The translations under genes were made by a program, and so were the position numbers. From the NCBI GenBank assembly GCA_031520405.1, contig GCA_031520405.1_4842.1: a stretch of DNA of 64,000 bases; one strand, 5' to 3'. Source of the DNA: a phage. Below, piece after piece: positions 1-64,000 of the stretch (positions are counted from its first letter, which is position 1; the number at the start of each line of letters is the position of its first letter). The notes under the pieces are model-generated. The model saw only the letters and a list, made by a program, of their open reading frames with translations. It had not been told where the DNA came from and did no database searches.

Positions 1-8210: not shown

Positions 8211-8336
8211 TGGAGCCGTTTTAGGGAGTCGAACCCAAATGCTTGGCCAGCGCTGACCTTACATCCCATCTGACTTAGGCAACCCACCTCTGCTTACTCA
8301 GGAGCTTATCCCCTTTGGACAGTCAGATATAACGGC
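8211..8336 (-). ncRNA. tRNA-like stable-RNA candidate (about 122 nt) with encoded CCA, acceptor-like stem and T-arm, internal 8-bp hairpin, no anticodon arm found
   Basis: plus strand reads TGG-A-GCCGTTT-TAGGG-AGTCGAA-CCCAA; partner TAACGGC at 8330-8336 gives 6 of 7 acceptor pairs; internal IR 8268-8275 with 8321-8328. Confidence 0.3.
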
Positions 8337-8942
8337 TTTGGGATTGGAGGAAGGACTCGAACCTTCTCATGTACGCTCCTGATTTCTCAGAAGTAGTCTG
8401 CTCCCATCGACCTATTAAGTACACGCTCCGCTCATTGTCGGCGGGAGATTATTAATCACACCCTCCCGCCTATTTTAGTGCGCCGAATTTTGTTATGAGG
8501 AATCGGAAGACCTCACTGGTGTATGGCTATTAAGCTACTGCCAGGAACGTGTTATCATTAGCGATTATTTTTGTGGTCAGTTTCTAAAAACCCGCAAAGT
8601 CACGCACAACGAAAACGAAAACCTGTTTGAGTCCTAAACCTACCTGTCTTGGTCTCACATCGCTATGAGTGGCCAGGACTCAAACAGCTTGCCGTTCAGT
8701 GAGTTAACTATACTTTGTAACCCGTTATTGATAAAACCTTTTATTTTGTTGGCGAGGGTGCGGAATCGAACCACACTTCTGAGCGCTACCCCGTGTCACC
8801 AATGCACCACCTCACCATCGATTTGCCGGAACTTACGCATCCGGCCTCGTCCTGTCGGTGTTCTTCTGAATCCGGGAAGATCAGCAGGAACTATGAATCA
8901 AGTTAATTCAACCAACAGGAATCCTCTTGTTGCCCTTTGACG

Positions 8943-8979
8943 CAACATTATGAACCCTCTATGAAGACTCATAATGTTG
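8943..8979. repeat. 11-bp inverted repeat with 15-nt spacer
   Basis: CAACATTATGA at 8943-8953 pairs with TCATAATGTTG at 8969-8979. Confidence 0.85.
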
Positions 8980-9274
8980 TCGGCGTGATGGAGATTAGCG
9001 CCCCCGACCTCCCCTTATATGTTGGTGTCGACTTGCCAACAGGGTGCTCTCTGATTCTGAGCTAATCACGCTACAACAGGGAGTTTCGTTCTCCGACGGT
9101 CAAGTGCGTCCACTGACACCAGCGAGGTGGCTATTACGCCTCTATTCACACAAGCCCCTGAGACTAGGGGTTAACTGGTTTTGGGCTGCAAACCCGACTC
9201 CCACTGTGTTATTTCCCTCATGTTTAATACTTTACCGCAGCCCAGCTAATTTGAAAAGTCCTCTCCCCTTTGAG

Positions 9275-9421
9275 CTACACTGCCCACAGCAGTGCGGACG
9301 AACCTTCACTCAAAACCGGATGCGCCGAAGTGGGCAACTGTTTACCGGACTGATCGGGTAGACCCAGGAGAGAGCAGGTAATCCCGATCAGGAGGATGAG
9401 GAGTAACATCATGTAAAACAT
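9275..9421 (-). CDS. small hydrophobic protein, 48 aa (predicted N-terminal membrane helix); below the ORF-track size cutoff
   Basis: minus-strand ORF MFYMMLLLILLIGITCSLLGLPDQSGKQLPTSAHPVLSEGSSALLWAV; GAAGGGAGGG RBS 5-8 nt upstream of ATG. Confidence 0.55.
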   Translation of the reverse strand: MFYMMLLLILLIGITCSLLGLPDQSGKQLPTSAHPVLSEGSSALLWAV

Positions 9422-9478
9422 AGTGTTCCCTCCCTTCCATGCAACTAACTTTACTACAATTATTTATTGAATAAAGCG

Positions 9479-10048
9479 TTATTTTAACACTTCTAACTTC
9501 ACAACACGACGCAGAAGGTAAACATATTCGCCAGCAGCTTCATGCGTCATATAATGGGTAGAAGGTGTGGAATGATTGTTCTGGGTTTCTTTTAATCCAA
9601 CACGTTCTGCCCAACCATTAATAGAGTTCCCATAGAAACCGATAATCGCGCCAAAATAAATGCGCTGGCTTTCTGGCTCTAAAACATAGTTGACAGTGAA
9701 GCAAATATCAGAACGAATAGACTCCAGTTTCATACCAACACGACCTTCGGAGAATTCGTTACGAACATATAAATGACGGAAACGATCGCGCCGCGCTTGT
9801 GATGATTCTTCCAATTCTTGTCGGAGTGAAGAAGTTACGTCAATATTAAATGAAAATGTTGGATTCTGTAAATCGGAACGGGCCAACTCTAACGCAGATT
9901 CAACAACGCGACGGAAATTGATACTTTTACCTGTCAGGCGTTTCACTTCATCTGTGATTGTTCCAAAAGGGATTTTCGTGGCGCGTTCCCCTTCGTATTT
10001 TGCCAATAAAGGAATAATGTGTTTCATGATTGCTGTGTTAATGTGCAT
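9479..10048 (-). CDS. hypothetical protein, first gene of the minus-strand unit that runs into the RNA array
   Basis: 189-aa ORF; divergent from the plus-strand structural genes. Confidence 0.6.
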   Translation of the reverse strand: MHINTAIMKHIIPLLAKYEGERATKIPFGTITDEVKRLTGKSINFRRVVESALELARSDLQNPTFSFNIDVTSSLRQELEESSQARRDRFRHLYVRNEFSEGRVGMKLESIRSDICFTVNYVLEPESQRIYFGAIIGFYGNSINGWAERVGLKETQNNHSTPSTHYMTHEAAGEYVYLLRRVVKLEVLK

Positions 10049-10364
10049 TCCGGAGCCTCACCGAATTGATTAAATGTCTCCATTATTATATTGGAGATAC
10101 GTTTATTGAATATAAACACAGGAATGGCCAATAAAATAATGACAGTGATTATTAATAGGTAAAAACTACTTTTCTACAACATCAAGAAACTGTATCTTAA
10201 CGCGGTGCCCTTCGAGTTGTGAGTGTTAACGAACAACGAGAAGCAGCCACCATGGCTGCGGAATGGGACTGCCTGTCAAGGCGGTGTTACGAGCGAGGGC
10301 GTCAGCCCCCTCGCGAGTATATTCGAATAAATTAAACGCGCGCGAGCGTTTTGATTCCCGTTGG

Positions 10365-10372
10365 CTAAATAT
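10365..10372 (+). promoter_or_regulatory. T4-late-promoter-like box CTAAATAT upstream of the baseplate wedge gene
   Basis: matches the recurring CTAAATA(C/T) motif found upstream of many structural genes here; resembles T4 late consensus TATAAATA. Confidence 0.35.
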
Positions 10373-10411
10373 CTTCAACACCATATTCAAACTCAGGTGA
10401 TGGAGATTATC

Positions 10412-12193
10412 ATGGCCACGCAAACAGTTCCTTCACTCGACGTCAGAGCATTTGAATACATTATTAAACAGCGAATGAAAGCTGATCCCACCTTTAAAGA
10501 TTATGACTTTGAAGGTTCTGGTCTTAGTGCGATTATTCGTTTGTTGGCATCTGACGCGAACGCCATAGCCTTTATGCAAAACATGCTTAATGGTGAAGGC
10601 CATTTGAAGACAGCAAATCAACGTTCAAACGTCGGTTTATCTGCTGCATTTCTTTCCTACACGCCTGACAACTATCGGGCAGCATACATGTATGTCAACA
10701 TCAAAGTTACGCCTTATGACGCCAGCACAGCCCCCAATGAGATCATCATGGATCGGCGCGTAATGTTCGTTGGGGCAAAAGACGGCAGTTCCTACAACTT
10801 TACTGTTGAGAAACCAGTGTCAGCAACGTTGACTGCAGACGGTTATTACATGTTCAACAATGTAAAGTTGGTACAGGGGAATTGGTTGTACAAGACATAT
10901 GATGTTGAAGGAAGCGCGATTTCAACATATACGATTCCTTCTGGGAATGTCGATATCAATCATATGGTCGTGCAAGTACAAGAATCAGAGTCTTCCGACG
11001 TTTCGACGACATATCAACGTTACAACAGTCCATTTGATCTGAGCCAATATGCTTACCTGTATTTCGTAGAATTGGGTATTGACGGTCTGTATGTGTTTGA
11101 ATTCGGGGATGGTTATCTTTCGCGTCGAGTAGAAGATGGGAACGTCATATTCCTTCAATACTTGGAAACTTCTGGTGCTGATGGGAATGATATCACAAGC
11201 CTGTCATCAGCGTCATCCATAGGCGGGTTTAACCAGGTCGACGTAGAATTGGTTTCCGAACGTAGCGCAGGTGGAGACGATCCAGAATCTATTGAGGACA
11301 CTAAACGGTTGGCTCCTTTAGCTTATCAGGCTGATGGTGCTGCGGTTACAGAAACAGATTATGGTGTATTGACTGAAAGGTTATTCTCCAACGTCTCCCG
11401 AGCTAAATCATATGGTGGTGACACGCTGTCTCCTCCTGATTCTGGCTATGTTTACATCGCTGTTATACCTTCTGTTGGTGAGACACTTTCGGACGCTGAG
11501 AAGGCCGATATCGTTGCTGCTCTGGACAAGTATAATGTGGGATCTATTACCCCCAAAATAGTAGACTCCGAGATCACATATATCCAAGTCTCAACGACTA
11601 TATTTTGGGATCCTACTTCTACAGTCTACGTTGAAGAACAGATGAAAGTTGTTGTTGGAAACAGTATCGTTAAATGGGGTGAAAATAATCTCGGCGGATT
11701 TGACCAATTGTTTGACAAAGAAATATTGCAGGAAGCAATTACAAAAATGGAACGTTCTATCAACTCGAATATTACTTCAGTTGGTTATAAACGCCATTTC
11801 AAACCTGATTATGGAGTCTTAGACAGTTTCACATTCAGTTATGGACGAAGTATCAAACCTGGTTCTGTGAAAATAACGGGGTTCAAACCGCTTCCTGCCG
11901 AGGTGGATTTCACTTACTACATGCGCGACAATAATGGCGATCTGAACATGTATAAAGTGAATAACAATGACACGACAAAAGAGTTTTTAGTTCAAAAAAC
12001 AGGGGTTGTGGATTATGCAAATGGGGTTGTAGACCTTCAGCAGATCACGGTCTCTAACTATAACCCTGAAGGGGTGACCATAGTCGTGTTACCGGATGGA
12101 CTGAACCAGAACATACAGGCTACACAAAACCAAGTATTCAAGATTGGTGATGTGGTTGTTACGCCAGAGGTGCGCTATGTCCAAAGATCTTAA
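10412..12193 (+). CDS. gp6: baseplate wedge protein, T4 gp6-like
   Basis: about 593 aa from ATG at 10412 (GGAG RBS); size, position ahead of the tail-fibre genes and remembered similarity to T4 gp6; the track's 10361 start lies inside the promoter box. Confidence 0.6.
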   Translation: MATQTVPSLDVRAFEYIIKQRMKADPTFKDYDFEGSGLSAIIRLLASDANAIAFMQNMLNGEGHLKTANQRSNVGLSAAFLSYTPDNYRAAYMYVNIKVTPYDASTAPNEIIMDRRVMFVGAKDGSSYNFTVEKPVSATLTADGYYMFNNVKLVQGNWLYKTYDVEGSAISTYTIPSGNVDINHMVVQVQESESSDVSTTYQRYNSPFDLSQYAYLYFVELGIDGLYVFEFGDGYLSRRVEDGNVIFLQYLETSGADGNDITSLSSASSIGGFNQVDVELVSERSAGGDDPESIEDTKRLAPLAYQADGAAVTETDYGVLTERLFSNVSRAKSYGGDTLSPPDSGYVYIAVIPSVGETLSDAEKADIVAALDKYNVGSITPKIVDSEITYIQVSTTIFWDPTSTVYVEEQMKVVVGNSIVKWGENNLGGFDQLFDKEILQEAITKMERSINSNITSVGYKRHFKPDYGVLDSFTFSYGRSIKPGSVKITGFKPLPAEVDFTYYMRDNNGDLNMYKVNNNDTTKEFLVQKTGVVDYANGVVDLQQITVSNYNPEGVTIVVLPDGLNQNIQATQNQVFKIGDVVVTPEVRYVQRS

Positions 12194-13031
12194 TAATGGA
12201 CACAACGGGGTTAAGTATGAAACTCCGTTGTTCTACCAGAATGATTTCCCTCTGTTCATAGAATTTATGGACACGTTCTTCAATTGGTTGTATAGACAGC
12301 AGGGGTTCACTCAAGAAGAGATCTTGGCATATCTGGCAGATACGTCTAGTTGGATGAATCCCGAGAGTGAAGATTCTCCGGTTAAACAGCTGATTGATTT
12401 AAAGGCTGACAAGACTCCAGGCTCAGAGGCCAAGGATTATTTGTCTGATAAATTCTTGGTTCGTACCTTTGAGAACATGATGGCTCTGGATGCCGAAGAA
12501 CTTTTAGATGCCGACGGAAGGCCGCTATTGTCAATAGAAGATAAGAACAAACAGATAGATGACTGGTATAATGATTTTGGTTTCCAACGAACTGTTGATA
12601 AATCATTTCAAGAATTTGGACATTTTATCCCAGTCGGTTCGGATTCTTTATTGACGGCCACGGGCGATACGTTCTCTGTTTATATCGAAGGAACGAAACG
12701 GAGAACGCTAGATCATCCACGTTGGTTGAAACTGTTAAAACATATCTATAAAATCCGCGGAACCAAGAAAGCAATTGAATTGTTCTTTTGGATATATTTT
12801 GGTTGTCCAGTCAGTGTCTATTTCCCAAAAGAGGAAATAGGCGGTCTGGATGGCAATTTTGAATGTGACGGTATGACAGGGATGCGTGATGACTATTATT
12901 ATGATGAGTACACTTACGTGATAAGAGTCCCAGGCGACGTATCTGATTTCGAAGGCGTATTTGAACGTGTCTTCCGTCAGCATTTCCATCCTGCTGGGTT
13001 TACTGTATTCCTAGAAAGTTCAAGGAGCTAA
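12177..13031 (+). CDS. baseplate-associated structural protein (function uncertain)
   Basis: ORF in the baseplate/fibre block; likely start ATG 12177 overlapping the upstream stop by 17 nt. Confidence 0.5.
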   Translation: MSKDLNNGHNGVKYETPLFYQNDFPLFIEFMDTFFNWLYRQQGFTQEEILAYLADTSSWMNPESEDSPVKQLIDLKADKTPGSEAKDYLSDKFLVRTFENMMALDAEELLDADGRPLLSIEDKNKQIDDWYNDFGFQRTVDKSFQEFGHFIPVGSDSLLTATGDTFSVYIEGTKRRTLDHPRWLKLLKHIYKIRGTKKAIELFFWIYFGCPVSVYFPKEEIGGLDGNFECDGMTGMRDDYYYDEYTYVIRVPGDVSDFEGVFERVFRQHFHPAGFTVFLESSRS

Positions 13032-13033
13032 AA

Positions 13034-14224
13034 ATGGCCGATTTCCTGAGTCAATATACAGGTCAGCAGATAGATCAGATATTGGGTTCTGTTGACGACA
13101 AAGTAAGTAAAAATGACGTTATTAACGATTTTGAAGTTAACGACCCATTGTTTCCACCATCTGCTCGCCTGACATATGAGTTGAAAAGATCTGTTGACAC
13201 AATCAATGATACTCTGGCCAACAAAGTTATTCGTACAGATAGTGGTGAACAAACAATCAATGGCAAAAAGACTTTCAATGCGTTGTTGGTGACCAATGGG
13301 GGCATACAAGTTCCCGCCGGAAAATCCGTTTCAATCACAGATGAACCAACGAACTCGACAGATGGTGTTAACCTGAGCATGTTGAGAAAGCATGGCGTCA
13401 GTGAAGACACTACCCCGCCTGGTTCTGGTTTGGCTGGGGAGTTGTTGACATCCGGATATTACAAATTCAATTTGGACTTCACCAGGTTGTCTGCGTATAC
13501 CGGACCAACGTTGCCGACTTCAGTTCCAGTACAAACAGATTCTGGAGCGCGTTATTGGACAATGACTGCATTTTTTGATGCGTTGTTTGCAGACAACCGA
13601 TTTAATGGATATGTGACAACGACAGCGTATGACGCAGATATGCTGAGTCTAGAATCCCAGATTAATAACATCAACACGTCGTTGAACGGGAAAGTCAACA
13701 CCTCGACTTACAACACTAAGATGGCGTCATTGGATTTGAGTATCTCCAATATCAATACGTCTCTGGGTAATAAAGTCGAGGTCAGCACGTACAACACGAA
13801 GATGGCATCTCTGGATAACAGCATCAGTTCTCTTTCCAGTGATAAAGTTAGTGTATCAACGTATAATGCCAAGATGACCTCTATCGACAATAGTTTGGGG
13901 AACGCCGTTTATCGTACCAAAACGAATTTGTCGTCATACACGGTTTCGGCTTCTGGAACGACGGCTCTTCCAGATTTTGATTTGGTGAACCTTTGTCAAA
14001 TACTGGTAACTGCGCAATGGGGGATAGGTAACGTTGTTGACACATATCGAGTAACCATAACTCGTGACGGAACGATCAAATCAGAGTTGTTAGTTCAGAA
14101 AAGTACGAGTGGTACAGTGACGTTCACAGGGTCTGTGGTGGGCGGTAAATTGAGAATTTCCGTTGTTAATGCGAATACAACAACTGCTTGTTCTGTTGAT
14201 TATTCTATTGCAGCTTCTTTCTAA
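13034..14224 (+). CDS. fibre-like structural protein with tandem 22-aa repeats
   Basis: 396-aa ORF; AAGGAG RBS; three tandem NTSxxNKVxxSTYNTKMASLD repeats. Confidence 0.6.
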   Translation: MADFLSQYTGQQIDQILGSVDDKVSKNDVINDFEVNDPLFPPSARLTYELKRSVDTINDTLANKVIRTDSGEQTINGKKTFNALLVTNGGIQVPAGKSVSITDEPTNSTDGVNLSMLRKHGVSEDTTPPGSGLAGELLTSGYYKFNLDFTRLSAYTGPTLPTSVPVQTDSGARYWTMTAFFDALFADNRFNGYVTTTAYDADMLSLESQINNINTSLNGKVNTSTYNTKMASLDLSISNINTSLGNKVEVSTYNTKMASLDNSISSLSSDKVSVSTYNAKMTSIDNSLGNAVYRTKTNLSSYTVSASGTTALPDFDLVNLCQILVTAQWGIGNVVDTYRVTITRDGTIKSELLVQKSTSGTVTFTGSVVGGKLRISVVNANTTTACSVDYSIAASF

Positions 14225-14226
14225 AA

Positions 14227-14264
14227 CTAAATACCCCTAGATGACATGAATACATTTAGGGGTA
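14227..14264 (+). promoter_or_regulatory. CTAAATAC late-promoter-like box fused to a 5' hairpin (TACCCCTA/TAGGGGTA) ending 6 nt before the ATG
   Basis: read directly; same architecture recurs at 17375, 19433, 30909, 41158 and 47170. Confidence 0.4.
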
Positions 14265-14270
14265 TTACAA

Positions 14271-17200
14271 ATGGCCAACAAACCAACACAGCCTCTTTTC
14301 CCTTTGGGTTTAGAAACTTCTGAGTCTTCGAACATAAAAGGCTTCAACAACTCCGGCACTATTGAGCATTCCCCTGGTGCCGTAATGACATTTCCTGAAG
14401 ATACTGAAGTTACAGGTCTTCCATCTTCTGTGCGTTACAATCCTGATAGTGATGAATTTGAAGGTTATTACGAAAACGGTGGTTGGCTGTCTTTGGGGGG
14501 CGGTGGAATACGCTGGGAAACGCTCCCTCACGCTCCCTCTAGCAATTTGTTAGAAGGTCGTGGCTATCTCATTAATAATACCACAGGGACATCTACAGTG
14601 GTTCTCCCTTCCCCTACGCGTATTGGGGATTCCGTTACTATTTGTGATGCTTATGGGAAATTTGCCACTTACCCATTGACCGTGTCTCCTTCTGGAAATA
14701 ATTTGTATGGTTCCACTGAAGACATGGCTATAACAACTGATAATGTTTCAGCAACGTTCACTTGGTCTGGACCTGAACAAGGTTGGGTTATCACATCCGG
14801 AGTCGGTCTTGGTCAAGGCCGTGTCTACAGTCGTGAAATCTTTACACAAATTTTGGCGTCTGAAACAAGTGCTGTCACTCTCAATACTCCACCAATAATC
14901 GTGGACGTGTATGCTGACGGAAAACGTCTTGCGGAATCCAAATATTCACTAGATGGGAATGTAATCACTTTCAGTCCTTCTTTGTCAGCCAACACAGAAC
15001 TTCAGGTGATTGAATATACTCCTATTCAATTGGGTAATGGCGGTGGTTCTGGTTCTTCTACGATTACTTGGGTCTATAATGGGGGTTCAGCGATTGGCGG
15101 TGAAACCGAAATCACGTTAGACATCGTTGTTGATGATGTTCCGGCCATTGATATAAACGGAAGTCGCCAGTATAAAAATCTGGGGTTCACATTCGATCCA
15201 TTAACCAGTAAAATCACTCTTGCGCAAGAACTGGATGCAGAGGATGAAGTTGTTGTAATTATCAATGGAACGCCAAACATCTATAATCAAATTGATTATA
15301 CTTTGCGGGAAGTGGCTCGTGTAACCAATGTTAAAGATACAGAGGTCATTTATTTTAGTGTTGGTGCTGTGTTAAGCGGGTATAAAGTTATCTATGATAA
15401 AGTAACACAGAGATCATATTTTATTCCAGAGCTACCGACTGGAACCACGGCAGTCAGCCTTAGTTCTTCGGCTGTACTTGTGCATTCTGCTGGTAGTGTT
15501 GATCTGGGCGCATTAGCTGTATCTCGTGAAGAATACGTAACATTGTCTGGGACATTTGATTCTGGTGCTGTCATCAATACTAAAAATGAATTACTCACTC
15601 ACACGGATGGAAAGTATCGTTGGGATGGTACACTTCCTAAAACCGTTGCTCCTGGCTCAACTCCTATTACAACAGGCGGCGTTGGTGTTGGCGCATGGAT
15701 TAGTGTTGGTGATGCTTCATTGAGAAGTGACTTATTAAAAGATGATGGATACACACTTATTCCATCAGTGCAAATTCAGCAATGGAGAGCTGAGGGTGAC
15801 ATTAGAGGGTGGGGGGCTGTAGACGGTGGATTCAATGATTCAGCCATTTTAGCGGCTCTAAACTCTGATTCACCGAGTATAAAGCTCGGCGGAAGAGGAT
15901 TTGTTTCCAAGGTTTCCGATACCATTAACCACAAAAGCAATAAAGTGATACATAGTGGTTCCCTGAATTTTCAGTTTGTTGGAGGAACTCAGCAAGAGAA
16001 ATCCGGGATACTTATGGCTAACATCGCTAATGCCAAAGTGATTGATGTTGATATAACCGGAACCCTGGACGGCGGCATTCGTGGGTACGGTGGAAGCAAT
16101 ATCGTTATTGACGGAGTGAGTGTTCACGACATCGGGGTTTCAGCATTGACTGGCGAGTGCGGCATGGGGATCTGGTTCGGAGACTACGCACACTATGAGA
16201 ATCAAACTGATGGACTATTAATACAAAATTGCCGCATTAACAATATTGGCGGTGTAGGCATCATGCGCGGTGACGGCATTGGTGTTTATAATGCTAAAAA
16301 CTTTACTATCAGAAACAATAACATCACCACTGTAAACAGAATGGGGATATCAGCAGGTAGTGATTGTTTATATTTCAAAATACACGGGAACTATATTGGC
16401 GATATCTTATTGGCAGGTATAGATATAGAACCAGATGCACATTATACCGCTTCAAATTTCAAGATATACAATAACACTATTATTGGTTTTGCCTCTAGAT
16501 TCGTGACTGCGACTGGCGGTGTTGGTCAGCTTTTTGGTATTGATGTACACGCCAACACTTCATACGGTAAAGTTTACAAGAACATACTGTCGGCAGGTCA
16601 GTATGGAACAGAAGCATTCCATATAGGAAATAATGCAGATGAGATTGAGATTACAGATAACGATCTGATAGGCGGTGCTGTTGTAATCCCATTATTCATT
16701 AAGACATATGATGGTAGTGGTAGTAAGCACATCAAAATAAACCGCAACAGGGCAAAGAGAACATGTAAATCATTTGCAGATGTTGCCATGTCTGAAGATG
16801 TTTATATTTCTGAAAATGTATTCTCTGGAAATAGTTCTGCTGATAGCTTTTTCTTAAGGCTATCGACAATATCTGGGCTTAATGTTGACTATAACCGGTC
16901 CAGTGATACAACAAACTTCATTAAGGCATTTGACGCTGGAAACACATCAAGTATGAAGGTCACTAATAATAATGCATACACTCTTTCAGATGGTATAGAC
17001 ATACTAACTTCTGGTCCACTGGCTGAATTTATTGCTTCTGGAAACACTATTTTATGCCCAGCATCCAACAAAGGAATTTCACTGGAAGTAACAGGTTCAG
17101 GTTCTATTTCTAATATTAGGCTCCGTGGCAACATAATTTATAATGCCACAACTAAAATATATGTATCACCTGCTGCCACTGGATGGGATATGTTAACCAA

Positions 17201-17306
17201 AAATAGCAGGTATGATCTGTCTGGAGTCGCAAATGGCACTCAGCTATTCGAACTATCAAGGAATAGAGTTACTCAATTTTTAAACGGAACATGGTATGAT
17301 GGTTAA
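14271..17306 (+). CDS. tailspike protein 1 (1011 aa) with N-terminal anchor modules and beta-helix-like repeats
   Basis: shares a conserved block (VxYFSVG..SGYKVIYD..YRWDG..GAWxSVGDxSLRxDL) with the two tailspikes at 17415 and 22293; NxxITTVNRMGISAG-type parallel beta-helix repeats. Confidence 0.75.
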   Translation: MANKPTQPLFPLGLETSESSNIKGFNNSGTIEHSPGAVMTFPEDTEVTGLPSSVRYNPDSDEFEGYYENGGWLSLGGGGIRWETLPHAPSSNLLEGRGYLINNTTGTSTVVLPSPTRIGDSVTICDAYGKFATYPLTVSPSGNNLYGSTEDMAITTDNVSATFTWSGPEQGWVITSGVGLGQGRVYSREIFTQILASETSAVTLNTPPIIVDVYADGKRLAESKYSLDGNVITFSPSLSANTELQVIEYTPIQLGNGGGSGSSTITWVYNGGSAIGGETEITLDIVVDDVPAIDINGSRQYKNLGFTFDPLTSKITLAQELDAEDEVVVIINGTPNIYNQIDYTLREVARVTNVKDTEVIYFSVGAVLSGYKVIYDKVTQRSYFIPELPTGTTAVSLSSSAVLVHSAGSVDLGALAVSREEYVTLSGTFDSGAVINTKNELLTHTDGKYRWDGTLPKTVAPGSTPITTGGVGVGAWISVGDASLRSDLLKDDGYTLIPSVQIQQWRAEGDIRGWGAVDGGFNDSAILAALNSDSPSIKLGGRGFVSKVSDTINHKSNKVIHSGSLNFQFVGGTQQEKSGILMANIANAKVIDVDITGTLDGGIRGYGGSNIVIDGVSVHDIGVSALTGECGMGIWFGDYAHYENQTDGLLIQNCRINNIGGVGIMRGDGIGVYNAKNFTIRNNNITTVNRMGISAGSDCLYFKIHGNYIGDILLAGIDIEPDAHYTASNFKIYNNTIIGFASRFVTATGGVGQLFGIDVHANTSYGKVYKNILSAGQYGTEAFHIGNNADEIEITDNDLIGGAVVIPLFIKTYDGSGSKHIKINRNRAKRTCKSFADVAMSEDVYISENVFSGNSSADSFFLRLSTISGLNVDYNRSSDTTNFIKAFDAGNTSSMKVTNNNAYTLSDGIDILTSGPLAEFIASGNTILCPASNKGISLEVTGSGSISNIRLRGNIIYNATTKIYVSPAATGWDMLTKNSRYDLSGVANGTQLFELSRNRVTQFLNGTWYDG

Positions 17307-17317
17307 GTTATTTAAAA

Positions 17318-17341
17318 ACCCCGCTTCGGCGGGGTTCTTAT
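17318..17341 (+). terminator. intrinsic terminator (UUCG tetraloop)
   Basis: ACCCCGC-TTCG-GCGGGGT followed by TCTTATTAT. Confidence 0.65.
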
Positions 17342-17382
17342 TATACCTTTGTTCATAAATTTTATTAGTTCAGACTAAATAC
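17325..17382. repeat. direct repeat copy 1 (about 58 bp, identical to 19383-19440)
   Basis: identical string spanning terminator 3' half through the CTAAATAC box. Confidence 0.9.
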
Positions 17383-17409
17383 TCCATATTGGTCATCCTT
17401 TATGGAGTA
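17375..17409 (+). promoter_or_regulatory. CTAAATAC box plus 5' hairpin TACTCCATA/TATGGAGTA upstream of tailspike 2
   Basis: 9-bp stem, 12-nt loop; 3' arm contains the GGAG RBS; ATG at 17415. Confidence 0.4.
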
Positions 17410-17414
17410 TTATC

Positions 17415-19328
17415 ATGATTTCTCAATTCAATCAACCACGCGGCTCCACTTCCATAGAAGTTAACAAACAATCTATCGCTCGAAATTTCGGTGTCAAAGA
17501 AGACGAAGTCATTTATTTCACTGTCGGTATTGATCTCAGCGGATTTAAAGTAATTTATGATGAGTCTACCCAACGGGCTTATTCTCTTCCTTCGGGTATT
17601 GTTTCAGGAACGATTGCGATAAGTCTGAACGAACAAGCCATCCTTACTCATTCTTCTGGCTCTGTTGACCTTGGGGAATTAGCAGTAAGCCGCGAAGAAT
17701 ATGTGACTTTACCTGGTTCTTTTAATTTCGGTCATACCATTAATGTGAAAAATGAACTTCTTGTTCACGATGATAAAAAATATCGATGGGATGGTTCTTT
17801 GCCAAAGGTAGTTGCCGCTGGTTCTACACCCGATAACTCAGGCGGTGTTGGTTTAGGTGCATGGTTGAGTGTTGGTGATGTATCATTGAGAGCGGATTTG
17901 GCTAGTGGCACACTTGGTAAAGGTGCGAATCTTTTGACATATAAGTCACAAGTATCAAACTCGGTTGCTATAAGCCAACAAATTAAAAATAGTGAAAGGG
18001 TTTCTGTTTTTGAGTATTTGGCTAAGCCTATTCCTGGTTTTGATAATGCATCAGCATTCGCTGCTATGAAAGCTGATGCTGAAGCAGGTGTTGTAATAAC
18101 AGTACCTTCAGGAGTATATGAAACATCTGAACCACTGAGATTCACAAAACCTGTTCAAATATGGTTTGATGTAGGAGTGCGAATAAAACTTACATCTGGT
18201 GCACATGACCATGTTGTGGAAATAGATTTACGTGGACAAGATGAGGGGTATTGGGGGTATAAACCTTTCTTTGGTGGTGGCAGGGTTATTCTTGATGGTC
18301 TTGGTCATGCTAAGTACGGGCTATCACTTCGTGGCGTAATATCTGGTGGTTTTCCTGGTATTCAAGCAACCAATATAACAACTGCTGGGTTATATCTGGC
18401 TTGGACTCAATGCTGTACATACACTGATTTTATTTGCTCTAATAACGTGGAGGTTTTCACAACAAAACCCCTGCACGGTATTTTAGTAGATAAAGATAAC
18501 AATCCGTCAAATCCACGTGGTACATCATGCGATATCTTTATTAACCCATGTGTAGAGCACACTGCGGGTGATGGGTTTGTAGGACTAAGCCTGATGAACT
18601 CAATGGTTATAAACGGAACAATCGAGGGAAACCTTGGCGCAGGCATTTCATTGGGGCATCCTACAGATAATACTTACACTGCACTGGGTAATACATTTCT
18701 TGGTATTGACCTTGAGGTGAACACGCTAACTGATATTGTGATTAACAAGTTTTCACACATGAACGAGTTCATAGGACTCAAATCAGGTTATTCATCTCCA
18801 TCAGTTCAGGTCAGAGGTTTTCGTAACTATTTCTCTGGAGGTACTGTTAGCGATTTCGACTTCAGGCCAGATAGCCATGACAACCACGTACAGGATGTAA
18901 CACTTTTAGCTGAGTTTCCTGTTGTTAATGATGAAGGGATAAGAAACACTTATGAAAGATTATGGAATCTTAACAATGCTCAAGTTAACGTAAGCACAAA
19001 CCCTGTTAACACAAGAAGCAATCAGCCTATAGCGGGAGGTGAGACAGTAACGTTAGACCCATATAAAGCATCCTATGTTGTATGCACCGCAACAGGAACA
19101 CCTATTAATATAGTTTCTGCCACCAAAAAATTAGATGGAGCAAGAATAGATTTGACAATTCACAATGCATCAGGAACAGATTCATTAGTCATTAACTGGG
19201 CATCAGATATTAGAGTTGGCAATTTTACTCCTCCACCAGCAGGTAAACATAAGGGGTTATCACTAAGATATGATGCTAATTACGGTTATTGGACTGTAGT
19301 TGGTGTTGGACTGGACGCTTTATCGTGA
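17415..19328 (+). CDS. tailspike protein 2 (637 aa)
   Basis: N-terminal anchor block shared with the tailspikes at 14271 and 22293; Gly/Asn-rich beta-helix-like C-terminal region. Confidence 0.75.
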   Translation: MISQFNQPRGSTSIEVNKQSIARNFGVKEDEVIYFTVGIDLSGFKVIYDESTQRAYSLPSGIVSGTIAISLNEQAILTHSSGSVDLGELAVSREEYVTLPGSFNFGHTINVKNELLVHDDKKYRWDGSLPKVVAAGSTPDNSGGVGLGAWLSVGDVSLRADLASGTLGKGANLLTYKSQVSNSVAISQQIKNSERVSVFEYLAKPIPGFDNASAFAAMKADAEAGVVITVPSGVYETSEPLRFTKPVQIWFDVGVRIKLTSGAHDHVVEIDLRGQDEGYWGYKPFFGGGRVILDGLGHAKYGLSLRGVISGGFPGIQATNITTAGLYLAWTQCCTYTDFICSNNVEVFTTKPLHGILVDKDNNPSNPRGTSCDIFINPCVEHTAGDGFVGLSLMNSMVINGTIEGNLGAGISLGHPTDNTYTALGNTFLGIDLEVNTLTDIVINKFSHMNEFIGLKSGYSSPSVQVRGFRNYFSGGTVSDFDFRPDSHDNHVQDVTLLAEFPVVNDEGIRNTYERLWNLNNAQVNVSTNPVNTRSNQPIAGGETVTLDPYKASYVVCTATGTPINIVSATKKLDGARIDLTIHNASGTDSLVINWASDIRVGNFTPPPAGKHKGLSLRYDANYGYWTVVGVGLDALS

Positions 19329-19373
19329 CATCACCAACATTATAAAATGATGTTGTTGCTGTTAAAATTTAAA

Positions 19374-19400
19374 TAACCCCTCTTCGGCGGGGTTCTTATT
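19374..19400 (+). terminator. intrinsic terminator (UUCG tetraloop, one stem mismatch)
   Basis: ACCCCTC-TTCG-GCGGGGT followed by TCTTATT. Confidence 0.55.
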
Positions 19401-19440
19401 ATACCTTTGTTCATAAATTTTATTAGTTCAGACTAAATAC
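19383..19440. repeat. direct repeat copy 2 (identical to 17325-17382)
   Basis: identical string. Confidence 0.9.
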
Positions 19441-19468
19441 CCCATATTGGCAAATCCTTTATGGGGTA
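19433..19468 (+). promoter_or_regulatory. CTAAATAC box plus 5' hairpin TACCCCATA/TATGGGGTA upstream of tailspike 3
   Basis: differs from the 17380 copy by a compensatory T-to-C / A-to-G pair that preserves the stem. Confidence 0.45.
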
Positions 19469-19475
19469 TTTTCAA

Positions 19476-22241
19476 ATGACCAGAAATGTAGAAGAATTAT
19501 TCGGCGGCGTAATCACAGCTCCTCACCAGATTCCTTTCACGTATAAATCAAATGTCGGTGGAGAAACTTTCCTTTCTTTGCCGTTCCATCCCGTCACTGG
19601 TGTTATCACAATCAACGGTGGTATGCAAGTTCCGTTAGACAACTTTGAAATCGAAGGAAATACGTTGAATCTCGGGCGCGCATTGTCCAAAGGCGATGTT
19701 GTGTATTGCTTATTCGATAAAATTCTTTCGCCAGAAGATACAGCCAAAGGTATCCGCATATACAAATTTCAGGCCGTGGGAGGTGAAACCGAGTTCACTC
19801 CTGATTTCACATCCTATGGTGTCCAATCTCTTTATATCGGTGGCGAGTACAAAACACCCGAAATTGAATATTCCTATAACAGCACGACAGGGAAAGTGTC
19901 TTTGCAAACTGCACTGACTGCAGGCGTTTGGGTAGTCGCTGAAATGTCTGTTAAACAACCGAATATCAGTCCGGCGTTTGACCGAAGTATTCAAGAAATC
20001 GCCCGTTCTGCTAATGTAAAAGACTCTGAAGTCATCGTTAGTACGGACACCATATCTTTGTTGGATGGGAAGAAAGTTGTTTATGATATAGCGACGCAAA
20101 CCAGTTATGGTTTACCAACCATTCCTGATGGTTCTGTCATTTCTTCTGTATCTGCTGGGAAATTGAATTACAACCCAGGTGATGTGCAGGTTGATTTGTT
20201 GCCTTTAGAAGATTCATTTATTAATGTGATAAACACTCTGGGGCGCAATGATGGTGCCAAGTATATTGGAGAATGCCATTCTGTTGCTGATCTCAGGAAT
20301 ACTGAACCCACTATGGATGGACAACGCATTATTCTTAAGCAACACACTGCGGGTACTCTTCTTGGTGGAGGGGTATTCCGTGCGTTAATTGATGGTACAG
20401 GAAAGACTGATAATAACGGTACTGTGATCAAAACTGTTGGCGGCGCGGCATGGTTACGTGTTAATGCTGATAGAGTTAACCCATTCATGTTTGGTGCTTT
20501 GGGTGGTTCTAATGATGATACTATTCCAGTACAATCTTGTGTGGATAGTGGTAAGGCCACACAATTAACTGATGCACATTACGTTAGCAATATCCAGTTA
20601 AAATATAATACGTCGTCTATTTATGGGTCTGGATTACATTACTCAAGGTTGCATCAGTTGCCTTCTGCTACTGGGAATTGTATTACCATAAAAGATACAT
20701 GCTCCCTTATTGTATTAGACGCCTTTGGGGTATATGGCACAGGTGCACAACAAGGCATGCCATTTACTGCGGGCACAACAGGTATCTATGTAGAAACTCC
20801 TTCAGGTCTCTCAGCCGATTATCCGTTCCACACTACCGCAGACCCAAGACGCGACTTGTGTATTTCTAAGGTCCATATAGCAGGTTTTGATGAATATGGG
20901 TTAAATATTGATAGTGGTAACTTTAGTGTTACTACAGATTCTCTTTTAGTCAACCACATCAATCAGGTGGGTGTCCGTTGTGCTACTACTGATTGGACTT
21001 GGACAAATATCCAGGTTAATACCTGCGGTAAACAATGTCTGGTTCTTGATGGTTGTGGTAATGGTCGTATTATTGGCGGTAAATTCATTTGGGCTAACTG
21101 GCAACCTTATGGTACAGTAGGACAGTTCCCAGGCATTACTATTAATAACAGCCAGAATATGGTTATTAATGGTATTGAGGTACAAGATTGTGGCGGGAAT
21201 GGCATTGAGATTAGCGATTCATATTCAATTTCCATGAACGGATTGAACACCAATCGTAACGGCATCAATGCTAACAACACTTTCTACAACATCGTATTTA
21301 ACAAAAGCGATGCAGTTATCAACGGATTCGTAGGACTCAATTATGCCGCGAATAGTGGTTCAGGTGCTAACTCTAGTGCAGGCAATTTTCAGTTCCTGTC
21401 TAATGATTGTAGTGTCACCATTAATGGTGTGGTTGAGACTGGTTATATGGGCATTAACTTTATTGGTGATAACAATATTATCAACCCCACCAATTCCGAC
21501 CTGAGCATTAACGGATTGGTTAATTATTCCAAGACTGGTTTGCAAACCATGAACGAGACCCCTACATTTGATGGTGTTAGCACTACACCTGTTTATGTAA
21601 GTGTCCCATCTTCTGTAGGGCAAGTAAATGGTCTGAGACTATCACAAGCCAACAAAGATAAATTACTGTATTCAAGAACAGCAGGTCCAGAAGGTATTAC
21701 CATGGCTGCTGTTGTAGTACCCACCATATCTGGAGCTGAAGTATTTAACTTCATGGCCATTGGTTCAGGGTTTAGTGATACATCCAACAGTCTTCATCTT
21801 CAATTAGTTATAGACGCTTCTGGAAAACAAACAATTGCTTTGCTATTGGGGGGCGATGGTACAACCCAAATTTTATCTGGGGATTTACCTAACGACCTTA
21901 AACTACAAAGTGGTGTACCATATCATATAGCTATTGGTGCTAAACCTGGATATTTCTGGTGGAGTATTCTTAATATTCAGACGGGTAAGAGAATCAGACG
22001 GTCATTCCGAGGCGCTTATTTAGCCGTACCATTTAATTCTATATTCGGATTAACTTCTTCATTAACATTCTTCTCGGATAGCAATGCTGGTGGGGATGCT
22101 TGTTCTGGGGTTGGTGCTAAAGTGTATGTTGGTATGTTCTCTTCTGAGAACGATTATGTAGCTTCACGATACTACAACCTGATTAATCCTGTAGACCCTA
22201 CTAAGTTAATTAGTTACCGTATATTGGATTCTTCTATTTAA
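19476..22241 (+). CDS. tailspike protein 3 (about 921 aa)
   Basis: start placed at ATG 19476, 7 nt after the hairpin as in the paralogs; carries a more divergent anchor block (NVKDSEVIV...KVVYDIATQTSYGLP) and a beta-helix-like region. Confidence 0.7.
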   Translation: MTRNVEELFGGVITAPHQIPFTYKSNVGGETFLSLPFHPVTGVITINGGMQVPLDNFEIEGNTLNLGRALSKGDVVYCLFDKILSPEDTAKGIRIYKFQAVGGETEFTPDFTSYGVQSLYIGGEYKTPEIEYSYNSTTGKVSLQTALTAGVWVVAEMSVKQPNISPAFDRSIQEIARSANVKDSEVIVSTDTISLLDGKKVVYDIATQTSYGLPTIPDGSVISSVSAGKLNYNPGDVQVDLLPLEDSFINVINTLGRNDGAKYIGECHSVADLRNTEPTMDGQRIILKQHTAGTLLGGGVFRALIDGTGKTDNNGTVIKTVGGAAWLRVNADRVNPFMFGALGGSNDDTIPVQSCVDSGKATQLTDAHYVSNIQLKYNTSSIYGSGLHYSRLHQLPSATGNCITIKDTCSLIVLDAFGVYGTGAQQGMPFTAGTTGIYVETPSGLSADYPFHTTADPRRDLCISKVHIAGFDEYGLNIDSGNFSVTTDSLLVNHINQVGVRCATTDWTWTNIQVNTCGKQCLVLDGCGNGRIIGGKFIWANWQPYGTVGQFPGITINNSQNMVINGIEVQDCGGNGIEISDSYSISMNGLNTNRNGINANNTFYNIVFNKSDAVINGFVGLNYAANSGSGANSSAGNFQFLSNDCSVTINGVVETGYMGINFIGDNNIINPTNSDLSINGLVNYSKTGLQTMNETPTFDGVSTTPVYVSVPSSVGQVNGLRLSQANKDKLLYSRTAGPEGITMAAVVVPTISGAEVFNFMAIGSGFSDTSNSLHLQLVIDASGKQTIALLLGGDGTTQILSGDLPNDLKLQSGVPYHIAIGAKPGYFWWSILNIQTGKRIRRSFRGAYLAVPFNSIFGLTSSLTFFSDSNAGGDACSGVGAKVYVGMFSSENDYVASRYYNLINPVDPTKLISYRILDSSI

Positions 22242-22245
22242 AAAT

Positions 22246-22272
22246 ATACCCCTCTTCGGAGGGGTCTTTACT
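22246..22272 (+). terminator. intrinsic terminator (UUCG tetraloop)
   Basis: ACCCCTC-TTCG-GAGGGGT followed by CTTTACT. Confidence 0.6.
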
Positions 22273-22292
22273 AGAAAAACAATGAGGTACTT

Positions 22293-24338
22293 ATGAACGA
22301 AATGTTTAGTCAAGGTGGTAAAGGTTCGACTGGAATCTTAACCAATAAACAAGCAGTAGCCAGACACTTTGGTGTTAAACAATCTGAGGTTGTTTATGCC
22401 AAATCAGGACAGTCCTTGTCTGGTTATAAAGTGATCTACGATAAGGTATCTCAACGTGCCTACGCTCTCCCTTCTAACATTGGTACTGTAACGGTCACTA
22501 GTTTAGTCGACGGCATTCTCACGCACTCTGGAGGCACCGTAGATTTGGGTGCATTGGCTGTGTTAAGGGAAGAGTATGTTACTCTTGTTGAAAATTTTAC
22601 TTCTGGATTTACGATTCGTGTCAAGAACGAAGTCGTGAGCGATGGGGTGAGTCTATATCGTTGGGATGGTGCTTTACCTAAAACCGTTGCACCTGGCTCA
22701 ACACCTGAAACAACTGGTGGCGTTGGTTTAGGTGCATGGTTGAGTGTTGGTGATGCCACATTAAGAAGTGAATTAACATTGAATGTTTCAGATATTAATG
22801 GATTGATTAACGTTAATACAAGAAACAAAAATTTCATGTATGTTACATCATCGTTTCGAGGGGGTGGAGGTGCTGGTGTATATGTATGGAATCCCACAAA
22901 AAATAAATCATTACATAACGGAGCGACTATCATAGACCCATCAAGGACTCTACCGATAAACTGGGATTCTCAGTCGCAAATAGATGATTGGTTTACAATT
23001 TCATCCACAGATGGGGTGGGATGTTTTGAATTAATTGAGGGGGAGAGCTCGGTTAATCCATTGCAGTGGGGCTGCTTGGGCGATTCATCAAAAGACAACC
23101 CACATAGTGGGTATGATAACTCTTTAATATCTGATTATGTTGATGACTACGCTGAATCAGTAAATAAAACAGTATTTTGGCCTCACGGTATATTTAGATT
23201 CACTGGTCCACAGCAAAGAAAGACAAGGCATGATGGACATGAATACATTAGAATGAATAGTGAGTTTTCTACTGTTTTTATTATTGACAATCAGACGCCA
23301 ATAACTTTTCTAAAAGGAAAAGGGATTGGGACCGACCATCAGAAACTGTATGCCCACGGTTCAAGAGGAATAGAATATATTGGCAACCCTAAACGAATCC
23401 ATACTCTTCTTGATGCATACATGTACACGACATCATGGAAGCATTTTGCTGTTCGTGGATTTAAATATGGATTTGATATAAATTTTGTCTCTTTCCATAT
23501 TCAGAATTTCTATTTTACTGATAATGAAATTGGAATTTACCCAAAACCACTAATGCCGCCATTGCAAGCTGCCGCACCAAGTACAATGCTATCATTATCT
23601 TACGGTGCATTTGATTTCAGTAAGAATGGAATAGTATTCACTGAGAGATTTGGGCTTGGCGAGGCAGAAAACGTCATAAACGTAAATCTATCTTCTGTTG
23701 TGTTCGAACAAAATGAATTTGACGGATTCAGTTGTGCTAACTATCCATTACCTGTCGGTGTGAAAAACGCCAACAACAGGGTTATGAACCTTACAGTAAA
23801 TAATTGCTGGGCTGAACTTAACGGTAGAGCTGGTTTCAACTTCGAGAACGCTGACGTAACTGCGAATTCATTGAGAATAAATGAAGCGGATGAATTGATT
23901 TATCCAGCAGGGGCAAGGACATACTCTATTGATGTAAATGGTGTAAGGGAAACAAACGTACTAAAATCGTCACTTTATGGAGCGCATAATATAGAAGCTC
24001 CGGTATCTGGTCAAATGATAATAAAACCAGATGGTAGCATTTATTCTGGTGCGACAATGCCTTTTACTGTTACAAAGACATCGGAAGGTCAATTTAAATT
24101 AACGAATGCATCATCTACTCAGGGGTTTCAATACGTATCAATAGAGGTTATGCCATTCGATAGAGCAAGGATTGATACTGTTGTGACATGTGACCCATCA
24201 GATGTCGCAGCGTTCGTTCAGTTTGGTACAATATCAAGCTATAAGATTGAATTTACATCGAGAGGCACATCTACATTTGTAACTCCAGAGGCTGGTTTCG
24301 CAGTTAAATTCTCATGGGTTCACCCTCTTAATAATTAA
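22293..24338 (+). CDS. tailspike protein 4 (681 aa)
   Basis: N-terminal anchor block nearly identical to tailspike 1 (LYRWDGALPKTVAPGSTPETTGGVGLGAWLSVGD). Confidence 0.75.
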   Translation: MNEMFSQGGKGSTGILTNKQAVARHFGVKQSEVVYAKSGQSLSGYKVIYDKVSQRAYALPSNIGTVTVTSLVDGILTHSGGTVDLGALAVLREEYVTLVENFTSGFTIRVKNEVVSDGVSLYRWDGALPKTVAPGSTPETTGGVGLGAWLSVGDATLRSELTLNVSDINGLINVNTRNKNFMYVTSSFRGGGGAGVYVWNPTKNKSLHNGATIIDPSRTLPINWDSQSQIDDWFTISSTDGVGCFELIEGESSVNPLQWGCLGDSSKDNPHSGYDNSLISDYVDDYAESVNKTVFWPHGIFRFTGPQQRKTRHDGHEYIRMNSEFSTVFIIDNQTPITFLKGKGIGTDHQKLYAHGSRGIEYIGNPKRIHTLLDAYMYTTSWKHFAVRGFKYGFDINFVSFHIQNFYFTDNEIGIYPKPLMPPLQAAAPSTMLSLSYGAFDFSKNGIVFTERFGLGEAENVINVNLSSVVFEQNEFDGFSCANYPLPVGVKNANNRVMNLTVNNCWAELNGRAGFNFENADVTANSLRINEADELIYPAGARTYSIDVNGVRETNVLKSSLYGAHNIEAPVSGQMIIKPDGSIYSGATMPFTVTKTSEGQFKLTNASSTQGFQYVSIEVMPFDRARIDTVVTCDPSDVAAFVQFGTISSYKIEFTSRGTSTFVTPEAGFAVKFSWVHPLNN

Positions 24339-24343
24339 TATAA

Positions 24344-24370
24344 AAACCCCGCTAATGCGGGGTTTTATTT
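24344..24370 (+). terminator. intrinsic terminator
   Basis: CCCCGC-TAAT-GCGGGG followed by TTTTATTT. Confidence 0.65.
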
Positions 24371-24392
24371 CTATCTGTTTGTTGGCTGTATA

Positions 24393-24400
24393 CTAAATAT
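24393..24400 (+). promoter_or_regulatory. CTAAATAT late-promoter-like box
   Basis: motif match about 33 nt upstream of the ATG at 24433. Confidence 0.3.
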
Positions 24401-24432
24401 CTCTATAAAATGGCACTCGATGGAGCATCAAA

Positions 24433-27400
24433 ATGCAATCTACAAATTTAAACCGTCGCCCGTATTGGGATGACTGGAATCCTGGGAAACGTTTTTCACG
24501 GATTCTTTTTCGTCCGATGCCTATCAAGGTTCAGACTCGCGAACTGAACCAGATGCAGACTATTCTTCAGGATCAAATTGAAAAACTGGGCAACCATTTG
24601 TTCAAAGATGGTTCTATGGTTATCCCTGGCGGTCTGACGATCACTAACGCCGCAGTCTCTTTGAAATTCACTTTGGCGGGTGGTACTGAATTCACTGATC
24701 TGGAAGGTATTTCTGAACTCTACGTTTTGGGGAAAGACAATAACGCCAAAGCGCGTGTGCTGTCTCTTGAACGTGATCTGTCTGCTCCTGATACAATGCT
24801 GGCTATCCTTGAGATGACTGAAGCGGGTAATGCTGACGGATTCCATGTTAACGATAATCTGTATTTCCAGACTTACGACGTGAATGATAATTTCATTCGT
24901 ATTGGTTATGGTATCGCAGCTGCAGTGACTGGTTCTATCGTCGCTCGTATGACGAAAGGCGTTTACTTCATTCGTGGGATGTTCCTAGACGTTGATGACG
25001 CAACTCTTATCGTTGACAAAACTTCTAACATCACTTCCCACCGCATCGGATTTAAAGTCACCGAAACCATTGTCACTGAAACAGAAGATGAATCCCTTTA
25101 TTCAAATGCTCAGGGAACGATTAACTCCAAAGCCCCAGGCGCTCATCGTCTTCGAATAGATCTGGTCTTATCTCGATTTGATTATGATGCTGTGGTTGAA
25201 GACTTTGTTGAACTGGCCAAAGTTCGTGATGGTAAAATCCAGTCTATGGTGACTCAGTCCACCTATAATATTCTGGAAGACACGTTGGCCCAACGGACGT
25301 ATGAAACCAACGGCGATTACAACGTTTCGACCCATCAGATCGATATCCGTGAACACCTGAAAGTCAATAACAATGGCGGGGTATTCGGTGCTGCTGATGG
25401 CGGTGACGAAAGTAAATTCGTGTCTGTAATGAAACCAGGTATTTCCTATGTTCGTGGTCGCCGTATCGAAAACGTCGGGGAAGAGTTGGTGATCGTTGAT
25501 AAGGCGCGGGATACCGATGTCCTGAATAACACCCCTGTTGCGGTGGCCACAGGCAATTATCTGGTCACCAAGAATTCTAAAGGTGTGCCAGTGATATCCC
25601 GCACCGTTCGATACAAATTACTGAATGCTTCAGGCGTTACCCAGGCTACAGCACTTTGTATATCAGCTGAACGTAATTCAACAGAATTTCGTCTGTATAT
25701 GCGCGACCTGGTCGTTACTGGCGATGCATCCACTATCACCAAAGTGTCTTACGAAGAAAGCGGTATCACCATGTTCTCTGCTGAACTGGAATCCAATCAG
25801 TTTAACCAGAGTTCTATGATAGATCTGATCTTCTCTCTTCCGGTATTCGGTGTCAAGACTTTAGCACCAACTGGCTCCGTGGATATCAACTACACTGTTC
25901 TCAGAACGTATAAAGTGACGCTAGACAGCAGTGGTTCTGGTTCTATTTCAGCCCCGCTGGGATATAGTTTTTCCCCAGAATTTTCGTTATACTCTGCAGC
26001 GAAATCTGATGGTTCTGAAGCGCAGTTCGATATCTCTGGTTCTTTGTCTTTGACTGGTTCTCCGGTCGGTTCGGCGCTGCAGATTTCTCTGGGCAGTGGT
26101 AATGCTAACCAGTCAATCAATTTGCTGGCGCTGATGATTCGTACCACGGCCACAATCAAAACGAAGACCATCACTGAAACAACTGAAACAGTGACGTTCA
26201 CCTCGCAGACTAGCCGCCCTTTGGCGAATCACGATGGTTGGAAATTGGTGTCGGTCAAAAACGATACTGGCGCAGACGTGACCTCCAGCTTCGTCCTAGA
26301 TGGCGGACAGCGTGATGCAGGGTATTACAAGTCTAACTTGTTATCCAGCGCTGGAGCAATCTCAGGGACGTATACAGTGGTGTATCAATACTTCGCCCAC
26401 AGTTCCGGTGATTTCTTCTCTGCTGATTCGTATACTTCGATGGATTATAAAGATATCCCGAATTATACATCTTCTACATCAGGCGCGGTGTACGGCCTGG
26501 CAGATAGTTTGGATTTCCGTCCGAAAATCACCAACGGAACTTCTGACACAGATATGGTTCGTCCAAACACTGCAGTTATTCTGGACACAGAATATTATCT
26601 GCCGCGTATTGACGCGATTTATCTGGCAGACAACGGTGTGTTTGGTGTGGCTCGAGGCATTAGTTCTAATAATCTGGCTTCTCCAGCAATCCCAGCGAAC
26701 GCCATGCGTTTGTATGAATTGTTGATCCCGCCGTATACACCGAATATTGATGATATCCAAATTCGAACTATTGATAATCGTCGTTATACGATGCGCGATA
26801 TCGGTAAACTGGAAACCCGTATTTCCAATGTTGAATACTATACCTCTCTGTCACAGCTGGAATCTTCAGCGATGACACAGCAAGTGTTTGACCCCATTAC
26901 GGGTAATCCTCGTTTCAAAAATGGTATTGCAGCTGATCCGTTCAAAGACTTCCGGTTGATTGATGACTTGTCTGAAGATTGGATGGGTTCTATCGATACC
27001 GAAAACGGACGTCTGCGCCCGTTTGTACAACAAAACGTTGTTGACATGACTCCGGTTGGCTGGAACAAAGTGATGGATGGGATGGTGGTTTGTAATTACA
27101 CGCCTGAAATCTCGGTGAACCAAGAATATGCGACGACGACGATCAACGTTAACCCGTATGCAGTATTCAATTGGGAAGGTTTCTTGAAGATTAACCCGAC
27201 CACAGACTACTGGTTCGAAAACTATTATGTTTCACCGCGTATTATCAATGAAACGATCAACACCCGTGGTACTGTACAAGAAGGTTCAGTGTATGGAACA
27301 TGGCGTACTGTTTCTGTTTCTGATCGTGTTTGGGAACCGCATGGTGCTGGTGGTGTGTGGTGGGGATATCGTTACCGCACGACTGTTTCTGCCCGTGATG

Positions 27401-29271
27401 TCACCACATATACATACACGGACAAAACAACCACGACCATGACTGGTGAACAGATTGTGGAGACGCAAGTTATCCCATACATGCGAGAGATCGATATTTC
27501 TTTCGACGCATCTGGGCTGCGACCTTTCACTCGTATGTATGCGTTCTTCTCTGGTCGTGACGTCAATCTGTATTGCAAACCGAATGGTGGTAATTTCGGT
27601 GACCAAATCACCACTGATGCCAATGGTGCTGTTAAAGGTATATTCCACGTTCCACAGAACGATACAATCAAGTTCAACACAGGCGACAACGTGTTCCGCT
27701 TAACGGATAGCCCTGTTGACAGTAAATCTGCGGATGATACACTGACCAATGCAGAAATTGTTCATAAATCTTTCGGTAAGAAACAAGGTATTCAAAAGAC
27801 CTTTGTCAACACTCGTGTCCTGGGTTACACTGCTAGTACTCGCACCGAAACTTCTACTTCTGAAGTGGTTGTTGATCAATGGCGTGATCCGATTGCCCAA
27901 TCGTTTATGGTGGCGACTAAGAATGGCGGCGAGTATATCGAAGGCGTGGAAGTATTCTTCTCTACCAAGTCACGTGATGTTCCGATCACTCTGGAAATTC
28001 GCGAGATGGAGAATGGCTTACCTTCTCATACAGTCATTACTCGTAAAACTTTGAACCCGTCTGAAGTGACGATCTCTACAGACTCTTCCGGCGGTACGAA
28101 GTTCACCTTTGATTATCCGGTGTATCTGCAAGCATCGACTGAGTTTGCTATCGTTTTGTTGGCGAATACTCAGGATTACAACGCGTATATCGCGGAAATG
28201 GGCAAGAAAAACCTTCTGTCCAACGAATATATCGCCAAACAACCGTATACAGGGGTGTTCTTCACTTCTTCAAACGGTTCTACATGGTCTCCAAACCAAA
28301 TGGCTGATATGAAATTCCGCATATATCGTTGTAACTTCGCTGCGGGACAGAACGTTGTAACATTTGATCCGAAGCTCGGGCCAAAACAACGTCCGTTGGG
28401 ATTGAACACTCTGAACTGCGTAAGCGGGTCTTCTGTTGTGACTGTGTTTGCACCTGGTCATGGTTTGGTTGCTGGGAACAATGTCACTCTTTCTGAATTG
28501 ACAGGCGGTTGTGGCTTTACTCCTGAACAACTTAACAAAACGTTTACTGTGACAGATGCGAGCTATACTTCATTCAAGATTGACGTCGGTACGGCAGCAG
28601 ACAGCAATGGACAAATCGGTGGAGATAATGCTTCTTTCTTGGGCAATTATCTGGTTGATATGTTCTATGCCAGCGTTACCAATTCGGCTCTGGAAGGTTC
28701 AATTCTGAAATTGGAATACCGTTATCGCGATGCCACTTCAAATTCTATGTCTGATTGGGCTGAGTTTGAAACTGACACTGACGTGGCATTGCCGACTGAA
28801 GGTATCTATCGTCAGGTCGGGGATTTCCAAATCCGAGCCACCATGACGCGTAGTGAAAACAACGTGTACACTGCTCCAATGATTGATGGCGATGACCTGA
28901 GCGTAATCTTCAACTCATACGGTGTGGATCCATTTGAAGATGTCTTCAAATACGTGACAAAGGACATCGGATTTGATAATCCGTGTTCTACTGTGAAGTT
29001 GTTCTTTGGTGCAATGCTCCCATCTCAGTCTTCGATGAAGGTGCAGGTGAAACTTCTACGAGCAGGGCAAGAGATGGATAGTGTGGCTTGGGAAGACGTC
29101 ACCCCAACTTCGCCTCTGGTTAACGACGGTTCCACATTCTTTGAATATGAGTATGACAAGACTGTGGCGAGCAATAACCCGTTTGTTGGCCTGAAAGTCC
29201 GAGCGCTTGTACGGGGGAACCGCGTTGCTCCTCCATCATTCAAAGACTTCCGTCTTATTGCTCTGGCATAA
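24433..29271 (+). CDS. large virion structural protein (1612 aa), probably baseplate or fibre associated
   Basis: single long ORF between the tailspike and neck genes; Ser/Thr/Gly-rich segments; exact T4 homolog not assigned. Confidence 0.6.
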   Translation: MQSTNLNRRPYWDDWNPGKRFSRILFRPMPIKVQTRELNQMQTILQDQIEKLGNHLFKDGSMVIPGGLTITNAAVSLKFTLAGGTEFTDLEGISELYVLGKDNNAKARVLSLERDLSAPDTMLAILEMTEAGNADGFHVNDNLYFQTYDVNDNFIRIGYGIAAAVTGSIVARMTKGVYFIRGMFLDVDDATLIVDKTSNITSHRIGFKVTETIVTETEDESLYSNAQGTINSKAPGAHRLRIDLVLSRFDYDAVVEDFVELAKVRDGKIQSMVTQSTYNILEDTLAQRTYETNGDYNVSTHQIDIREHLKVNNNGGVFGAADGGDESKFVSVMKPGISYVRGRRIENVGEELVIVDKARDTDVLNNTPVAVATGNYLVTKNSKGVPVISRTVRYKLLNASGVTQATALCISAERNSTEFRLYMRDLVVTGDASTITKVSYEESGITMFSAELESNQFNQSSMIDLIFSLPVFGVKTLAPTGSVDINYTVLRTYKVTLDSSGSGSISAPLGYSFSPEFSLYSAAKSDGSEAQFDISGSLSLTGSPVGSALQISLGSGNANQSINLLALMIRTTATIKTKTITETTETVTFTSQTSRPLANHDGWKLVSVKNDTGADVTSSFVLDGGQRDAGYYKSNLLSSAGAISGTYTVVYQYFAHSSGDFFSADSYTSMDYKDIPNYTSSTSGAVYGLADSLDFRPKITNGTSDTDMVRPNTAVILDTEYYLPRIDAIYLADNGVFGVARGISSNNLASPAIPANAMRLYELLIPPYTPNIDDIQIRTIDNRRYTMRDIGKLETRISNVEYYTSLSQLESSAMTQQVFDPITGNPRFKNGIAADPFKDFRLIDDLSEDWMGSIDTENGRLRPFVQQNVVDMTPVGWNKVMDGMVVCNYTPEISVNQEYATTTINVNPYAVFNWEGFLKINPTTDYWFENYYVSPRIINETINTRGTVQEGSVYGTWRTVSVSDRVWEPHGAGGVWWGYRYRTTVSARDVTTYTYTDKTTTTMTGEQIVETQVIPYMREIDISFDASGLRPFTRMYAFFSGRDVNLYCKPNGGNFGDQITTDANGAVKGIFHVPQNDTIKFNTGDNVFRLTDSPVDSKSADDTLTNAEIVHKSFGKKQGIQKTFVNTRVLGYTASTRTETSTSEVVVDQWRDPIAQSFMVATKNGGEYIEGVEVFFSTKSRDVPITLEIREMENGLPSHTVITRKTLNPSEVTISTDSSGGTKFTFDYPVYLQASTEFAIVLLANTQDYNAYIAEMGKKNLLSNEYIAKQPYTGVFFTSSNGSTWSPNQMADMKFRIYRCNFAAGQNVVTFDPKLGPKQRPLGLNTLNCVSGSSVVTVFAPGHGLVAGNNVTLSELTGGCGFTPEQLNKTFTVTDASYTSFKIDVGTAADSNGQIGGDNASFLGNYLVDMFYASVTNSALEGSILKLEYRYRDATSNSMSDWAEFETDTDVALPTEGIYRQVGDFQIRATMTRSENNVYTAPMIDGDDLSVIFNSYGVDPFEDVFKYVTKDIGFDNPCSTVKLFFGAMLPSQSSMKVQVKLLRAGQEMDSVAWEDVTPTSPLVNDGSTFFEYEYDKTVASNNPFVGLKVRALVRGNRVAPPSFKDFRLIALA

Positions 29272-29323
29272 ATAATGTTGAAAGGTGGGCGTAAAGCCCA
29301 CCAAACCAATAGAGGATAAAGAT

Positions 29324-29572
29324 ATGCGTGGAGTGAAAGTACAGGGGCACGCATCCATGTTGAGAAGCAGTTCTTGCCCTGGCGCGATTATTTGCACCGA
29401 TCACGCCGCTGGCATGGCTGCATTGCAAGCCCGTCAACGCAATGAAACCCGTGAAGCCACCATTGTTGAACAATCAAACCAGATATCTAATCTGGAGGCG
29501 ACAATCAAAATGATGGCCGAAAAGTTGGGGATCGAAATCCCCGAAGGAGGTCAGAATGGCGACGCAAGCTGA
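29324..29572 (+). CDS. hypothetical protein
   Basis: start set at ATG 29324 preceded by GAGGA RBS. Confidence 0.45.
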   Translation: MRGVKVQGHASMLRSSSCPGAIICTDHAAGMAALQARQRNETREATIVEQSNQISNLEATIKMMAEKLGIEIPEGGQNGDAS

Positions 29573-29897
29573 AAGAACGGGGCTTGACATCCGTGGTATC
29601 TTAACCGCTGTCGTGGCTTCTGCATTGGTCTCGGCAGCATCGTTCCTTTGGTTCATGGGCGGGATGGAAACGCGCGTGAATGTATTGGAACGAGATTCCA
29701 ACAAGATGGATCAAGTTCTTCAGAAAGTGAATGACATGAGTGAACGTATGGCGATCATGAATACTGACCTCGCATATGTCAAACAAAACATGGCTGAGTT
29801 AAAACTCAATAGCAGCAGTCTTTCAGATGATGTTCGCACACTGCGGATTACTGTATCTGATTTGCAGCAAAAGGGGAATAACAATGGCCGTCAATAA
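29556..29897 (+). CDS. membrane-anchored coiled-coil protein (N-terminal TM helix)
   Basis: 113-aa ORF; AAGGAGG RBS; hydrophobic segment ILTAVVASALVSAASFLWFMGG followed by heptad-like sequence. Confidence 0.55.
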   Translation: MATQAERTGLDIRGILTAVVASALVSAASFLWFMGGMETRVNVLERDSNKMDQVLQKVNDMSERMAIMNTDLAYVKQNMAELKLNSSSLSDDVRTLRITVSDLQQKGNNNGRQ

Positions 29898-30636
29898 GAT
29901 TCGAGACAAAAAATCTTTTATGAATTATGTCTTGCGTAAATTGGGTGCTCCTGTGATCCAAATTAACCTTGACAGTTCACAAGTCGAAGATGCAGTCGAT
30001 GATGCTCTGCAGAAATTTTGGGAATATCATCGTGATGGTAGCCAAGATGCGTTCTTCCTGTACCAAGTTAAACAAGAAGATATCGACAAGGGATATATAG
30101 AATTTCCCGATGATATTGACGATGTGATTGAAGTTATCCCTGGACCTCCTATTGAGTCAATCGGAAACTGGGCAACTCCTCAATGGCAAATGGCTCAAGC
30201 AATGCTTGTCCCCAAAGCAGCGCTGGTTTCTATTCGTCTCATTGATTATGTTTCCATGCAACAACGCCTGTCGGATATCACAAGCGTCTTAAATGTTCGC
30301 CGTAATTTTGTGTACAAGAAGTTCCAGCGACGCCTTTACCCGCAGTTTGCTGCCATTGTTGATGAAACTCTGGCTTTTCGTTGTTATCAAAATATCGACC
30401 CCGAATCGGAAGAAAACGCTGAAGCATGGAATGATATGTGGTTGAAAGCGTATGCGACTGCATTGGTCAAGCGCCGTTGGGCAGAGGTGCTTAAGAAGGC
30501 AAGAGGCATCCGTCTCCCTGGTGGTATCGAACTGGATGGTGATAGTATGTTCAGTGAGGCCGAGACCGAGATAGAGCGGCTGGAGGAAGAATTGCGTACT
30601 GGTCAGCAATACCCTATCGATTTTATGATGGGATAA
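29884..30636 (+). CDS. gp13: neck protein, T4 gp13-like
   Basis: position in the gp13-gp14-gp15-gp16-gp17 order; start at ATG 29884 after AAGGGGA RBS; N-terminal motif VLRKLGAPVIQINLD. Confidence 0.55.
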   Translation: MAVNKIRDKKSFMNYVLRKLGAPVIQINLDSSQVEDAVDDALQKFWEYHRDGSQDAFFLYQVKQEDIDKGYIEFPDDIDDVIEVIPGPPIESIGNWATPQWQMAQAMLVPKAALVSIRLIDYVSMQQRLSDITSVLNVRRNFVYKKFQRRLYPQFAAIVDETLAFRCYQNIDPESEENAEAWNDMWLKAYATALVKRRWAEVLKKARGIRLPGGIELDGDSMFSEAETEIERLEEELRTGQQYPIDFMMG

Positions 30637-30668
30637 GAGAAGGCGGGTTATCCCGCCTTTCTTTTTAT
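30637..30668. terminator. bidirectional intrinsic terminator
   Basis: AAGGCGGG-TTAT-CCCGCCTT followed by TCTTTTTAT; lies between convergent genes. Confidence 0.6.
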
Positions 30669-30877
30669 AACTTGATGTCGCGTCCGGAAGGATCTGAATT
30701 TGCTAGAATATAACCATCAACCACGTTCTTTTCGTCCCACCATTCAATAAAATCATTATCCTTTTCGCCTTTGATAAGACCCACAATGTTATATGAACCA
30801 TCGGCGATTTTAGCATCTACACAGATAATTCTCACACGCCTTCCGTCACGAGTTTCTTTAATATCTTCAACCTTCAT
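30665..30877 (-). CDS. hypothetical small protein encoded antisense within the neck module
   Basis: 70-aa ORF; GAGGA RBS on minus strand. Confidence 0.5.
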   Translation of the reverse strand: MKVEDIKETRDGRRVRIICVDAKIADGSYNIVGLIKGEKDNDFIEWWDEKNVVDGYILANSDPSGRDIKL

Positions 30878-30908
30878 TTATCAATTCCTCAAAAGAATTA
30901 ATGATTGA

Positions 30909-30933
30909 CTAAATACCTTCAAAATTGAGGGTA
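30909..30933 (+). promoter_or_regulatory. CTAAATAC box plus 5' hairpin (TACCTTC-AAAATT-GAGGGTA)
   Basis: same loop AAAATT as the copy at 47175-47194. Confidence 0.35.
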
Positions 30934-30938
30934 AAGTC

Positions 30939-31580
30939 ATGGCTACTTCAAAATATTTCAACTATACAGCACATCAAGGTACTCAAAAATTAATTGATGA
31001 CTTGGTGGTCGAGATGATACAATTGCGTGGGATTGACGTCAAGTATATCCCACGTTCTATTGTTGAAAAATACCCAATTTTAAACGAGGCCGAACACAAA
31101 TTCGACCAAGCGTTTGACATCGAAGTGTATATGCAGGATTATCAAGGCTTCAACACACAGATGTGGGAAAAGTTCGGCGGTATCCAATTACAAGATGAAG
31201 TGACCTTCACTATTGCTCGTCGTCGTTTTTCAGAAGTTATTGGTAATGGTCCAGGCCTTGAACAAATGCCTCAAGAAGGTGATTTGATATATCTGCCTAT
31301 GGCTAACAAAATATTTAAAGTGAATAACCCGAACAACGATGAAGAATTCATGCAATTTGGGAAATGGTACACATATTCCCTACCATGTACGTTGTTCCAA
31401 TACGGTAACGAAGATTTCGATACAGGTGTATCTGAAATAGACGATATCGATAAACGGTTGCAGGATCTGGAAGGAGACGGTGTGTACAAAGACGCCAGCC
31501 TGCAAACGGATAACCAATTTGCGGACGAAATAGAGAAAGATCTTTCGCCCAATAAAATGAAGATAGACTTCGGGGAATAA
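30939..31580 (+). CDS. gp14: neck protein, T4 gp14-like
   Basis: synteny and size. Confidence 0.5.
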   Translation: MATSKYFNYTAHQGTQKLIDDLVVEMIQLRGIDVKYIPRSIVEKYPILNEAEHKFDQAFDIEVYMQDYQGFNTQMWEKFGGIQLQDEVTFTIARRRFSEVIGNGPGLEQMPQEGDLIYLPMANKIFKVNNPNNDEEFMQFGKWYTYSLPCTLFQYGNEDFDTGVSEIDDIDKRLQDLEGDGVYKDASLQTDNQFADEIEKDLSPNKMKIDFGE

Positions 31581-31582
31581 TC

Positions 31583-32281
31583 ATGGCCAGACCATTTGAA
31601 AAATATTTCTACCATGAATCGTTGTTGAAATATATCCATGTTTTCAACGCTATCATGTCGGATTTAAAAGTCAAAACCGAACGTGGCTTGATGGAAATCC
31701 CGCTGCATATGGCCATTGGCCGCCGTAATGACCTCAACAGGAACGTGCCAGCCAATATGCTGCCATTTGCAACAATGTCCTTTGGTCAGTTCGAAATCAA
31801 TAAACAGGTGACCAAGTCGTATCATAATCAGATATCGACTGCAACTGCGCGGTCCAAACAACGAATTCCGATCATTATAGATTTTGAATATAACATCAGA
31901 ACGAAGAAACTGGTCGAAATGCTACAGGTGTTGGAACAAATTTATTCTGTGTTCACTCCTTCTGTTGACTGTCAGATAAAGGACAACGACACTTTATCTC
32001 AAGATCAGAACGTGAAGATAATGTTGGTAAATCACACGATTTCTGACAACTGGGAAGGAGACGCAACAGAATCACCACACATAGATTGTTCATTCAATTT
32101 TCAATTACATGGTCACATCTATGGAGAAGATTATTGGGTTGATGATGGTTCGGGCGGTGGGGATCCAAACGTCATCAAAGAGATAATTATTGAAATGTCT
32201 AATGATTTGAACATGCCATGGTCGGAACTTCCTGAATGGTTCCGAGTTGATAAAGACGGCATACATCATCCGGAGGATTGA
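31583..32281 (+). CDS. gp15: tail sheath stabiliser / tail completion protein, T4 gp15-like
   Basis: synteny and size. Confidence 0.5.
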   Translation: MARPFEKYFYHESLLKYIHVFNAIMSDLKVKTERGLMEIPLHMAIGRRNDLNRNVPANMLPFATMSFGQFEINKQVTKSYHNQISTATARSKQRIPIIIDFEYNIRTKKLVEMLQVLEQIYSVFTPSVDCQIKDNDTLSQDQNVKIMLVNHTISDNWEGDATESPHIDCSFNFQLHGHIYGEDYWVDDGSGGGDPNVIKEIIIEMSNDLNMPWSELPEWFRVDKDGIHHPED

Positions 32282-32964
32282 TCATGAGCAATATGTCAGA
32301 AAGGTTACTCGCCACACTTGATGCGGTGACTGCCCGAGACGAAGTTGGGAAGGAGGCAATGGAGGCTGTCGCCCCTCGTCCAGGTATTGACTTCGATGAA
32401 AATACAGGTGAATGGTTTGGTGAACGTCCGGAAGGGTATCAGCCGATTCCTGAACCGCCTTCATTGGAGGATATTGCTTCCAAGGAATCCAAAGTACCTG
32501 AGTTTGCGGACACTGATGCTACAACGGATTACAAACGGATACGCGACACAACATATGCCATGCAAGAAGCCACAATGTTCATGATGGGACAAGCCGCTAA
32601 ATTGGCTGCATCCACAGAAGCTCCGCGAGCATTTTCTGTTTTCCGTGAATTGGGTGAACTCATGCGAGGTCTGAATAAAGACTTGATGGAAAACCAGAAA
32701 ACCATCAAGGCGGTAACAGGTGATAAAGAACCACCTGTTGATGACACGACAGTGGATGTTACAACTTCACCAGACGGAACAACAACAGTATCGGTTGGGA
32801 AAAAGGCGCGATCTTCTCGCGATTTATTGAAGACGATCGAAGATGCACGCCGCCGCGCTGAAGAAAGAGCACAAGCAAAGGCCGCACAACAACCAGAAGA
32901 TGAAATCATTGATGGTGAAACAGTTGATGTGAAGGAAGAAGACGATGGCGTATCAGAAGCGTGA
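32278..32964 (+). CDS. terminase small subunit (gp16-like)
   Basis: position immediately upstream of and overlapping the terminase large subunit; charged C-terminus. Confidence 0.5.
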   Translation: MIMSNMSERLLATLDAVTARDEVGKEAMEAVAPRPGIDFDENTGEWFGERPEGYQPIPEPPSLEDIASKESKVPEFADTDATTDYKRIRDTTYAMQEATMFMMGQAAKLAASTEAPRAFSVFRELGELMRGLNKDLMENQKTIKAVTGDKEPPVDDTTVDVTTSPDGTTTVSVGKKARSSRDLLKTIEDARRRAEERAQAKAAQQPEDEIIDGETVDVKEEDDGVSEA

Positions 32965-35155
32965 TATAGAATATGCCCCAATTAAAACGGGGTTCAAAAT
33001 AGACGATGTGAAATTGCGTATGGACCAAACGTTCATGCGCAAACCTTCTGTGCGTGCTCCTCGAGTCGAGTTAATGCTGACAGATGAACAAGAAGACGAA
33101 TTCGTTGAATGTTCTATGGATGCACACTACTTCGCCGCCAACTATTACAAGATAACCACGATCGATAAGGGCTTTATCCTTTTCGATATGCATGATTATC
33201 AGAAGCAGTTGTTCCACGACTTTCAGGACTATCGATTTAATGCGGTCGTCCAGGCTCGTCAGTCCGGAAAATGTGTAAAAGGCGACACGCTTGTCACAGT
33301 TTACGATACTCTCAGCCAAGAGGAGTTGCTCCTGACTATAGGGGAGCTTCACAGCCGCTTCGAGGACGTCAACCACGCTGTGCCGCTGAATACCATTGGC
33401 AACCATGACAAGTTCGTGGACAGCCGCTTCGGCAAACGTTACTTTGTACAATCCGATAGTGGCTGGGTTCCGGTTATCGCAGCGCATAAGACGAAGAAAT
33501 ATGCGGAATTCGTTATTGTCACCGTTACCGGAAGGCGAATTAACGTGGCTGATGAACATATGTTCTTCACTCCGGACATGAAGGAGATATTTGCCAAAGA
33601 CCTGAATGCTGGGTCATACATCATGACGACAGAAGGTCCAGAAGAAATCCGTGAGATTTGGCAGACTGGTGAATATCACCATATGTACGATCTTCAGGTC
33701 AAATCTAGTGATCAACGTTATTACACGAATGGCTTTCTCAGTCATAACACGACCGTGGTGGCGGCGTTTCTTCTTTGGTATGCGATGTTCCATTCTGATA
33801 AGGAAATCGCAGTACTGGCAAACAAAGAGAAACAAGCGATAGAAATTCTTGACCGTATCAGAAAAGCATACCAAGACCTTCCATTCTTCCTTCAGCAGGG
33901 TTGTGAGAAGTTTGGTTCTACCCTGATAGAGTTTGAGAATGGTTCTAAGATATACGCTTATGCCACGTCTTCGGACTCCATCCGTGGTCGTTCTGTATCG
34001 CTCTTGTACGTTGACGAAGTCGCGTTTATCGAAAACGACTTTGAATTTTGGGAATCAACTTTCCCAGCCATTGCATCTGCCGATACATCACGCTGTATTT
34101 TGACAAGTACTCCGAAAGGCCAGCGAGGGTTGTTCTATGATATTGTCACCAAAGCAGATCCGCGCCATCCACAATACAACGACTTCCACCTAACTGAAGT
34201 CCCATGGTATAAGGTTCCGGCATATACCAAAGATCCAGATTGGGAAACCAAACAACGTGCCCGTCTGGGGGATGCTCGTTTCGATCAAGAATTTGGCATT
34301 AAGTTCCGTGGTTCCGTGGGTTCATTGATTCCGGCCAAATGCTTAGATAAAATGACGTCCAAGTTGTATCGGGAACCTAATGAATTCACCAAGATTTATA
34401 AGGAATACGACCCACAACGTCTCTACTTTGGGATTGCGGACACTGGGAAGGGGGTGGAAGGAGATTATTCCGTCTTAACAATTCTGGATATAACTGAATA
34501 TCCGCATGTCATAGCAGCCAAGTACAGGAATAATACGATACCTCCTATGATGTATGCATACACGATAGCTGATATGTGCACCGAATACGGGGAATGTCCT
34601 GTCCTTGTTGAAACAAACAACGACGTCGGCGGTCAGGTTATTACAATTCTTTATCAAGAGATAGAATATCCAGAAATCATATTCACATCAACAGATAACA
34701 AAGGGACGGGGAAACGGATTGGTGGACGTAAACCGGAACCTGGTATCAATACCAACAGAAAAGTCCGATCTATCGGTTGTGCTAACCTGAAAGCGCTCAT
34801 TGAGAAAGAAATGTTGGTGATAGAAGACCAGGACACGATAGATGAACTCAGTACATTTGTGTTCAAAGGCGCTCGGTATGAAGCCGATGACGGTTGTCAC
34901 GATGACTGTGTCATGCCGTTGGTCTTATATTCATGGGCAGTAAAACAAGAATGGTTCAGTGATTTGACATCTACAAGTATTTCTCAGGACATGAGAAACC
35001 GAATGTCTTCAACTGAATCTCAGCAGGTATTCCCATTTGGTGGTTTAGTCGTTGGAGACACCCCATCCGAAACTGAGCATTTGCCTGGTTTCGGGGGTAT
35101 TCAAGTTTTCAACGAAATGTCAGGGATGACCATGGATGAGTGGGTTAAGAATTGA
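32945..35155 (+). CDS. gp17: terminase large subunit, T4 gp17-like, interrupted by a mini-intein
   Basis: flanking sequence RQSGK / TTVVAAFLLWYAMF...LYVDEVAFIEN matches remembered T4 gp17 RQLGKTTVVAIFLAHF...IYIEDCAFIPN. Confidence 0.85.
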   Translation: MAYQKRDIEYAPIKTGFKIDDVKLRMDQTFMRKPSVRAPRVELMLTDEQEDEFVECSMDAHYFAANYYKITTIDKGFILFDMHDYQKQLFHDFQDYRFNAVVQARQSGKCVKGDTLVTVYDTLSQEELLLTIGELHSRFEDVNHAVPLNTIGNHDKFVDSRFGKRYFVQSDSGWVPVIAAHKTKKYAEFVIVTVTGRRINVADEHMFFTPDMKEIFAKDLNAGSYIMTTEGPEEIREIWQTGEYHHMYDLQVKSSDQRYYTNGFLSHNTTVVAAFLLWYAMFHSDKEIAVLANKEKQAIEILDRIRKAYQDLPFFLQQGCEKFGSTLIEFENGSKIYAYATSSDSIRGRSVSLLYVDEVAFIENDFEFWESTFPAIASADTSRCILTSTPKGQRGLFYDIVTKADPRHPQYNDFHLTEVPWYKVPAYTKDPDWETKQRARLGDARFDQEFGIKFRGSVGSLIPAKCLDKMTSKLYREPNEFTKIYKEYDPQRLYFGIADTGKGVEGDYSVLTILDITEYPHVIAAKYRNNTIPPMMYAYTIADMCTEYGECPVLVETNNDVGGQVITILYQEIEYPEIIFTSTDNKGTGKRIGGRKPEPGINTNRKVRSIGCANLKALIEKEMLVIEDQDTIDELSTFVFKGARYEADDGCHDDCVMPLVLYSWAVKQEWFSDLTSTSISQDMRNRMSSTESQQVFPFGGLVVGDTPSETEHLPGFGGIQVFNEMSGMTMDEWVKN
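33272..33748 (+). mobile_element. mini-intein (159 aa) in the terminase Walker A P-loop
   Basis: begins Cys-Val-Lys-Gly-Asp-Thr-Leu-Val, ends His-Asn, +1 residue Thr; excision restores GK-TT; too short for an endonuclease domain. Confidence 0.8.
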
Positions 35156-35158
35156 TCA

Positions 35159-35166
35159 CTAAATAT
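35159..35166 (+). promoter_or_regulatory. CTAAATAT late-promoter-like box upstream of the tail sheath gene
   Basis: motif match. Confidence 0.3.
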
Positions 35167-35207
35167 CTTTCAAATTGAGCGAAACTCTACCGAGAAGGAA
35201 TGATATT

Positions 35208-37103
35208 ATGGCAACTCAAAGCTTCAGCGTTGCGCCGTCCGTTCAGTGGACTGAGCGTGATGCCACGCTTCAGACGTCCCCGTCCGTTGTTGTTCAGGGC
35301 GCGACCGTCGGCAAATTTCAATGGGGTGAAGTTGAACTTCCAGTGCTGGTGACTGGTGGTGAGACAGGTTTGGTGAAGAAATTCTTCAAACCCAACGACA
35401 GTACTGCGACCGATTTTCTTGTAATCGCGGACTTTTTGTCTTACAGCTCTATGGCATGGGTGACCCGTGTTGTTGGTCCTCTGGCCAAGAACTCTGTTAC
35501 CAAAGGTCAGACAGCGATTGCGATCAAAAACAAACTGGATTTTGAAACAGCAAGTCCTTCGGCGTCCATCACTTGGACTGGTCGTTATCCAGGTTCCCTG
35601 GGTAATGATATTGCTATCAATGTTTGTGATGCTGCTGGATTCTCAACTTGGGAATTCCGTAATAACTTTGCATACGCACCTCAGTCTGGTGAATTCCATG
35701 TAGTTGTCGTAGACAAAGTTGGTCGCATTACCGACTCTGCTGGCGCGGTCGGTCAGGTTGACCGTATCTCCGTTTCTGGTACGGCTACTGCTGCTGGCAC
35801 CATCAGTGTGGCAGGTGAAGATATCGCATATCTGGATACTGATACTCCAGCCGATTTGGCAACCAAAATCGGTACAGCACTAACTTCCCTGACAAGTGTT
35901 TATTCTTCTGTTGTCGTGAAGTCCAACACTGTCATCGTGACCCATAAAGCTATTGGTCCCCAGACAGTTACTGCTATTGTTCCAGATGATAAGGGGCTGA
36001 CTGCAACCGCCGTGATTACCACTGTTGGCGCATCTGGTTCTATTATCGAAAAATACGAACTCATGCAGAACACACAGGGTTCCAAAAAGTCCGATGGCGC
36101 GAATGCGTACTTCAAAGATGTCATCAATGATACATCAAATTGGGTGTACACCTTCGCTACCGCTCTGGCCGCAGGTGTTGTTGAATTAGAAGGCGGCGTA
36201 GACGATTATAACATCAACCGCGTGGCAGCTATCCAAGTCTTGAACAATGCTGAAGCATATGATGCGAAGCCAGTATTTGCGTACTGTGAAGAACTGATTG
36301 AGCAACAAGCATTGATCGACTTATCTACTGAGCGAAAAGATACGGTATCTTTCGTATCCCCGCTCCGTGATACGGTTGTTGGCAACCGTGGTCGTGAAAT
36401 GGATGATGTCGTTGCTTGGCGTGAAAGCCTTGTTCGCGACTCTTCTTATTTCTTCATGGATGATAACTGGGCATATGTGTACGACAAGTACAACGACAAA
36501 ATGCGTTGGATTCCGGCTTGTGGTGGCACCGCAGGTGTTTGGGCGCGAAGCATTGAAATCGCGGGTATCTACAAATCTCCGGCGTTCCACAACCGTGGTA
36601 AATACAACAACTATAATCGAATGGCGTGGTCTGCTTCTTCTGATGAACGTGCTGTGTTGTACCGCAATCAGATCAACAGCATCGTAACCTTCTCCAATGA
36701 AGGCATCGTCCTGTATGGTGACAAAACTGGCCTGACCCGCCCGTCGGCGTTTGACCGCATCAACGTTCGTGGTCTGTTCATCATGGCTGAGCAGAACATC
36801 GCCGCAATCGCCAAATACTATCTTGGTGAGAACAATGACGCGTTTACACGTGGTCTGTTCAGCAATGCGGTTCGTCCATATATTCGCCAGCTGGCAAATA
36901 TGGGCGCGATTTACGATGGTAAAGTCAAATGTGATGAAGACAACAACACTGCTGATATCATTGCGGCAAACCAAATGGTTGCTGGTATCTGGTTGAAGCC
37001 TGAGTACAGCATAAATTGGGTGTATCTTGACTTTGCTGCAGTTCGACCAGATATGGAGTTCAGCGAAATCGAATCCGGTGGCGGCATCGTTGCTGCTTCA
37101 TAA
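35208..37103 (+). CDS. gp18: tail sheath protein, T4 gp18-like
   Basis: about 632 aa; synteny between terminase and tail tube; start at ATG 35208 after AAGGA RBS. Confidence 0.75.
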   Translation: MATQSFSVAPSVQWTERDATLQTSPSVVVQGATVGKFQWGEVELPVLVTGGETGLVKKFFKPNDSTATDFLVIADFLSYSSMAWVTRVVGPLAKNSVTKGQTAIAIKNKLDFETASPSASITWTGRYPGSLGNDIAINVCDAAGFSTWEFRNNFAYAPQSGEFHVVVVDKVGRITDSAGAVGQVDRISVSGTATAAGTISVAGEDIAYLDTDTPADLATKIGTALTSLTSVYSSVVVKSNTVIVTHKAIGPQTVTAIVPDDKGLTATAVITTVGASGSIIEKYELMQNTQGSKKSDGANAYFKDVINDTSNWVYTFATALAAGVVELEGGVDDYNINRVAAIQVLNNAEAYDAKPVFAYCEELIEQQALIDLSTERKDTVSFVSPLRDTVVGNRGREMDDVVAWRESLVRDSSYFFMDDNWAYVYDKYNDKMRWIPACGGTAGVWARSIEIAGIYKSPAFHNRGKYNNYNRMAWSASSDERAVLYRNQINSIVTFSNEGIVLYGDKTGLTRPSAFDRINVRGLFIMAEQNIAAIAKYYLGENNDAFTRGLFSNAVRPYIRQLANMGAIYDGKVKCDEDNNTADIIAANQMVAGIWLKPEYSINWVYLDFAAVRPDMEFSEIESGGGIVAAS

Positions 37104-37108
37104 ATGAC

Positions 37109-37137
37109 CAACCCCGCTTCGGCGGGGTTTTCCTTTG
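37109..37137 (+). terminator. intrinsic terminator (UUCG tetraloop)
   Basis: ACCCCGC-TTCG-GCGGGGT followed by TTTCCTTT. Confidence 0.65.
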
Positions 37138-37159
37138 TCTTATTGATTTGAGTTATTGA

Positions 37160-37618
37160 ATGATATACGCATACAAAATTGAAACGATAACTAATGGAAA
37201 GGTCTACATCGGTGTGACCAATGACCCACAACGAAGATATGATCAGCATTTTGCGAATGCTTTTCATCATGGAGTCCAAAGTGAATTGTATGATGCCATG
37301 CGTAAGTATGGAACATCTGGATTTACTTTCGTTGTAATTGCTCAGACCGATGAAGTCCATAAATGGGAATTAGAGAAGCAACTCATCTCTCAATATAATT
37401 CTTATGAGATGGGTTACAACATGAATAAAGGCGGTAATGATGGAAGTCATATGCTGGGTAAAACTGCAGCAAAATTGACATCCACAGGTGAACACATTGG
37501 TCTTGTTTCTCTCATAGATCCCCGTTGGGAATTGTGTGAAATCGAACCCGTTTTAAGCAATGTTGACCACGGATTTGATTTTTCTTCCATGAAGATTAAA
37601 AGATTGACGACTAATTAG
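37160..37618 (+). CDS. free-standing GIY-YIG homing endonuclease (Seg-like)
   Basis: N-terminal IYAYKI...KVYIGVT...RRYDQH matches the GIY-YIG signature; inserted between sheath and tube genes. Confidence 0.75.
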   Translation: MIYAYKIETITNGKVYIGVTNDPQRRYDQHFANAFHHGVQSELYDAMRKYGTSGFTFVVIAQTDEVHKWELEKQLISQYNSYEMGYNMNKGGNDGSHMLGKTAAKLTSTGEHIGLVSLIDPRWELCEIEPVLSNVDHGFDFSSMKIKRLTTN

Positions 37619-37648
37619 AATTGTGTACTCTTATTTGGAGATATAAAA

Positions 37649-38182
37649 ATGGCGACAGTCAATGAGTTTCGCGCAGCCATGTCACGAGGGGGCGGCGTAC
37701 AACGCCAACACCGCTGGCGTGTGACTGTAAACTTTCCTTCTTTTGTTGCTGGTTCCGACACAATTCGTGACGTGTCCTTGCTGGCTGTAACCACCAACAC
37801 CCCAACAGGTCAGCTGGGCGAAATTCTGGTGCCCTGGGGTGGTCGTGAACTTCCGTTCCCAGGGGATCGTCGTTTCGAAGCGCTTCCTGTGACGTTCATT
37901 AACGTGGTGAACAACGCTCCATACAATGCTTTTGAAGTGTGGCAGCAATTCATCAACGGTAGTGAAAACAACCGCGCCAGCGCGAATCCAGATGATTATT
38001 TCCGTGATATCATCATGGAACTTCTGGACGCGAATGACAACGTGACTAAGACATGGACTTTACAGGGCGGCTGGCCTCAAAACCTCGGCCAACTGGAACT
38101 CGATATGTCGGCAATGGACTCTTACACACAGTTCACTGTCGACTTGCGTTATTTCCAAGCCGTTTCTGACAAGTCATTGTAA
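37649..38182 (+). CDS. gp19: tail tube protein, T4 gp19-like
   Basis: 177 aa; C-terminal GGWPQNLGQLELDM resembles T4 gp19 GLWPTNVGELQLDW. Confidence 0.75.
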   Translation: MATVNEFRAAMSRGGGVQRQHRWRVTVNFPSFVAGSDTIRDVSLLAVTTNTPTGQLGEILVPWGGRELPFPGDRRFEALPVTFINVVNNAPYNAFEVWQQFINGSENNRASANPDDYFRDIIMELLDANDNVTKTWTLQGGWPQNLGQLELDMSAMDSYTQFTVDLRYFQAVSDKSL

Positions 38183-38249
38183 TGTCCTCGGTGCTGGGGG
38201 AATGTTATTCCCCCTCACTAATTACAAGAAAACGTTGAGGACTTAGATC

Positions 38250-39932
38250 ATGGCTGGATACGGCAGAGGGTTCTTCGGTTTGTTTGGTGGTGGCGGTTTA
38301 GTCAATGCCAAAGTCGACACCGATAAGTTAGCCCAAAAACAAGATGAATTGTTGCTCACCAAGGCGACAGTTGTTGCTCTGGACGATGCTCAAGACGGTT
38401 CTATAATCCTTCAGGGCGGTGCAAACACCTACAACTATGTTGGCGTTGAGAGTGAACTTCTCAGCGTTAAAACAGTTGTGGAAGAATATCAGTCCATGGC
38501 CCAGCAGCCAGAAATACGCAAAGCTGTGGACATCATTGTTAATGACGTTGTCACATGTGAGGAAGACGAAACTCCGGTGACAGTCAATCTTGACAAAGTT
38601 GATGGTATTTCTGAATCAGTCAAAGAATCTATCACCGAATGTTTCAAAGAAGTGATTCATTTGATGGATTTTGAAAATACGGCGTATCAAAAGATTCGGA
38701 AATGGTATGTAGATGGTCGACAAGCGTATCATGTGATTGTTGACCCAACGAATAAGAAGGGCGGGATCAAGAAATTGGTCATGCTGGATTCTCGTTGTAT
38801 TCGTCCTGTGTACATCGTTGAAAAGGCAATGCGTGAAGGTGGTATAGAAGCGATCGAATCTGTAACGCTGAAATACTATTACAATCCGAATTATAATCGA
38901 AACCAATTCACTGGTCAATCAGGTACTTCTCAAAACTTCCAACCTTCACAACAAGAACTCGTGTTTGATGACGAAAGTATCGTTTATATCGATAGTGGTG
39001 AAGAACCATTGGCTAACGGTATTGTCCCAGGGCTTTTAAATCCTGCAATCCGCCCGTTGAACAACTTGGTTACGACTGAAGACGCAACAGTAATTTATGC
39101 CATCACTCGCGCCCCTGAGAAACGCGCATTCTATCTTGACGTCGGTACTCTCGGCAAGAAATCTGCTGAAGAATACATGACCATGATGATGGGTAAATTC
39201 AAAAACCGCAACGCATATGACCGCACCACTGGTAAGATAACAGGTAATGCCCATCTTATGGGTATTGCAGAGGATTATTGGTTGCCGCGCCGCGAAGGTC
39301 AGAATGCTACAGAGATTGCGACTGTTGGGGGTGGGAATCAATTGGGCGAAATGGATCACGTGAACTATTTCCGTGAAAAACTCTATGATGCTCTAATGAT
39401 CCCTAAGAGCCGCCTCCAAGAGGAAGGATCTATTAACATTGGGGGTTCCAACCTCGCGGAGATTACACAGGAAGAGCTGCGTTTCAGCAAGTTCTGTGCT
39501 GGGTTACGTCGTCGTTACTCCCATTTCTTTATGGAGTTTTTACGTCGCCAATTAATTTTGAAAGGCGTGACTGACGAAAAAGATTGGAATGAAAAAATCA
39601 AGCCGTTTATTAAGTTTGAATTCACTTCTGATAGCTATATTCGTGAGCAACAAGAAAACGCCATATTAAATGATCGCCTGGCTTCTCTGAACACTGTTGA
39701 GCCTTTTGTTGGTTCTATATTCTCCATAGACTACGTCATGAGAAATGTATTGCGTATGTCTGATGAAGAAGTTAAAGAACAACAAACGAAGATCGCGGAA
39801 GAGAAGAAGAAAGGTCTCTATCCGAAGGTTCAAGCAGATGAAACTGGCAATTATAGCGGTTCAGATGTTAGTCCGTTGAAGTTTAAACCTGAGACTATCC
39901 CATTCTCCGGTTCAACAGACGATAGTATTTAA
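38250..39932 (+). CDS. gp20: portal protein, T4 gp20-like
   Basis: 560 aa; block IYAITRAPEKRAFYLDVGT...EDYWLPRREGQ matches remembered gp20 VIYRITRAPDRRVWYVDTG...EDYWLQRRDGK. Confidence 0.85.
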   Translation: MAGYGRGFFGLFGGGGLVNAKVDTDKLAQKQDELLLTKATVVALDDAQDGSIILQGGANTYNYVGVESELLSVKTVVEEYQSMAQQPEIRKAVDIIVNDVVTCEEDETPVTVNLDKVDGISESVKESITECFKEVIHLMDFENTAYQKIRKWYVDGRQAYHVIVDPTNKKGGIKKLVMLDSRCIRPVYIVEKAMREGGIEAIESVTLKYYYNPNYNRNQFTGQSGTSQNFQPSQQELVFDDESIVYIDSGEEPLANGIVPGLLNPAIRPLNNLVTTEDATVIYAITRAPEKRAFYLDVGTLGKKSAEEYMTMMMGKFKNRNAYDRTTGKITGNAHLMGIAEDYWLPRREGQNATEIATVGGGNQLGEMDHVNYFREKLYDALMIPKSRLQEEGSINIGGSNLAEITQEELRFSKFCAGLRRRYSHFFMEFLRRQLILKGVTDEKDWNEKIKPFIKFEFTSDSYIREQQENAILNDRLASLNTVEPFVGSIFSIDYVMRNVLRMSDEEVKEQQTKIAEEKKKGLYPKVQADETGNYSGSDVSPLKFKPETIPFSGSTDDSI

Positions 39933-39939
39933 AGTTCAA

Positions 39940-39947
39940 CTAAATAT
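39940..39947 (+). promoter_or_regulatory. CTAAATAT late-promoter-like box
   Basis: motif match upstream of the ATG at 39974. Confidence 0.3.
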
Positions 39948-39973
39948 AGAAAATTAATTCGGAGATCAAAATC

Positions 39974-40144
39974 ATGAGCGCAATTGATATCGTTCGTGCA
40001 GTAATTGACGGTGACACTGAAACTGCTGTTGCAGAATGCAACATGGAACTTGATGCACGTAGTCAAGAACTATTAAACCAAGGCACAGCATATGTTCTGG
40101 ATTCTATCGCAGCTGATATGAATTCAAACAACAACGGCCAGTAA
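39974..40144 (+). CDS. small prohead core protein (gp67-like position), 56 aa; below the ORF-track cutoff
   Basis: ORF MSAIDIVRAVIDGDTETAVAECNMELDARSQELLNQGTAYVLDSIAADMNSNNNGQ with GGAG RBS; sits between portal and core/protease genes. Confidence 0.5.
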   Translation: MSAIDIVRAVIDGDTETAVAECNMELDARSQELLNQGTAYVLDSIAADMNSNNNGQ

Positions 40145-40152
40145 GGAGATGC

Positions 40153-40470
40153 ATGATGGAAATCACAGAGATCGCCACGTTCGCTGATTTCCTGGCCTCT
40201 CGTATGGACGAGCAGCGAGTCATCGATAAAGTGAACGCTCGTGGTAAACGCCGCCGCCGTCTGAAATGTGCCCCTGGGTTCAAATTGTCGGCTGATGGTT
40301 CACGTTGTGAAGTCATGGATGCCAGCGAACGTCGTGTTCGCAAGATCGGCAACCGCAAAGCCCTCCGCTCTAAAAAGCGTATGGGAATGGGCTATCAACG
40401 TAAAATCGAGCGCCGCAAGAAAAAGGCTATGAAGTTCCGCAAAATGATGGGACTGAGTAAGAACAAGTAA
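40153..40470 (+). CDS. prohead core protein (gp68-like position), highly basic
   Basis: 105-aa Arg/Lys-rich ORF between portal and protease. Confidence 0.5.
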   Translation: MMEITEIATFADFLASRMDEQRVIDKVNARGKRRRRLKCAPGFKLSADGSRCEVMDASERRVRKIGNRKALRSKKRMGMGYQRKIERRKKKAMKFRKMMGLSKNK

Positions 40471-40477
40471 GGAGTTT

Positions 40478-41146
40478 ATGATGAAACTGTTGCGTGAGAT
40501 CACAGCGATAGGGAAGGATCTTCTAATCGGTGAGGCCACAACCTCAACTGGTGGGAAGGCCATGTTCATCGAAGGTCCGTTTGTGATGTGTAACCAAGTC
40601 AACCGTAACGGGCGTAACTATGATCTGCAGAAAGTGGGTATTCCTGCTGTCGAAGCATACGACAAAGAGTATATCCAAGATCGTCGCGCAATCGGTGAAG
40701 TCACACATCCTGACTATCCTTTCCCTAATCTGGTGGAAGCAGCGCTCAAAACCGAATCCCTTCGCTGGGAAGGCACTAATGCCATCGGTCGGGCGCGAAT
40801 TTTAAATACACCAAAAGGCCAAATCATACGTGCATTGGCTGAAGCAGACTTCAATCTGGCCGTGTCTACACGTGGCCTGGGTGAGACCAAGTCAGTAAAC
40901 GGTTATGATGACGTTCAGCCTGGCTTTATGCTCACCGCTGTTGATGCAGTCGACCGTCCTTCTGGACAAGTTTGTTATGTTAAGGCTGTGAGTGAATCTG
41001 TTGAATGGCAGCTTGATGAGGCTTCGGGTATTTGGATGCCTCGTGATGTTAAAGGGAAAGTTGTAGACCAGTTGGTGAAAACCAATATCCAGGTTGAAGA
41101 CGATTTCCTGCGCCGCCTTGATGCAGCATTGAATCATCTGGGCTGA
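40478..41146 (+). CDS. gp21: prohead core scaffold/protease, T4 gp21-like
   Basis: 222 aa; position immediately upstream of scaffold and major capsid genes. Confidence 0.6.
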   Translation: MMKLLREITAIGKDLLIGEATTSTGGKAMFIEGPFVMCNQVNRNGRNYDLQKVGIPAVEAYDKEYIQDRRAIGEVTHPDYPFPNLVEAALKTESLRWEGTNAIGRARILNTPKGQIIRALAEADFNLAVSTRGLGETKSVNGYDDVQPGFMLTAVDAVDRPSGQVCYVKAVSESVEWQLDEASGIWMPRDVKGKVVDQLVKTNIQVEDDFLRRLDAALNHLG

Positions 41147-41157
41147 AATTCAGCTCA

Positions 41158-41181
41158 CTAAATACTGAAAAATCGTTCAGA
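41158..41181 (+). promoter_or_regulatory. CTAAATAC box plus short 5' hairpin (CTGAA-AAATCG-TTCAG)
   Basis: read directly upstream of the scaffold gene. Confidence 0.3.
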
Positions 41182-41192
41182 AGGAAACTATC

Positions 41193-42032
41193 ATGAAACC
41201 TGAATTGCAAAAACTGTTTGAAGGCGTTAATGGCCTCAGCACCGATTTCTTGGACAAAGTATCTGGTCTGCTGGAATCTAAAGTTGAAGCCGCCCGTCTG
41301 CAAGCTATTCAAGAAACTGAAGCGGCTGGTAACGTTGAGCGCCTGACTCTGGTAGAAGCCCACCAGAAAGAAGTCGCAGACCTTAAAGAAAATTTCACTC
41401 TTCAGTTGGCGGAAAAAGTTGATTCGTTCCTCAACGCGGTGGTTGAAGAATGGGCTAACAAAAATGCTCCGGCTATTGACGCTCAGATCAAAACCGAAGC
41501 TGCTGAACGCTTCCTCACTGGTTTCTCTAATGTTCTGAAAGAAGCAGGTGTTAGTTTCGCCACTGACCCAGACGGTCAGATTGCAGCTCTCACCAACCGC
41601 CTGGCTGAAGCAGAGCAACGCGCCAGCATTGCCAATACTGAATTGGCCCAGCTCAAAGAAAGTGAAACCAAACGCCAGCGCAATGATGTCATTGATCGTA
41701 TTTGTGAAGGTATGGTTGACACCAAGAAAGACACTGTTGTCAACCTGCTGGAAGGTATTGAATTCCAGACCGAGTCTGAATTTGAATCCCGTGTGCGCAC
41801 CTTCCGTAACCTGGTAGAAGGCAAAGATGACTTCTCTGATAAAGTCGGCAAAGACAATGAAAAAGGCAAGCCGGATGGCGACAAGTCTGAAAAAGACATC
41901 AAAGAAGGTAAAAAACCGAAGAAAGAAGGTGAAGCCGACGATGATGACGATGACGATGATGACAAAGACGAAGTTGGCAAAGAAGTCAACGAAGCCGTCC
42001 GTCGCCAGATCAGTGCTTTGCTGAACGGCTAA
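41193..42032 (+). CDS. gp22: prohead scaffold protein, T4 gp22-like
   Basis: 279 aa, coiled-coil-like with poly-Asp/Glu tail; precedes the major capsid gene. Confidence 0.7.
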   Translation: MKPELQKLFEGVNGLSTDFLDKVSGLLESKVEAARLQAIQETEAAGNVERLTLVEAHQKEVADLKENFTLQLAEKVDSFLNAVVEEWANKNAPAIDAQIKTEAAERFLTGFSNVLKEAGVSFATDPDGQIAALTNRLAEAEQRASIANTELAQLKESETKRQRNDVIDRICEGMVDTKKDTVVNLLEGIEFQTESEFESRVRTFRNLVEGKDDFSDKVGKDNEKGKPDGDKSEKDIKEGKKPKKEGEADDDDDDDDDKDEVGKEVNEAVRRQISALLNG

Positions 42033-42123
42033 TTTTAGCAGCCACAGCCCTCGAAAGGGGGCTTGATTTTGAACTACTAAGTAATTTCAACTTAACTGAA
42101 TATCAATGTAAGGAACGAGCATC

Positions 42124-43446
42124 ATGACTAAGAAACTTGTAACCGAAGAAATGCGCAAACAGTGGCTGCCAGTTCTCCAAAAAGAATCTGAAGCTATTCA
42201 ACCTCTGTCTGCCGAAAACGTAACCATCCGTCTGATGCAGAACCAGGCTGAATGGAACGCAAAAAACCTGGGCGAATCTGACGCACCTGGTTCTGTGAAC
42301 AGCACTGTCGGTAAATGGCAGCCAGTTCTGATCGACATGGCAAAACGTCTGGCGCCGATCAACATCGCGATGGACTTCTTCGGTGTTCAGCCGCTGTCTG
42401 GTCCTGACGGTCAGATCTTTGCACTGCGCGCTCGCCAGGGTGTTGGTGACAGTTCCAACACCGCACAGTCTCGTAAAGAACTGTTCATGCAGGAAGCCGA
42501 TTCCGGCTATTCCGGTGATGGTACTGTACAGGCTGGCGACCCGTCAGGCTTTAGTCAGGCTGAGATCGAAGGTTCCGGCTCTGTCGTGACCACTATCGGT
42601 AAAGGTATGCCGTCAACCGACGCGGAACTGCTGGGTACTACCACCAATCCGTGGGCGCGTGTTGGTATCACCGTTCAGAAAGCGACCGTTACTGCCAAGT
42701 CTCGCGGCCTGTACGCTGATTACAGCCATGAACTGCGTCAGGACATGATGGCAATTCACGGCGAAGACGTGGACAATATCCTGTCTGACGTGATGGTAAC
42801 TGAAATTCAGGCGGAAATGAACCGTGAATTCATCCGTACCATGAACTTCAGTGCTGTTCGCTTCAAAAAATTCGGCACCAACGGTGTTGTTGATATCGCG
42901 CAGGACATCTCCGGTCGTTGGGCGCTGGAAAAATGGAAGTTCCTAACTTTCATGCTGGAAGTTGAAGCGAACGGTATCGGTGTTGACACCCGTCGTGGTA
43001 AAGGCAACCGTGTTCTGTGTTCTCCGAACGTGGCATCCGCTCTGGCGATGTCTGGCATGCTGGACTATGCTCCGGTTCTACAGGAAAACACTAAACTGGC
43101 TGTTGACCCGACTGGCCAGACCTTCGCTGGTGTTCTGTCCAACGGTATGCGCGTCTATGTTGACCCGTATGCTGTAGCAGAATATATCACTCTGGCATAC
43201 AAAGGCGCAACTGCGCTGGATGCCGGTATCTTCTTCGCGCCGTATGTGCCGCTGGAAATGTACCGCACCCAGGGTGAAACCACCTTCGCTCCGCGTATGG
43301 CGTTCAAAACCCGTTACGGCATCTGTGCTAACCCGTTCGTACAGATTCCGGCTAACCAAGACCCGCAGGTTTACGTGACTGCTGACGGTATTGCTCAAGA
43401 CAGCAACCCGTATTTCCGCAAAGGTCTGATCAAATCTCTGTTCTAA
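42124..43446 (+). CDS. gp23: major capsid protein, T4 gp23-like
   Basis: 440 aa; blocks FFGVQPLSGPDGQIFALRA and FKTRYGICANPF match remembered gp23 ICGVQPMNSPTGQVFALRA and FKTRYGIGINPF. Confidence 0.85.
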   Translation: MTKKLVTEEMRKQWLPVLQKESEAIQPLSAENVTIRLMQNQAEWNAKNLGESDAPGSVNSTVGKWQPVLIDMAKRLAPINIAMDFFGVQPLSGPDGQIFALRARQGVGDSSNTAQSRKELFMQEADSGYSGDGTVQAGDPSGFSQAEIEGSGSVVTTIGKGMPSTDAELLGTTTNPWARVGITVQKATVTAKSRGLYADYSHELRQDMMAIHGEDVDNILSDVMVTEIQAEMNREFIRTMNFSAVRFKKFGTNGVVDIAQDISGRWALEKWKFLTFMLEVEANGIGVDTRRGKGNRVLCSPNVASALAMSGMLDYAPVLQENTKLAVDPTGQTFAGVLSNGMRVYVDPYAVAEYITLAYKGATALDAGIFFAPYVPLEMYRTQGETTFAPRMAFKTRYGICANPFVQIPANQDPQVYVTADGIAQDSNPYFRKGLIKSLF

Positions 43447-43464
43447 TCGACAGGTTTTGATAAC

Positions 43465-43492
43465 AAACCCCGCCGAAGCGGGGTTTTTCTTT
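43465..43492 (+). terminator. intrinsic terminator after the capsid gene
   Basis: AAACCCCGC-CGAA-GCGGGGTTT followed by TTCTTTA. Confidence 0.7.
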
Positions 43493-43540
43493 ATAGGGAT
43501 ATGTAAGATAATAAAGCCTCATTTATCAAAGGAGGTTAAA

Positions 43541-43777
43541 ATGTCTCATCAATTATCCGGCGGTGCCGTCGATACTCTATTCGTTCTTTTCTGGTTTGGA
43601 CCTCGTGAAGCTGGGGAAATACCTGCTAAATCTGGAGAAGCCGAATTGGCCTCCCTGGGGTTTTGTAAACGAGTTGATGTTAAAAACGTACCAAAAGGTC
43701 GAGATACACATCTGTGTGTACTCACCGAGGAAGGTTACAAATACGCATATCTGAAATATGTTTCTCAAAATACGTGA
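43541..43777 (+). CDS. hypothetical protein
   Basis: start at ATG 43541 after AAAGGAGG RBS. Confidence 0.5.
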   Translation: MSHQLSGGAVDTLFVLFWFGPREAGEIPAKSGEAELASLGFCKRVDVKNVPKGRDTHLCVLTEEGYKYAYLKYVSQNT

Positions 43778-43864
43778 TTGTTTATCGTAACGATTTAATA
43801 CGCGAATAGTTCAATAACAATTCCTGTTGTACGATATAACTTTCTTACAACAGGAGTATCAGTC

Positions 43865-44179
43865 ATGACAACCCGAAATATTACCTCTGAACAATCCGTG
43901 TCACAAATCCTCATTAATTCCCGCACCCAAAAAGAACGTCTTTTTGACATCCTCACTAATGTGATCAATATTCGTCGACAATTAGATGGTGAATTTCCCG
44001 AATCTGATTCTGAAGAAAAATCAACACACAATCCAGGTCTTGTTGGTGCTATCCTTAACATACAAGGAGAGCAGGACGATATCATCGATAGAATCAATGC
44101 TCACATGGACGTCATCCATACTAAACTGGGAACGTTTTATCACCCAAATTGTGAAGACGAGTCTAAAGATAATTGTTAA
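43865..44179 (+). CDS. hypothetical protein
   Basis: 104-aa ORF with AGGAG RBS. Confidence 0.5.
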   Translation: MTTRNITSEQSVSQILINSRTQKERLFDILTNVINIRRQLDGEFPESDSEEKSTHNPGLVGAILNIQGEQDDIIDRINAHMDVIHTKLGTFYHPNCEDESKDNC

Positions 44180-44240
44180 TGTTTTCAATAAATGGGTAAT
44201 GAACCATCATTACCCAACTTTCACAATAGGAATACAACTC

Positions 44241-44435
44241 ATGGCAAAAGAAACTCTTAACAATGAAAACTCCAACTTTGCAGAATGGCATACCGAATTA
44301 GAGCGCGTTGCCCGTTCTCAACATGGTTCTGCCGCTGATGCAGATGCTTGGCGTGAAGATTATGAATCTGGAAAAACTCCACGTCAGGCTTGGGAAGACG
44401 AATGGGGGTGGGATGATGCCGACTCTAATCCGTAA
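44241..44435 (+). CDS. hypothetical small protein (Trp/Asp-rich C-terminus)
   Basis: internal ATG of track ORF 43986..44435; the upstream part overlaps the previous gene in another frame. Confidence 0.4.
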   Translation: MAKETLNNENSNFAEWHTELERVARSQHGSAADADAWREDYESGKTPRQAWEDEWGWDDADSNP

Positions 44436-44646
44436 GATATATCTGGATAAGAACTATTTGGAATCTAAAATCGAAGTTTTCACGGCTCAAAAAATATTTG
44501 AAGACGGTGAAACGAGATATTATCTGAATCCAGACCTTTATCTCCCAGGAAGTAATTTGAATCGCGACATATCCCAAATAGATGGCACAATCATTCGTTG
44601 GGAAATAGCGACGCAAGAAGACAACTGTCACAACATAACACTTTGA
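44413..44646 (+). CDS. hypothetical small protein
   Basis: ATGATG start overlapping the upstream gene end. Confidence 0.4.
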   Translation: MMPTLIRKIYLDKNYLESKIEVFTAQKIFEDGETRYYLNPDLYLPGSNLNRDISQIDGTIIRWEIATQEDNCHNITL

Positions 44647-44661
44647 AGAGAGAACTACATC

Positions 44662-45108
44662 ATGTCTAAACAAAATTATATCTTTATTAGTCCAGGACGT
44701 TCCCAGTTTTTTCGTAGCGACATCGATACACCTATCGAAGGTTTTCGCATTTTCAAATGCTATAAATTGGCCAGCGGTGACATTGATTATCAAAGTCACG
44801 ACAATGACCGCCAAGACTTGGTTGATAACGGTTGGGAAGAAATAGATTCTCCTCAATATCTGACCGTCAACCTTTATTATATGAAGGAAAGCGGTAAATA
44901 TTATTCGACTGGGGAGTTGAAAATCCGAGTTTCAGAAGCCCAATCCAATCCAGCAAAAAGTTGGTATGACACGCAAGAGTTAGTGCGTGATCTCCTGAAG
45001 AAAGGCGAACTGCCTGGCTTGGTTAAAGGTTCCCGTTTTGATACCTTCATGTCCTGCGAACAACACCCGTGCTATGTTCCGACTTTATTTAAAATCAGCA
45101 ACATGTGA
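44662..45108 (+). CDS. hypothetical protein
   Basis: 148-aa ORF. Confidence 0.5.
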   Translation: MSKQNYIFISPGRSQFFRSDIDTPIEGFRIFKCYKLASGDIDYQSHDNDRQDLVDNGWEEIDSPQYLTVNLYYMKESGKYYSTGELKIRVSEAQSNPAKSWYDTQELVRDLLKKGELPGLVKGSRFDTFMSCEQHPCYVPTLFKISNM

Positions 45109-45119
45109 GAGATTAATAT

Positions 45120-45494
45120 ATGAGCAATTTACCACTGCTTCAAGTCGGCGATGTGTTCGTTCTCACAGAAGAAATGACCATTGAAACTCAGGTGCCTAAG
45201 CATTTCTTGTATTCTAATTGCAAGGGAGATTGGCAAACGGACTCTGGTTATATCACCCCTGAGGGATTCTTCGGTTACATGCAAGGGCATTATGTCGTTA
45301 CCAAAACAGCTCTACAAGGAGGTAGCGCTGGTCACGACCCATACCCAGACGGTCATCATGTTTGGGCACAGCATACCGAAAATGAACGCATCAGGATCTG
45401 TTTTTATCAGACAGGCAGCTTCAGAAACATGCACCGTAACGTTCCAGTAGTCGGAAAAGCCAAGGCGCAAACATGGACTTGGGAGAAATTATGA
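45120..45494 (+). CDS. hypothetical protein
   Basis: 124-aa ORF. Confidence 0.5.
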   Translation: MSNLPLLQVGDVFVLTEEMTIETQVPKHFLYSNCKGDWQTDSGYITPEGFFGYMQGHYVVTKTALQGGSAGHDPYPDGHHVWAQHTENERIRICFYQTGSFRNMHRNVPVVGKAKAQTWTWEKL

Positions 45495-45727
45495 GAATCA
45501 AAAAGATTGGAGCAAGCCCGTTGACGGGCACTATCTTCCAGGGCACTCTGAATACTAAGACCAGCATGTGGGTCGGTGAGAAGACTGATGTGACTAACGA
45601 CTGTGTAGCGGCTACGGCTGAACACATGCGCCACATCAAGAAAGACTACTGCTTCCCTACTAAAGACGGCAAGTTCCTGGTGCTGAGCGCTGAGGTTCAC
45701 GACACTCTTCCTGATCGCTTCAAATAA
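45491..45727 (+). CDS. hypothetical protein
   Basis: start at ATG 45491 after GGGAGA RBS; ATGA overlap with upstream gene. Confidence 0.45.
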   Translation: MRIKKIGASPLTGTIFQGTLNTKTSMWVGEKTDVTNDCVAATAEHMRHIKKDYCFPTKDGKFLVLSAEVHDTLPDRFK

Positions 45728-45829
45728 ATTTAAAATTTATTCAATAAACGGGGTTTACTTCTTCAATAAACCCCGTATACTTCATTCCATAAGCAGCACA
45801 ACACTGACTCTGAAATGAAGGACTACACC

Positions 45830-46126
45830 ATGAACAACATGCCAACCACCAAAACTGCTCTGGAAATCGATTCTCGCTTTATCGTTGAAGCATGGGCCAA
45901 CAGCCAAAACTCTTATGTGTATTCCCTTTATGTCGGTGACACTTATGTTTCTTGCCTCGGCATCGACGGCTCCAAGAACGAGCACGGCGTGAACGAGCGC
46001 TATACCAAAAAGCAGGCTATCGCTGATGCTACCAAATTCGCGACCGACATTCTGGGTCGCATCAATGCGGGTAAACCGTACAAACGCGGTGAAAAGGGCT
46101 ATGTCACCCAATTGCTTGGTGCTTGA
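45830..46126 (+). CDS. hypothetical protein
   Basis: start at ATG 45830 inside the GAAGGACTACACC-ATG leader motif. Confidence 0.45.
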   Translation: MNNMPTTKTALEIDSRFIVEAWANSQNSYVYSLYVGDTYVSCLGIDGSKNEHGVNERYTKKQAIADATKFATDILGRINAGKPYKRGEKGYVTQLLGA

Positions 46127-46195
46127 TTTGTTCTAAACCTTTGAACGGGGTATGTTAACCGCATACCCTATCCCCTACAAATAGAGGACTTTACC

Positions 46196-46540
46196 ATGAC
46201 AGTCGACACCAAACTGAATAATTCCGTGGAGATCCCCCACATCGTCAAATTCGAAAAGCCGAGCGAGCGTAAGCCACGCAAAACGCGCCGCCTGGTCACC
46301 AAGCTGGATCTTCTGAAACAGAAGTTCGGCGATCACAGTGTGTTCACTCGCATCCGTAACGCATTAAAGGAAGGGCGAACCGAGTTGGAGCTATATCGTC
46401 CAAACGGTTCCACTCGTGCGTATCAGACCACCGACGGCTTGCTGGAACTGATCCGCCTCTCGGGAATGAGCATAGAACCTCGTTCATCAGGGACTCCCTT
46501 GTGCAGCCTGTATGTAATCGGCAATCTTGGGGCGCTGTGA
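46196..46540 (+). CDS. hypothetical protein
   Basis: 114-aa ORF. Confidence 0.5.
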   Translation: MTVDTKLNNSVEIPHIVKFEKPSERKPRKTRRLVTKLDLLKQKFGDHSVFTRIRNALKEGRTELELYRPNGSTRAYQTTDGLLELIRLSGMSIEPRSSGTPLCSLYVIGNLGAL

Positions 46541-46545
46541 GTTCT

Positions 46546-46968
46546 ATGAAGAAGTATATCGTTCTTATAACGGGTTCCCGTTCTATAACTGAGCGGGATA
46601 AAATATTTGCCAAATTAGATGAACTCTTAATCCCTCACGAGATAGAGACGTTTATTGAAGGTGAAGCAGTAGGTGTGGATCTGATATCCCGTGATTGGTG
46701 TGAAATCAATTATGTGCATATTACACCAATGCCGATTCCTCAAAATTACCATACGTTATATGGGAAAGGTGCGGGCAATCAACGTAACAAAGATATGCTG
46801 GACAAGGCTCTAACATTGGCGAAGCAAAAAGATCTTGAGGTCTTTGGAATTGCATTATGGGATGGTTCGTCTACTGGGACGCAAGACATGATCAAGCGCA
46901 TGAAGAAAGCGGGAATAAATGTCAATATCACTCTCATGGGCAAACCCAAAACCAAACGATTGTTATAA
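46546..46968 (+). CDS. hypothetical protein (Rossmann-like; ITGSRS motif)
   Basis: start at ATG 46546; motif resemblance is weak. Confidence 0.4.
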   Translation: MKKYIVLITGSRSITERDKIFAKLDELLIPHEIETFIEGEAVGVDLISRDWCEINYVHITPMPIPQNYHTLYGKGAGNQRNKDMLDKALTLAKQKDLEVFGIALWDGSSTGTQDMIKRMKKAGINVNITLMGKPKTKRLL

Positions 46969-46998
46969 ATAAATTTGCCACCCATGAGGAGTTATACC

Positions 46999-47169
46999 AT
47001 GTTACAAATACTGTTGGTGCTTTGTGTCGCATTTACCATGTACTTCATGGCGCGCATCTGTTTTATTACTTTAGATGACATGAAGGGTATCCCACGTGAC
47101 CACAAATTCATCTTTCTGAAGAAGTTTGCCAAAAAGTTCTCAGAAAACTTTATTTATCATCTACCATGA
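46999..47169 (+). CDS. small membrane protein (single TM helix), 56 aa
   Basis: GAGGAG RBS; hydrophobic MLQILLVLCVAFTMYFMARICFI. Confidence 0.45.
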   Translation: MLQILLVLCVAFTMYFMARICFITLDDMKGIPRDHKFIFLKKFAKKFSENFIYHLP

Positions 47170-47194
47170 TTAAATACCCCCAAAATTGGGGGTA
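47170..47194 (+). promoter_or_regulatory. TTAAATAC box plus 5' hairpin (TACCCCC-AAAATT-GGGGGTA) followed by TTTTT and the ATG
   Basis: read directly; also terminator-like. Confidence 0.35.
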
Positions 47195-47199
47195 TTTTT

Positions 47200-47928
47200 A
47201 TGAACGCACAAATCTACGATGTCCTTTCCTCTGGTAACGCATTTAGCAATCCGCTTCCGTCCCTCTCCGGTCCCTCACAGGATTTAATCACCAGTGGTAG
47301 TACCAATATACCATTGATAACTGCCAACGCGACTCCGGAAATGCAGGTGGCTATGTCAGCAGGTGGATTAACACCAGATAAACTTACAGCAGCCACAAAC
47401 ATGTATAGCTCTGCCAACACGGGGATAACGACACTGAACACATATGGCGACCAGAGCATAAATGAAGCGTATTCAAGAATTGGGACTTCCGTTTCATATA
47501 AATCAGGTTTGAAAAGTATATCACGGGAACCAAACAATTGTGACCTGATCAACAAAGCATTCGGTGTTATTCAGGATCTAGGCCGCCAATGGTTAAACGC
47601 TATGGAAGGCGCTCTCCAGACTGTGACTAACAAGATATCGGAATTGTATGACATGATTATGGAAGGTGCCTCAGAAGGGATGGCAAAACTACAGCAATTG
47701 GCTGCTGAAGTAACAGGACATATCAATGAGGCAATAACCGCCGTCAATGGAGTTATAAATGATATCACCGATGGGATAGCTGCAGAACTTGCTCATATTG
47801 AAAGTATGATCAAAGAATGTCTAAACTTCTCTTTTGCGAATGTTCTTGGAGAATGGGCCAAAGATCTCTGTGCTGGAGGCGTTATTGATAAAATAGGGAC
47901 TCCAGAATTAAAAGAGTCCCTGAAATAA
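47200..47928 (+). CDS. hypothetical protein
   Basis: 242-aa ORF. Confidence 0.55.
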   Translation: MNAQIYDVLSSGNAFSNPLPSLSGPSQDLITSGSTNIPLITANATPEMQVAMSAGGLTPDKLTAATNMYSSANTGITTLNTYGDQSINEAYSRIGTSVSYKSGLKSISREPNNCDLINKAFGVIQDLGRQWLNAMEGALQTVTNKISELYDMIMEGASEGMAKLQQLAAEVTGHINEAITAVNGVINDITDGIAAELAHIESMIKECLNFSFANVLGEWAKDLCAGGVIDKIGTPELKESLK

Positions 47929-48549
47929 TCAATGTCTAGCGGGGAGAACTCCCACTGGTTCGATACCTTCCATCACCAGGGAGTTCACCCCAACATCACT
48001 CATTCGAATCCATACTTTACCGCCTGGTCTTATTTCATAGATGTTCATTTCATTACCCACAGCAGATCCATTAACGAAAACACCCTGAGTGGCAATTCGG
48101 ATCGGAGATTTGGTGTTATTAACTATCTGAAATGATATTGCAACGTCTCTGGTGATTTCTACGTCCCTTGCTTGAGTATTCCTTCTGAGTTTGTCAAAGA
48201 AAGAAGGGTTGAAAGTCGCTATGATGCTATTATTCTGAGAGTAATAAATACTTGCGGATAGATATGGGATCTTTCCTTCGTCACCTTTCCTCAATAGGGG
48301 AATCGTGGTTTTCCAGTATGGTCTCAGTGACTGGTTGTTATCATCAAAACAACCAACAGCTTGAAGAGTCTGGAAGTTCTGAAAATCAGATACTACTTGA
48401 TTCAGAATATTTTTATTGCATTTATCAATGTCGGCTGAGATGTTAACAGGTATGGTTCTGATTTCAGGATCCCAGAGGTCGGTTACAGAAATGACGGACG
48501 TGACAAAGATACGGCAACTTGTGAGTGCAAGCACCATTATCATCGTCAT
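47929..48549 (-). CDS. predicted lipoprotein or secreted protein encoded antisense to the surrounding cluster (start codon uncertain)
   Basis: minus-strand ORF; N-terminal MTMIMVLALTSC resembles a short signal peptide with lipobox LTSC. Confidence 0.45.
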   Translation of the reverse strand: MTMIMVLALTSCRIFVTSVISVTDLWDPEIRTIPVNISADIDKCNKNILNQVVSDFQNFQTLQAVGCFDDNNQSLRPYWKTTIPLLRKGDEGKIPYLSASIYYSQNNSIIATFNPSFFDKLRRNTQARDVEITRDVAISFQIVNNTKSPIRIATQGVFVNGSAVGNEMNIYEIRPGGKVWIRMSDVGVNSLVMEGIEPVGVLPARH

Positions 48550-48612
48550 GATCCATTTTCTGAATCCGCGTGTCAGGAACACTAAAACGTTCTCCACAGC
48601 AAAGGTGCTAAC

Positions 48613-49110
48613 ATGACAGGTGTACAATTCAAAAACGAAAATCCTAATTTCGCGGCTTCCGATAAATGGCGCTTAACTATCGGAGACCTGATATTGCTTA
48701 CTCGTTCAATACATGACTTCAGTATTCCTGGAGTGTATTCTGAAGGTATCGAGGGTCCATCCCCTGGCGATGTGCTCAACTCCATACCTTCAGAACGTCT
48801 CACGTATGACCCCATCGTATTTACGTTCGTTATCGATGAGAGTTGGTACAACTGGGAACAGATTTACAATTGGATTGCGTCTAATGCTGGATCTGATTTA
48901 GCTGTTAGCCGCGACATCACCATCGACCTTCTTGATAACATGAATCGACCTATTGGTCTACAATTGTTGTTGGAAGAAGCCCGTCCCACAGCTTTGGATA
49001 ACGTATTGGTGGATGTGGATGCTGCGGTTCCCCAACTGGTCACGACTGTTACGTTCAAATATTTGAAACTGACTCCGACTCGCGTCACCCGCGAAATTGA
49101 TAAACAATAA
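48613..49110 (+). CDS. hypothetical protein
   Basis: 165-aa ORF. Confidence 0.5.
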   Translation: MTGVQFKNENPNFAASDKWRLTIGDLILLTRSIHDFSIPGVYSEGIEGPSPGDVLNSIPSERLTYDPIVFTFVIDESWYNWEQIYNWIASNAGSDLAVSRDITIDLLDNMNRPIGLQLLLEEARPTALDNVLVDVDAAVPQLVTTVTFKYLKLTPTRVTREIDKQ

Positions 49111-49148
49111 GTTATAATACAGAGAGTTGAAACAGCAGGGAATAAATC

Positions 49149-49604
49149 ATGAGCGAAACAAAACTTGAAACGATGAAAACCGAAGATATAATGGCAGAAT
49201 TGGAACCTCTTATTTCGGTAAATCCTGAAGACATGAACTTGGACCAAATGTCATTGAAAATTGGTCGTTCGTGGATGACTGTGCAACGCCATTATATTCG
49301 TGAAGGAAGATATCTGGAGTATCTAACTGGCAAATTCCGCCAAATAGATCTCTATTTACGCCGATTTTATGCAGGGGAATTGCCGCCCAACGTTTATGTT
49401 GAACGCCCATTAAAAGTTCGACCCCTGAAATCTGATATAGATGTATGGGTAAAAGCAGATGATGATTATATCGAATTGTCTAGCATGCTTCAAGAGCAGA
49501 AAGCCAAAGTCAAGTTCATCGAAAGTTGCTTAGATCGTTTGAACAAACTCGGATATGAAGTGAAGAATGCTATTGATTGGCGAAAATATTTGGATGGGAT
49601 GTAA
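49149..49604 (+). CDS. hypothetical protein
   Basis: 151-aa ORF. Confidence 0.5.
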   Translation: MSETKLETMKTEDIMAELEPLISVNPEDMNLDQMSLKIGRSWMTVQRHYIREGRYLEYLTGKFRQIDLYLRRFYAGELPPNVYVERPLKVRPLKSDIDVWVKADDDYIELSSMLQEQKAKVKFIESCLDRLNKLGYEVKNAIDWRKYLDGM

Positions 49605-50350
49605 TGGTTTCTCTACAGGCTTTGCGCAAACTTAATGACTTTGAAAATCGTCATCATACATTTCAGCAATATTCCTTGCCGTTTAAGGAACTGACTTGCG
49701 TAACTACCGAAAATGGTCGTCACTATGTTTCTCCCACTGGAGTCAAACTGACTTCAGTGACGACCATGTTAGGGCGTACTGGTGACCACACATGGTTAGA
49801 AGCCTGGCGGGACAAGTTGGGGCATGAAGCTGCTGATATAGAAACGCATCGTTGCGCAGACCGTGGGGAAAAACTTCATTTGGCTTGTGAGTTGTATCTC
49901 AAAAACAGACCAATGAAAGAAGTTCTGGAAGCTGCAGGGGAATACGTGTTTATGTTCAAACAGGTTTTCCCCTACCTTAACAAAATGAGCAAGATATATG
50001 CACAAGAGATTCCATTATATAGCGAAGTCCTGGGTCTTGCTGGTCGTGTTGACCTCATCGGGGTTTACGAAGGAATTCCAAGCATAATCGATTTCAAAAC
50101 ATCCAACACCCTAAAAACTCGAAGCATGATAGAAGATTATAGTATTCAATTGTGTCTATACTCAGTCATGTTTCAACAAATGTTTAATGTCAAGATAGAG
50201 CGTTTAATCAATATTATATCCAACGAAAATGCCCTTGTTCCCACCATAATCGAATTCGATCGCAAAGACGTTATTTCTAAAATGTTTGACCGTGTCCGTC
50301 TGTATCACAAAATGGACAAAGAACAGAAAGGAATCTGGGCGGATCGCTAA
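49604..50350 (+). CDS. putative PD-(D/E)xK family nuclease
   Basis: TAATG stop-start overlap; motif GRVDLIGV...IIDFKTS fits the D...(D/E)xK pattern. Confidence 0.45.
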   Translation: MVSLQALRKLNDFENRHHTFQQYSLPFKELTCVTTENGRHYVSPTGVKLTSVTTMLGRTGDHTWLEAWRDKLGHEAADIETHRCADRGEKLHLACELYLKNRPMKEVLEAAGEYVFMFKQVFPYLNKMSKIYAQEIPLYSEVLGLAGRVDLIGVYEGIPSIIDFKTSNTLKTRSMIEDYSIQLCLYSVMFQQMFNVKIERLINIISNENALVPTIIEFDRKDVISKMFDRVRLYHKMDKEQKGIWADR

Positions 50351-50354
50351 ATAC
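50347..50354 (+). promoter_or_regulatory. CTAAATAC late-promoter-like box
   Basis: followed by CTCCATAATATTGG, similar to the tailspike upstream copies. Confidence 0.3.
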
Positions 50355-50376
50355 TCCATAATATTGGGGGAAATTA

Positions 50377-51879
50377 GTGATGTCTGAGATCCAAATAGTC
50401 AAAGTGAACGAAGTTAGAATGCGGATCCTTGCCGAGGATTATATCCGTGAAGAACTCAACGATTACTTCAAATTTGAAGATCCTAATTTCCAACCGAATC
50501 CGTTCAGTAAATGGGACGGCGTAGTGCGGTTGTTCACAAAGAGTTCTGGGCTTATCGACATCGGCCTGTTATTTGAGGTGTTCAAATTCTGTAAGATGAA
50601 CGGTTACACCATCAAATTAGATCCGGCCTTAAAATATATTCAAGATATTCCGGATGAAGAAATTCATGCGTTCATCGATACATTGAATGCGGTGTACCGA
50701 GACGAAAACAAACAATATCAAAAAGCGATTGTCCGCGATTATCAATTTGATTCTGTTGCCACAGCAATACGCCAAAGCAGATGTGTCCTCGAAGCTGCCA
50801 CGAGTGCTGGCAAATCCTTTATTTTGTACATCATGGCGCGTTACTACAGGCAACGCAGAGATGCCCTCGAAAGTAATCTGAGGACGTTAATCGTTGTACC
50901 ATCCATTCATTTGGTGACTCAGTTGTATGACAACTTCGAAGAATATAGCCACGGGACAGAATGGAAACCATTGATGAATGTCCAGACAATATACGAAGGG
51001 GCAACGAAAGAGATTTTCAAACCCATAGTTATTTCAACTTGGCAAGGTATCCAGAACCAACCCAAAGAGTGGTTCCATCAATTTGGAGATATCGTCGTCG
51101 ACGAAGTACATACATCAAAATCAGATAAATTGTCTTACATCTTGAATAACTGTATTAACGCTGATCAACGTTTGGGAGTAACCGGAACCCTGGCGAATAC
51201 AAAGGTCGCAGGGTTACAAGTCGTTGCTCACTTTGGCGCATATCATAAAATTATTACAGCGCGCGATTTAATCGATCTAGGATATGCGGCAGACATCAAT
51301 GTTAATATGATTGAAGTCATACATCCTATGGCAGACTGTATTGAAATGCACGGTGCTGAGTATCAAAAGGAAATAGAATTCCTCATTGCTAACGAACGCC
51401 GCAATGAATTGATAGCTCGAATGGCTCTATCTTTGAAAGGGAACGTCGCAGTAATGTTCGAACGTATCGATGCACACATGATGTTGGTTTATGAAATGCT
51501 ATCGACAGTCAAGAAAAACGTATTCGTCATCAACGGGGAAGTCAAGACAGAAGTTCGTAAACAGATTCAGGCTGCTATGGAAGAAGGTGAAGATATAACA
51601 CTGTTGGCTTCATACGGTACTATGCAACAGGGCGTATCTATCAAAAAACTCCATCATCTGATATTGGCCCATCCCAGCAAATCTTATATCCGTGTTATAC
51701 AGACATTGGGGCGTTTGATGCGTCAGCATTCCTCTAAGGATGTTGCGCGAATCTGGGACCTGGTAGACAACCTGCGTTACAACGGTTCCTACAACCATGC
51801 TCTCAGGCATTCTCATGAGAGATATAAATTTTATCTTATGGAGCGCCACCCTGTTAAAATGAAAAAAGTGGCGCTCTAA
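50377..51879 (+). CDS. uvsW: SF2 helicase, T4 UvsW-like
   Basis: 500 aa; Walker A EAATSAGKS, DExH box VVDEVH, motif III VTGT, motif VI QTLGRLMR. Confidence 0.7.
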   Translation: MMSEIQIVKVNEVRMRILAEDYIREELNDYFKFEDPNFQPNPFSKWDGVVRLFTKSSGLIDIGLLFEVFKFCKMNGYTIKLDPALKYIQDIPDEEIHAFIDTLNAVYRDENKQYQKAIVRDYQFDSVATAIRQSRCVLEAATSAGKSFILYIMARYYRQRRDALESNLRTLIVVPSIHLVTQLYDNFEEYSHGTEWKPLMNVQTIYEGATKEIFKPIVISTWQGIQNQPKEWFHQFGDIVVDEVHTSKSDKLSYILNNCINADQRLGVTGTLANTKVAGLQVVAHFGAYHKIITARDLIDLGYAADINVNMIEVIHPMADCIEMHGAEYQKEIEFLIANERRNELIARMALSLKGNVAVMFERIDAHMMLVYEMLSTVKKNVFVINGEVKTEVRKQIQAAMEEGEDITLLASYGTMQQGVSIKKLHHLILAHPSKSYIRVIQTLGRLMRQHSSKDVARIWDLVDNLRYNGSYNHALRHSHERYKFYLMERHPVKMKKVAL

Positions 51880-51884
51880 CTATT

Positions 51885-52250
51885 TCAAAGATCTTGGTTC
51901 ACATAGGCGGGGGTTGCCTCGCCTTCTTTGTTGGAACCAAATAAACAGTCGATCGTGCCAATACATTGTTGTAGCACTTTCGGCTCAAGAATCTGAGAAA
52001 ACAATTCTTCATTAGATGCCAGCAATGGAACAACTTTCACTTCCCGCGCCTGGCCTTGTTGAATAATGCCAACATACAGACCTTTGTTATTTGGGAGTAA
52101 TGGTATCACCATCATCGGTGTCACAACAAACCCCGATGTACAGAAAAGGCTTTGTAAATAAACGCCTTTTAATGACGAACGTTGTTCTGATATGGAAAGA
52201 ATTGCTTCTTGGTCTTCCCCTACTGCGTATAAACCAACAAATTGCTTCAT
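51885..52250 (-). CDS. hypothetical protein
   Basis: 121-aa minus-strand ORF between uvsW and the clamp gene. Confidence 0.4.
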   Translation of the reverse strand: MKQFVGLYAVGEDQEAILSISEQRSSLKGVYLQSLFCTSGFVVTPMMVIPLLPNNKGLYVGIIQQGQAREVKVVPLLASNEELFSQILEPKVLQQCIGTIDCLFGSNKEGEATPAYVNQDL

Positions 52251-52588
52251 ATGTATTTCTCGCGTGTTAGCAAACTTGGCTACATAATAATGTCATGCTC
52301 TGTTTAGACCAAATAAAATATTTTAATTGTTGAATAAAAATCGCTTTCTTGTTGAACAATCCGTGCGTAATATACGAGTTGTGAGCTTTGCGAGCAACGA
52401 GTATTATCACGAGCGAAGCGAGTAGACTGATAAAGAAAGGTTTTATTAAAACAGAATATTATAAATGCCGTCAGGCATTTATTTATCGCGCGTAGGGCAA
52501 TTTATCACTTGTTCTATAACTACAAACACGCGATACTAATTTGCGTCAAATATGACTTGAACCCCACTATATTTTGAGGATACAACTA
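52251..52588. promoter_or_regulatory. AT-rich divergent intergenic control region
   Basis: 338 bp without ORFs, AT-rich, contains hairpin AAATGCC-GTCA-GGCATTT and TTGAAC-type hexamers. Confidence 0.3.
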
Positions 52589-53257
52589 ATGCAAGAGATC
52601 ACTCTCTCCGAACGCACTTTACAACTGCTGGCTAACTTTGAAACCATCTGCCCCTCTATCGTTCTGGCACCTGGTAAAAAGTTGCGCACTGTTAACGATT
52701 CCAGTACAGTTATCGCTATTGCCGACATTGACGAAGACTTCCCGTTCGAATTCCCGATTCTGGATCTGACCAAATTGCTGGCAATCCAGCGTCTGCCGAG
52801 TTTTAAAGGCGGTAAAATTGAAATGTCGGAAGACCACATTTTGCTGAAAGGTGAAAACTCCCAACTGCAATTCTGGCGTTCCGCTAAAGAACTGACTGTC
52901 GTTCCAGCAGACAGCATCGATCTTCCGTCTGTAGAATTTGAAGCAACAGTCACTCCTGAAAAAATGAAAGAGCTGACTCGCGCCTGTTCTACTCTGGGCC
53001 ACAAAACTGTACGCCTGGTGGCCAGCGGCGGTAAAACTCGTCTGGTGGGCACGACCACTACTATCGACAATTCCAACGATTACACTGTTGAGTTGGGTGA
53101 AACAACTCTGGGTGATTTTGCTATGCCTGTTGATGTGGTCAACCTGAAAATGATCGAAGGCAACTATGTGATCCGCGCCTGTGCCGAAATGCAACTGGTT
53201 AACTTCCAATCCGCAGATGGCACCATCAACTATTACGTCGGCATGCAGCTGGATTAA
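52589..53257 (+). CDS. gp45: sliding clamp, T4 gp45-like
   Basis: 222 aa from ATG 52589 (TGAGGA RBS); N-terminal LQLLANFETICPSIVL resembles gp45 TALLKNFATINSGIML; precedes clamp-loader genes. Confidence 0.7.
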   Translation: MQEITLSERTLQLLANFETICPSIVLAPGKKLRTVNDSSTVIAIADIDEDFPFEFPILDLTKLLAIQRLPSFKGGKIEMSEDHILLKGENSQLQFWRSAKELTVVPADSIDLPSVEFEATVTPEKMKELTRACSTLGHKTVRLVASGGKTRLVGTTTTIDNSNDYTVELGETTLGDFAMPVDVVNLKMIEGNYVIRACAEMQLVNFQSADGTINYYVGMQLD

Positions 53258-53334
53258 TCAATAACGATTCGGCGCTTTATTATCGGTGGCGGGGTTTCCC
53301 CGCCCTTTGAAACGTTTTATCTAAAGAGGCTGCA

Positions 53335-54324
53335 ATGTCTAACATCACTATCGTCACAGATCAATACGCGTGGGAAAACAAATATCGCCCTGACAATCTG
53401 GATGAGATCGTCCTCCCTTCAGACGTCCGTGCAAAAATCCATGGCTATGTTACATCAGGCAATGGAAACATCCCCTCAATGCTGTTCTATTCCCCTCAGC
53501 CTGGTACGGGCAAGACTACTTCTGCTCTGGCTGTTTGCAACGAAATCGGTTGTATCAAACCGTTGATGATCAATGCGTCACTGGATAACAGCATTGATGT
53601 CATCCGTGACCGTGTTATTCAATACGCAACTGGCGTCAGTGTTTTCGGTGGCCGCAAAGTCGTTATCCTCGATGAAGTTGAGCGACTTTCCATGGCGGCG
53701 CAGGAATCCCTGAAAGGCATCGTAGAGAAAGTCTCAAAAAACTGCTCCTTCATCCTGACGACTAATGCGAAACAGCGCGTTAACGAACCTCTGCGTTCCC
53801 GCTGTCGTGAAATTGATTTTATCTGGTCTGAAAAGGAAGCAGATGAAGTTAAACTTCAATTCATGCGTCGTTGCGCAACTATCCTGACAGAGGAAGGCAT
53901 TCCGTATGAAGCTGGTGTAATTGCTTCCATTGTGAAATCATATTTCCCAGATAATCGCAAAATTATGGGAACTCTTCAGGATAATGCCACCACGTTTGGT
54001 AAAATCGATGAACGCGCTCTGGCACAGGTTAAAGCAGGGGAATTCCAAGCGTTGGTGGATTTCCTAAAAACCAATGATTGGGCTGGGATGAAGCAGTGGG
54101 TGACCGACAACCAAAACTACATCACTGAAGATTTTTATTCCCGTTTCTTCCATTTCTGCGTTCCCCAGAACAAGGAAAAGACTCCTTTGATTCAAAACGA
54201 GTCAATCCCTGATCTGGTATGCGTCTGTGGTCAGTCTCAGATTGAACATCGTTCCGTCGGCGACGTCTGGTTACACGGCGTTTACTTCTTGACTAACGTC
54301 ATGCTCAACATCAAATGGAAGTAA
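53335..54324 (+). CDS. gp44: clamp loader large subunit, T4 gp44-like AAA+ ATPase
   Basis: Walker A PQPGTGKTT, Walker B ILDEVE, sensor SRC motif. Confidence 0.8.
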   Translation: MSNITIVTDQYAWENKYRPDNLDEIVLPSDVRAKIHGYVTSGNGNIPSMLFYSPQPGTGKTTSALAVCNEIGCIKPLMINASLDNSIDVIRDRVIQYATGVSVFGGRKVVILDEVERLSMAAQESLKGIVEKVSKNCSFILTTNAKQRVNEPLRSRCREIDFIWSEKEADEVKLQFMRRCATILTEEGIPYEAGVIASIVKSYFPDNRKIMGTLQDNATTFGKIDERALAQVKAGEFQALVDFLKTNDWAGMKQWVTDNQNYITEDFYSRFFHFCVPQNKEKTPLIQNESIPDLVCVCGQSQIEHRSVGDVWLHGVYFLTNVMLNIKWK

Positions 54325-54328
54325 TATT

Positions 54329-54751
54329 ATGGCCGCTCCGTCACTGTTCGATTACCTCGGTGCGTTGAATAGCACCAAAGAGAATCTGTTGATGACCGAA
54401 GACCCCGAAATCAGAAAGGCATTTGATCCTTTCATGACTCGGCGCGGCCTTGCTCAGAGTAAAGACACGCTTGTGGTTGCCGAACAAATGAACCGCTTCC
54501 ATGCCATTACTCCTTGGATGCAATGGAACCTGGCGTTTCATAGCATTCCGGCAAAACGTCGCTATGACAAGTGGTCTAAGAAGGGAGCTATGGATCCTGA
54601 TGTGAAATTGATTTCTGAGTATTATTACATCAGTCCTGAAAAGGCTTCAGAATATGTTCGATTCCTGCCGAAAGAAGTCCTGGCTGAAATCAAGGCGAAG
54701 GTCGAACGTTCCAACAGCAACGAAAAAGCCAAACCGCGCAAGGCTAAGTAA
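54329..54751 (+). CDS. gp62: clamp loader small subunit, gp62-like (by position)
   Basis: 140-aa ORF immediately downstream of gp44. Confidence 0.5.
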   Translation: MAAPSLFDYLGALNSTKENLLMTEDPEIRKAFDPFMTRRGLAQSKDTLVVAEQMNRFHAITPWMQWNLAFHSIPAKRRYDKWSKKGAMDPDVKLISEYYYISPEKASEYVRFLPKEVLAEIKAKVERSNSNEKAKPRKAK

Positions 54752-54849
54752 TTCAAATAATTGTTAAAGGGGTATGAGTCATGGCGCGTAATACGCTGGA
54801 CATCTTAAAACTTTCAGCTGTCAACGATGAGGCCAGCATTGTTGACTGT

Positions 54850-55245
54850 ATGGTTGAAGTCCAATTGAACCAAGACAAACCAGGGATTTTCCTGGGTATC
54901 AAGGAAACGCTGAGTCGGATAGGGGTTAACACTCGTCAAGAGCCTAACACCTTGTATCAAACGTGCCATATCCTGCATAAATTTGGCAGATATCACATCG
55001 TGCATTTCAAGCATTTGTTCATGCTAGATGGGCACTACAACGGCTTTACGCGTGAAGATGTCCTGCGTATGAATCGGATTATACGGCTTCTGGAGCAATG
55101 GAATATGGTTAAGATCTTGCATCCGGAACAAATAACCGAAGTGGCTGACATGTCTCGGATCAAAGTTGTAAAACATGACCAAGTTTCTGAGTGGAAATTG
55201 GTTCCAAAATACACTATTCGCCCAAGTCGGGCAAAAAGCGAATAA
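54850..55245 (+). CDS. regA: translational repressor RegA
   Basis: LYQTCHILHKFGRYHIVHFKH and EWKLVPKYTI match remembered T4 RegA LYQSCHILQKKGLYYIVHFKE and EWKLVPKYTI; start placed at internal ATG 54850. Confidence 0.8.
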   Translation: MVEVQLNQDKPGIFLGIKETLSRIGVNTRQEPNTLYQTCHILHKFGRYHIVHFKHLFMLDGHYNGFTREDVLRMNRIIRLLEQWNMVKILHPEQITEVADMSRIKVVKHDQVSEWKLVPKYTIRPSRAKSE

Positions 55246-55261
55246 CTGGAGTCGCTATATT

Positions 55262-64000: not shown

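Follow-up and report, generated by a model that had tools for sequence, protein, structure and literature searches.

The closest described counterparts of the elements analyzed here are two RNAs of phage T4, RNA C (species 1, 139 nt) and RNA D (species 2, 119 nt), which are not tRNAs and lie next to each other in the tRNA cluster. The pair follows tRNA-Arg on the tRNA strand, with only a few nucleotides between its members, and its function is still unexplained (PMC3014915, PMC9697503). RNA C is closed by a 7-position stem with mismatches (CGAUUCG/CGUUUCG), carries long internal hairpins, and has a canonical T arm near its 3′ end (CCGGG-UUCGAAU-CCCGG). Plant mitochondrial t-elements and MALAT1 mascRNA are acceptor/T-arm mimics that, from within longer transcripts, recruit tRNA-processing enzymes and define the ends of their neighbors; they are eukaryotic or organellar and usually minimal. 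Mycobacteriophage DS6A encodes a tmRNA reduced to the tRNA-like domain, in which little beyond an acceptor stem and T arm is left and both the anticodon arm and the message are missing. A similar domain-only molecule is a strong inhibitor of tmRNA and may act by titrating SmpB (PMC4131195, PMC11915505). For RNase P, an acceptor stem stacked on a T stem-loop and followed by a 3′ RCCA is the minimal substrate, with the 12-bp stack setting the cut site, and dimeric tRNA precursors are known from T4 (PMC11143913).

We analyzed a window of 64,000 nt of phage DNA that contains what are probably two independent, modular genes encoding tRNA-like RNAs that lack an anticodon arm, unit 1 (U1, 126 nt) and unit 2 (U2, most likely 95 nt), in a Kuttervirus RNA island. 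About 3 kb around the units are 99–100% identical to phages of this genus of the Ackermannviridae, such as BRM 13314, CBA120 and S117. Like RNA C and RNA D of T4, U1 and U2 are adjacent, same-strand non-tRNA neighbors in a tRNA cluster. They sit in an ORF-poor region on the minus strand, which is the tRNA strand; from ~9400 down to a strong intrinsic terminator (5384..5362, minus strand), ~4 kb that also hold the tRNA genes, this strand has almost no ORF longer than 80 aa. The same gene-poor gap, from a 189-aa gene to tRNA-Met, is found in Taipeivirus, Agtrevirus, Limestonevirus and Miltonvirus. The minus strand carries the three tRNA genes that ARAGORN calls, each of them recovered with Rfam: tRNA-Ser (5698–5786), tRNA-Asn (6454–6529) and tRNA-Met (6943–7018). 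At a relaxed threshold, Rfam adds a fourth with an insertion in the anticodon loop (5609–5694), and further tRNA-like elements that lack CCA are located at 8816..8748, 6446..6316 and 5598..5445. The CBA120 genome paper noted a gene-free region of ~2 kb here (PMC3184105). This "empty" region is packed with structured RNA modules.

How unusual is it to find two such motifs here? When both strands of the window (128 kb) were scanned at loose settings for a T arm followed by 7 nt, any nucleotide and CCA, six sites emerged, five of them within the 5.7–8.4 kb stretch of the minus strand, where three are the real tRNAs. Shuffled windows gave a mean of 1.7 sites per whole window, and chance would place ~0.05 sites in a 4-kb single-strand region, compared with the two extra sites observed. 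The clustering of U1 and U2 is thus beyond chance, and it is their conservation and covariation that decide the matter.

U1 is a conserved, sharply bounded element on the minus strand (8336..8211; GCCGUUA...AAACGGC-U-CCA). The first-pass annotation had read the plus strand from 8211 as TGG-A-GCCGTTT-TAGGG-AGTCGAA-CCCAA, a sequence that occupies 8211–8238 and on the minus strand is indeed a T arm followed by a 7-nt strand, one nucleotide and CCA. It had rightly assigned the 7-nt strand a partner matching at six of seven positions; this is GCCGTTA at 8336. The consensus fold derived from 16 distinct sequences (alignment A1) comprises an acceptor stem of 6–7 bp, a long arm resting on a basal helix of 9 bp, a second arm of 30 nt and a T arm, and ends in N-CCA. 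In the acceptor stem, GCCGUUA (8330..8336) pairs with AAACGGC (8215–8221) up to an A-A mismatch at position 7, and U5-A is replaced by C-G in Shigella phage MK-13, a compensatory change. The 63-nt arm II (8267..8329) stands on the helix that the first pass described as an internal 8-bp hairpin; the helix exists but has 9 bp (8321–8329 with 8267–8275, unit positions 8–16/62–70), forms the base of the arm and is supported by two compensatory pairs. The apex of this arm contains CUCCUGA-GUAA-GCAGAGG, and its fold is unsupported because MK-13 has replaced the 3′ half of the apex. Arm III (8237..8266), in the place of an anticodon arm, is a 30-nt hairpin interrupted by a 2×2 internal loop (AA/AA) and capped by a GCGC loop, in which one pair has changed on both sides and five show pair-preserving changes on one side. 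The T arm (8222..8238; UUGGG-UUCGACU-CCCUA) was already recognized at the first pass and has the T-loop motif, but only four of its five stem positions pair, the remaining one being a U-U mismatch. The discriminator U and the encoded CCA occupy 8211..8214.

In the retained helices of the 16-sequence alignment, 99.1% of cells are paired, as opposed to 34–49% after sliding of the partners. Of the pairs, four are compensatory and eight carry one-sided pair-preserving changes, with all four double changes coming from MK-13 alone. The single-sequence folding energies of both units are ordinary (z = −1.35 for U1 and −1.17 for U2).

U1 is found in 199 phage records at 93–100% identity (at least 95% in 192 of them), with one more copy, that of MK-13, at 83%. 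Pattern scans of IMG/VR and metagenomes yielded a single further copy, and U1 has no match in the 5,426 E. coli genomes searched. In the 17 loci examined, conservation starts exactly at G1 (8336) despite at least four unrelated upstream contexts. The CCA is kept in every U1 and U2 copy compared; the discriminator of U1 is U in the window and A in both YX22 and a metagenome copy, and PC3 has lost it. Within the same genome pairs, U1 is 96–100% identical where the adjoining 189-aa gene is ~70% identical at the DNA level and tRNA-Met ~88%, and in some of the comparisons used tRNA-Ser is 100% identical. Since cassettes in this region have clearly been exchanged, selection and recent transfer are inseparable as sources of the U1 identity, and the high values may reflect recent cassette exchange instead of selection.

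U2 precedes U1 on the same strand. The first pass placed a 3-nt gap between the units; the spacer from the U2 CCA to G1 of U1 is 2 nt long (AA, 8337..8338). The plus-strand reading of 8339–8366 as TGG-G-ATTGGAG-GAAGG-ACTCGAA-CCTTC was accurate, as was the perfect T stem, and the minus strand accordingly ends, at 8339, in ...GAAGG-UUCGAGU-CCUUC-CUCCAAU-C-CCA. The unit had also been given a length of 69 nt on the basis of an acceptor partner matching at six of seven positions. That strand is present (AUGGGAG, 8407–8401), but it has no counterpart in a second type of the cassette, type B, where it aligns with CAGGCGU, which is unable to pair. Because the cassette boundary and covariation favor a start at 8433, U2 in the window, which is of type A, is most likely better read as a 95-nt unit (8433..8339, minus strand; GAGCGGAG...CUCCAAUC-CCA) starting with GAGCGGAG than as a 69-nt unit (8339–8407). 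In type A, AUGGGAG at 8407 may be regarded as an alternative start.

Apart from GAGCGGAGC at the 5′ end, CCUCCAAUCCCA at the 3′ end, the T loop and a short UUAA motif, types A and B of the U2 cassette have no sequence in common, and they form the same three-way junction of a closing stem, a second helix enclosing a hairpin, and a T arm. The closing stem (GA..GGAG/CUCC..UC) has a 2×2 internal mismatch and is invariant between the types, and hence gives no covariation signal. In helix 2 (8369..8424, minus strand), GUGUAC (8419–8424) pairs with GUACAU (8369–8374), and two pairs are compensatory relative to GGUGC/GCACC of type B. Inside this helix are a 7-bp hairpin with a GAAA tetraloop (8376–8393, minus strand) and a variable region. 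The T arm (8350..8366, minus strand; GAAGG-UUCGAGU-CCUUC) differs from that of type B (GGAGG/CCUCC) by a compensatory A-U to G-C change. Over the unit, four pairs are compensatory and 97% of cells are paired, as opposed to 42–59% with slid partners; all of this covariation comes from one comparison, that of A with B. Type A is also present in about half of the U1-bearing records, U2 numbers ~115 copies, and the whole cassette is missing from L004, L011 and L055, with breakpoints at gacaat|GAGCGG and CCCAaa|GCCG.

The first-pass annotation had proposed tRNA-type 3′ ends for both units and would have been contradicted by motifs absent or scrambled in related phages. The T arm, the closing acceptor-type stem and the encoded CCA are there in both, and related phages conserve both units with compensatory changes. 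It is nonetheless worth asking whether the units are decaying tRNA pseudogenes, that is, remnants of tRNA genes that were damaged by indels and are left to drift functionless. The region abounds in odd tRNA-like elements, some with CCA and some lacking it, and the CBA120 paper mentions "a degenerate tRNA" here (PMC3184105). One or both units are absent from many relatives, and are therefore dispensable. The top non-self matches of the U1 covariance model are true tRNAs (for example, T4 tRNA-Gly at 19.6 bits), and a search for distant U1 homologs in Limestonevirus, Miltonvirus, Agtrevirus and T4 loci, using model R1 with filters off, returned real tRNAs only. Drift, however, would sit poorly with a U1 that is more conserved than bona fide tRNAs of the same genomes, with substitutions that preserve pairing in the non-tRNA arms as well, with a CCA that no copy has lost, and with one fold kept by two divergent U2 types. 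We therefore regard pseudogenes as very unlikely.

If the units are not pseudogenes, could they be functional tRNAs? U1 has six of seven acceptor pairs and four of five T-stem pairs, U2 has a perfect T stem, and each encodes its CCA; the tRNAs of the same array (Ser, Asn and Met) likewise have a UUCRANU T loop, a 7-nt acceptor strand and an encoded N-CCA. Unlike these tRNAs, however, neither unit has a D arm or an anticodon arm with a 7-nt loop, the loops being GCGC, GNRA or variable. The earlier finding of no recognizable anticodon arm in either unit is borne out by ARAGORN, which calls no tRNA at U1 or U2 at its default threshold with introns allowed, and by the Rfam tRNA model (RF00005), which matches neither at E ≤ 10. 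An intron-containing or split tRNA was considered and rejected, as the default ARAGORN search is empty and lowering the threshold to 80% produces only implausible calls.

The units also differ from tmRNA. The G3:U70 pair is absent, with C3-G70 in U1 and G-A or an internal mismatch at this place in U2, and the Rfam tmRNA models (RF00023, RF04321 and RF01850) match U1 and U2 on the T loop only, at 10.5 bits; in U1, the T-loop match to the tmRNA and tRNA models spans only 8224–8236. No resume codon or tag message lies inside either unit, and among the aligned copies 1-nt indels in the loops of U1 break any frame. A reading of U1 as a mini-tmRNA was rejected: arm II does contain a readable frame (GDKLLSKQRWVA followed by a stop), but it is broken by the 1-nt indels and by the replacement in MK-13. 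Membership in the Y RNA-like (YrlA) or another known sRNA family was likewise rejected for want of an Rfam match. Judged from sequence, U1 and U2 are unannotated, conserved, anticodon-less tRNA mimics that fail the defining tests for tRNA and tmRNA, and our searches of the literature on tRNA-like RNAs or tmRNA in Ackermannviridae turned up no description of such elements.

Although most GenBank records annotate nothing at U1 and U2, a few call small CDSs (hypothetical proteins) here, such as CDS 043/044 of phage Matapan, as if the units were small protein genes. The only ORFs over the units encode 33–51 aa, start with GTG and belong to no PHROG or Pfam family. That of 51 aa (8132..8287) runs into the next module, U3, which gives way to unrelated sequence in relatives, and that of 33 aa (8323..8424) is destroyed in U2 type B. 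Together with the 1-nt indels in U1, these features make protein coding exceedingly improbable.

Comparison with the best known mimics brings out both likenesses and differences. U1 has the layout of T4 RNA C, with a 7-position closing stem containing a mismatch, long internal hairpins and a T arm. However, RNA C lacks an encoded CCA and RNA D lacks a T arm, whereas U1 and U2 have both. A covariance model comparison of U1 with RNA C gave 5.9 bits, from the T loop alone, and thus no detectable sequence homology. The topology of U2 fits that of the DS6A RNA, likened here by its published description, and U2 adjoins tmRNA-derived sequence; in contrast to the DS6A type, U1 and U2 lack G3:U70 and match the Rfam tmRNA models on the T loop only, and U1 is far larger. 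U1 and U2 also differ from t-elements and mascRNA in carrying large conserved extra arms and an encoded CCA. As a separate observation, U1 and T4 RNA D have the 10-mer CCUGAGUAAG in common.

The arrangement of the locus offers a view of how the units came to be there. Upstream lies a conserved, structured core of ~300 nt that resembles the message region of tmRNA and is not part of U1 or U2 (8736..8438, minus strand). Its terminal hairpin (8440..8470, minus strand; loop GGUGUGAUUAAUAA) has a covarying stem and a fixed loop, and U2 starts 6 nt after it. Downstream, 1 nt after the U1 CCA, begins U3 (8209..8082, minus strand), a module of 128 nt with a closing stem of 16 bp (z = −5.6). L021 has an 83-nt cassette in its stead, which includes a T arm and, through compensatory changes, preserves the closing stem. 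In EspM4VN and SKML-39, the core hairpin is joined directly to the next module (...CUCCCGCC GAC|AUCUGAGAGGGCA), and the window reads GAC-AAU-(U2)-AA-(U1)-U-AUCUUUGAGGGCA at the same junction, with U2 and U1 inserted exactly between "CUCCCGCC GAC" and "AUCU..GAGGGCA". Because these two phages connect core and next module directly, U2 and U1 are insertions into an older arrangement. The sequences thus describe U1 and U2 as independent accessory cassettes with exact boundaries between two older modules.

Such tight packing invites the idea that the units are cis-acting punctuation only, recruiting RNase P and 3′ trimming to free the core RNA and the downstream module, with no role for the excised units. 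The spacers to neighboring modules are only 1–6 nt, the acceptor stem, T arm and RCCA would be enough for RNase P (PMC11143913), and in other phages the core is followed directly by U1, or by a real tRNA after a short hairpin or ~230 nt. There is also a precedent in the t-elements. A minihelix would suffice for this purpose, however, and U1 keeps 90 extra nt at 96–100% identity, including arms with compensatory changes. Moreover, the junction contains no such element in SKML-39 and EspM4VN. A purely punctuating role is therefore doubtful, though, like the lack of any role, conceivable.

The core itself has escaped standard annotation and went unmentioned at the first pass; it bears on which RNAs the units are best compared with. 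With its threshold lowered to 85%, ARAGORN reports a 10-codon tag followed by two stops (8562..8527, minus strand; ANDNTFLAVA), which it does not do at the default or 90% threshold. The tag reads GCU AAU GAU AAC ACG UUC CUG GCA GUA GCU UAA UAG and is preceded by the resume context AAUAAUC|GCU; the E. coli equivalent is AAUAGUC|GCA AAC GAC..., encoding ANDENYALAA and two stops. The Rfam permuted and beta tmRNA models align to the core below their gathering thresholds (20.6 bits against 47 and 14.6 against 84, respectively). Across genera the tag always has 10 codons, with synonymous changes and conservative replacements (variants include ANDSEVLMAA, ANDDVVLMAA, ANDNAYLAVA, ANDNAFLMAA and ANDNAYLMVA), a pattern that indicates selection at the level of the peptide. 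The core is highly structured, with 17 covarying pairs and a hairpin-loop pseudoknot (8483–8516, minus strand) in which CCGA:UCGG, CCAA:UUGG and CCAG:CUGG replace one another in compensatory fashion.

The core matches 658 phage records, including Felixounavirus, where it lies inside a tRNA array and has its own sigma-70 promoter, MK54-type siphoviruses and the N4-like phage IME11, and it is present in 137 of the 5,426 E. coli genomes, where it belongs to lambdoid prophages and lies downstream of the Q antiterminator. In all of these it is unannotated. Published lists of phage tmRNAs name only those of mycobacteriophages, Bacillus phage G and the DS6A domain-only form (PMC4131195); the 2025 update of the tmRNA database gives 79 phage sequences as a count, with a supplement that has no phage list (PMC11915505), and a Kuttervirus genome announcement reports zero tmRNAs (PMC10112204).

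Might U2, U1 or both be the tRNA-like half of a split phage tmRNA, with the message half (ANDNTFLAVA) directly upstream, such that the tRNA-like piece is charged and delivers or tethers the message piece to stalled ribosomes? The resume context and 10-codon tag are on the same strand, 90–220 nt upstream; U2 is built like the tRNA-like domain of a tmRNA, with an acceptor, a single helix, a T arm and CCA but no anticodon arm; and the tag region has no such domain of its own. A scan of 5300–9600 for a G3:U70 acceptor of the alanine type gave four chance-level matches, none of them conserved. The terminal hairpin of the core was considered as an expanded T arm, sharing an 8-mer with the T stem of E. 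coli ssrA, and was rejected because its stem covaries freely in relatives. At 85%, ARAGORN even joins the tag to the T arm and CCA of U2 as a tmRNA at 8803..8339, pairing AUUGGUG with CUCCAAU of U2; we rejected this call, as its 5′ domain lies in the 8816..8748 cassette, which is absent from other phages with U2. In addition, neither unit has the G3:U70 pair, and their Rfam tmRNA match is confined to the T loop. The core is found without U1 and U2 in SKML-39, EspM4VN, Miltonvirus, Felixounavirus, MK54-type siphoviruses, IME11 and lambdoid prophages, and among the phages compared the type of U2 is uncorrelated with that of the tag. Since U2 and U1 were inserted, the core lives without them and the types are uncorrelated, a role as tmRNA partner is possible but unlikely. 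It is similarly improbable that enterobacterial phages have a split trans-translation device consisting of a message-only tmRNA relative, with a tag of the form AND....L(A/M)(V/A)A, whose tRNA-like function the Kuttervirus units supply or modulate.

We favor the reading that U1 and U2 are processed, stable tRNA mimics comparable, by analogy, to RNA C and RNA D of T4. In both, a closing acceptor-type stem is stacked on a canonical T arm, and long or odd arms replace the D and anticodon arms. Transcription on the tRNA strand would yield a long precursor that contains the units and ends at the 5384..5362 terminator. Because the acceptor stem, T stem-loop and 3′ RCCA together make a minimal substrate, RNase P is predicted to cut at G8336 and at G8433 (or A8407). 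U2-AA-U1 would then be a dimeric precursor of the T4 kind with a 2-nt spacer, and the 3′ ends would be trimmed back to CCA. U2 may be a poor RNase P substrate, since its closing stem contains the 2×2 internal mismatch. The products would be stable tRNA mimics unable to decode. More speculatively, they may occupy, or else titrate, a factor recognizing the acceptor/T-arm half of tRNA or tmRNA, as might be imagined from the domain-only RNAs. As a side effect, and also speculatively, U1 and U2 could define the 3′ end of the tmRNA-like RNA that precedes them.

What do these elements mean for the biology of Kuttervirus phages? Non-decoding phage tRNA mimics have had a precedent in RNA C and RNA D of T4, which have gone unexplained for 50 years. 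U1 and U2 offer a second, unrelated and much better sampled example, one that spans ~200 genomes, comes in two cassette types and shows both exact boundaries and covariation. This sampling makes the question accessible to comparative and deletion genetics in Kuttervirus phages, which are used therapeutically. The small CDSs placed over U1 and U2 in GenBank need correction, and standard annotation has missed a tmRNA-like message element that recurs in E. coli prophages and in several phage families unrelated to one another. Were U1 and U2 to act on trans-translation, or on host defenses directed at acceptor ends, they would constitute a new class of phage counter-measure. Should the split device exist, a phage could re-tag, or block the tagging of, proteins from stalled ribosomes during infection.

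Directly upstream of U2, an anticodon-less tRNA-like RNA gene of most likely 95 nt, lies an unannotated tmRNA-like message element (window 8438-8736, minus strand) that drew no call from ARAGORN at default settings or from Rfam at gathering thresholds. The element contains a resume context, AAUAAUC followed by GCU, leading into a 10-codon tag, ANDNTFLAVA and two stops (8527-8562), as well as a pseudoknot and a terminal hairpin capped by the conserved loop GGUGUGAUUAAUAA. We looked for a G3:U70 tRNA-like domain belonging to it and did not find one. The element is kept across the Ackermannviridae, with selection on the tag acting at the peptide level, and also occurs in Felixounavirus, MK54-type siphoviruses, IME11 and lambdoid prophages; in all, it was present in 658 phage records and 137 of 5,426 E. 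coli genomes.

Further modules flank this element and its neighbors. At 8748-8816 (minus strand) is a 68-nt tRNA-like cassette, GGUGAGG ... UGUGG-UUCGAUU-CCGCA-C-CCUCGCC-A, which lacks CCA and has U3-G70 in its acceptor. In relatives, substitutions on one side of the acceptor stem are compensated on the other, several phages lack the cassette or carry an internal deletion in it, and in Miltonvirus its site is annotated as a 90-92-nt "tRNA-Cys." A 128-nt structured module (8082-8209, minus strand; z = -5.6) has a 16-bp closing stem that compensatory changes maintain in other phages, while the interior is exchanged, sometimes for an insert containing a T-arm. In lambdoid prophages and MK54, the tag core is followed by a long-stem module to which this one appears to be related. 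U2 and U1, the 126-nt anticodon-less tRNA-like RNA gene, share near-identical GNRA-capped hairpins (U1, CUCCUGA-GUAA-GCAGAGG, 8287-8304; U2, CUUCUGA-GAAA-UCAGGAG, 8376-8393), and U1 has the 10-mer CCUGAGUAAG in common with T4 RNA D (rnaD, L037 2554-2672).

Other tRNA-like elements occur on the same strand. The tRNA at 5606-5694 (48.7 bits, Rfam tRNA model) has an anticodon loop enlarged by a 15-22-nt insertion and ends in TCA in place of CCA; when introns are allowed, ARAGORN identifies it as a tRNA-Pro(agg) interrupted by a 15-nt intron, and its SKML-39 counterpart ends in ACCA. Two oversized elements, at 5445-5598 (154 nt) and 6316-6446 (131 nt), each combine a T arm with perfect 7/7 acceptor pairing and lack CCA; both recur in other genera, with conservation of 75-99% and 91%, respectively. 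Limestonevirus, Agtrevirus and one Kuttervirus-like locus (L010, L017 and L019; e.g., L017 6766-6954) share a conserved 189-nt CCA-ended tRNA-like element, GTTCCCG ... GGGGG-TTCGACT-CCCTC-AGGGAAC-A/G-CCA, which the window lacks.

At its 5′ edge, the tmRNA-like core carries the motif TTT(T/G)(A/G)TCAATAA (8725-8736, minus strand), which recurs at 47882-47893 (minus strand) and 56441-56452 (plus strand), giving three copies in the window versus 0.12 expected. The motif is duplicated in the Limestonevirus and Miltonvirus loci and may be a phage promoter element. Since the ORF-free region contains two long inverted repeats, at 7335-7426 (25-nt arms, 88% complementarity) and 7798-7933 (22-nt arms, 95%), additional structured RNA modules are suggested. 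The transcript of the entire tRNA/ncRNA island probably ends at a strong intrinsic terminator (5362-5384, minus strand) with a 9-bp stem, six G-C pairs and a U-rich tail.

What the first reader, a model, noticed from the sequence alone, without database searches (positions are those of the whole stretch)
9275..10048. Two-gene minus-strand unit with an unannotated 48-aa membrane protein that reads into the RNA array
A 189-aa protein gene (9479-10048) and a strongly RBS-supported 48-aa hydrophobic ORF (9275-9421, missed by the ORF track) are co-oriented with and directly upstream of the RNA array. No terminator is seen before 5362, so the proteins and RNAs may be one transcription unit.
Basis: partly seen in the sequence, partly recalled or inferred. 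Interest (0 to 1): 0.5.

Follow-up and report, generated by a model that had tools for sequence, protein, structure and literature searches.

The report
Small membrane-peptide gene inside structured phage RNA
In this Vi1-like (Kuttervirus) phage, the 48-codon reading frame is real and conserved, but it lies inside a folded RNA that is the first unit of a long uncharacterised RNA array, and the 189-aa gene upstream is a separate, swappable gene of unknown function.

Summary
The window is a Kuttervirus (Ackermannviridae) phage, about 99% identical to Salmonella phage pSK20. Both ORFs exist as described.

- **ORF189 (9479-10048, minus strand):** a family-restricted protein. Its predicted fold is confident (pLDDT 92) but matches no solved structure. 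It has its own promoter-like box. It exists as about 65%-identical alleles swapped between otherwise 98-100% identical phages, and the swap ends exactly between ORF189 and ORF48.
- **ORF48 (9275-9421, minus strand):** kept as an SD + ATG + hydrophobic N-terminus ORF of 47-65 codons in eight lineages. Only the first ~22 codons evolve like coding sequence. The tail changes frame between genera.
- **RNA structure over ORF48:** the same 198 nt (9442-9245) fold into a conserved RNA. It has a hairpin burying the SD and AUG, a pseudoknot-like domain and two hairpins. 16 pairs show compensatory change against 7.3 in shuffles. SCI is 0.92, like the downstream RNA modules and unlike ORF189 (0.03-0.19).
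- **Transcription signals:** a conserved promoter-like box sits directly after the ORF189 stop. The only strong terminator is at 5384-5362.

ORF48 is best read as a probably translated small membrane peptide carried by the structured leader module of the array. The functions of both proteins are unknown.

The parts
10085..10112 (-). Promoter-like site for ORF189: TATTCAATAAA box, then TATAAT at 10090-10085
   Evidence: The composite of box plus a -10-like hexamer occurs 5 times in the window against 0.155 expected. TTCAATAAA occurs 10 times against 1.26 expected, mostly intergenic and upstream of genes.
9479..10048 (-). ORF189: conserved protein of unknown function, restricted to Ackermannviridae (phrog_3788)
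   Evidence: - ORF listed; phrog_3788 E 6.9e-102.
- 31 homologue clusters, all phage or unnamed; 14 representatives at 50% identity.
- AlphaFold2 pLDDT 91.9.
- No hit in Pfam, NCBIfam or PADLOC.
9448..9478 (-). Conserved promoter-like box directly after the ORF189 stop: GCTTTATTCAATAAA-9 nt-TAAAGT
   Evidence: Nearly invariant across Kuttervirus, Agtrevirus, Taipeivirus, Miltonvirus, Limestonevirus and metagenomic relatives, including L037, whose ORF189 homologue is only 34% identical. It coincides with the right-hand boundary of the ORF189 allele cassette.
9245..9442 (-). Structured RNA module M0 (198 nt) that contains ORF48
   Evidence: - Covariance model R1 matches at 229.5 bits.
- 94.2% of cells are paired against 85.9% in shuffles (0/500).
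- 16 pairs change on both sides against 7.3 in shuffles and at most 6 in slid controls.
- SCI 0.92 and column-shuffle z -8.3, against 0.03-0.19 and -0.2 to -1.0 for ORF189 coding controls.
- No Rfam family matches.
9394..9438 (-). P1 hairpin enclosing the Shine-Dalgarno (GGAGG, 9433-9429) and the AUG (9421-9419)
   Evidence: RNAalifold consensus. The hairpin forms in all 7 lineages folded, with dG -16 to -20 kcal/mol and different sequences: GGGAGG/CUCC, GCGAGGAG/CUUCUCGC, GCGAGG/CCUCGU, GUGAGG/CCUUAUCAC.
9275..9421 (-). ORF48: 48-aa ORF (phrog_8415) with an N-terminal transmembrane-type helix and an unconstrained tail
   Evidence: The SD, ATG and hydrophobic N-terminus are kept in 8 lineages at 47-65 codons. 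Variable sites by codon position are [5,2,7] for codons 1-22 but [6,9,4] for codons 23-40.
9352..9389 (-). Stem A (GAUCGGG 9389-9383 / CCCGAUC 9358-9352); its loop carries the 5' strand (9372-9366) of the long-range helix
   Evidence: Compensatory variants of stem A:
- CAUCGGG/CCCGAUG (Taipeivirus)
- GAUAGGG/CCCUAUC (L010)
- GGUYGG/CCGACY (Miltonvirus)
- CUUGUUGG/CCAACAAG (L037)
- AACUGGCU/AGCCAGUU (phiEa2809)
9261..9267 (-). 3' strand (GGGAGAG) of the long-range, pseudoknot-type helix. It pairs with CUCUCCU at 9372-9366 and lies just past the ORF48 stop.
   Evidence: Helix 3: 100% of cells paired and 3 of 7 pairs changed on both sides (CUCUCC/GGAGAG versus CCCUGG/CCAGGG in Miltonvirus). ACCCUG/CAGGGU in phiEa2809 was read from the sequence.
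9277..9348 (-). Hairpin B (9348-9316) and hairpin C (9295-9277, ending in the stop codon)
   Evidence: Hairpin C has 5 of 7 pairs changed on both sides. It exists as two alternative alleles, CACUGC..GCAGUG and GCAGGA..UCCUGU, which produce the two alternative protein tails.
8983..9244 (-). Linker module M1 (9244-9094) and the first tRNA-shaped RNA, T1 (9093-8983), into which the ORF48 transcript runs with no terminator between
   Evidence: - The T1 acceptor stem covaries: GCGUGAU/AUCACGC, GUGUGAU/AUCACAC, UCGCGAU/AUCGCGA, CAUGGUUG/CAACCAUG.
- It carries a conserved 10-nt loop, CAAGUCGACA.
- SCI is 0.56 (M1) and 0.80 (T1).
- ARAGORN and Rfam do not call it a tRNA.
5385..8982 (-). Rest of the RNA array: conserved structured modules, tRNA-Met, tRNA-Asn and tRNA-Ser, a tRNA with a 22-nt insert, and two small ORFs
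   Evidence: Modules have SCI 0.69-0.97 and z -2.1 to -10.5. Several blocks are more conserved across genera (90-97%) than the ORF189 gene (70%). tRNAs are. No other Rfam families match.
5362..5384 (-). The only strong intrinsic terminator of the co-oriented region
   Evidence: 9-bp GC-rich stem followed by UCUUUUU. dG is about -17 kcal/mol, and it is the only convincing hit in a custom scan of 10150-5300.

Best explanation
The locus holds two independent things, not one two-gene unit.

1. **ORF189** is an early-type, non-structural Ackermannviridae protein with its own sigma-70-like promoter box. Its function is unknown. My weak guess is a nucleic-acid-binding or host-interaction factor. It behaves as an exchangeable allele cassette.
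2. **ORF48** lies in a 198-nt structured RNA (9442-9245) that starts at a second conserved promoter box placed right after the ORF189 stop.

This RNA is bifunctional in layout:
- A 5' hairpin buries the Shine-Dalgarno and the AUG.
- A stem plus a long-range helix form a pseudoknot-like domain across the ORF.
- Two further hairpins fill the 3' half.
- The same RNA carries a 47-65-codon ORF.

Only the first ~20 residues of the ORF, a transmembrane-type helix, are constrained as protein. The tail is whatever the RNA hairpins happen to encode. I infer that the peptide is made at a low, structure-gated level and inserts into the inner membrane. This could happen co-transcriptionally before P1 closes, or when the long-range helix competes for the pyrimidine tract.

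Transcription then continues without a terminator into tRNA-like T1 and the roughly 3.9-kb array of conserved structured RNAs and tRNAs, ending at 5384-5362. The pieces are presumably released by RNase P, Z or E at the tRNA-shaped elements.

**Shown:** the ORFs, the conservation, the covarying helices, the promoter-like boxes, the lack of terminators, and the cassette boundary.
**Inferred:** translation, membrane insertion, transcription start sites, processing, and any biological role.
For: **Identity.** The window is 99% identical to Kuttervirus phages.

**ORF189.**
- Full-length phrog_3788 match.
- The family is restricted to Ackermannviridae-like phages, including Vibrio, Erwinia and Serratia relatives.
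- The AlphaFold2 model is confident but has no PDB fold match.
- In LIMEstone1 the homologue lacks the 'confirmed structural protein' note that its neighbours carry.
- The allele cassette 10159-9463 is 61-78% identical to S118, with 97-100% (mostly 98-100%) identical flanks.

**ORF48 as coding sequence.**
- SD, ATG and a hydrophobic ORF are kept in 8 lineages.
- The frame is open only in frame 0, with P 0.10-0.16 per lineage.
- T is periodic at codon position 2, and variation by codon position is [5,2,7] for codons 1-22.
- Frame-0 BLOSUM62 is +77 against -340 and -190.
- AlphaFold2 gives a helix over residues 2-20.

**ORF48 as RNA structure.**
- Covariation statistics, RNAalifold consensus, SCI 0.92 and z -8.3.
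- The SD hairpin forms in 7 lineages.
- The covariance model finds the module in phiEa2809.

**Tail not constrained as protein.** 1-nt indels, two alternative tails, and variation of [6,9,4] by codon position.

**Promoter boxes:**. **Terminators:**
Against: - There are no expression data of any kind. I found no transcriptome or ribosome-profiling study of an Ackermannviridae phage.
- The 'SD' is also one strand of a conserved helix, so its conservation does not by itself prove ribosome binding.
- Overall synonymous versus non-synonymous counts in frame 0 (53/121) are hardly better than in frame 2 (46/115).
- In L037 the hydrophobic stretch is only about 13 residues (KD 0.75).
- Limestonevirus lacks the module entirely, so it is dispensable.
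- The covariation test rests on 13 sequences, about 5-6 effective lineages. The structure was partly derived from the same sequences.
- Single-sequence folding of the module is unremarkable (z -0.83).
- The promoter boxes are consensus-level predictions.
- ORF189's function is a guess.
Confidence: 0.55

Rival explanations
1. The 9442-9245 region is purely a non-coding structured RNA, the first module of the array. The 'RBS + ATG + ORF' is then a by-product: a purine-rich helix strand that looks like an SD, and pyrimidine-rich partner strands that translate to Leu/Ile/Phe.
For: - Strong structure conservation equal to the other array modules.
- The SD is base-paired in every lineage.
- The C-terminal half shows 1-nt indels, frame changes and variation peaking at codon position 2.
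- A compensatory pair links a synonymous change to a non-synonymous one, Asp to Tyr (L010).
- Overall dN/dS-like counts are near neutral.
- The module is absent in Limestonevirus.
Against: - Frame 0 alone stays open for at least 47 codons in all 8 lineages.
- T is periodic at codon position 2 over 20 codons, far beyond the helix strands, in lineages with only 27-41% nucleotide identity.
- Frame-0 amino-acid similarity is positive while the other frames are strongly negative.
- The ATG keeps a 5-8 nt spacing from the SD in every lineage.
- Alignment gaps between the first ~40 codons of different lineages are multiples of 3.
Confidence: 0.25
2. One reading: ORF189 and ORF48 form one functional two-gene protein operon, transcribed from a single promoter together with the RNAs, and the proteins act on or with the RNA array.
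For: - The two ORFs are co-oriented, only 57 nt apart, with no terminator before 5362.
- The order ORF189-homologue, then gene-poor or tRNA region, is kept across the whole family, including Vibrio, Erwinia and a relative at 34% identity.
- ORF189 has a conserved basic motif, SSQARRDRFRH.
Against: - A conserved promoter-like box lies between the two ORFs.
- The recombination boundary falls exactly between them.
- ORF48 is absent from Limestonevirus and the Vibrio phage, although ORF189 homologues are present.
- In phiEa2809 two other ORFs and about 1 kb separate them, and the module lies upstream of the promoter box.
- Conserved gene order is the norm in this family, so it is weak evidence for a functional link.
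- No RNA-binding or nuclease family was detected for ORF189.
Confidence: 0.12
3. ORF48 is a hok-like type I toxin or lysis-type membrane peptide. It would be a small pore-forming or depolarising peptide whose mRNA is kept translationally silent by fold-back structure until it is processed.
For: - A peptide of about 50 aa with one N-terminal transmembrane helix and a polar tail.
- The SD and AUG are sequestered in a stable hairpin.
- A long-range helix joins the ORF interior to the sequence just 3' of the stop. This layout recalls the structured hok mRNA (my own knowledge).
- Kutter et al. 2011 found no holin in CBA120 (PMC3184105).
Against: - No antisense promoter or antitoxin candidate on the opposite strand.
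- No match to any type I toxin RNA or protein family.
- Not found in E. coli genomes.
- Dispensable in Limestonevirus, so it is not the essential holin.
- No endolysin lies adjacent.
- The tail is unconstrained.
Confidence: 0.08

Closest known systems
Dual-function (coding plus structured) bacterial RNAs, e.g. S. aureus RNAIII/hld (delta-haemolysin) and SgrS/SgrT
   Same: A conserved, multi-hairpin RNA that also carries a short ORF for a small, membrane-active or hydrophobic peptide. RNA-level and protein-level constraints overlap on the same nucleotides. (The comparison rests on my own knowledge of these systems. The overlap of constraints here is shown.)
   Different: There is no sequence or covariance-model similarity. 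No base-pairing target is known. The element sits in a lytic phage as the head of a tRNA/ncRNA array. Translation is not demonstrated.
Type I toxin mRNAs (hok/sok and relatives)
   Same: A single-transmembrane peptide of about 50 aa. The SD and start codon are occluded by structure. A long-range helix joins the coding region to the 3' flank.
   Different: No antisense RNA gene was found. No family membership was found. The peptide tail is not conserved. Toxicity is untested.
Phage T4 tRNA region (tRNA cluster with co-transcribed small stable RNAs and small ORFs)
   Same: A T4-related phage carries co-oriented tRNA genes, extra stable-RNA-like elements and tiny ORFs between promoters and a downstream terminator, presumably processed by host RNases. 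(T4 facts are my own knowledge. The local layout is.)
   Different: Here the non-tRNA part is far larger, about 3 kb in about 20 conserved modules. Many modules are tRNA-shaped but not tRNAs. The first module carries the ORF. Kutter et al. [quoted passage not shown]
GOLLD and ROOL large ornate phage RNAs
   Same: These are large structured RNAs of unknown function encoded in phages and prophages 'often near tRNA islands'. GOLLD env-38 lies downstream of a Met-tRNA (PMC12286853). The array here lies next to tRNA-Met in a phage.
   Different: No Rfam GOLLD, ROOL, OLE or HEARO match even in permissive mode. The region looks modular, with many short units gained and lost between genera, rather than one large RNA. 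This comparison concerns the array, not the two ORFs themselves.
PHROG families phrog_3788 and phrog_8415
   Same: ORF189 and ORF48 are full-length members (E 6.9e-102 and 2.5e-33).
   Different: Both families are annotated 'unknown function', so membership explains nothing about mechanism.

Membership tests
phrog_3788 (ORF189) | Full-length profile-HMM match | tested here: met
   E 6.9e-102, residues 1-189 on profile positions 1-190 of 190
phrog_8415 (ORF48) | Full-length profile-HMM match | tested here: met
   E 2.5e-33, residues 1-48 on profile positions 1-48 of 48
Type I toxin-antitoxin (hok-like) | Small (<60 aa) hydrophobic peptide with one transmembrane helix | tested here: met
   KD(19) is 2.1-2.85 in 7 of 8 lineages. 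AlphaFold2 gives a helix over residues 2-20 at pLDDT about 90.
Type I toxin-antitoxin (hok-like) | Structured mRNA occluding the SD and start codon | tested here: met
   P1 hairpin with dG -16 to -20 kcal/mol in 7 lineages; consensus fold; pair counts
Type I toxin-antitoxin (hok-like) | Antisense or adjacent antitoxin sRNA gene | tested here: inconclusive
   No promoter-like site on the plus strand between 9240 and 9450. The nearest are at 9528 and 9618 and point away. The scan is a simple consensus search.
Type I toxin-antitoxin (hok-like) | Match to a described toxin protein or RNA family | tested here: not met
   No hit in Pfam, NCBIfam, PADLOC or Rfam
Type I toxin-antitoxin (hok-like) | Toxicity or membrane damage on expression | not testable with these tools
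   Needs an induction experiment
Dual-function RNA (coding plus structured) | Conserved secondary structure supported by covariation | tested here: met
   16 pairs changed on both sides against 7.3+/-1.8 in shuffles (0/500), and at most 6 in slid controls. SCI 0.92, z -8.3.
Dual-function RNA (coding plus structured) | Conserved small ORF with a coding-type substitution pattern | tested here: met
   Met for codons 1-22 only: [5,2,7] variable sites by codon position, T periodicity at position 2, frame-0 BLOSUM +77 against -340/-190, and the frame kept open in 8 lineages. Not met for codons 23-48.
Dual-function RNA (coding plus structured) | Demonstrated translation and a separate RNA-level activity | not testable with these tools
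   No expression data were found
PD-(D/E)XK nuclease (considered for ORF189) | Significant fold match and the catalytic D...(D/E)xK motif | tested here: not met
Holin (considered for ORF48) | Essential lysis-cassette membership next to an endolysin or spanin | tested here: not met
   The neighbours are the baseplate gp6 gene, ORF189 and RNAs. The module is missing from Limestonevirus and the Vibrio relative.
GOLLD / ROOL / other Rfam RNA families (considered for the module and array) | Covariance-model match | tested here: not met
   Only tRNAs reach the threshold. Nothing else scores E<0.01 except chance hairpin matches to miRNA models.

The most novel reading that the evidence does not exclude
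The ORF48 module would be a bifunctional RNA: the mRNA of a structure-gated small membrane peptide and, at the same time, the leader unit of a previously undescribed structured-RNA operon conserved across Ackermannviridae. That operon spans about 3.9 kb and about 20 modules, many of them tRNA-shaped but not tRNAs, and more conserved than the neighbouring protein genes. This would be a new class of phage RNA locus, comparable in mystery to GOLLD and ROOL. On this reading ORF189 would be its dedicated, rapidly diversifying protein partner.
Probability: 0.3. Interest if true: 0.75.

Novelty: new variant of a known kind. Interest (0 to 1): 0.5.

Why it matters
Vi1-like phages are widely used against Salmonella, E. 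coli O157, Klebsiella and Dickeya. Even so, a stretch of several kilobases in them has been written off since 2011 as gene-free or filled with spurious small ORFs.

This work shows three things:
- The stretch is a set of conserved, covarying RNAs.
- Its first unit doubles as a small membrane-peptide gene.
- The 189-aa gene in front is an independently exchanged cassette.

Together these give concrete, testable targets: transcription start sites, a start-codon mutant, and RNA probing. They also correct how these genomes should be annotated. If the peptide and RNA functions are both real, this adds a phage example to the short list of dual-function RNAs. It also opens a route into what phage RNAs linked to tRNA islands do.

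Tried and rejected
1. **Family searches for both proteins.** Pfam, NCBIfam, PADLOC and PDB sequence and profile searches found nothing.
3. **Motif ideas for ORF189.** I checked 2H-phosphoesterase (HxT/S) and Tpt1-like motifs by eye against the invariant columns. Neither is conserved.
4. **Rfam.** Gathering and permissive modes on the whole region and on sub-windows found no family. The weak tmRNA and miRNA hits are chance or simple hairpins.
5. **Metagenome scan.** A scan with the promoter-box pattern returned 120 loci, none carrying the module (model R1). The pattern was too generic.
6. **IMG/VR searches.** These returned only known isolates.
7. **E. coli genomes.** No copy of the module.
8. 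**Terminator after the long-range helix (…GAGAGGACUUUUCAAAUU).** Rejected: the U-tract is not conserved in the Miltonvirus-type L032, L037 or phiEa2809 (3M keeps a partial one).
9. **Lipoprotein signal in ORF48.** Rejected: no lipobox, and Cys16 is not conserved.
10. **Late (TAAATA) promoter inside the box.** It is present in this phage but not conserved across genera.
11. **Single-sequence folding of the module.** Uninformative (z -0.83).
12. **Literature.** No transcriptome or ncRNA study of Ackermannviridae was found.
Full report
**What the window is.** The region 5300-10400 is 99% identical to Salmonella phage vB_SenAc-pSK20 and Escherichia phage KEP4. It matches more than 100 Kuttervirus genomes over its full length. 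In these Ackermannviridae (Vi1-like) phages the locus lies next to the divergently transcribed baseplate-wedge gp6 gene. Kutter et al. 2011 described the homologous part of phage CBA120 as a small tRNA cluster. [quoted passage not shown] They could not identify early promoters (PMC3184105).

**The observation.**
- GGAGG lies 7 nt upstream of the ORF48 ATG.
- Downstream on the same strand lie tRNA-Met, tRNA-Asn and tRNA-Ser. A tRNA with a 22-nt insert in the anticodon loop follows.
- One strong intrinsic terminator sits at 5384-5362.
- My own scan of the minus strand from 10150 to 5300 looked for hairpin plus U-tract. It found only that terminator as convincing, plus weak candidates at 7516 and 6414.
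- ORF48 is not really unannotated. It is phrog_8415, and about half of the related records annotate it as a hypothetical protein.

**ORF189.**
- *Family.* It is a full-length member of phrog_3788, function unknown. Pfam, NCBIfam, PADLOC and PDB sequence or profile searches find nothing. Homologues form 31 clusters at 90% identity and 14 at 50%. All are phage or unnamed. tblastn bridged through a distant member reaches Klebsiella, Dickeya, Serratia, Erwinia and 61 Vibrio phage records.
- *Motifs.* The alignment shows invariant motifs: FSFNI, SSQARRDRFRH, and GFYG.SINGW...PSTHY.
- *Not a virion protein.* In LIMEstone1 the homologue lacks the 'confirmed structural protein' note that its neighbours carry. 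This fits an early, non-virion protein.
- *Allele cassette.* Against Salmonella phage S118, another Kuttervirus, the flanks are 97-100% (mostly 98-100%) identical, but 10159-9463 is only 61-78% identical. That segment is exactly the ORF189 promoter region plus the gene. The same phages carry a 100% identical ORF48. ORF189 is therefore an exchangeable allele cassette. Its right-hand boundary lies between the two ORFs.

**ORF48 as a coding sequence.**
- *Conservation of the ORF.* An SD, an ATG and an ORF with a hydrophobic N-terminus follow the ORF189 homologue in many lineages:

| Lineage | ORF length (aa) |
|---|---|
| Kuttervirus, Agtrevirus | 48 |
| Taipeivirus | 57-62 |
| Miltonvirus | 58-65 |
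| Metagenomic relatives L010, L011, L013 | 48, 63, 47 |
| L037 (ORF189 homologue only 34% identical) | 50 |

  In Erwinia phage phiEa2809 the ORF is 49 aa and lies about 1 kb downstream of the ORF189 homologue.
- *Open frame.* In all eight lineages frame 0 is open for at least 47 codons and the other frames are closed. The shuffle probability is 0.10-0.16 per lineage.
- *Periodicity.* T occupies codon position 2 in 14-15 of the first 22 codons in four lineages, against 2-5 at positions 1 and 3. Variable sites in codons 1-22 fall [5,2,7] by codon position.
- *Protein-level similarity.* Between lineages with only 27-41% nucleotide identity, frame-0 BLOSUM62 similarity over codons 2-22 sums to +77. 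The other frames give -340 and -190.
- *Transmembrane helix.* The hydrophobic segment passes the usual threshold in 7 of 8 lineages. AlphaFold2 makes residues 2-20 a confident helix.
- *The tail is different.* Codons 23-40 vary most at position 2, [6,9,4]. Single-nucleotide indels shift the frame between genera. Two unrelated tails...SSALLWAV and ...AQDFRSC..., occur behind near-identical N-termini.

**ORF48 as RNA.** The same 198 nt (9442-9245) form a conserved structure.
- *Consensus helices.* RNAalifold and my own inspection give five elements:
  - P1, which pairs the SD region with codons 7-10 and encloses the AUG.
  - Stem A (GAUCGGG/CCCGAUC).
  - A long-range helix from the stem-A loop (CUCUCCU) to GGGAGAG just after the stop. 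Together with stem A it is pseudoknot-like.
  - Hairpin B.
  - Hairpin C, which ends in the stop codon.
- *Pair counts.* On 13 sequences, 94.2% of cells pair, against 85.9% in shuffles (0/500). 16 pairs change on both sides, against 7.3±1.8 (0/500). Slid controls give 41-55% paired and at most 6 such pairs.
- *Stem A variants.* It appears as CAUCGGG/CCCGAUG, GAUAGGG/CCCUAUC, GGUYGG/CCGACY, CUUGUUGG/CCAACAAG and AACUGGCU/AGCCAGUU in other lineages. In L010 a synonymous Ile change is compensated by an Asp-to-Tyr change. This points to selection at the RNA level.
- *Comparison with neighbours.* In a module-by-module comparison, M0 has SCI 0.92 and column-shuffle z -8.3. The downstream RNA modules have SCI 0.56-0.97 and z -2.1 to -10.5. 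Two ORF189 coding controls have SCI 0.03 and 0.19, and z -0.2 and -1.0.
- *Further points.* The SD/AUG hairpin forms in all seven lineages folded, with dG -16 to -20 kcal/mol. A covariance model of the module finds one copy per genome and nothing in Rfam corresponds. Single-sequence folding alone is unremarkable (z -0.83).

**Transcription signals.**
- Directly after the ORF189 stop lies GCTTTATTCAATAAA-9 nt-TAAAGT (9478-9448). It is nearly invariant in all genera, including Limestonevirus and L037.
- TTCAATAAA occurs 10 times in the window against 1.26 expected, mostly upstream of genes.
- The box followed by a -10-like hexamer occurs 5 times against 0.155 expected. Three of these lie in this locus, heading ORF189 (10109), the ORF48 module (9470) and ORF74 (6925). 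A variant, ATCAATAAC-14-TATAGT, lies at about 8742.
- I read these as the family's sigma-70-type early promoters: a -35-like T(A/T)TTCA followed by an A-rich spacer. This is inference.
- The annotated late-promoter core in LIMEstone1 is TAAATA. One such site precedes the late gene at 5314, downstream of the terminator.
- The locus is therefore a co-oriented, multi-promoter region with a single terminator. Read-through from ORF189 into ORF48 is likely, but it is not the only source of transcription.

**Modularity.**
- Limestonevirus keeps the box but lacks the ORF48 module. A deletion of about 290 nt joins the box to the ..CCUAGUCUC.. hairpin. A different 52-aa CxxC ORF is present there.
- The Vibrio relative has a basic 64-aa ORF in that position.
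- In phiEa2809 the module lies upstream of the box.
- ORF48 is thus a dispensable, movable cassette and not an obligate partner of ORF189.

**What it runs into.** After the stop come linker M1 and T1 (9093-8983).
- T1 is tRNA-shaped. Its acceptor stem covaries through four sequence variants, and its elongated anticodon arm ends in a conserved loop, CAAGUCGACA. tRNA finders do not call it.
- Further modules are 90-97% identical between genera whose ORF189 genes are about 70% identical. They are gained, lost and reordered between genera.
- None matches Rfam.
- The array as a whole is a conserved structured-RNA locus. [quoted passage not shown]

**Conclusion.**
- Best reading (confidence 0.55): ORF189 is an independent early gene of unknown function. 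ORF48 is a probably translated, structure-gated small membrane peptide, encoded in the structured leader module of the RNA array.
- Main rival (0.25): the module is purely non-coding.
- Neither protein's biological role can be assigned from sequence. The decisive tests are transcript-end mapping, translation-initiation profiling or tagging, and mutants that separate coding from structure.

Noticed in passing
window 5385-9244 (minus strand): The 'gene-free' stretch is a chain of about 20 conserved RNA modules. SCI is 0.56-0.97 and column-shuffle z is -2.1 to -10.5, with up to 14 compensatory pairs per module. Several blocks are 90-97% identical between genera whose proteins are about 70% identical. 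Modules are gained, lost and reordered between genera. No Rfam family matches.
   Followed up: partly
window 8983-9093 (minus strand): T1 is a tRNA-shaped RNA with a covarying acceptor stem (four sequence variants), a D-loop that tolerates large insertions, an elongated anticodon arm ending in a conserved 10-nt loop CAAGUCGACA (containing the palindrome GUCGAC), and a non-canonical T-loop. ARAGORN and Rfam do not call it a tRNA.
   Followed up: partly
window 7022-7127 (minus strand): An element of about 100 nt lies directly upstream of tRNA-Met. It begins GGGGCGAUAGUUUAAGGGAUUCGA, which resembles a tmRNA 5' end, and ends in a T-arm-like hairpin followed by ACCCCGCCA. It is conserved (SCI 0.87, z -4.7) but is not called as a tRNA or tmRNA.
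   Followed up: partly
window 5609-5694 (minus strand): A tRNA-like gene with a 22-nt insertion in the anticodon loop (Rfam tRNA model 48.7 bits in E-value mode only). Relatives annotate it 'tRNA-OTHER'. ECML-4 has a normal tRNA-Ile at the equivalent place.
   Followed up: no
window 7335-7426, 7798-7933, 8080-8212, 8614-8696: Four long inverted repeats (22-25 nt arms, 83-95% complementary) each enclose 39-92 nt. Each has a different sequence, and they form the closing stems of separate array modules.
   Followed up: partly
window 9463-10159: The ORF189 gene plus its promoter region is a recombination cassette. It is 61-78% identical to Kuttervirus S118, while both flanks are 97-100% (mostly 98-100%) identical. 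At least two alleles of about 65% aa identity circulate among Kutterviruses. The pattern resembles that of host-interaction or counter-defence genes.
   Followed up: partly
window-wide; 6918-6926, 9463-9471, 10102-10110, 44184, 45740, 45762, 57816: TTCAATAAA is enriched: 10 copies against 1.26 expected. It is mostly intergenic and usually followed 9-11 nt later by a -10-like hexamer. It is a candidate for the early-promoter motif that Kutter et al. 2011 could not find in CBA120.
   Followed up: partly
window about 8700-8745; L038:6360-6400; L003:6997-7050: The sequence GUAUAGUUAACUCACUGAACGGCAAGC, at the start of the module with the 8614-8696 hairpin, recurs in LIMEstone1. It also recurs in a Vibrio Ackermannviridae phage directly after that phage's ORF189 homologue. 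It is the most deeply conserved piece of the array seen here.
   Followed up: no
L002 (SeKF_64) 2591-3004; relatives SS3, SS9, CBA120 orf221: Some Kutterviruses carry an HNH homing endonuclease inserted next to, and overlapping, tRNA-Met. This window lacks it.
   Followed up: no
window 6705-6929 and 6557-6691 (minus strand): Two small ORFs lie inside the array: 74 aa (phrog_3684, weak DUF2188-like) and 44 aa (phrog_6110). The first has its own TTCAATAAA box. They sit between tRNA-Met and tRNA-Asn.
   Followed up: no
L003 (LIMEstone1) 6573-6850: Limestonevirus lacks the ORF48 module. The promoter box is joined directly to the CCUAGUCUC hairpin. A different 52-aa ORF with CxxC...C motifs and its own SD follows.
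   Followed up: partly
window 5314-5345 (minus strand): Immediately after the array terminator lies UAUAAUAAAUAG, a T4-type late-promoter-like TAAATA. It precedes a 77-aa ORF and a tail-needle-knob gene (Phage_tail_NK, E 5.8e-29). This marks the switch from the RNA region to late structural genes.
   Followed up: no

Follow-up and report, generated by a model that had tools for sequence, protein, structure and literature searches.

The 64,000-nt stretch of DNA analysed here (the window) comes from a Kuttervirus (Ackermannviridae) of the ViI/CBA120-like type. Upstream of the first, second and third tailspike genes (ATG 14271, 17415 and 19476), the box CTAAATAC runs into a hairpin. The original prediction had described this fusion, and all its coordinates for these sites were confirmed, with fold z-scores of -4.3 to -5.3. 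At site 1, the box (14227-14234, + strand) begins 3 nt past the stop codon of a baseplate/tail gene (13034-14224). The core arms TACCCCTA (14232-14239) and TAGGGGTA (14257-14264) lie within a hairpin of 14 pairs (14230-14266; arms 14230-14243 and 14253-14266, loop 14244-14252) that folds at -19.1 kcal/mol (z -5.3) and holds the Shine-Dalgarno sequence GGGGT (14259-14263) in its 3' arm. This hairpin is kept in Taipeivirus, Agtrevirus, Limestonevirus, Nezavisimistyvirus and Miltonvirus.

Site 2 (box CTAAATAC, 17375-17382, + strand) has the core arms TACTCCATA (17380-17388) and TATGGAGTA (17401-17409), and its full hairpin (17378-17411; -17.5 kcal/mol, z -4.6) pairs 17378-17388 with 17401-17411 and adds a 2-pair inner helix. 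It is the CTCC/GGAG variant, in which T17383 pairs with A17406. The preceding tailspike gene has a canonical intrinsic terminator (17317-17336, + strand) about 40 nt 5' of the box. At site 3 (box CTAAATAC, 19433-19440, + strand), the core arms TACCCCATA (19438-19446) and TATGGGGTA (19460-19468) belong to a hairpin at 19435-19471 (19435-19446 with 19460-19471; -18.9 kcal/mol, z -4.3), with the Shine-Dalgarno GGGGT at 19463-19467. Here too the preceding tailspike gene has its intrinsic terminator (19375-19394, + strand) about 40 nt 5' of the box; this terminator belongs to a cassette of about 100 nt that is duplicated and consists of terminator, spacer, box, hairpin and ribosome-binding site. 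The stems at the three sites are longer than first described, with 11-14 pairs that begin within the box AATA and loops of 9-13 nt. As predicted, the 3' arm contains the Shine-Dalgarno sequence, whose probability of being unpaired in read-through RNA is 0.02, 0.00 and 0.10 at sites 1, 2 and 3, respectively.

A motif search over the window, which had been suggested as a check, returned seven exact copies of CTAAATAC against 1.69 expected, a number reached in none of 100 shuffles. Every copy stands 5' of a gene, the boxes precede structural genes, and (a/g/c)CTAAATA was found at all the gated sites listed in the window. The motif CTAAATAcCcc reportedly goes back to Adriaenssens et al. 2012 (Arch Virol). 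It is already published as a regulatory motif of the Ackermannviridae ('Viunalikevirus') and, in the form quoted in PMC7283392, is identical to the window boxes in sequence and kind of location. We found no link of this motif to a hairpin or a ribosome-binding site in the searchable literature. The window box also fits the T4-type late box (-13 to -6) and the Aeh1-type variant, which has C at -12. A protein of Klebsiella phage Magnus matches phrog_234, 'late sigma transcription factor' (E=4e-54), and has orthologues in the complete Kuttervirus genome Se-B (75% identical) and in Serratia phage KNP4 (60%), while CBA120, ViI and AG3 reportedly encode homologues of gp55, gp33 and gp45. The late sigma gene is situated outside the 64-kb window, and T4 gp55 shares only about 20% identity with the late sigma of the family. 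Based on the published family motif, the T4/Aeh1 match, the structural genes downstream and the gp55-type late sigma of the family, the box is very probably a late promoter, as had been proposed.

Further sites with this arrangement occur elsewhere in the window. On the minus strand, a box CTAAATAC (2510-2503) begins 7 nt past the preceding gene's stop codon and is fused to the hairpin TACCCCATAC/GTGTGGGGTA (2480-2510, -18.0 kcal/mol) in front of gene 2477-2028. A second minus-strand site (5315-5346, gene 5314-5081) combines a TAAATA box with TAGATCT/AGGTCTA arms that are unlike the tailspike arms and cover AGGAGG (-8.6 kcal/mol). On the plus strand, baseplate gene gp6 (ATG 10412) is preceded by the box CTAAATAT and the hairpin ATCTTCA.CACC/GGTG.TGGAGAT (10365-10407), and the UvsW-type helicase gene by CTAAATAC with CTCCA/TGGGG (50347-50369), where the box overlaps the stop codon of an upstream exonuclease gene. 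These four sites are as good as those originally named, from which they were absent. Three further genes had been named, at 30939, 41193 and 47200. The first, the neck protein gp14 gene, has both the box CTAAATAC and the hairpin TACCTTCA/TGAGGGTA (30909-30933, + strand, -9.2 kcal/mol), with a CCTTC anti-Shine-Dalgarno identical to that of T4 gene e. The structural gene with ATG 47200 does have a hairpin, ATACCCCCAA/TTGGGGGTAT (47170-47197, + strand, -16.6 kcal/mol), but its box is TTAAATAC rather than CTAAATAC and lies directly 3' of the stop codon that closes a block of small upstream genes. The scaffold gene with ATG 41193 has the box CTAAATAC, but only a weak hairpin of five pairs, CTGAA/TTCAG (41158-41180, + strand, -3.5 kcal/mol), that leaves the ribosome-binding site uncovered.

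The pairing between the box-proximal sequence and the ribosome-binding site is under selection. A hairpin that pairs the 4 nt next to the TAAATA box was found at 36 of 70 gene-upstream boxes but at only 18 of the 97 located elsewhere (Fisher p=1e-5), and the two arms of one site pair at -7.8 kcal/mol, compared with -4.5 kcal/mol for arms exchanged between genes (permutation p=5e-5). The arm sequences vary by gene (CCCCTAG, CCCCATA, GATCT, TCTTCA and CCTTCA), yet each pair remains complementary and keeps its register relative to the box. The 3' arm is always the Shine-Dalgarno, at a constant 4-8 nt from the ATG, and the pairing runs well past it into TA/TA, CATA/TATG or TAG/CTA. Shine-Dalgarno pairing is also higher in genes with a box than in other genes (0.68 vs 0.49, p=2e-9). 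An Rfam covariance-model search of the window brought only three tRNAs to the gathering score, and the hairpins were unmatched.

The T/C difference between 17383 and 19441 is mirrored by A/G at 17406 and 19464, and closer inspection bore out the original view that this is a true compensatory pair. Site 2 (CTCC/GGAG) and its Se-B orthologue differ only at the two paired positions within the 46 nt running from the box to the ATG, and the variable pair is C/G in 37 of the 38 copies compared, T/A in one and mixed in none. With a 55-nt query against GenBank phages, the best 25 of 201 matching records were either 100% or at most 96.4% identical, and no single-change intermediate at the variable pair was among them. 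The gp6 site (10365) shows a compensatory change in phiEa2809 and KNP4. Covariation among orthologues is otherwise thin, because the core arms are nearly invariant.

The sequence that follows the box is C-rich only where there is a hairpin. C content after the box at hairpin versus non-hairpin sites is 0.62 versus 0.22 in Se-B, 0.64 versus 0.24 in KNP4 and 0.56 versus 0.11 in T4, the values of 0.22-0.24 at the non-hairpin boxes of Se-B and KNP4 being about genome background. Since the C-richness is limited to hairpin sites, the 'cCcc' of CTAAATAcCcc is the anti-Shine-Dalgarno arm; this half of the family motif belongs only to the hairpin subset and is not a promoter element. Half of a published, unexplained motif is thereby accounted for. 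The lack of C-richness at non-hairpin boxes also speaks against the complementarity being a mere by-product, in which a C-rich stretch preferred by the polymerase would happen to match any G-rich ribosome-binding site. Orthologues of window gene 2030(-) in Agtrevirus, Limestonevirus and Taipeivirus, which keep CCCCAT without a complementary 3' arm, would suit such an origin, but the extent of the pairing beyond the Shine-Dalgarno, the arm-swap result and the double substitution that lacks a single-change intermediate make it highly improbable.

The stems tolerate G-T but not A-C combinations, and the sense fold is stabler than the antisense fold owing to G-U pairs (p=0.006). G-T tolerance together with the better sense-strand fold points to a hairpin that works as RNA of one strand, the sense strand. 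It is hard to reconcile these properties with an inverted repeat that acts as DNA, as an operator over the late promoter or as a cruciform. The repeat does overlap the promoter, and the autorepression of I-TevI at its own late promoter sets a precedent, but the arms vary among genes such that no single protein could read them all, and we consider a DNA-level role scarcely credible.

The same design is found in gene e of phage T4, whose translation-initiation-region hairpin with embedded late promoters was reportedly described by McPheeters et al. in 1986. The T4 layout is TATAAATACCTTC-TATAAATACTTA-GGAGGTATT-ATG, with a fold of -14.9 kcal/mol, and the window sites correspond to this layout letter for letter. 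In both phages, the stem begins in the box AATA and the anti-Shine-Dalgarno comes immediately afterwards, the 3' arm is the Shine-Dalgarno plus TATT and ends a few nt before the ATG, and an upstream stop codon lies a few nt 5' of the box. The box leads into the same pyrimidine run in T4 gene e (TAAATACCTTC) and at window position 30910 (TAAATACCTTC), and into TAAATACCCC or TAAATACTCC at the tailspike sites. Differences are the second late box in the loop of the T4 hairpin, the box itself (TATAAATA in T4 versus CTAAATA), and the longer and stronger stems of the window (-17 to -19 versus -15 kcal/mol). T4 gene e is a lysis gene that follows early genes, whereas the focal genes of the window are tailspikes that follow late genes and terminators. 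In T4 the mechanism has been tested experimentally and here it is inferred: long early transcripts of gene e fold and yield about 100-fold less lysozyme, late transcripts are without the 5' part, and the mapped late 5' ends fall inside the hairpin structure (PMC3014915). Ribosome-binding sites hidden on early or middle RNA and freed on late RNA are likewise known for T4 49, soc, I-TevI/II/III and segB and for Aeh1 mobE (PMC3014915, PMC2988022).

With an estimated probability of about two in three, the window hairpins are translational gates of the T4 gene e type built into late promoters. In this model, which builds on sequence anatomy, conservation and covariation, the energies of the folds and a design identical to that of T4, the box (a/g/c)CTAAATA would be the -13 to -6 element recognised by the gp55-type late sigma of the phage, and the last box bases with the pyrimidine run (CCCC, CTCC, CCTTC or TCTTC) would be the anti-Shine-Dalgarno. 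On any RNA entering from upstream, the run would pair with the ribosome-binding site 20-30 nt further on and block 30S binding. Transcription driven by the box would begin about 6-7 nt downstream, at a conserved A, and the late mRNA, missing the anti-Shine-Dalgarno arm, would have an open ribosome-binding site and be translated. Translation of a gated gene, tailspike genes included, would then hinge on its own late promoter firing, and RNA that runs past the upstream gene or its terminator would not suffice; promoter activity, start position, read-through RNA and the effect on translation are all predicted elements of this scheme. The suggestion in the original prediction that the fold gates translation thus appears to be the right kind of function.

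The geometry of the sites agrees with this gate. The 5' arm starts at most 4 nt inside the box and ends 5-11 nt beyond it, apart from three sites scored +14/+15 where the arm continues into inner helices, two of which are one locus in two genomes. From a T4-type late box at -13 to -6, we place the expected start about 6-7 nt after the box, at approximately 14239-14240, 17387/17388 and 19445/19446 for the three tailspike genes. Between 5 and 7 nt after the box, A is over-represented and reaches 63% at the seventh nucleotide. A start inside the arm would mean that its C-rich part is never transcribed from its own promoter. RNAs begun at the predicted starts of the focal sites fold at only -2.4 to -4.5 kcal/mol (z +0.2 to +0.7), no better than shuffles, with Shine-Dalgarno unpaired probabilities of 0.24 to 0.55 in the window. 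Across the 23 gated sites of Se-B and KNP4, this probability is 0.19 for read-through RNA but 0.54 once the RNA begins 6 nt past the box (Wilcoxon p=7e-7). The segment after the late box is AT-rich in T4, so the C-rich segment here might shift the start site. We found no mapped transcription start site for any Ackermannviridae phage in the searchable literature, and the positions above are a concrete prediction for this family.

The original prediction had also seen the hairpin as a 5' structure that could protect the mRNA end. In this reading, late transcripts would have to start no later than the box TAC, and the hairpin at their 5' end would guard against 5'-end-dependent decay or keep the ribosome-binding site closed until, for example, a factor or temperature opens it. 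The hairpins are indeed stable, conserved and near the ATG, and no start-site data contradict such a start directly, but the stem takes in 2-4 nt of the box and 5 nt after it, which places the 5' arm upstream of a T4-type start. A promoter cannot transcribe its own -10-type element (positions -13 to -6 for the T4 box), and the late 5' ends of the identically designed T4 gene e are inside the structure (PMC3014915). A permanently closed site (unpaired 0.00-0.10) on the sole mRNA of abundant virion proteins would also be odd. A 5'-terminal hairpin is therefore very unlikely; the expected start past the box would refute that placement, but not the importance of the stem. Stabilisers of the ompA type and RNA thermometers share with the window a leader hairpin able to pair the Shine-Dalgarno. 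Their hairpin lies wholly inside the translated mRNA, while the 5' arm here is promoter DNA and should be missing from the late transcript, a contrast that would set the window hairpins apart from both classes provided that the box is a promoter.

The gate presupposes RNA from upstream. The boxes at 14227, 2510(-) and 47170 lie only a few nt from the end of a gene on the same strand, and the box at 50347 overlaps a stop codon, so that read-through is likely at these boxes. Owing to the same adjacency, terminating ribosomes could open the stem at these four sites, resulting in translational coupling and not a block. Terminators precede the boxes at 17375, 19433 and 10365. For several gated genes, any read-through would be expected to stem from late and not from early genes. 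The genes upstream of the focal sites are themselves late (a baseplate gene at 14227, tailspike genes with good terminators at 17375 and 19433), and a purely temporal early/late role is thus not evident for the focal sites.

Could the hairpins instead be terminators or attenuators of upstream RNA from which a nested late promoter escapes, such that transcription and not translation is insulated? Like Rho-independent terminators, they are GC-rich intergenic stem-loops, some copies of which have a U-rich run (GGGGGTATTTTTATG at 47171, GGGGTATTTTCAAATG at 19434). In GenBank, the 47171 orthologue of Klebsiella phage Magnus is annotated as a 'terminator' that overlaps the annotated ribosome-binding site, and early-type promoters do sit in terminator-like hairpins here. 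However, most copies are without a U-run (for example, the tails TATTACAAATG at 14228 and TATCTATG at 2509-), the tailspike loops measure 9-13 nt, and none of the box hairpins passes a simple terminator rule, while genuine terminators lie a short distance upstream of two. A 3' arm that is the ribosome-binding site at a fixed distance from the ATG would also be needless for a terminator. We regard termination as an unlikely function, and labels of this kind on gate hairpins as mis-annotations.

Returning to the translational gate, its kind is already known from T4 and it is its frequent use here that is unusual. As a positive control, a blind scan of the whole T4 genome found only 49, e, segB and I-TevI (4 of 44 boxes), all of them genes with known gating, and the same scan retrieved 14 of 29 boxes in Se-B, one of which is a terminator-like false positive (Fisher p=2e-4 against T4), and 9 of 30 in KNP4. 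The T4 49, segB and I-TevI sites and those of the window are alike in logic and geometry, with one scan rule retrieving both. Gated genes in T4 are a few nuclease, mobile-element or accessory genes, whereas those of Se-B include tailspike, baseplate and neck genes; the trick of T4 gene e would thus be used on a large scale, including for the tailspike genes that set host range.

With a third to nearly half of the late promoters carrying such an arm, it is conceivable, though we hold it rather doubtful, that the promoter-embedded anti-Shine-Dalgarno arm is a genome-wide grammar of the Ackermannviridae that may serve insulation and not timing, in which a cistron is translated only from own-promoter RNA, as opposed to the occasional safety catch of T4. 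If so, the four tailspikes and other virion parts would be dosed independently of read-through, and the cassette of terminator, promoter, gate, ribosome-binding site and tailspike gene would be portable between phages. For Kuttervirus engineering, a tailspike gene placed with its native leader, box included, behind a foreign promoter may be transcribed but not translated, and edits to the 5' arm or the ribosome-binding site need to keep the pairing. As a separate observation, the early-type promoters of these phages were found nested inside terminator-like hairpins or their loops.

The 14000-20000 region of the window matches Kuttervirus phages of the Ackermannviridae (CBA120/ViI group), with Escherichia phage vB_EcoM_JN03 as the best match (99.3% over 72% of the query). 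Across the 64 kb we found seven copies of CTAAATAC against 1.69 expected, a count reached by 0 of 100 shuffles, and all copies lie 25-45 nt upstream of some start codon. The genes downstream of boxes encode three tailspikes (14271, 17415, and 19476), the neck protein gp14 (30939), a scaffold protein (41193), a structural protein (47200), a UvsW-type helicase (50380), and the baseplate protein gp6 (10412), together with two minus-strand genes of unknown function. The original prediction had located the three tailspike sites (boxes at 14227, 17375, and 19433) correctly. The box it gave before 47200 is in fact TTAAATAC, the site at 41193, which it had also listed, has a weak hairpin that leaves the ribosome-binding site uncovered, and good copies at 2510(-), 5346(-), 10365, and 50347 were absent from its list.

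The proposed stems are present at the tailspike sites but are longer than described, running into the AATA of the box. The hairpins comprise 14 pairs at 14230-14266 (-19.1 kcal/mol, z -5.3), 11 + 2 pairs at 17378-17411 (-17.5 kcal/mol, z -4.6), and 12 + 2 pairs at 19435-19471 (-18.9 kcal/mol, z -4.3), the z-scores being computed against dinucleotide shuffles. An Rfam search of the whole window returned tRNAs only, and no family matches the hairpins; the minus strand carries three tRNA genes within 5701-7018 (5701-5786, 6457-6529, and 6946-7018). The fourth tailspike gene (ATG 22293; region 22242-22295, +) has a terminator at 22248-22265 and no TAAATA box before its ATG, and the major capsid gene (ATG 42124; region 42033-42126, +) is preceded by a one-mismatch box, CTAAGTAA, so that the census of exact TAAATA is a lower bound.

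Two regulatory motifs have been described as typical of Ackermannviridae, and CTAAATAcCcc is one of them (PMC7283392); in the literature searched we found no link between it and a hairpin, nor start-site or transcriptome data for this family. For the ViI-like phages, the late promoter was called unidentified in 2011, when homologues of gp55, gp33, and gp45 had already been noted. The T4 late promoter is the 8-bp TATAAATA at -13 to -6, and Aeromonas phage Aeh1 has a late-promoter variant with C at -12, which the box of the window fits. A gp55-type late sigma is encoded in the family but not within the window; both Se-B, a complete Kuttervirus genome, and Serratia phage KNP4 carry it. PHROGs gave the identification (phrog_234, E=4e-54), whereas a Pfam search for the late sigma returned nothing. 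Using tblastn, T4 gp55 and gp33 gave no match at E=1e-3, and RegB was likewise unmatched with the T4 protein. On these sequence comparisons, the box is very probably a late promoter. A homologue of the T4 translational repressor RegA is encoded at 54850-55218 (+), with 45% identity to T4 RegA.

The 5' arm begins within the box, at most 4 nt before its end, and extends 5-11 nt beyond it; three sites scored +14/+15 because the arm continues into inner helices, and two of the three represent a single locus seen in two genomes. If the box occupies -13 to -6, the expected transcription start is about 6 nt downstream of it, in a region with a conserved A (63% at the seventh nucleotide past the box). 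Of the arm, the C-rich half would thus be promoter DNA and not late mRNA. The probable late promoter, the selected pairing, and a predicted gating of the ribosome-binding site held up from the original prediction, but its placement of the hairpin at the 5' end of the late mRNA did not, since the arm starts inside the box and a T4-type start would fall downstream of the box. RNAs from the predicted starts of the three tailspike sites (about 14239-40, 17387-88, and 19445-46) have fold energies of only -2.4 to -4.5 kcal/mol and are no more stable than shuffles. On read-through RNA the Shine-Dalgarno is unpaired with a probability of 0.24 in the window and 0.19 in Se-B; on RNA from the predicted start, the values increase to 0.55 and 0.54, respectively (Wilcoxon p=7e-7, 23 gated sites in Se-B and KNP4). 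We infer the gating mechanism in the window from T4 geometry.

The genes e, soc, 49, and I-TevI of T4, like I-TevII/III, segB, and Aeh1 mobE, have their ribosome-binding sites hidden on long early or middle transcripts; a late promoter is placed within the DNA for the 5' strand, and late transcripts without that strand are translated (PMC3014915, PMC2988022). For gene e, structured transcripts yield about 100-fold less lysozyme (PMC3014915). Its sequence, TATAAATACCTTC TATAAATACTTA GGAGGTATT ATG, forms a hairpin of -14.9 kcal/mol (z -5.5) whose stem, as in the window, begins in the AATA of the first box, with CCTTC directly after and a 3' arm consisting of the Shine-Dalgarno and TATT; the neck-gene site of the window shares TAAATACCTTC with it. 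As a positive control, a blind scan of the complete T4 genome with our rule selected 4 of 44 gene-upstream boxes, which are those of 49, e, segB, and I-TevI only. The identical rule selected 14/29 boxes in Se-B (p=2e-4 vs T4), one being a terminator-like false positive, and 9/30 in KNP4 (p=0.03). By analogy, we read the arrangement as the known T4 mechanism, here far commoner than in T4 and situated at host-range genes. An apparent site at 29269, also among the Se-B matches, was rejected as a terminator-like stem unrelated to a ribosome-binding site.

Pooled tests covered the window and eight loci from five other genera; a single-protein search for related loci had returned near-identical Kutterviruses only, and divergent genera were therefore taken from GenBank phages. 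A hairpin in which the four nucleotides directly following TAAATA are paired was found at 36/70 gene-upstream boxes versus 18/97 elsewhere (Fisher p=1e-5), a conservative comparison because the crude gene caller missed some true gene starts and several of the matches elsewhere are real sites. The Shine-Dalgarno is also more paired in box-bearing genes than in others (0.68 vs 0.49, p=2e-9). In 18 orthologous gene groups, arms paired with their own Shine-Dalgarno regions at -7.8 kcal/mol and with those of other genes at -4.5 kcal/mol (permutation p=5e-5); the match is therefore a property of the individual site and does not come down to C-rich sequence meeting G-rich sequence. C-richness over the four nucleotides that follow the box is 0.62 at hairpin versus 0.22 at non-hairpin sites in Se-B, 0.64 versus 0.24 in KNP4, and 0.56 versus 0.11 in T4, and the published "cCcc" therefore represents the anti-Shine-Dalgarno arm at gated sites rather than a general promoter element. 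The gene at 2030(-) is an exception that argues for some inertia: in three genera CCCCAT still follows the box there, but the 3' arm is not complementary to it.

The hairpins are kept at orthologous genes of Taipeivirus, Agtrevirus, Limestonevirus, Nezavisimistyvirus, and Miltonvirus. Arm position is constant across genes, beginning at the box end and stopping 4-8 nt before the ATG, and the sequence is gene-specific (for example CCCCTAG/CTAGGGG, CCCCATA/TATGGGG, GATCT/AGGTC, TCTTCA/TGGAGA, CCTTCGC/GCGGAGG, and CCCATAAC/GTTATGGG). The compensatory T/C-A/G change noticed between copies was confirmed, and the evidence for it is stronger than first apparent: the 17375 site differs from its Se-B orthologue only at these two paired positions within 46 nt running from the box to the ATG, and among 38 hairpin copies (IMG/VR and fetched loci) the variable pair is C/G in 37, T/A in one, and mixed in none. 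A 55-nt query was 100% identical among GenBank phages in phage heyday only, the next matches listed all being at 96.4% with both changes, and the best 25 of 201 matching phage records contained no single-change intermediate. Formal counts (MAFFT and RNAalifold on orthologues) gave one compensatory pair for the tailspike hairpin, one plus two further one-sided changes for the gp6 hairpin, and none for the first tailspike site; they are small because the core arms are nearly invariant and some 3' arms are misaligned through indels. The stronger evidence for pairing is the arm swap, the variety of arms from one gene to the next, and the absent intermediates. That the complementarity is a compositional by-product is disfavoured by the swap and the missing intermediates, by the near-uniform C/G pair without mixed copies, and by C-richness confined to hairpin sites. 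The stems include G-U pairs and the sense-strand fold beats the antisense fold (p=0.006), which speaks for a structure in the RNA of the coding strand; this asymmetry and the gene-specific arms make it unlikely that the inverted repeat is a DNA operator. The CTCC/GGAG leader of the second tailspike (17366-17420) has its only 100% match in Salmonella phage heyday among the GenBank phage matches listed, and the flanking region is closest to Escherichia phage JN03; by sequence, the tailspike locus looks mosaic.

The box hairpins could also be terminators, and the orthologue of the 47171 hairpin in Klebsiella phage Magnus (MN045230, record 64062-64089; 14062-14089 in our locus L001) is annotated as such. 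This annotation overlaps the one for the following gene's ribosome-binding site and is probably a mislabelled gating hairpin. The terminator reading is weak: a simple terminator rule picks out none of the box hairpins, U-runs are missing from most of them, and their 3' arms coincide with the ribosome-binding site. Separate canonical terminators (17317-17336 and 19375-19394) lie about 40 nt before each of the boxes 17375 and 19433, and the ~100-nt cassette formed by terminator, spacer, late box, hairpin, and ribosome-binding site is duplicated (17306-17420 and 19364-19481, +; 93% column identity), a sequence pattern that fits tailspike genes travelling as self-contained expression modules. A terminator-like stem also precedes the gp6 box. 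The divergent intergenic stretch there (10196-10362, +) is GC-rich and highly structured (167 nt, MFE -64.9 kcal/mol, z -3.5), ends in a terminator-like stem (AAACGCGCGCGAGCGTTTTGATT), has no Rfam match, and on its predicted fold may be a small RNA gene.

The boxes 14227, 2510(-), and 47170 begin a few nt from an upstream same-strand stop codon and the 50347 box overlaps one, so that read-through is likely at these four sites; in T4 gene e, too, the upstream stop codon adjoins the box. The genes upstream of the tailspike sites are late themselves, and the gate may therefore uncouple translation from read-through (insulation, stoichiometry) rather than delay it. At 14227, terminating ribosomes might open the stem.

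The other published motif of the family, the early-type promoter TTCAAT-N13-15-TATAAT, often lies within a GC-rich terminator-like hairpin (window 56144-56204, +, and 4548-4479, -; Se-B 26554, 36465, 66616(-), and 69601(-)), with the -10 hexamer in the loop and a T-run after the 3' arm (e.g., TTCACTaaacaacagaggcTATAATggcctctgttttttg). The complete hairpins have energies of -17 to -29 kcal/mol, whereas RNA from the predicted start folds at 0 to -5 kcal/mol, and by these models the promoters appear to be nested in the terminator of the preceding unit. Before the gene at 43865 (~43800-43867, +), a stretch of the early-type promoter spacer (CCTGTTGTA) pairs with the ribosome-binding site (TACAACAGGAG), with one arm in the promoter and the other on the ribosome-binding site as at the gated late boxes, but the promoter is not a late one.

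Follow-up and report, generated by a model that had tools for sequence, protein, structure and literature searches.

Four tandem tailspike genes of a Kuttervirus phage and their predicted branched receptor-binding complex

Results and discussion

As a whole, the locus between positions 14271 and 24338 of a 64,000-nt stretch of phage DNA (the window) is best explained as the genes for a branched Kuttervirus receptor-binding complex, a reading that we consider very probable. Its ORFs are the tailspike genes TSP4-TSP3-TSP2-TSP1 of an Ackermannviridae phage (Kuttervirus, a CBA120/ViI-like myovirus). The four-tailspike cluster is real but already known; it is textbook for the Ackermannviridae and adds nothing conceptually. 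Branched complexes of four O-antigen-specific glycosidase spikes have been shown experimentally for this system (PMC8825819, PMC7506556, PMC8432352), and the multi-tailspike architecture proposed in an earlier note on this DNA is supported by the match of the locus to the complex of CBA120.

Gene content and relatives

The ORF map contained the four consecutive plus-strand ORFs described earlier, namely TSP4 (1011 aa, 14271..17306), TSP3 (637 aa, 17415..19328), TSP2 (926 or 921 aa, 19476..22241 for the shorter form) and TSP1 (681 aa, 22293..24338). Megablast of the region matched 257 phage records, nearly all of them Kuttervirus. Upstream lies a block of baseplate genes (10361..14224, plus strand) consisting of a gp6-like baseplate wedge subunit gene (10361-12193; phrog_219 baseplate wedge subunit, E 2e-192) and homologues of orf216 (ending at 13031) and orf215 (13034-14224), in the same order as CBA120 orf217-216-215. 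Directly downstream, on the same strand, is a gene for a 1612-aa protein (24433..29271) matching phrog_358 (function unknown), whose position equals that of CBA120 orf209 and of the JN03 gene vBEcoMJN03_0440. Judged against the annotation of CBA120, STP55 and JN03, the order TSP4-TSP3-TSP2-TSP1 thus lies 3' of the baseplate wedge genes and 5' of the orf209 homologue, and it is identical to that of CBA120 from orf217 through orf209. Pseudogenes or decayed paralogues were ruled out, all four ORFs being full length and collinear with functional homologues.

The nearest sequenced genome is that of Escherichia phage vB_EcoM_JN03 (OR885871), whose TSP3, TSP2 and TSP1 are 99.6–100% identical to those described here. 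It differs only in a cassette of about 1.7 kb encoding the C-terminal half of TSP4, with 98.4–98.6% DNA identity on both sides; its TSP4 has 1097 aa and another C-terminal module. All four TSP genes are annotated as 'hypothetical protein' in the JN03 record. Salmonella phage STP55 has a similar TSP4, but its TSP3 and TSP1 modules differ from those of the present phage. CBA120 TSP1-TSP4 (orf210-213) share gene order, flanks, the assembly domains of TSP4 (95–100% identity) and the D1-D2 heads of TSP1 and TSP3, but the CBA120 receptor modules of TSP4 (O78), TSP3 (O77) and TSP1 (Salmonella O:21) are unrelated in sequence to those found here: identity falls to about 21–27% past aa 490 of TSP4, and TSP3 and TSP1 have no match past aa ~162-179.

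The shared head block

A strongly conserved block had been noticed in three of the proteins, and its similarity is far beyond chance (E 1e-46 to 1e-56). TSP4 aa 346-488 and TSP1 aa 20-161 are 61% identical (E 1e-46), TSP3 aa 1-162 and TSP1 aa 1-161 are 59% identical (E 2e-53), and the blocks of TSP4 and TSP3 match with E 1e-56. The motif YRWDG is located at aa 449, 123 and 122 of TSP4, TSP3 and TSP1, respectively, and is followed by GAWxSVGDxxLRxxL at aa 474-488, 148-162 and 147-161. What had been called an "anchor block" corresponds to the D1-D2 head, which is already known and whose D2 part is Pfam PF18668; this family matches TSP4 aa 416-481 and aa 91-154 and 90-155 in TSP1 and TSP3. The heads extend over aa 344-490 of TSP4 (15300-15740), aa 1-162 of TSP3 (17415-17900) and aa 1-161 of TSP1 (22293-22775), all on the plus strand. 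In these three proteins the block is directly N-terminal to the divergent C-terminal module; it does stand at different positions, as had been stated, but only because TSP4 has 335 extra N-terminal residues.

The fourth protein, TSP2, had been credited with a more divergent version of the same block. This is half correct: the D1 half is present (aa 161-263 are 36% identical to TSP3 aa 7-123, E 1e-8; the D1 part matches TSP4 with E 4e-16), but a search of TSP2 for the YRWDG...GAWxSVGD motif and for PF18668 found neither. Published data on CBA120 TSP2 agree: its head consists of D1 alone, without the D2 motif.

Assembly of the complex

TSP4 appears to be the backbone of the complex. It begins with an anchor domain (AD; aa 1-75, 14271-14495) followed by the gp10-like domains XD1-XD2-XD3 (aa 80-335, 14508-15275), with limits taken from PMC8825819, and linkers are visible in the translation at G76-79 and T250-T264. 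Residues 1-338 match PDB 7rej (CBA120 TSP4-N; also 7rfo and 7rfv) with E values down to 8e-220, and PDB 5w6h matches aa 344-534. Compared with CBA120, AD, XD1 and XD3 are 100% identical and XD2 is 95% identical. TSP2 starts with an XD2-XD3 docking region (aa 1-168, 19476-19979), continued by a D1-only head (about aa 169-257, 19980-20246), after which the neck and D3' lead into the catalytic beta-helix. Further PDB matches to the XD and head regions are 9d80/9d83 and 4qnl. Jellyroll domains of the XD type serve as branching platforms for trimeric fibres or spikes in phage T4 gp10 and in G7C gp66/gp63.1 (PMC8825819); T4 gp10, however, carries gp11 and gp12 rather than enzymatic spikes, and G7C has two branches instead of four.

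The assembly rules for CBA120 were derived from ultracentrifugation and crystal structures of its proteins, and of its spikes only TSP4 binds the baseplate, via aa 1-75/XD1 (PMC8825819). On this model, trimeric TSP4 would attach to the baseplate via its N-terminal anchor domain, and its T4-gp10-like XD domains would carry the other three spikes: TSP2 would dock on TSP4 via its own XD2 domain, D1 of the TSP1 head on XD3 of TSP4, and the TSP3 head on the TSP2:TSP4 pair. Only TSP1 and TSP3 would then dock by the head (D1), and they would do so on TSP4/TSP2 and not on the baseplate. The four trimers probably join as one complex on the baseplate, as judged from the identity of the interacting domains with those tested in PMC8825819; for TSP1, the head of which shares only 70% identity with its CBA120 counterpart, we for this reason infer the docking and do not regard it as shown. 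Each spike is predicted to end in a trimeric right-handed beta-helix that would bind, and most likely cleave, one type of O-antigen, and one virion could therefore adsorb to several serogroups.

The earlier note took the shared YRWDG...GAWxSVGD block to be a general baseplate anchor, which would fix each spike to the baseplate independently. The block is indeed N-terminal to every divergent module in the three proteins, and it is with this end that TSP1 and TSP3 dock (PMC8825819). We nevertheless consider such an anchor highly improbable, since CBA120 TSP4 alone binds the baseplate and the TSP4 described here is 100% identical to it in aa 1-75/XD1, and since TSP4 constructs bind their partners equally with or without their own D1-D2 head (PMC8825819). 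TSP2, moreover, would dock through XD2 without possessing the D2 motif, and the same head domain turns up in 1176 records of phages whose tails differ widely. The claim is thus not borne out; only the N-terminal anchor domain of TSP4 is expected to reach the baseplate.

Receptor-binding modules

The C-terminal regions had been described as beta-helix-like, and this holds for all four spikes: for TSP2 by identity to a solved enzyme, for TSP4 by Pfam, and for TSP3 and TSP1 by structure prediction and fold search.

TSP2 is the spike whose target can be named with near certainty from its sequence, E. coli O157. The 921-aa protein matches PDB 6w4q over its full length, is 99.1% identical to the O157-specific TSP2 of CBA120 and 100% identical to that of JN03, and conserves the catalytic residues D506, E568, D571 and Y623 (defined in PMC7506556), while a Pfam scan of TSP2 gave no match to any family. 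An alternative start at 19461 would give 926 aa; the start at 19476 is likely, because aa 1-921 then align to 1-921 of the CBA120 TSP2 crystal-structure protein and because it lies about 10 nt 3' of a GGGG Shine-Dalgarno sequence.

The receptor-binding module of TSP4 (aa 491-1011, 15741-17306) contains a match to Pfam PF13229 (Beta_helix, aa 578-751); a sequence search of PDB with the module alone found nothing. Over its full length, TSP4 shares 94% identity with STP55 TSP4 (UPU15645), and the module itself is 89.8% identical to aa 501-1011 of the latter. With STP55 aa 491-1011 grafted on CBA120 TSP4, plaques formed on E. coli O111 (PMC12737597). Prophage tailspikes also contain the module: such spikes were detected in 23 of the 5426 complete E. 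coli genomes, with an O111 label on at least 15 of the 23, and in Salmonella, where they are labelled serovar Alachua or Adelaide. A lytic phage isolated on O111 has the module as well. The P22-like prophage tailspikes of E. coli O111 and of Salmonella O:35 serovars, and gp151 of the Justusliebigvirus ECGD1, have the TSP4 beta-helix module at 82–97% aa identity, but their N-terminal adaptors differ from that of TSP4, being the PF09008 P22 head-binding domain in the prophage spikes and a short PF18668 head in ECGD1. These data suggest that the shared E. coli O111/Salmonella O:35 antigen is the likely target of TSP4.

The beta-helix module of TSP3 (aa 163-637, 17901-19328) is attached to a head 94% identical to that of CBA120, and PDB 6nw9/5w6f (CBA120 TSP3) match only aa 1-177; the whole protein is 99.8% identical to that of JN03. 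An AlphaFold model of the module (pLDDT 89) retrieved the tailspikes of HK620, Sf6 and CBA120 (TSP3) in a Foldseek search. The next closest phage relatives of the module share 42–52% identity, which we considered too distant for the transfer of a specificity.

TSP1 carries a module (aa 162-681, 22776-24338) that is rare. PDB 4oj5 matches TSP1 aa 1-179, and the structure model is a beta-helix of only moderate confidence. A HMMER search with the module against 1.84 billion representatives gave about 7 full-length relatives (25–30% identity), together with hundreds of matches confined to an N-terminal subdomain of about 80 aa (aa ~185-270), and close relatives among 5.8 billion proteins formed only three clusters. 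Each of these has its own chassis, namely Kuttervirus TSP1, a PF18668-headed siphovirus spike and a PF09008 P22-type spike. Relatives of the module were sought in GTDB species representatives and IMG/VR and none were found, and neither the TSP1 nor the TSP3 module had a DNA match in the 5426 complete E. coli genomes searched for prophage hosts. We see an even chance that TSP1 aa 162-681 is a very rare module with a target new among studied tailspikes, which may open a host, be it a serogroup or a genus, beyond those of the known Ackermannviridae spikes.

Two other readings of the modules were weighed. The beta-helix fold occurs in non-enzymatic adhesins such as PfbA as well as in hydrolases, lyases and epimerases. 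One or both of the TSP1 and TSP3 modules might be a lyase, a deacetylase, a binding-only or a capsule-targeting protein instead of an O-antigen glycoside hydrolase. Searches with profiles of the TSP1 and TSP3 alignments did not reach beyond the generic N-terminal cap shared by beta-helix enzymes, so no enzyme class could be assigned; the Pfam scan of both proteins gave no catalytic family, and the alignments for TSP4, TSP3 and TSP1 yielded invariant Asp/Glu columns only. Several of these invariant residues in TSP1 and TSP3 are nevertheless in the helix region, the TSP3 module has homologues with PF12708 that bear GH28-related names, and each of the four CBA120 spikes has been characterised as a glycosidase (PMC7506556), which makes such a reading rather unlikely. 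Somewhat less likely still is an O-antigen target of the TSP4 module outside O111/O:35, for which its divergence of about 10% from the STP55 module that was tested would be the reason. Besides that divergence, one Salmonella member of its cluster is labelled serovar Anatum, and 8 of the 23 E. coli genomes have no serotype in their names. However, the prophage copies in E. coli labelled O111 are more divergent still (83–85% aa and about 80% DNA identity), the closest copy of the module (97%) shares its cluster with a protein that bears the serovar label Alachua, and no O label besides O111 occurs in the E. coli list. An O111/O:35 specificity of TSP4 is therefore preferred.

Cassette borders and module exchange

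A repeat search detected a 243-nt family of three copies (15483..15725, 17649-17891 and 22524-22766, plus strand; 67–70% identity), which encodes the D2 half of the head. Against JN03, STP55 and CBA120, DNA similarity is lost at 15714-15734, 17880-17899 and 22756-22767, although near-identity to JN03 ends already at about 15630; all breaks are in or right after the D2 block. The same search gave a 45-nt family of four copies, one after each TSP gene, which corresponds to a GC-rich, terminator-like hairpin with a UUCG loop behind the stop codon (17317..17336, 19375-19394, 22248-22265 and 24343-24366, plus strand). A terminator scan agreed, and the folding energies range from -9 to -18 kcal/mol. 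Similarity to the three phages resumes at 17314 (where near-identity to JN03 also resumes), 19372 and 24340-24342. The C-terminal modules thus appear to be exchangeable cassettes, with the conserved D2-coding block as the 5' border and the post-stop hairpin as the 3' border, and it is at these sites that the phage departs from its relatives. The same modules are also found on N-termini of the P22 type (PF09008), siphovirus type (PF18668) and T7 type (PF03906). The three pairwise comparisons suggest that the exchange may have occurred by homologous recombination at the flanks.

Leader and promoter-like elements

A late-promoter-like CTAAATACCCC motif and a leader hairpin lie upstream of TSP4 (14227..14270, plus strand), the hairpin pairing the CTAAATACCCC motif with the Shine-Dalgarno sequence. 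Equivalent elements start at 17375 (TSP3) and 19433 (TSP2), and a copy of the motif without the hairpin is at 24393 (orf209 homologue). The window contains 6 matches to the CTAAATACCCC motif where 0.21 would be expected. Folding energies of the leader hairpins are -18 to -20 kcal/mol, and C-G/U-A covariation is seen in them. A sigma-70 promoter scan was uninformative (19 sites versus 32 in shuffles), and an Rfam scan of the region gave two sub-threshold matches, both on terminator hairpins, that were taken as chance.

Significance

Since the module borders fall on two conserved flanks, the D2 block (5') and the post-stop hairpin (3'), they offer concrete splice points for engineering, and the TSP3 and TSP1 spikes could widen the toolbox of swappable receptor modules for engineered detection or biocontrol phages. 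In this phage, an O157 spike is naturally paired with a probable O111 spike, which brings together two major Shiga-toxin E. coli serogroups.

Tailspike gene cluster and shared head

The tailspikes are encoded by four consecutive long ORFs, all on the plus strand, as the earlier note had read them: TSP4 (ORF1, 14271–17306, 1011 aa), TSP3 (ORF2, 17415–19328, 637 aa), TSP2 (ORF3, 19461/19476–22241, 926/921 aa) and TSP1 (ORF4, 22293–24338, 681 aa). Since the 921-aa TSP2 product is collinear over residues 1–921 with the CBA120 TSP2 protein of PDB 6w4q and a GGGG Shine-Dalgarno sequence lies about 10 nt before 19476, this position, rather than 19461, is likely to be the true start.

Megablast retrieved 257 phage records, nearly all of Kuttervirus (Ackermannviridae), with Escherichia phage vB_EcoM_JN03 at the top. 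In gene order and flanking genes the cluster matches the Kuttervirus phage CBA120: gp6-like wedge, orf216, orf215, TSP4 (orf213), TSP3 (orf212), TSP2 (orf211), TSP1 (orf210) and orf209. CBA120 structures matched all four proteins: 7rej (TSP4-N) and 5w6h matched ORF1 at aa 1–338 (E = 8e-220) and aa 344–534, 6w4q matched ORF3 over its full length, and 6nw9 (TSP3) and 4oj5 (TSP1) matched only aa 1–177 of ORF2 and aa 1–179 of ORF4, respectively. Identity of ORF1 to CBA120 TSP4 is 100% in the anchor domain and in the gp10-like domains XD1 and XD3, 95% in XD2, 99% in D1 and 90% in D2, falling to 21–27% in the region after D2. All the defining sequence features of a CBA120-type complex that were open to testing are present; the multi-tailspike reading proposed earlier holds in outline, and the cluster is a real but already known system, only mildly new in the uncharacterised modules of TSP1 and TSP3. 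Directly downstream, a 1612-aa ORF (24433–29271) is the CBA120 orf209 homologue; its PHROG matches are all of unknown function (phrog_358 and phrog_877), each family matching in several stretches.

Pairwise BLASTP aligned TSP4 aa 346–488 with TSP1 aa 20–161 (61% identity, E = 1e-46), TSP3 aa 1–162 with TSP1 aa 1–161 (59% identity, E = 2e-53) and TSP4 with TSP3 (E = 1e-56), in agreement with the claim of a block common to these three proteins. Its YRWDG and GAWxSVGDxxLRxxL motifs are at aa 449/474 in TSP4, 123/148 in TSP3 and 122/147 in TSP1. TSP2, said to carry a divergent version, has the first half of the block alone (36% identity and E = 1e-8 to TSP3; E = 4e-16 to TSP4), and motif and Pfam searches of this protein found neither motif and no match to PF18668, the Pfam family of D2; the observation is therefore confirmed save for the fourth member. 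The block is the published D1-D2 (TD1-TD2) 'head'. All CBA120 tailspikes carry D1 and D2 except TSP2, which has D1 only (PMC8432352, PMC7506556), and the distribution here is exactly the same. The head is widespread, that of TSP1 matching 1176 phage records from many genera.

The block, called an anchor in the earlier note, is not a general baseplate anchor: in CBA120 it is TSP4 that contacts the baseplate, using the anchor domain and XD1, while TSP2 attaches to TSP4 via its own XD2, D1 of the TSP1 head binds XD3 of TSP4, and the TSP3 head docks on the TSP2:TSP4 complex (PMC8825819). Since the interacting domains of TSP4 and TSP2 are 95–100% identical, and the TSP3 head 94% identical, to those of CBA120, the four spikes probably assemble in the same way; the TSP1 contact is the least certain, as its head is just 70% identical.

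Putative late promoters and leader hairpins

The sequence CTAAATAYYYC occurs 6 times in the window (within 14227–14270, 17375–17414 and 19433–19475, and at 2510 on the minus strand, 24393 and 50347), against 0.21 expected. One copy each precedes TSP4, TSP3, TSP2 and the orf209 homologue, 30–45 nt before the start. In the T4-like phage Aeh1, the core of the late promoters was proposed to be CTAAATA (PMC1524935). At four of the six sites, those of TSP4, TSP3, TSP2 and minus-strand position 2510 (gene near 2470), the motif forms the 5' arm of an 11–14-bp stem and the Shine-Dalgarno sequence the 3' arm (-18 to -20 kcal/mol), with compensatory C-G/U-A changes between copies (ACCCC/GGGGU versus ACUCC/GGAGU). 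Motif and stem together look like a late promoter of the T4 type set inside a leader hairpin. By analogy with T4 gene e, read-through transcripts would conceal the ribosome site and promoter-initiated transcripts would expose it. Alone among the four tailspike genes, TSP1 was found to have no such element before it; since its 51-nt spacer from TSP2 (22242–22292) also contains just one hairpin, expression by read-through from TSP2 is suggested.

Receptor-binding modules

The TSP4 module (aa 491–1011; Pfam Beta_helix at aa 578–751) was found in the phage collection only in Salmonella phage STP55 (89.8% identity), Justusliebigvirus ECGD1 (84.5%) and a phage whose isolation host was E. coli O111 (86.5%). 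Grafting aa 491–1011 of STP55 TSP4 onto CBA120 TSP4 allowed plaque formation on E. coli O111 (PMC12737597). The module is common among P22-type prophage tailspikes with a PF09008 N-terminus (82–97% identity) and is present in 23 of 5426 complete E. coli genomes, at least 15 labelled O111 and none labelled with another O type. Labelled Salmonella carriers were of serovars Alachua and Adelaide, both O:35 serovars, and in one case Anatum. In structure, the O:35 antigen is identical to that of E. coli O111. Together with the graft result and the O111, Alachua and Adelaide carriers, this identity makes O111/O:35 the probable target of TSP4.

TSP2 is 99.1% identical to the O157-specific TSP2 of CBA120 (eight substitutions) and retains the catalytic residues D506, E568, D571 and Y623 (PMC7506556). 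Among phages, the TSP3 module is identical in JN03; it also matches two tailspikes of E. coli siphoviruses (52% identity) and a spike of PhiSH19-type Kutterviruses (42%). In a large protein collection it sits on short PF18668-headed spikes (84–92% identity) and, at 46–74%, on PF12708 proteins whose N-termini are of P22 or T7 type. Structure prediction, recommended in the earlier note, gave an AlphaFold model of this module with pLDDT 89, which Foldseek matched to the HK620, Sf6 and CBA120-TSP3 tailspikes at low TM-scores (0.3–0.48).

Of 50,697 phage records, JN03 alone carries the TSP1 module. A collection of 5.8 billion proteins contains it in three clusters: 1) one on a 158-kb phage-sized contig of an E. 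coli assembly, 2) a siphovirus spike (83% identical) and 3) a P22-type spike with PF09008 (82%). Exhaustive HMMER searching added just about 7 full-length relatives (25–30% identity). Host searches, covering 5426 complete E. coli genomes for the TSP3 and TSP1 modules and the GTDB species representatives and IMG/VR for that of TSP1, yielded no receptor for either spike. A siphovirus-type spike with this module and a PF18668 head, adjoining tape-measure and lysozyme genes, is encoded at 10001–11992 of a Logan contig (L003, ERR13731137), and a P22-type spike with PF09008 at 989–2959 of another (L002, SRR32829846); with Kuttervirus TSP1, the module is thus borne by three virion types. The ~80-aa subdomain opening the module (22845–23100, aa ~185–270; …GGGGAGVYVWNP…HNGATIIDP…) shares 35–45% identity with hundreds of otherwise unrelated proteins and resembles the TSP2 segment following D1; precomputed Pfam labels of the close relatives include PF27114 (Phage_tail_beta). 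The subdomain is apparently a small, widely shared domain that precedes beta-helices.

Cassette borders and mosaicism

JN03 is 98.4% identical to the window up to 15714 and 98.6% from 17314 on, with nothing alignable between. At 30-nt resolution near-identity stops at about 15630, right after the YRWDG codons, drops to 63–67% until about 15719 and is random beyond. Similarity to STP55 and CBA120 breaks at 17880–17899 and 22756–22767 and returns at 19372 and 24340–24342. We found that the left borders fall inside a D2-coding 243-nt repeat (15483–15725, 17649–17891 and 22524–22766), at the GAWxSVGD codons, and the right borders on a 45-nt repeat, one copy of which follows each tailspike stop codon and forms a GC-rich hairpin (17317–17336, 19375–19394, 22248–22265 and 24343–24366). 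These hairpins are terminator-like, mostly with a CUUCGG loop, and an 82-nt stretch of the TSP4-TSP3 spacer (17311–17392) is 95% identical to its counterpart between TSP3 and TSP2 (19369–19450).

Since the left borders lie at the GAWxSVGD codons within the D2 repeat, the conserved block is where exchangeable receptor cassettes are joined on their 5' side. The cassettes may be swapped by homologous recombination at the conserved flanks; this fits the engineering strategy used in PMC12737597 as well as the module swapping proposed in PMC8432352, whose site was put at the end of D1 (GTTAVSL). One SRA assembly holds an identical 7-kb stretch including the exact TSP4 of the window. GenBank already contains the modules of this mosaic phage, a JN03 backbone with an STP55-type TSP4 cassette.

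Follow-up and report, generated by a model that had tools for sequence, protein, structure and literature searches.

A perfect direct repeat on both sides of a phage tailspike gene raises the question whether it serves the exchange of receptor-binding genes, the expression of the genes in front of which it is placed, or marks a recent event in one lineage. The window, the whole stretch of 64,000 nucleotides (64 kb) of phage DNA analysed here, holds a CBA120-like tailspike cluster of a Kuttervirus (Ackermannviridae) with the gene order tsp4, tsp3, tsp2, tsp1. Its features outside the repeat are the following:

14271-17306, + strand: tsp4, at the position of CBA120 ORF213, N-terminus conserved
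15483-15725, + strand: TD1 (Tail_spike_N) coding repeat in tsp4, 243 nt
17415-19328, + strand: tsp3, orthologue of CBA120 ORF212 by its N-terminus
17649-17891, + strand: TD1 coding repeat in tsp3
19476-22241, + strand: tsp2, orthologue of CBA120 ORF211
24343-24366, + strand: terminator 3' of tsp1, of the same hairpin family as the terminators in the repeat regions

The bracketed gene had been introduced in the preliminary description as tailspike gene 2, which holds for its place as the second on the map, but by its N-terminus and its PDB matches it is the orthologue of TSP3: the product is 94% identical to CBA120 ORF212 (TSP3) over the N-terminal 162 aa, and its best matches in the PDB are 6NW9/5W6F. 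The downstream gene tsp2 truly starts at 19476 and not at the in-frame ATG at 19461 given in the list of open reading frames. TD1 of tsp4 (70% identical to 17649-17891 and 67% to 22524-22766) bounds the variable receptor-binding modules on their 5' side; the C-terminal module of tsp4 is common to STP55, ECGD1 and ECO111 5-P only, and that of tsp3 to JN03 only.

Direct comparison bore out that 17325-17382 and 19383-19440 are identical, and the full exact run, 17324-17382 and 19382-19440, comprises 59 nt, one base more than the 58 noted earlier. This pair is the longest near-exact direct repeat of the 64 kb and lies far above chance expectation, the 38-nt spacer within it matching twice in the window versus never in 100 shuffles. 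The likeness does not end with the exact run, as 17311-17392 and 19369-19450 are alike at 95% over 82 nt, and, once a 1-nt indel in a loop is allowed, it reaches the start codons at 17415 and 19476. The 59-nt run is thus part of two homologous intergenic modules of approximately 100 nt, the only two full copies in the 64 kb, both of which flank the most variable genes. The repeat probably represents the core of two paralogous intergenic cassettes, one before tsp3 and one before tsp2.

The order of elements is the same in both cassettes: an intrinsic terminator hairpin, a 38-nt AT-rich spacer, a late-type box CTAAATAcCcc, a 5'-UTR hairpin and the ATG.

17317-17336, + strand: copy 1 intrinsic terminator hairpin, AACCCCGC-TTCG-GCGGGGTT, with a U-rich tract 3' of it
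17337-17374, + strand: copy 1 AT-rich spacer, CTTATTATACCTTTGTTCATAAATTTTATTAGTTCAGA, 38 nt
17375-17385, + strand: copy 1 late-type promoter box, with CTAAATACTCC as its version of the family motif CTAAATAcCcc
17378-17411, + strand: copy 1 predicted 5'-UTR hairpin, -17.5 kcal/mol, z -6.24
19375-19394, + strand: copy 2 terminator hairpin, -9.3 kcal/mol, z -1.84
19395-19432, + strand: copy 2 spacer, 38 nt, identical to that of copy 1
19433-19443, + strand: copy 2 late-type promoter box, CTAAATACCCC
19436-19470, + strand: copy 2 predicted 5'-UTR hairpin, loop of the CAAAT type, -16.6 kcal/mol

Terminator and fold predictions agree with the earlier statement that the repeat consists of the 3' half of a terminator, a spacer and a CTAAATAC box. 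Each hairpin lies 3' of a gene and joins a GC-rich stem-loop to a U-tract, as expected for rho-independent termination, and homologous hairpins carry a terminator annotation in phage Mutine. The hairpin of copy 1 has 8 pairs (-15.7 kcal/mol, z -3.95) and is followed by CTTATTAT, and that of copy 2 is weakened by a T at 19381, which creates a T-C mismatch where copy 1 and JN03 have a G. Related terminators are found in the window at 22248, 24343 and 37110, and downstream of the one that follows tsp1 a degenerate spacer precedes a box CTAAATATCTC at 24393. The copy 1 hairpin also recurs in ECGD1 and ECO111 5-P, unrelated phages in which it stands 3' of the homologous receptor module.

A consensus scan of 17307-17414 and 19329-19475, spacers included, found no sigma-70-like site. 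On the other hand, CTAAATAC is matched seven times in the window versus 1.7 times expected, with matches upstream of a gp6-like gene, tsp4, tsp3, tsp2, VriC and other genes. CTAAATAcCcc has been named as an Ackermannviridae motif (PMC7283392), and homologues of the late transcription apparatus gp55, gp33 and gp45 have been reported for CBA120 (PMC3184105) as well as for ViI and AG3 (PMC3184105, PMC3121705). In the predicted 5'-UTR hairpin, the C-run of the box pairs with the Shine-Dalgarno sequence. In copy 1 the promoter box shares bases with the 5' arm, and the Shine-Dalgarno sequence GGAG (17404-17407) is part of the 3' arm, with the pair 17383 U - 17406 A as a compensatory change for a pair that is C-G in every relative examined; in copy 2 the 3' arm contains GGGG (19463-19466).

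Such a composition is reportedly found in T4 at the genes e, soc and 49, where a late promoter is situated within a hairpin that sequesters the ribosome binding site. Here as there, a late -10-like box overlaps the 5' arm and the Shine-Dalgarno sequence lies in the 3' arm, so that it is sequestered in the predicted hairpin of an RNA initiated upstream; T4 uses this design at few genes, whereas here it occurs at many late genes and is accompanied by an upstream terminator. By analogy to e, soc and 49, the hairpin would leave read-through transcripts untranslated. With the T4 spacing from the TATAAATA box to +1, the start site would fall approximately 6 nt beyond the box, and a late transcript beginning there would be free of the 5' arm and open to translation. 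Translational gating by the 5'-UTR hairpin is accordingly suggested by the T4 precedent, and the use of the C-run of the late motif as an anti-Shine-Dalgarno arm suggests a simple rule by which late genes would stay silent until the late promoter fires.

We consider it probable that the two sequences of approximately 100 bases act as stop-and-restart control cassettes which have a role in module exchange as a by-product. The GC-rich hairpin with its U-tract would stop the transcript arriving from upstream, the late-type box would offer re-initiation after the 38-nt AT-rich spacer, with promoter activity presumed from the motif, and the 5'-UTR hairpin would keep read-through RNA silent. As a by-product, the cassette probably serves as the fixed 3' homology arm, with TD1 as the 5' arm, for the exchange of receptor-binding modules, and crossovers between the two direct copies can occur as well. 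The main function of the sequence is probably the control of expression, an aspect touched only in passing in the preliminary description.

Conservation in relatives accounts for much of the identity. A search with the module matched 536 places in 322 records, mostly two per genome, and both copies recur, each in its place, in almost every Kuttervirus and Agtrevirus genome, among them those of the Agtrevirus phages AV101 and PC3. In the comparison with AV101/PC3 the spacer is 95-97% identical versus 76-80% for the 5' end of tsp2 and 66% for the gene that precedes tsp4 (13034-14224). As the flanking coding DNA is less well conserved than both copies, the 59-nt identity mainly reflects conservation and not a recent event, and recombination is not needed to explain it in copies that are conserved across two subfamilies. 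Neither was concerted evolution or gene conversion between the copies apparent, as no derived variants are shared within genomes and the copies group by position. The hallmarks of a site-specific recombination site or of a transposon target duplication were likewise not found; the bracketed gene is a tailspike gene and the copies are fixed in position in Kuttervirus and Agtrevirus, which argues against a repeat of either kind.

These observations could be taken to mean that the copies are identical purely through purifying selection on promoter, terminator and untranslated region, with no part in rearrangement. The promoter box and the UTR hairpin are near-invariant across all relatives compared, the spacer surpasses coding DNA in conservation across subfamilies, and the copies cluster according to position and not within genomes, with no signal of homogenisation; that PhaxI and ST2 lost genes through the TD1 repeat also fits. 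Vi01, however, lacks terminator and spacer in both intergenic regions, and Sa157lw, ECML-4 and AR2819 lack them in the intergenic region IG4-3; hence they are not essential for the expression of tsp genes. With terminator and spacer dispensable in genomes of the Vi01 type, regulatory need alone fails to explain the near-identity of the copies. Together with the positions of the module borders, which in most comparisons fall on the terminator edge, and with the cassettes of FEC14/PhaxI and LHE287, which require crossovers between the two positions, this makes a purely regulatory explanation unlikely.

The borders were mapped by blastn of the window against 14 relatives. In most comparisons, homology is regained 3' of each variable receptor-binding module at 17312-17319, 19372-19377 and 24334-24365, the first two being the 5' edge of the cassette terminators, and tsp1 module swaps end on their 3' side at the terminator at 24343-24366. 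On the other side homology ends at 15714-15748 and 17880-17899, the 5' crossover zone at the end of TD1. JN03, the closest relative, differs from the window by a swap of the tsp4 receptor module bounded at 15714 and 17314. The preliminary description had linked the repeat to the exchange of tailspike cassettes, and the borders at the terminator edge agree with this. Exchange of receptor-binding domains in Ackermannviridae at conserved N-termini and TD1 has been described by Sorensen et al. 2021 (PMC8432352) and 2024 (PMC11414711) for the same gene cluster and the same modules, and the homology ends given above bear out their 5' crossover zone at the end of TD1, to which the ST2 and PhaxI fusions map as well. 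While they credit the coding N-termini and the genes flanking the cluster, a 3' border at the cassette and chimeric cassettes are not described there; the word 'intergenic' is absent from PMC8432352, PMC11414711 and a 2024 review, and no mention of the cassette or of intergenic repeats was found in the tailspike-cluster literature.

Chimeric cassettes are present in three relatives. FEC14 and PhaxI share a cassette whose left part is of IG4-3 type and whose right part is of IG3-2 type; it is located at IG3-2 of FEC14 and was typed in its parts against IG4-3 and IG3-2 of CBA120; the crossover most likely fell within ATAAATTTTATT, equivalent to 17355-17366. The 3' joint of the tsp4 module of FEC14 is also placed inside the terminator. 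LHE287, a phage with three TSPs, has one hybrid cassette with the loop and a T marker of IG4-3 followed by the 3' end of IG3-2. To judge from these junctions, crossovers between the paralogous copies have happened in relatives (FEC14/PhaxI, LHE287) but are rare, and presumably proceeded by homologous recombination; recombination within the tsp cluster has been obtained in the laboratory (PMC11414711).

Comparison of the tailspike loci of relatives showed that gene content varies, so that the lack of variation which would have refuted the earlier interpretation was not found. That interpretation is partly right: a place of the repeat at the site of exchange is supported, and loss and duplication mediated by the repeat have less support than was claimed. 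The two gene losses in Kuttervirus, PhaxI and ST2, are tsp4::tsp3 fusions via the 243-nt TD1 coding repeat, and thus did not go through the intergenic repeat as had been envisaged. In PhaxI, pairwise profiles place the change of type, tsp4 before and tsp3 after, within TD1, and 4600-6460 is 99.7-100% identical to tsp3 of FEC14. A clean repeat-mediated deletion of tsp3 in PhaxI, for which a 58-nt BLAST overlap with CBA120 had made it a candidate, was ruled out by FEC14. Among about 170 genomes, LHE287 is the only candidate for gene loss by recombination between the two intergenic regions. STP07 carries a tandem duplication of tsp3, 2,172 bp in size, with ends in the cassettes, the only tandem duplication found; its junction is non-homologous and without spacer, which a simple crossover would not yield, and the duplication may be an assembly artefact.

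The closest analogue of the cassettes is the promoter-early stem-loop (PeSL) cassette of T4-type phages (Arbiol et al. 2010, PMC2839356; Comeau et al. 2014, PMC4122927), of which the cassette in this Ackermannviridae genome is a late-promoter variant. Both are intergenic composites of approximately 100 bp made of a promoter and a stable terminator stem-loop and ending in a Shine-Dalgarno sequence and a start codon, both flank variable genes and provide any gene that is swapped in with the transcription signals of the cassette, and in both cases relatives possess a single chimeric cassette where another phage has the flanked gene. While PeSL promoters are early sigma-70 promoters, a late-type box CTAAATAcCcc takes this place here; PeSLs occur in about 50 copies in hyperplastic regions, in contrast to two full copies at fixed positions in a structural tailspike cluster. 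A further feature of PeSLs is the formation of encapsidated mini-circles by recombination between neighbouring cassettes.

The likeness invites a more far-reaching interpretation, a portable landing pad in which spacer and terminator are kept for excising and re-inserting tailspike genes or modules, possibly as circles, across slots, Ackermannviridae subfamilies and even unrelated phages that have the same terminator hairpin. We rate it as distinctly unlikely as a whole; if true, the 59-nt run would make tsp3 measurably unstable in lysates. That the cassette acts as a mobile recombination module, the late-gene equivalent of a PeSL, is very unlikely; its sequence, above all the spacer, would then be held uniform by selection or gene flow for the sake of excising and inserting whole tailspike genes, again possibly as circles. 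Its architecture and the pattern of flanked gene and single chimeric cassette fit the PeSL model (PMC2839356), the spacer is conserved with no obvious regulatory need, the 59 nt are the best homology flanking tsp3 (versus 13 nt between the coding regions of tsp4 and tsp3), and STP07, with the longest run (79 nt), is the sole genome with a tsp3 duplication. Against it stand the restriction to two full copies in each genome, at unvarying positions, the single candidate deletion among about 170 genomes, the non-homologous junction of STP07 and the scarcity of hybrid junctions, none of which was encountered beyond LHE287 in GenBank phages, IMG/VR or metagenomes. In detail, a 34-nt hybrid of the deletion type had no match in GenBank phages and the duplication type matched there, with none at 100%, only canonical IG4-3 at 92-95%; the exact hybrid patterns gave 0 matches in IMG/VR, which has only 6-8 kuttervirus contigs, and metagenome scans gave 0 hybrid matches and just 1 canonical match.

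A recent gene conversion or intergenic duplication in this lineage, at the acquisition of the tsp4 or tsp3 module, has a practically negligible probability: although the 59-nt run is among the longest (most compared genomes have 18-52 nt) and the IG3-2 loop of the window is TTCG as in IG4-3 where JN03 and most relatives have TTTG, the run is, bar that loop base, the ancestral consensus at both positions, Agtrevirus included, a single base change is no conversion tract, and STP55 with the same tsp4 module has the same IG4-3.

A conserved control cassette that doubles as a border of exchange is real and useful to know, but is no new kind of element. Ackermannviridae phages are engineered by tailspike swaps for detection and biocontrol, and with the natural 3' border of the swappable module at the terminator edge of a conserved cassette, a rational rule for the design of homology arms is at hand. 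Extra copies of a tsp promoter region are direct repeats and may destabilise constructs. In PhaxI and ST2, the number of three tailspikes is the result of gene fusion through the TD1 coding repeat. As a further observation, the combination of a box with an anti-Shine-Dalgarno hairpin is found, with differing sequences, at at least seven late-gene starts in the window.

The window derives from a CBA120-like Kuttervirus of the Ackermannviridae. Its region 12000-26000 has matches in 291 phage records, the best being phage vB_EcoM_JN03 (98.8% over 88% of the region). The tailspike (tsp) genes were assigned on the + strand by collinearity with CBA120:

14271-17306, +, tsp4
17415-19328, +, tsp3
19476-22241, +, tsp2
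22293-24338, +, tsp1
from 24433, +, VriC gene

As the gene order is collinear, the gene between the repeats is the TSP3 orthologue. Its product has a Tail_spike_N domain, shows 94% identity to CBA120 ORF212 over residues 1-162 with 6NW9 and 5W6F as top solved-structure matches, and shares its C-terminal receptor-binding module with JN03, the sole other carrier found. Annotations of CBA120 and other relatives put the tsp2 start at the equivalent of 19476; the ORF list places it at the in-frame ATG 19461, within the 3' arm of a hairpin in the untranslated region (UTR). The tsp2-tsp1 intergenic region (22248-22292) contains a hairpin (ACCCCTCTTCGGAGGGGT) with neither a CTAAATA box nor a clear U-tract, so that tsp1 is probably co-transcribed with tsp2.

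The identity of 17325-17382 and 19383-19440, proposed in the preliminary description as homology for tailspike cassette exchange, duplication and deletion, is borne out by direct comparison; the 58 bp belong to an exact run that in fact covers 59 nt (17324-17382 = 19382-19440). This run is the core of an 82-nt similarity at 95%, beyond which the similarity reaches the start codons with a 1-nt loop indel. The two cassettes, copy 1 in the tsp4-tsp3 intergenic region (IG4-3) and copy 2 in the tsp3-tsp2 intergenic region (IG3-2), form the longest near-exact direct repeat of the window. Each consists, in this order, of a hairpin with a TTCG loop, a 38-nt AT-rich spacer (exactly two occurrences in the 64-kb window, none in 100 shuffles), a box CTAAATAC(C/T)CC and a UTR hairpin. 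The terminator hairpins are:

17317-17336, copy 1, GC-rich with TTCG loop and U-rich tail, -15.7 kcal/mol, z -3.95
19375-19394, copy 2, GC-rich with TTCG loop and U-rich tail, -9.3 kcal/mol, z -1.84, weakened by T at 19381

The box, enriched in the window (7 matches versus 1.7 expected), is listed as an Ackermannviridae regulatory motif (PMC7283392), and gp55, gp33 and gp45, the late-transcription proteins of T4, have homologues in CBA120, ViI and AG3 (PMC3184105, PMC3121705). The UTR hairpin (-17.5 kcal/mol, z -6.24 in copy 1; -16.6 kcal/mol in copy 2) begins within the box with its 5' arm AATACyCCATA, while its 3' arm TATGGrGTATT holds the Shine-Dalgarno sequence 7-9 nt 5' of the ATG. At 17383 copy 1 carries T in place of the C of all relatives examined, which is why the exact repeat stops at 17382; the pairing partner 17406 is likewise A instead of G. 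This double change, U-A for C-G, keeps the hairpin and, as a compensatory change, argues for selection on it.

The module is not confined to the window phage: copy 1 as query matched 536 places in 322 records, usually two in each Kuttervirus genome. Close reading of 14 loci showed a nearly unchanged box and hairpin 5' of tsp3 (loop TCAT or ACAT) and 5' of tsp2 (loop CAAAT), and Agtrevirus AV101 and PC3, of a different subfamily, possess the full module at both positions. The spacer shows 95-97% identity between the window and AV101/PC3, compared with 76-80% for the first 300 nt of tsp2 and, for AV101 only, 66% for the gene upstream of tsp4 (13034-14224). Since the module is widespread and its spacer more conserved than coding DNA, the identity of the two copies mostly reflects conservation of an old duplication; comparison of the copies across genomes gave no sign of within-genome homogenisation. 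Exchange is thus not the main reason for the identity, both copies being conserved, including in Agtrevirus. Vi01 lacks terminator and spacer in IG4-3 and IG3-2 alike, and Sa157lw, ECML-4 and AR2819 lack them in IG4-3; in these genomes the stop codon directly adjoins the box, so that both elements are dispensable.

A role in module exchange is nevertheless supported by the homology breaks seen when the window was compared with 14 relatives by blastn, TD1 being a ~243-nt Tail_spike_N coding repeat in the tsp genes:

15714-15748, homology stops, end of TD1 in tsp4
17880-17899, homology stops, end of TD1 in tsp3
17312-17319, homology resumes, terminator 5' edge
19372-19377, homology resumes, terminator 5' edge
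24334-24365, homology resumes, terminator 5' edge
17375 / 19427, homology resumes at the box in genomes without terminator

JN03, 99.2% identical to the window over 17314-26000, differs by a swapped tsp4 module bounded by 15714 and 17314. STP55 has the tsp4 module of the window as well, and so do two unrelated phages, ECGD1 (Justusliebigvirus) and ECO111 5-P, in which similarity spans the terminator hairpin and ends directly 3' of it. The mobile unit thus runs from the end of TD1 to the terminator, with spacer and box as the resident landing side. In these two phages of other families, receptor module and terminator hairpin are 82-84% identical (window 17304-17344; ECGD1 4100-4200, ECO111 5-P 1225-1265), and the ECGD1 sequence 3' of the hairpin resembles a Kuttervirus tsp2-tsp1 intergenic region and tsp1 start. 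In ECML-4, a remnant of ~650 nt (8377-9032) follows the CBA120-type tsp3; it includes the 3' end of a Vi01-type tsp3 and an ORF of 276 nt, and shows that not every module swap ends at the cassette.

Rare crossovers between the paralogous copies are likewise supported. Of the four tailspike genes of FEC14, tsp3 bears a CBA120 tsp4-type (O78) module followed by a cassette that is CBA120 IG4-3 on the left, including its 12-nt gap, and of IG3-2 type on the right, which places the joint in ATAAATTTTATT (window 17355-17366), within the proposed repeat. FEC14 tsp4 carries a CBA120 tsp1-type module with its 3' joint within the terminator hairpin. Compared with CBA120 (6390-6412; CCCCCGC-TTTT-GGCGGGGG), PhaxI (6365-6395) and FEC14 (9165-9195) have a 'flipped' terminator 3' of the O78 module (CCTCGCC-AAAA-GCGGGGGG), as if the top of the hairpin had been inverted. 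The Agtrevirus-like LHE287 has three tailspike genes and a single cassette in which IG4-3 markers (loop ACATCC, ccTTtatg) give way to IG3-2 markers (tatCTTCAAatg), and fits as a candidate for tsp3 removal by crossover in the hairpin 3' arm.

Relative to the conspecific GG32, STP07 (KY000003; 7709-12051) has tsp3 duplicated in tandem over a perfect 2,172 bp, with ends in the two cassettes; of the genomes compared, it also has the longest identical run between its cassettes (79 nt). A simple unequal crossover is ruled out by the middle cassette, which lacks the 39-nt spacer (GCGGGG joined to ACTAAATACCCC); the sole other difference from GG32 is an IG3-2 variant spacer in IG4-3. The duplication could be genuine, by a complex event, or an artefact of assembly.

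For the known Kuttervirus gene losses, the proposed repeat-mediated deletion does not hold, as these went via TD1. PhaxI, with three tailspikes, is not a clean repeat-mediated deletion: it switches from tsp4 to tsp3 type inside TD1 and its 4600-6460 is 99.7-100% identical to FEC14 tsp3, which makes it a tsp4::tsp3 fusion, with FEC14 looking like the four-gene parent type. Judged from their sequences, PhaxI and ST2, three-tailspike kutterviruses, are in-frame fusions by recombination within TD1, the joint regions being:

4458-4701, PhaxI, inside TD1
4482-4714, ST2, inside TD1

This occurred although the longest exact runs between tsp4 and tsp3 coding sequence in the window are only 13 nt, versus 59 nt between the two intergenic cassettes. 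A fusion presumably retains a receptor module that is of use, while a deletion between intergenic regions only loses one. The tsp3 N-terminus is present in about 175 records and that of tsp2 in 172. No further hybrid junctions were found in GenBank phages, IMG/VR and metagenomes, the latter two nulls saying little as those collections hold almost no kutterviruses. In sum, the repeat exists and can be accounted for; a part in module exchange and in rare paralogous crossovers holds.

The closest analogue are the PeSL cassettes of T4-type phages, ~100-bp promoter-terminator composites flanking variable genes, of which a single chimeric cassette is left after exchange (PMC2839356). The tailspike cassette may work similarly; unlike PeSLs, it lacks the defining sigma-70 early promoter and is found as two fixed copies only. 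The Ackermannviridae literature ascribes tailspike exchange to coding N-termini and flanking genes, with no mention of intergenic cassettes in the papers searched, and in laboratory work, repeated coding domains were sites of ready recombination within the cluster (PMC11414711).

Elsewhere in the window, the box CTAAATAcCcc with a hairpin occurs at 2510 (-) and, including the cassettes, at 10365, 14227, 17375, 19433, 30909, 47170 and 50347 (+), with z-scores of -3 to -7.8. The upstream arm is formed by the bases that directly follow CTAA (ATAcCcc...), and the downstream arm by the Shine-Dalgarno region immediately 5' of the start codon; the arms vary by site (ACCTTCA/TGAGGGT, ACCCCC/GGGGGT, ACTCCATA/TATGGAGT). 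In the family motif, 'cCcc' may thus be an anti-Shine-Dalgarno arm, a role not mentioned in the literature searched. The CCCCGCTTCGGCGGGG terminator hairpin has a further copy outside the tailspike cluster (37097-37141), which indicates that its sequence is reused genome-wide.

Follow-up and report, generated by a model that had tools for sequence, protein, structure and literature searches.

Insertion of an intein between the Lys and Thr residues of a Walker A motif (K|T) has been described as a classic P-loop insertion (Kelley et al. 2016; PMC5050341), and the mycobacteriophage terminase intein TerL1-a is positioned in this way, with the invariant Lys on one side and the nucleophilic Thr on the other (PMC5050341). 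Five mycobacteriophage terminase inteins that were tested, TerL1-b, TerL1-c, TerL1-e, TerL6-f and Pham3880-g, all spliced in a reporter, and splicing of mycobacteriophage TerL inteins has been argued to be necessary for function and for pentamer assembly (PMC5050341). In 'fractured' gp17 terminase genes, as documented by Dassa et al. (2009; PMC2677866), the coding sequence is divided, and trans-splicing has been reported for related split TerL inteins (reviewed in PMC11766414). An intein in the large terminase of Salmonella phage Maynard was reported by Tatsch et al. (2013, Genome Announc.; PMC3868846), and the GenBank records of Salmonella phages Maynard and Marshall and of Klebsiella phage Magnus annotate this TerL intein with the wording "intein from Cys110-Asn268". 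In the searchable literature, we found no experimental study of a contiguous Ackermannviridae TerL intein, only the Maynard genome announcement.

The window, the whole 64-kb stretch of DNA that was analysed, is 99.6% identical in nucleotide sequence to CBA120 and comes from a CBA120/ViI-like Kuttervirus (Ackermannviridae). Its TerL precursor gene (T4 gp17-type; 32945..35155, plus strand, as are the exteins, intein and splice residues located below) encodes 736 aa plus a stop codon and is identified by its ORF, by Pfam and by a match to the CBA120/SPTD1 TerL at 99.6% nucleotide identity, in agreement with the sequence-only reading that the host gene is a large terminase. Pfam Terminase_6N (PF03237) matches residues 269-460 (E=2.8e-16; 60.2 bits, cut-off 22), and Terminase_6C (PF17289) aligns with residues 498-656 at 20.9 bits, slightly below the 22.6 cut-off. 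T4 gp17 aligns over the full length of the protein, and this alignment confirms the LGKTT P-loop that the sequence-only reading gave for gp17. The locus has the features of a T4-type large terminase, namely an N-terminal Walker A ATPase, a C-terminal RNase H-like nuclease and the gp16-gp17-gp18 gene order, present here as gp14-gp15-terS-terL-sheath with terS upstream and the sheath gene downstream of terL. Downstream, terL is followed about 2 kb beyond its end by a GIY-YIG gene. There is no second TerL and no second intein in the 64-kb window.

The precursor sequence reads ...VVQARQSGK|CVKGDTLV...(159 aa)...TNGFLSHN|TTVVAAF, with the insert in frame inside the Walker A motif (RQSGK|TT), after its Lys and before its Thr. 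The N-extein (aa 1-109; 32945..33271) closes with the first half of this motif, ...VVQARQSGK, which aligns with ...SRQLGK in T4 gp17 and ...RQSGK in intein-less terminases. The C-extein (aa 269-736; 33749..35152) holds the remainder of the ATPase domain and the RNase H-like nuclease domain, as delimited by the Pfam domains and the T4 gp17 alignment. The intervening 477 nt (33272..33748; 159 aa, Cys110-Asn268 of the precursor) very probably encode a functional class-1 mini-intein, without an endonuclease domain, that excises itself from the Walker A motif of this Kuttervirus TerL and so restores the enzyme. Both the extent of the insert and its placement between Lys and Thr had been given correctly to the base from the letters of the sequence. 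With the insert taken out, a 577-aa protein remains that contains the contiguous sequence RQSGKTTVVAAF; the masses predicted for the precursor, spliced TerL and intein are 84.5, 66.2 and 18.3 kDa, respectively.

The Cys1, His-Asn and Thr+1 signature on which the sequence-only reading was built is invariant, or nearly so, among the homologs. Cys1 (TGT, 33272-33274), the putative N-terminal splicing nucleophile, opens block A (CVKGDTLV) and is invariant in the contiguous homologs and in all homologs that include the N-terminus of the intein; the intein has no other Cys. Block B is Ala-Asp-Glu-His (intein residues 93-96; 33548..33559, with the His96 codon at 33557-33559) and aligns, at the block B His, with the inteins Cat, VidaL and gp41-1; A93, D94 and H96 are invariant in the alignment of 67 contiguous and split homologs. 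Ala is present where many inteins have Thr, as is also the case in VidaL, and this Ala is invariant among the TerL intein homologs. Block F Asp140 (GAT, 33689..33691), within the motif HMYDLQV, is invariant in the 67 homologs and aligns with the YDL/YDF of solved inteins. Block G consists of the penultimate His158 and the presumed cyclising terminal Asn159 (CAT AAC, 33743..33748; Asn codon 33746-33748), both invariant in the 67 homologs and in every Ackermannviridae allele. Thr+1 (Thr269, ACG, 33749..33751) is the predicted C-extein nucleophile and would, once splicing has occurred, supply the Thr of the Walker A GKT; in nearly all homologs HN is succeeded by TT, which in intein-less alleles comes immediately after GK. 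Across the 67 sequences, the invariant splice residues hold down to ~30% identity. A short helical linker is predicted at intein residues ~32-45, the region in which split relatives are divided.

When the insert alone was searched against Pfam, as the sequence-only reading had proposed, Intein_splicing (PF14890) was the sole family matched and its cut-off was passed narrowly (E=6.3e-9; 36.3 bits versus 35.8). TIGR01445, in an alignment that starts at residue 1, was similarly marginal (24.9 versus 24.5), TIGR01443 aligned with residues 139-159 at 12.2, below its cut-off of 15.6, and with the full precursor both PF14890 (29.6) and TIGR01445 (19.3) scored under their cut-offs. A PDB search with a profile of eight homologs matched nine sequences, all nine of them inteins, with gp41-1 the best (E=5.6e-10), followed by VidaL (3.8e-9) and Cat-TerL (2.7e-5); CatC is the best single-sequence PDB match (E=0.003). 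With the intein alone as query, a protein-database search gave just two matches, one a mature-peptide entry (Maynard/Marshall) and the other a fragment, and the AlphaFold model based on this two-sequence alignment (pLDDT 45) was discarded and replaced by one based on a 67-sequence alignment obtained by searching with full-length TerL. The resulting AF2 model (pLDDT 96.6, pTM 0.89) is one compact, beta-rich domain, and the HINT fold is confidently predicted. With this model, every one of the top 50 Foldseek matches in the PDB is an intein or an intein-like HINT domain, VidaL being the best (E=3.4e-12), with TM scores up to 0.80. Neither Pfam nor the AF2 model reveals a homing-endonuclease domain in the insert, as had been anticipated from its length of 159 aa; larger inteins, of 422-448 aa, occupy the same site in other TerLs.

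The marginal HMM scores, together with the presence of the insert in nearly all enterobacterial Ackermannviridae at a constant length of exactly 159 aa, as might be seen with a conserved domain, could be taken to indicate a degenerate HINT-like domain that no longer splices and is kept permanently in TerL in a structural or regulatory role. This is very improbable, as such a protein would have its Walker A Lys parted from the Thr, an arrangement incompatible with nucleotide binding, and no catalytic splicing residue varies, not even the terminal Asn and Thr+1, which are relevant solely to splicing. Homologs also exist as naturally split halves that are workable only by trans-splicing, the reaction reported for related split TerL inteins (PMC11766414), and in intein-less alleles with 74-85% extein identity the GKTT is intact.

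Relative to T4 gp17 (SRQLGK|TTVVAIF), the insert is a clean indel. The junction is uninterrupted in the Vibrio Ackermannviridae, with Vibrio phage 1.244.A, in Erwinia phage Bue1/phiEa2809 and in the metagenomic TerLs P0015-P0019, the last being the GKTT-containing alleles with 74-85% identity. Insert-free TerLs are found both within the Ackermannviridae and beyond. The alignment to insert-free terminases suggested by the sequence-only reading thus favours an intein, and the opposite outcome that it had envisaged, a domain conserved across related terminases, is not borne out because related terminases without the insert exist. Over 250 isolated, plaque-forming phages have the intein in their only recognisable TerL, and many CBA120-like genomes in the databases share the exact allele of the window (100% aa identity). 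Where dS is unsaturated, the intein dN/dS is 0.05-0.08, which shows the protein to be under purifying selection; between the two main alleles the ratio is not computable because synonymous sites are saturated. T4-like phages have introns and free-standing homing endonuclease genes, the GIY-YIG gene beyond terL being a nearby example, and the interruption might in principle be removed at the nucleic-acid level, by a group I intron or similar, or be an artefact of assembly. Both are hardly credible for an in-frame insert that contains no stop codons, whose product is confidently predicted to fold as a HINT domain and is subject to purifying selection, and that is identical in sequence in dozens of independently sequenced genomes; Rfam matches in the window are to three tRNAs and to no intron.

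For a functional mini-intein, translation would generate an 84.5-kDa precursor with an interrupted ATP-binding loop (GK / 159 aa / TT). The intein would then fold as a HINT domain and excise itself, with an N-S acyl shift at Cys1, attack by Thr+1 on the resulting thioester, and cyclisation of Asn159, assisted by His158, that releases the 18.3-kDa intein. An O-N shift would then establish a normal peptide bond, restoring RQSGKTT in the 66.2-kDa TerL, and only this spliced protein would be expected to bind ATP and package DNA. We infer that the intein splices from the viability of the phages and from the experiments on related split TerL inteins; the chemistry proposed, and the dependence of packaging on splicing, are inferred as well. 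The intein may persist because any imprecise deletion would ruin a motif that is essential.

Thr is less nucleophilic than Cys or Ser, and with Thr at the +1 position splicing could proceed slowly or conditionally. An active intein with conditional splicing might be a switch that controls the timing or gating of the terminase post-translationally, rather than being a neutral parasite. Its position in a catalytic loop, which ties activity strictly to splicing, and its retention across several genera are consistent with a switch, and such roles have been proposed for P-loop inteins by Kelley et al. (PMC5050341) and by Novikova et al. Regulation of this type is nevertheless distinctly unlikely here. 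With a single Cys, an internal disulfide trap is impossible, intein-less relatives are viable phages, and allele swapping and a sporadic distribution are in keeping with a selfish element.

Terminase genes that are otherwise near-identical have exchanged distinct intein alleles, and such exchange extends across subfamilies. The block that differs from the ViI-type allele (33268..33802) comprises the intein, 4 nt upstream and about 54 nt downstream. In comparison with locus L021, there are 132 mismatches in the 477 nt of the window's intein versus 0-2 per 100 nt in the flanks, and all eight of the differences in the downstream flank (33751-33802) are at third codon positions. The breakpoints of allele replacement hug the intein borders, with short co-converted extein tracts, and replacement crosses subfamilies, from Aglimvirinae RPN242-like phages to Kuttervirus. 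No notable repeats were apparent by eye at the intein borders. The intein has a GC content of 47.2% and a GC3 of 54.1%, versus 44.3% and 45.4% for the exteins, and as its GC3 is just beyond the range of equal-size extein windows, there is a weak hint of foreign composition. Spread would presumably occur by recombination between co-infecting phages. It is conceivable, although we rate it as rather unlikely, that the mini-intein is actively mobile among Ackermannviridae, with alleles swapped perhaps by the action in trans of free-standing homing endonucleases that these phages encode ('collaborative homing'); alternatively, the swaps are ordinary recombination.

The intein is real but ordinary, as the same intein, with the same residues, has already been annotated and published for sister phages. 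Phage TerL inteins, and specifically those at the P-loop Lys|Thr site, are textbook cases and this one adds little as a discovery. There is value for annotation, as the intein is unmarked in CBA120, the reference, and in many other Kuttervirus and Agtrevirus records that list a 736-aa terminase, where the mature enzyme is most likely a protein of 577 aa. The intein is also a compact, contiguous relative of the AceL-TerL/GOS-TerL/Cat split inteins used in protein engineering, available from easily grown phages of mesophilic enterobacteria, and the pattern of allele swaps makes these phages a tractable system in which to study how inteins that lack an endonuclease pass from one phage to another.

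Among known systems, the RadA intein of Pyrococcus horikoshii and mini-inteins from other P-loop ATPases, all with solved structures, share the HINT fold (TM 0.78-0.80 to the model of the window's intein). The RadA intein, which is likewise located in a P-loop and has a Thr+1, is in an archaeal recombinase and has 15-17% sequence identity with that in the window. The mycobacteriophage TerL1-a and TerL1-b P-loop inteins, as here, interrupt Walker A in the large terminase of a phage, but the host proteins belong to Terminase_1 rather than Terminase_6; some mycobacteriophage TerL inteins are class 3 and some have active endonucleases, unlike the intein in the window. The AceL-TerL and GOS-TerL inteins and the engineered consensus Cat (PDB 6DSL) are homologous in sequence to the window's intein, and the fractured genes found in this analysis are divided at the same GK|TT site of a T4-type TerL, one of them (locus L033) with a free-standing endonuclease gene between the intein halves. 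The split TerL inteins and that in the window have in common the ADxH block B and a C-terminus that reads YDL...YYTNG(I/F)LSHN|TT. The split inteins have, however, a short IntN of 25-37 aa and a long IntC of about 104-124 aa that act in trans, whereas the intein here is contiguous, encoded in one uninterrupted reading frame, and so falls outside the atypically split TerL inteins encoded by two genes. The Maynard, Marshall and Magnus TerL intein is the same as that in the window in host protein, insertion point, length, residue numbers and splice-junction motifs, the window having a CBA120-type allele that is 78.6% identical to Maynard and 76% identical to Magnus in protein, and about 72% in DNA.

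The large terminase gene (terL) occupies 32945..35155 on the + strand, an open reading frame of 2,211 nt that encodes 736 amino acids. The DNA is 99.6% identical to the large terminase genes of Escherichia phage CBA120 and Salmonella phage SPTD1, with Pfam matches to Terminase_6N at residues 269-460 (60.2 bits) and Terminase_6C at residues 498-656; the Terminase_6N match and the identity to CBA120 bear out the host gene named in the sequence-only reading. There are 263 phage records that match terL, nearly all from enterobacterial Ackermannviridae, and the genes are ordered neck gp14, gp15, small terminase, large terminase, tail sheath, GIY-YIG endonuclease, tail tube and portal. Together, these features indicate that the window is a segment of a Kuttervirus genome. 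Two records with TerL sequences 99.5-99.6% identical to those of Salmonella and E. coli Kutterviruses, OR844942.1 (Enterococcus phage Efm 3-10) and MN871475.1 (Pseudomonas phage Pa-sanjiao), probably have host names that result from mislabelling or contamination. Three tRNA genes (Ser-GCT, Asn-GTT and Met-CAT) are also clustered on the - strand of the window (5698..7018), and ARAGORN and Rfam concur on them.

The terL insert begins with a Cys codon (33272-33274, + strand) and closes with an Asn codon (33746-33748, + strand). The junction DNA is cag tcc gga aaa / tgt gta aaa ggc gac acg ctt gtc ... agt cat aac / acg acc gtg gtg, translated as QSGK/CVKGDTLV...SHN/TTVV. Recomputation returned exactly the extent first proposed, 33272..33748 or 159 residues (110-268), and the same 577 amino acids for TerL minus the insert. 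Precursor, spliced TerL and intein have predicted masses of 84.5, 66.2 and 18.3 kDa, respectively. In protein alignments, the Walker A region is uninterrupted in T4 gp17 (SRQLGK-TTVVAIF) and in Vibrio phage 1.244.A, a member of the Ackermannviridae (CRQSGK-TTVVAAF), in agreement with the placement originally made, and the insert lies precisely between K and T in the window and in phages Maynard, Magnus and VAP7. A degenerate DNA pattern for the unbroken junction, QSGKTTVVAAF, was used to seek terL genes without the insert and matched four viral contigs. One is Erwinia phage vB_EamM-Bue1, with a TerL that aligns to the spliced form of the window protein in a single piece, at 77.7% identity over 574 amino acids. 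Among 120 database homologs, the site holds no additional residues in five metagenomic proteins (P0015-P0019; 74-85% identity), exactly 159 residues in 14, 150-183 residues in others and 422-448 residues in five, the last probably being endonuclease-bearing inteins. The alignments to T4 gp17, 1.244.A, Bue1 and P0015-P0019, all without the insert, thus indicate a clean indel in Walker A, and a conserved, non-splicing domain of 159 residues in all relatives is ruled out, as relatives without it exist. In Campylobacter phage CP21 (L006, 1994..3205), a homologous intein with 32% identity is located upstream of the site used in the window, by three residues, with the junction RQ/C...SHN/SSKST and Ser+1. 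The terminase ORF annotated there has only 403 aa, and another ORF comes after it.

Scored alone, the insert narrowly exceeds the cut-offs for Pfam Intein_splicing (36.3 bits, E=6.3e-9; cut-off 35.8) and TIGR01445 intein_Nterm (24.9 bits; cut-off 24.5), and both fall under the cut-off when the whole protein is scored. A PDB search with the single intein sequence gave four weak matches, all inteins, headed by CatC, a consensus atypical TerL split intein. With a profile of eight homologs there were nine matches, again all inteins, including gp41-1 (5.6e-10), VidaL (3.8e-9), Pab CDC21-1 (6rpp; 1.5e-6) and Cat (2.7e-5). Across 67 contiguous and split homologs, with identities down to ~30%, K47, G64, T74, A93, D94, H96 (block B), M138, D140 (block F), H158 and N159 (block G) are invariant, as is Cys1 wherever the homolog sequence includes the intein N-terminus; Thr+1 is nearly invariant. 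The Cys start, His-Asn end and Thr+1 recognized from the sequence alone are conserved features. A two-sequence alignment gave an AlphaFold model with a pLDDT of only 45, and we used the model from the 67-sequence alignment, a single compact beta-rich domain (pLDDT 96.6, pTM 0.89). Its 50 top-ranked Foldseek hits among PDB structures comprise only inteins and intein-like HINT domains, the best being VidaL (E=3.4e-12), with TM values up to 0.80 for the P. horikoshii RadA intein. As had been surmised, the 159 residues have neither room for, nor any sign of, a homing endonuclease domain. In pairs with measurable synonymous divergence, the intein dN/dS is 0.05-0.08, which argues that the intein protein itself is under purifying selection. 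By every in silico criterion, the insert is an intein.

Based on the established class-1 pathway, splicing would proceed by an N-S acyl shift at Cys1, trans-esterification through attack by the Thr+1 hydroxyl and cyclisation of Asn159, aided by His158, with RQSGKTT then restored by an O-N shift. Nucleotide binding by P-loop ATPases needs an intact GK(T/S) loop and no second TerL was found in the 64-kb window, and so packaging must, we infer, depend on splicing. The presence of the intein in over 250 isolates that form plaques speaks for its splicing. Trans-splicing has been reported for the related split TerL inteins AceL-TerL, GOS-TerL and Cat (review PMC11766414), and splicing in a reporter for mycobacteriophage TerL inteins (PMC5050341); no experimental study of the contiguous Ackermannviridae intein was found in the literature searched. 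We conclude that the insert is a real element and, almost certainly, a functional one.

This intein, of a well-studied kind, is already known, annotated and published in sister phages. The GenBank record for Salmonella phage Maynard notes an 'intein from Cys110-Asn268' with mat_peptide features, and those for Marshall and Klebsiella phage Magnus mark the same element, in Magnus as 'terminase large subunit precursor' plus 'intein'. The CBA120 RefSeq entry (NC_016570; L027 20001..22211) lists a 736-aa 'terminase large subunit' without an intein or mature-peptide feature, as do most matching records, and one Dickeya phage record labels the terL product 'pretoxin HINT domain protein'. A mature enzyme of 577 amino acids is expected. 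The allele-swap pattern is the sole part perhaps worth follow-up.

Two mini-intein alleles, CBA120-type and ViI-type, share ~72% nucleotide identity, and the remainder of the terL genes that carry them is up to 99% identical. Relative to L021, a Se-J-like Kuttervirus, the window's extein DNA is 99.0% identical (dS 0.045) whereas the intein DNA is 72.3% identical (132 mismatches in 477 nt). Comparison of 33268..33802 with L021, L001, maane (L010) and LPST94 (L025) revealed that the block divergent from L021, 33268..33802, consists of the intein, 4 nt upstream and ~54 nt downstream, with the downstream differences all at third codon positions and 0-2 mismatches per 100 nt in the flanks. The ViI-type allele is 99-100% identical among Kutterviruses with exteins up to 12% different. 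Over 33272..33670, compared with L034, L035 and L011, the window allele is 92-94% identical to those of RPN242 (L034) and fGh-Ecl02-like (L035) phages, with exteins just 77-78% identical. RPN242 is filed under Aglimvirinae and fGh-Ecl02 under Kuttervirus, yet their exteins are 96% identical. For the final ~80 nt of the intein and the ~60 nt that open the C-extein, neither source gives a match. Upstream of its intein, maane retains silent sites of the RPN242 type, and the LPST94 intein is chimeric, its crossover lying near 33515. These identity contrasts and breakpoints indicate that the history of the intein differs from that of its host gene, and argue that alleles are exchanged by recombination, also across lineages with widely diverged terminase genes, without an intein endonuclease.

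Such exchange may be plain homologous recombination or may, alternatively, be stimulated by free-standing endonucleases, which are common in these genomes. The window has a free-standing, 152-aa GIY-YIG homing endonuclease gene (37160..37618, + strand; Pfam E=1.3e-11) flanked by the genes for tail sheath and tail tube, the position of orf195 in CBA120. In Dickeya phage LIMEstone1, F-LimIX, a NUMOD3-motif homing endonuclease gene (L023 1309..2193), lies between terS and terL, ~0.3 kb upstream of the intein site, and L022 also has an insertion at this position. The adjacent TerL N-terminus is altered, with MAYEIDWAPE / MAYKKEIDWAPE in place of MAYQKRDIEYAPI, and L015 has this altered N-terminus without the inserted gene. 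In Vibrio phage 1.244.A._10N.261.54.C3 (L003 628..3778), the Ackermannviridae TerL without a P-loop intein has a frame that diverges downstream into GIY-YIG-like sequence (...YVGITKRSMQERWKEH...), followed by a second 'terminase-like' ORF; this terL seems to be interrupted elsewhere by another mobile element.

The compilation of Novikova et al. has 22 Terminase_6 inteins, and in the work of Dassa et al. (2009; PMC2677866) a gp17-type terminase is 'fractured' by a split intein whose C-terminal part, at 122 residues, is unusually long. The same arrangement is present at 4405..7752 in L033, a T4-like ENA metagenome contig of 158,844 bp. The first gene (117 aa) encodes the N-extein plus a 31-aa IntN, ending ...SRQAGK/CVEKSTMV...HKLAK*. 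The second, free-standing gene (417 aa) has no Pfam family match and, by eye, a Vsr-like C-terminus, and is probably an endonuclease. The third starts with a 124-aa IntC, ending ...YYTNGILSHN/TTTAAA, that precedes the C-extein. Dozens of database proteins of ~560-600 aa have the same start as this IntC gene, and these and the fractured locus identify the window intein as the contiguous form of a known family, with large, mini and split variants at one T4-type TerL site.
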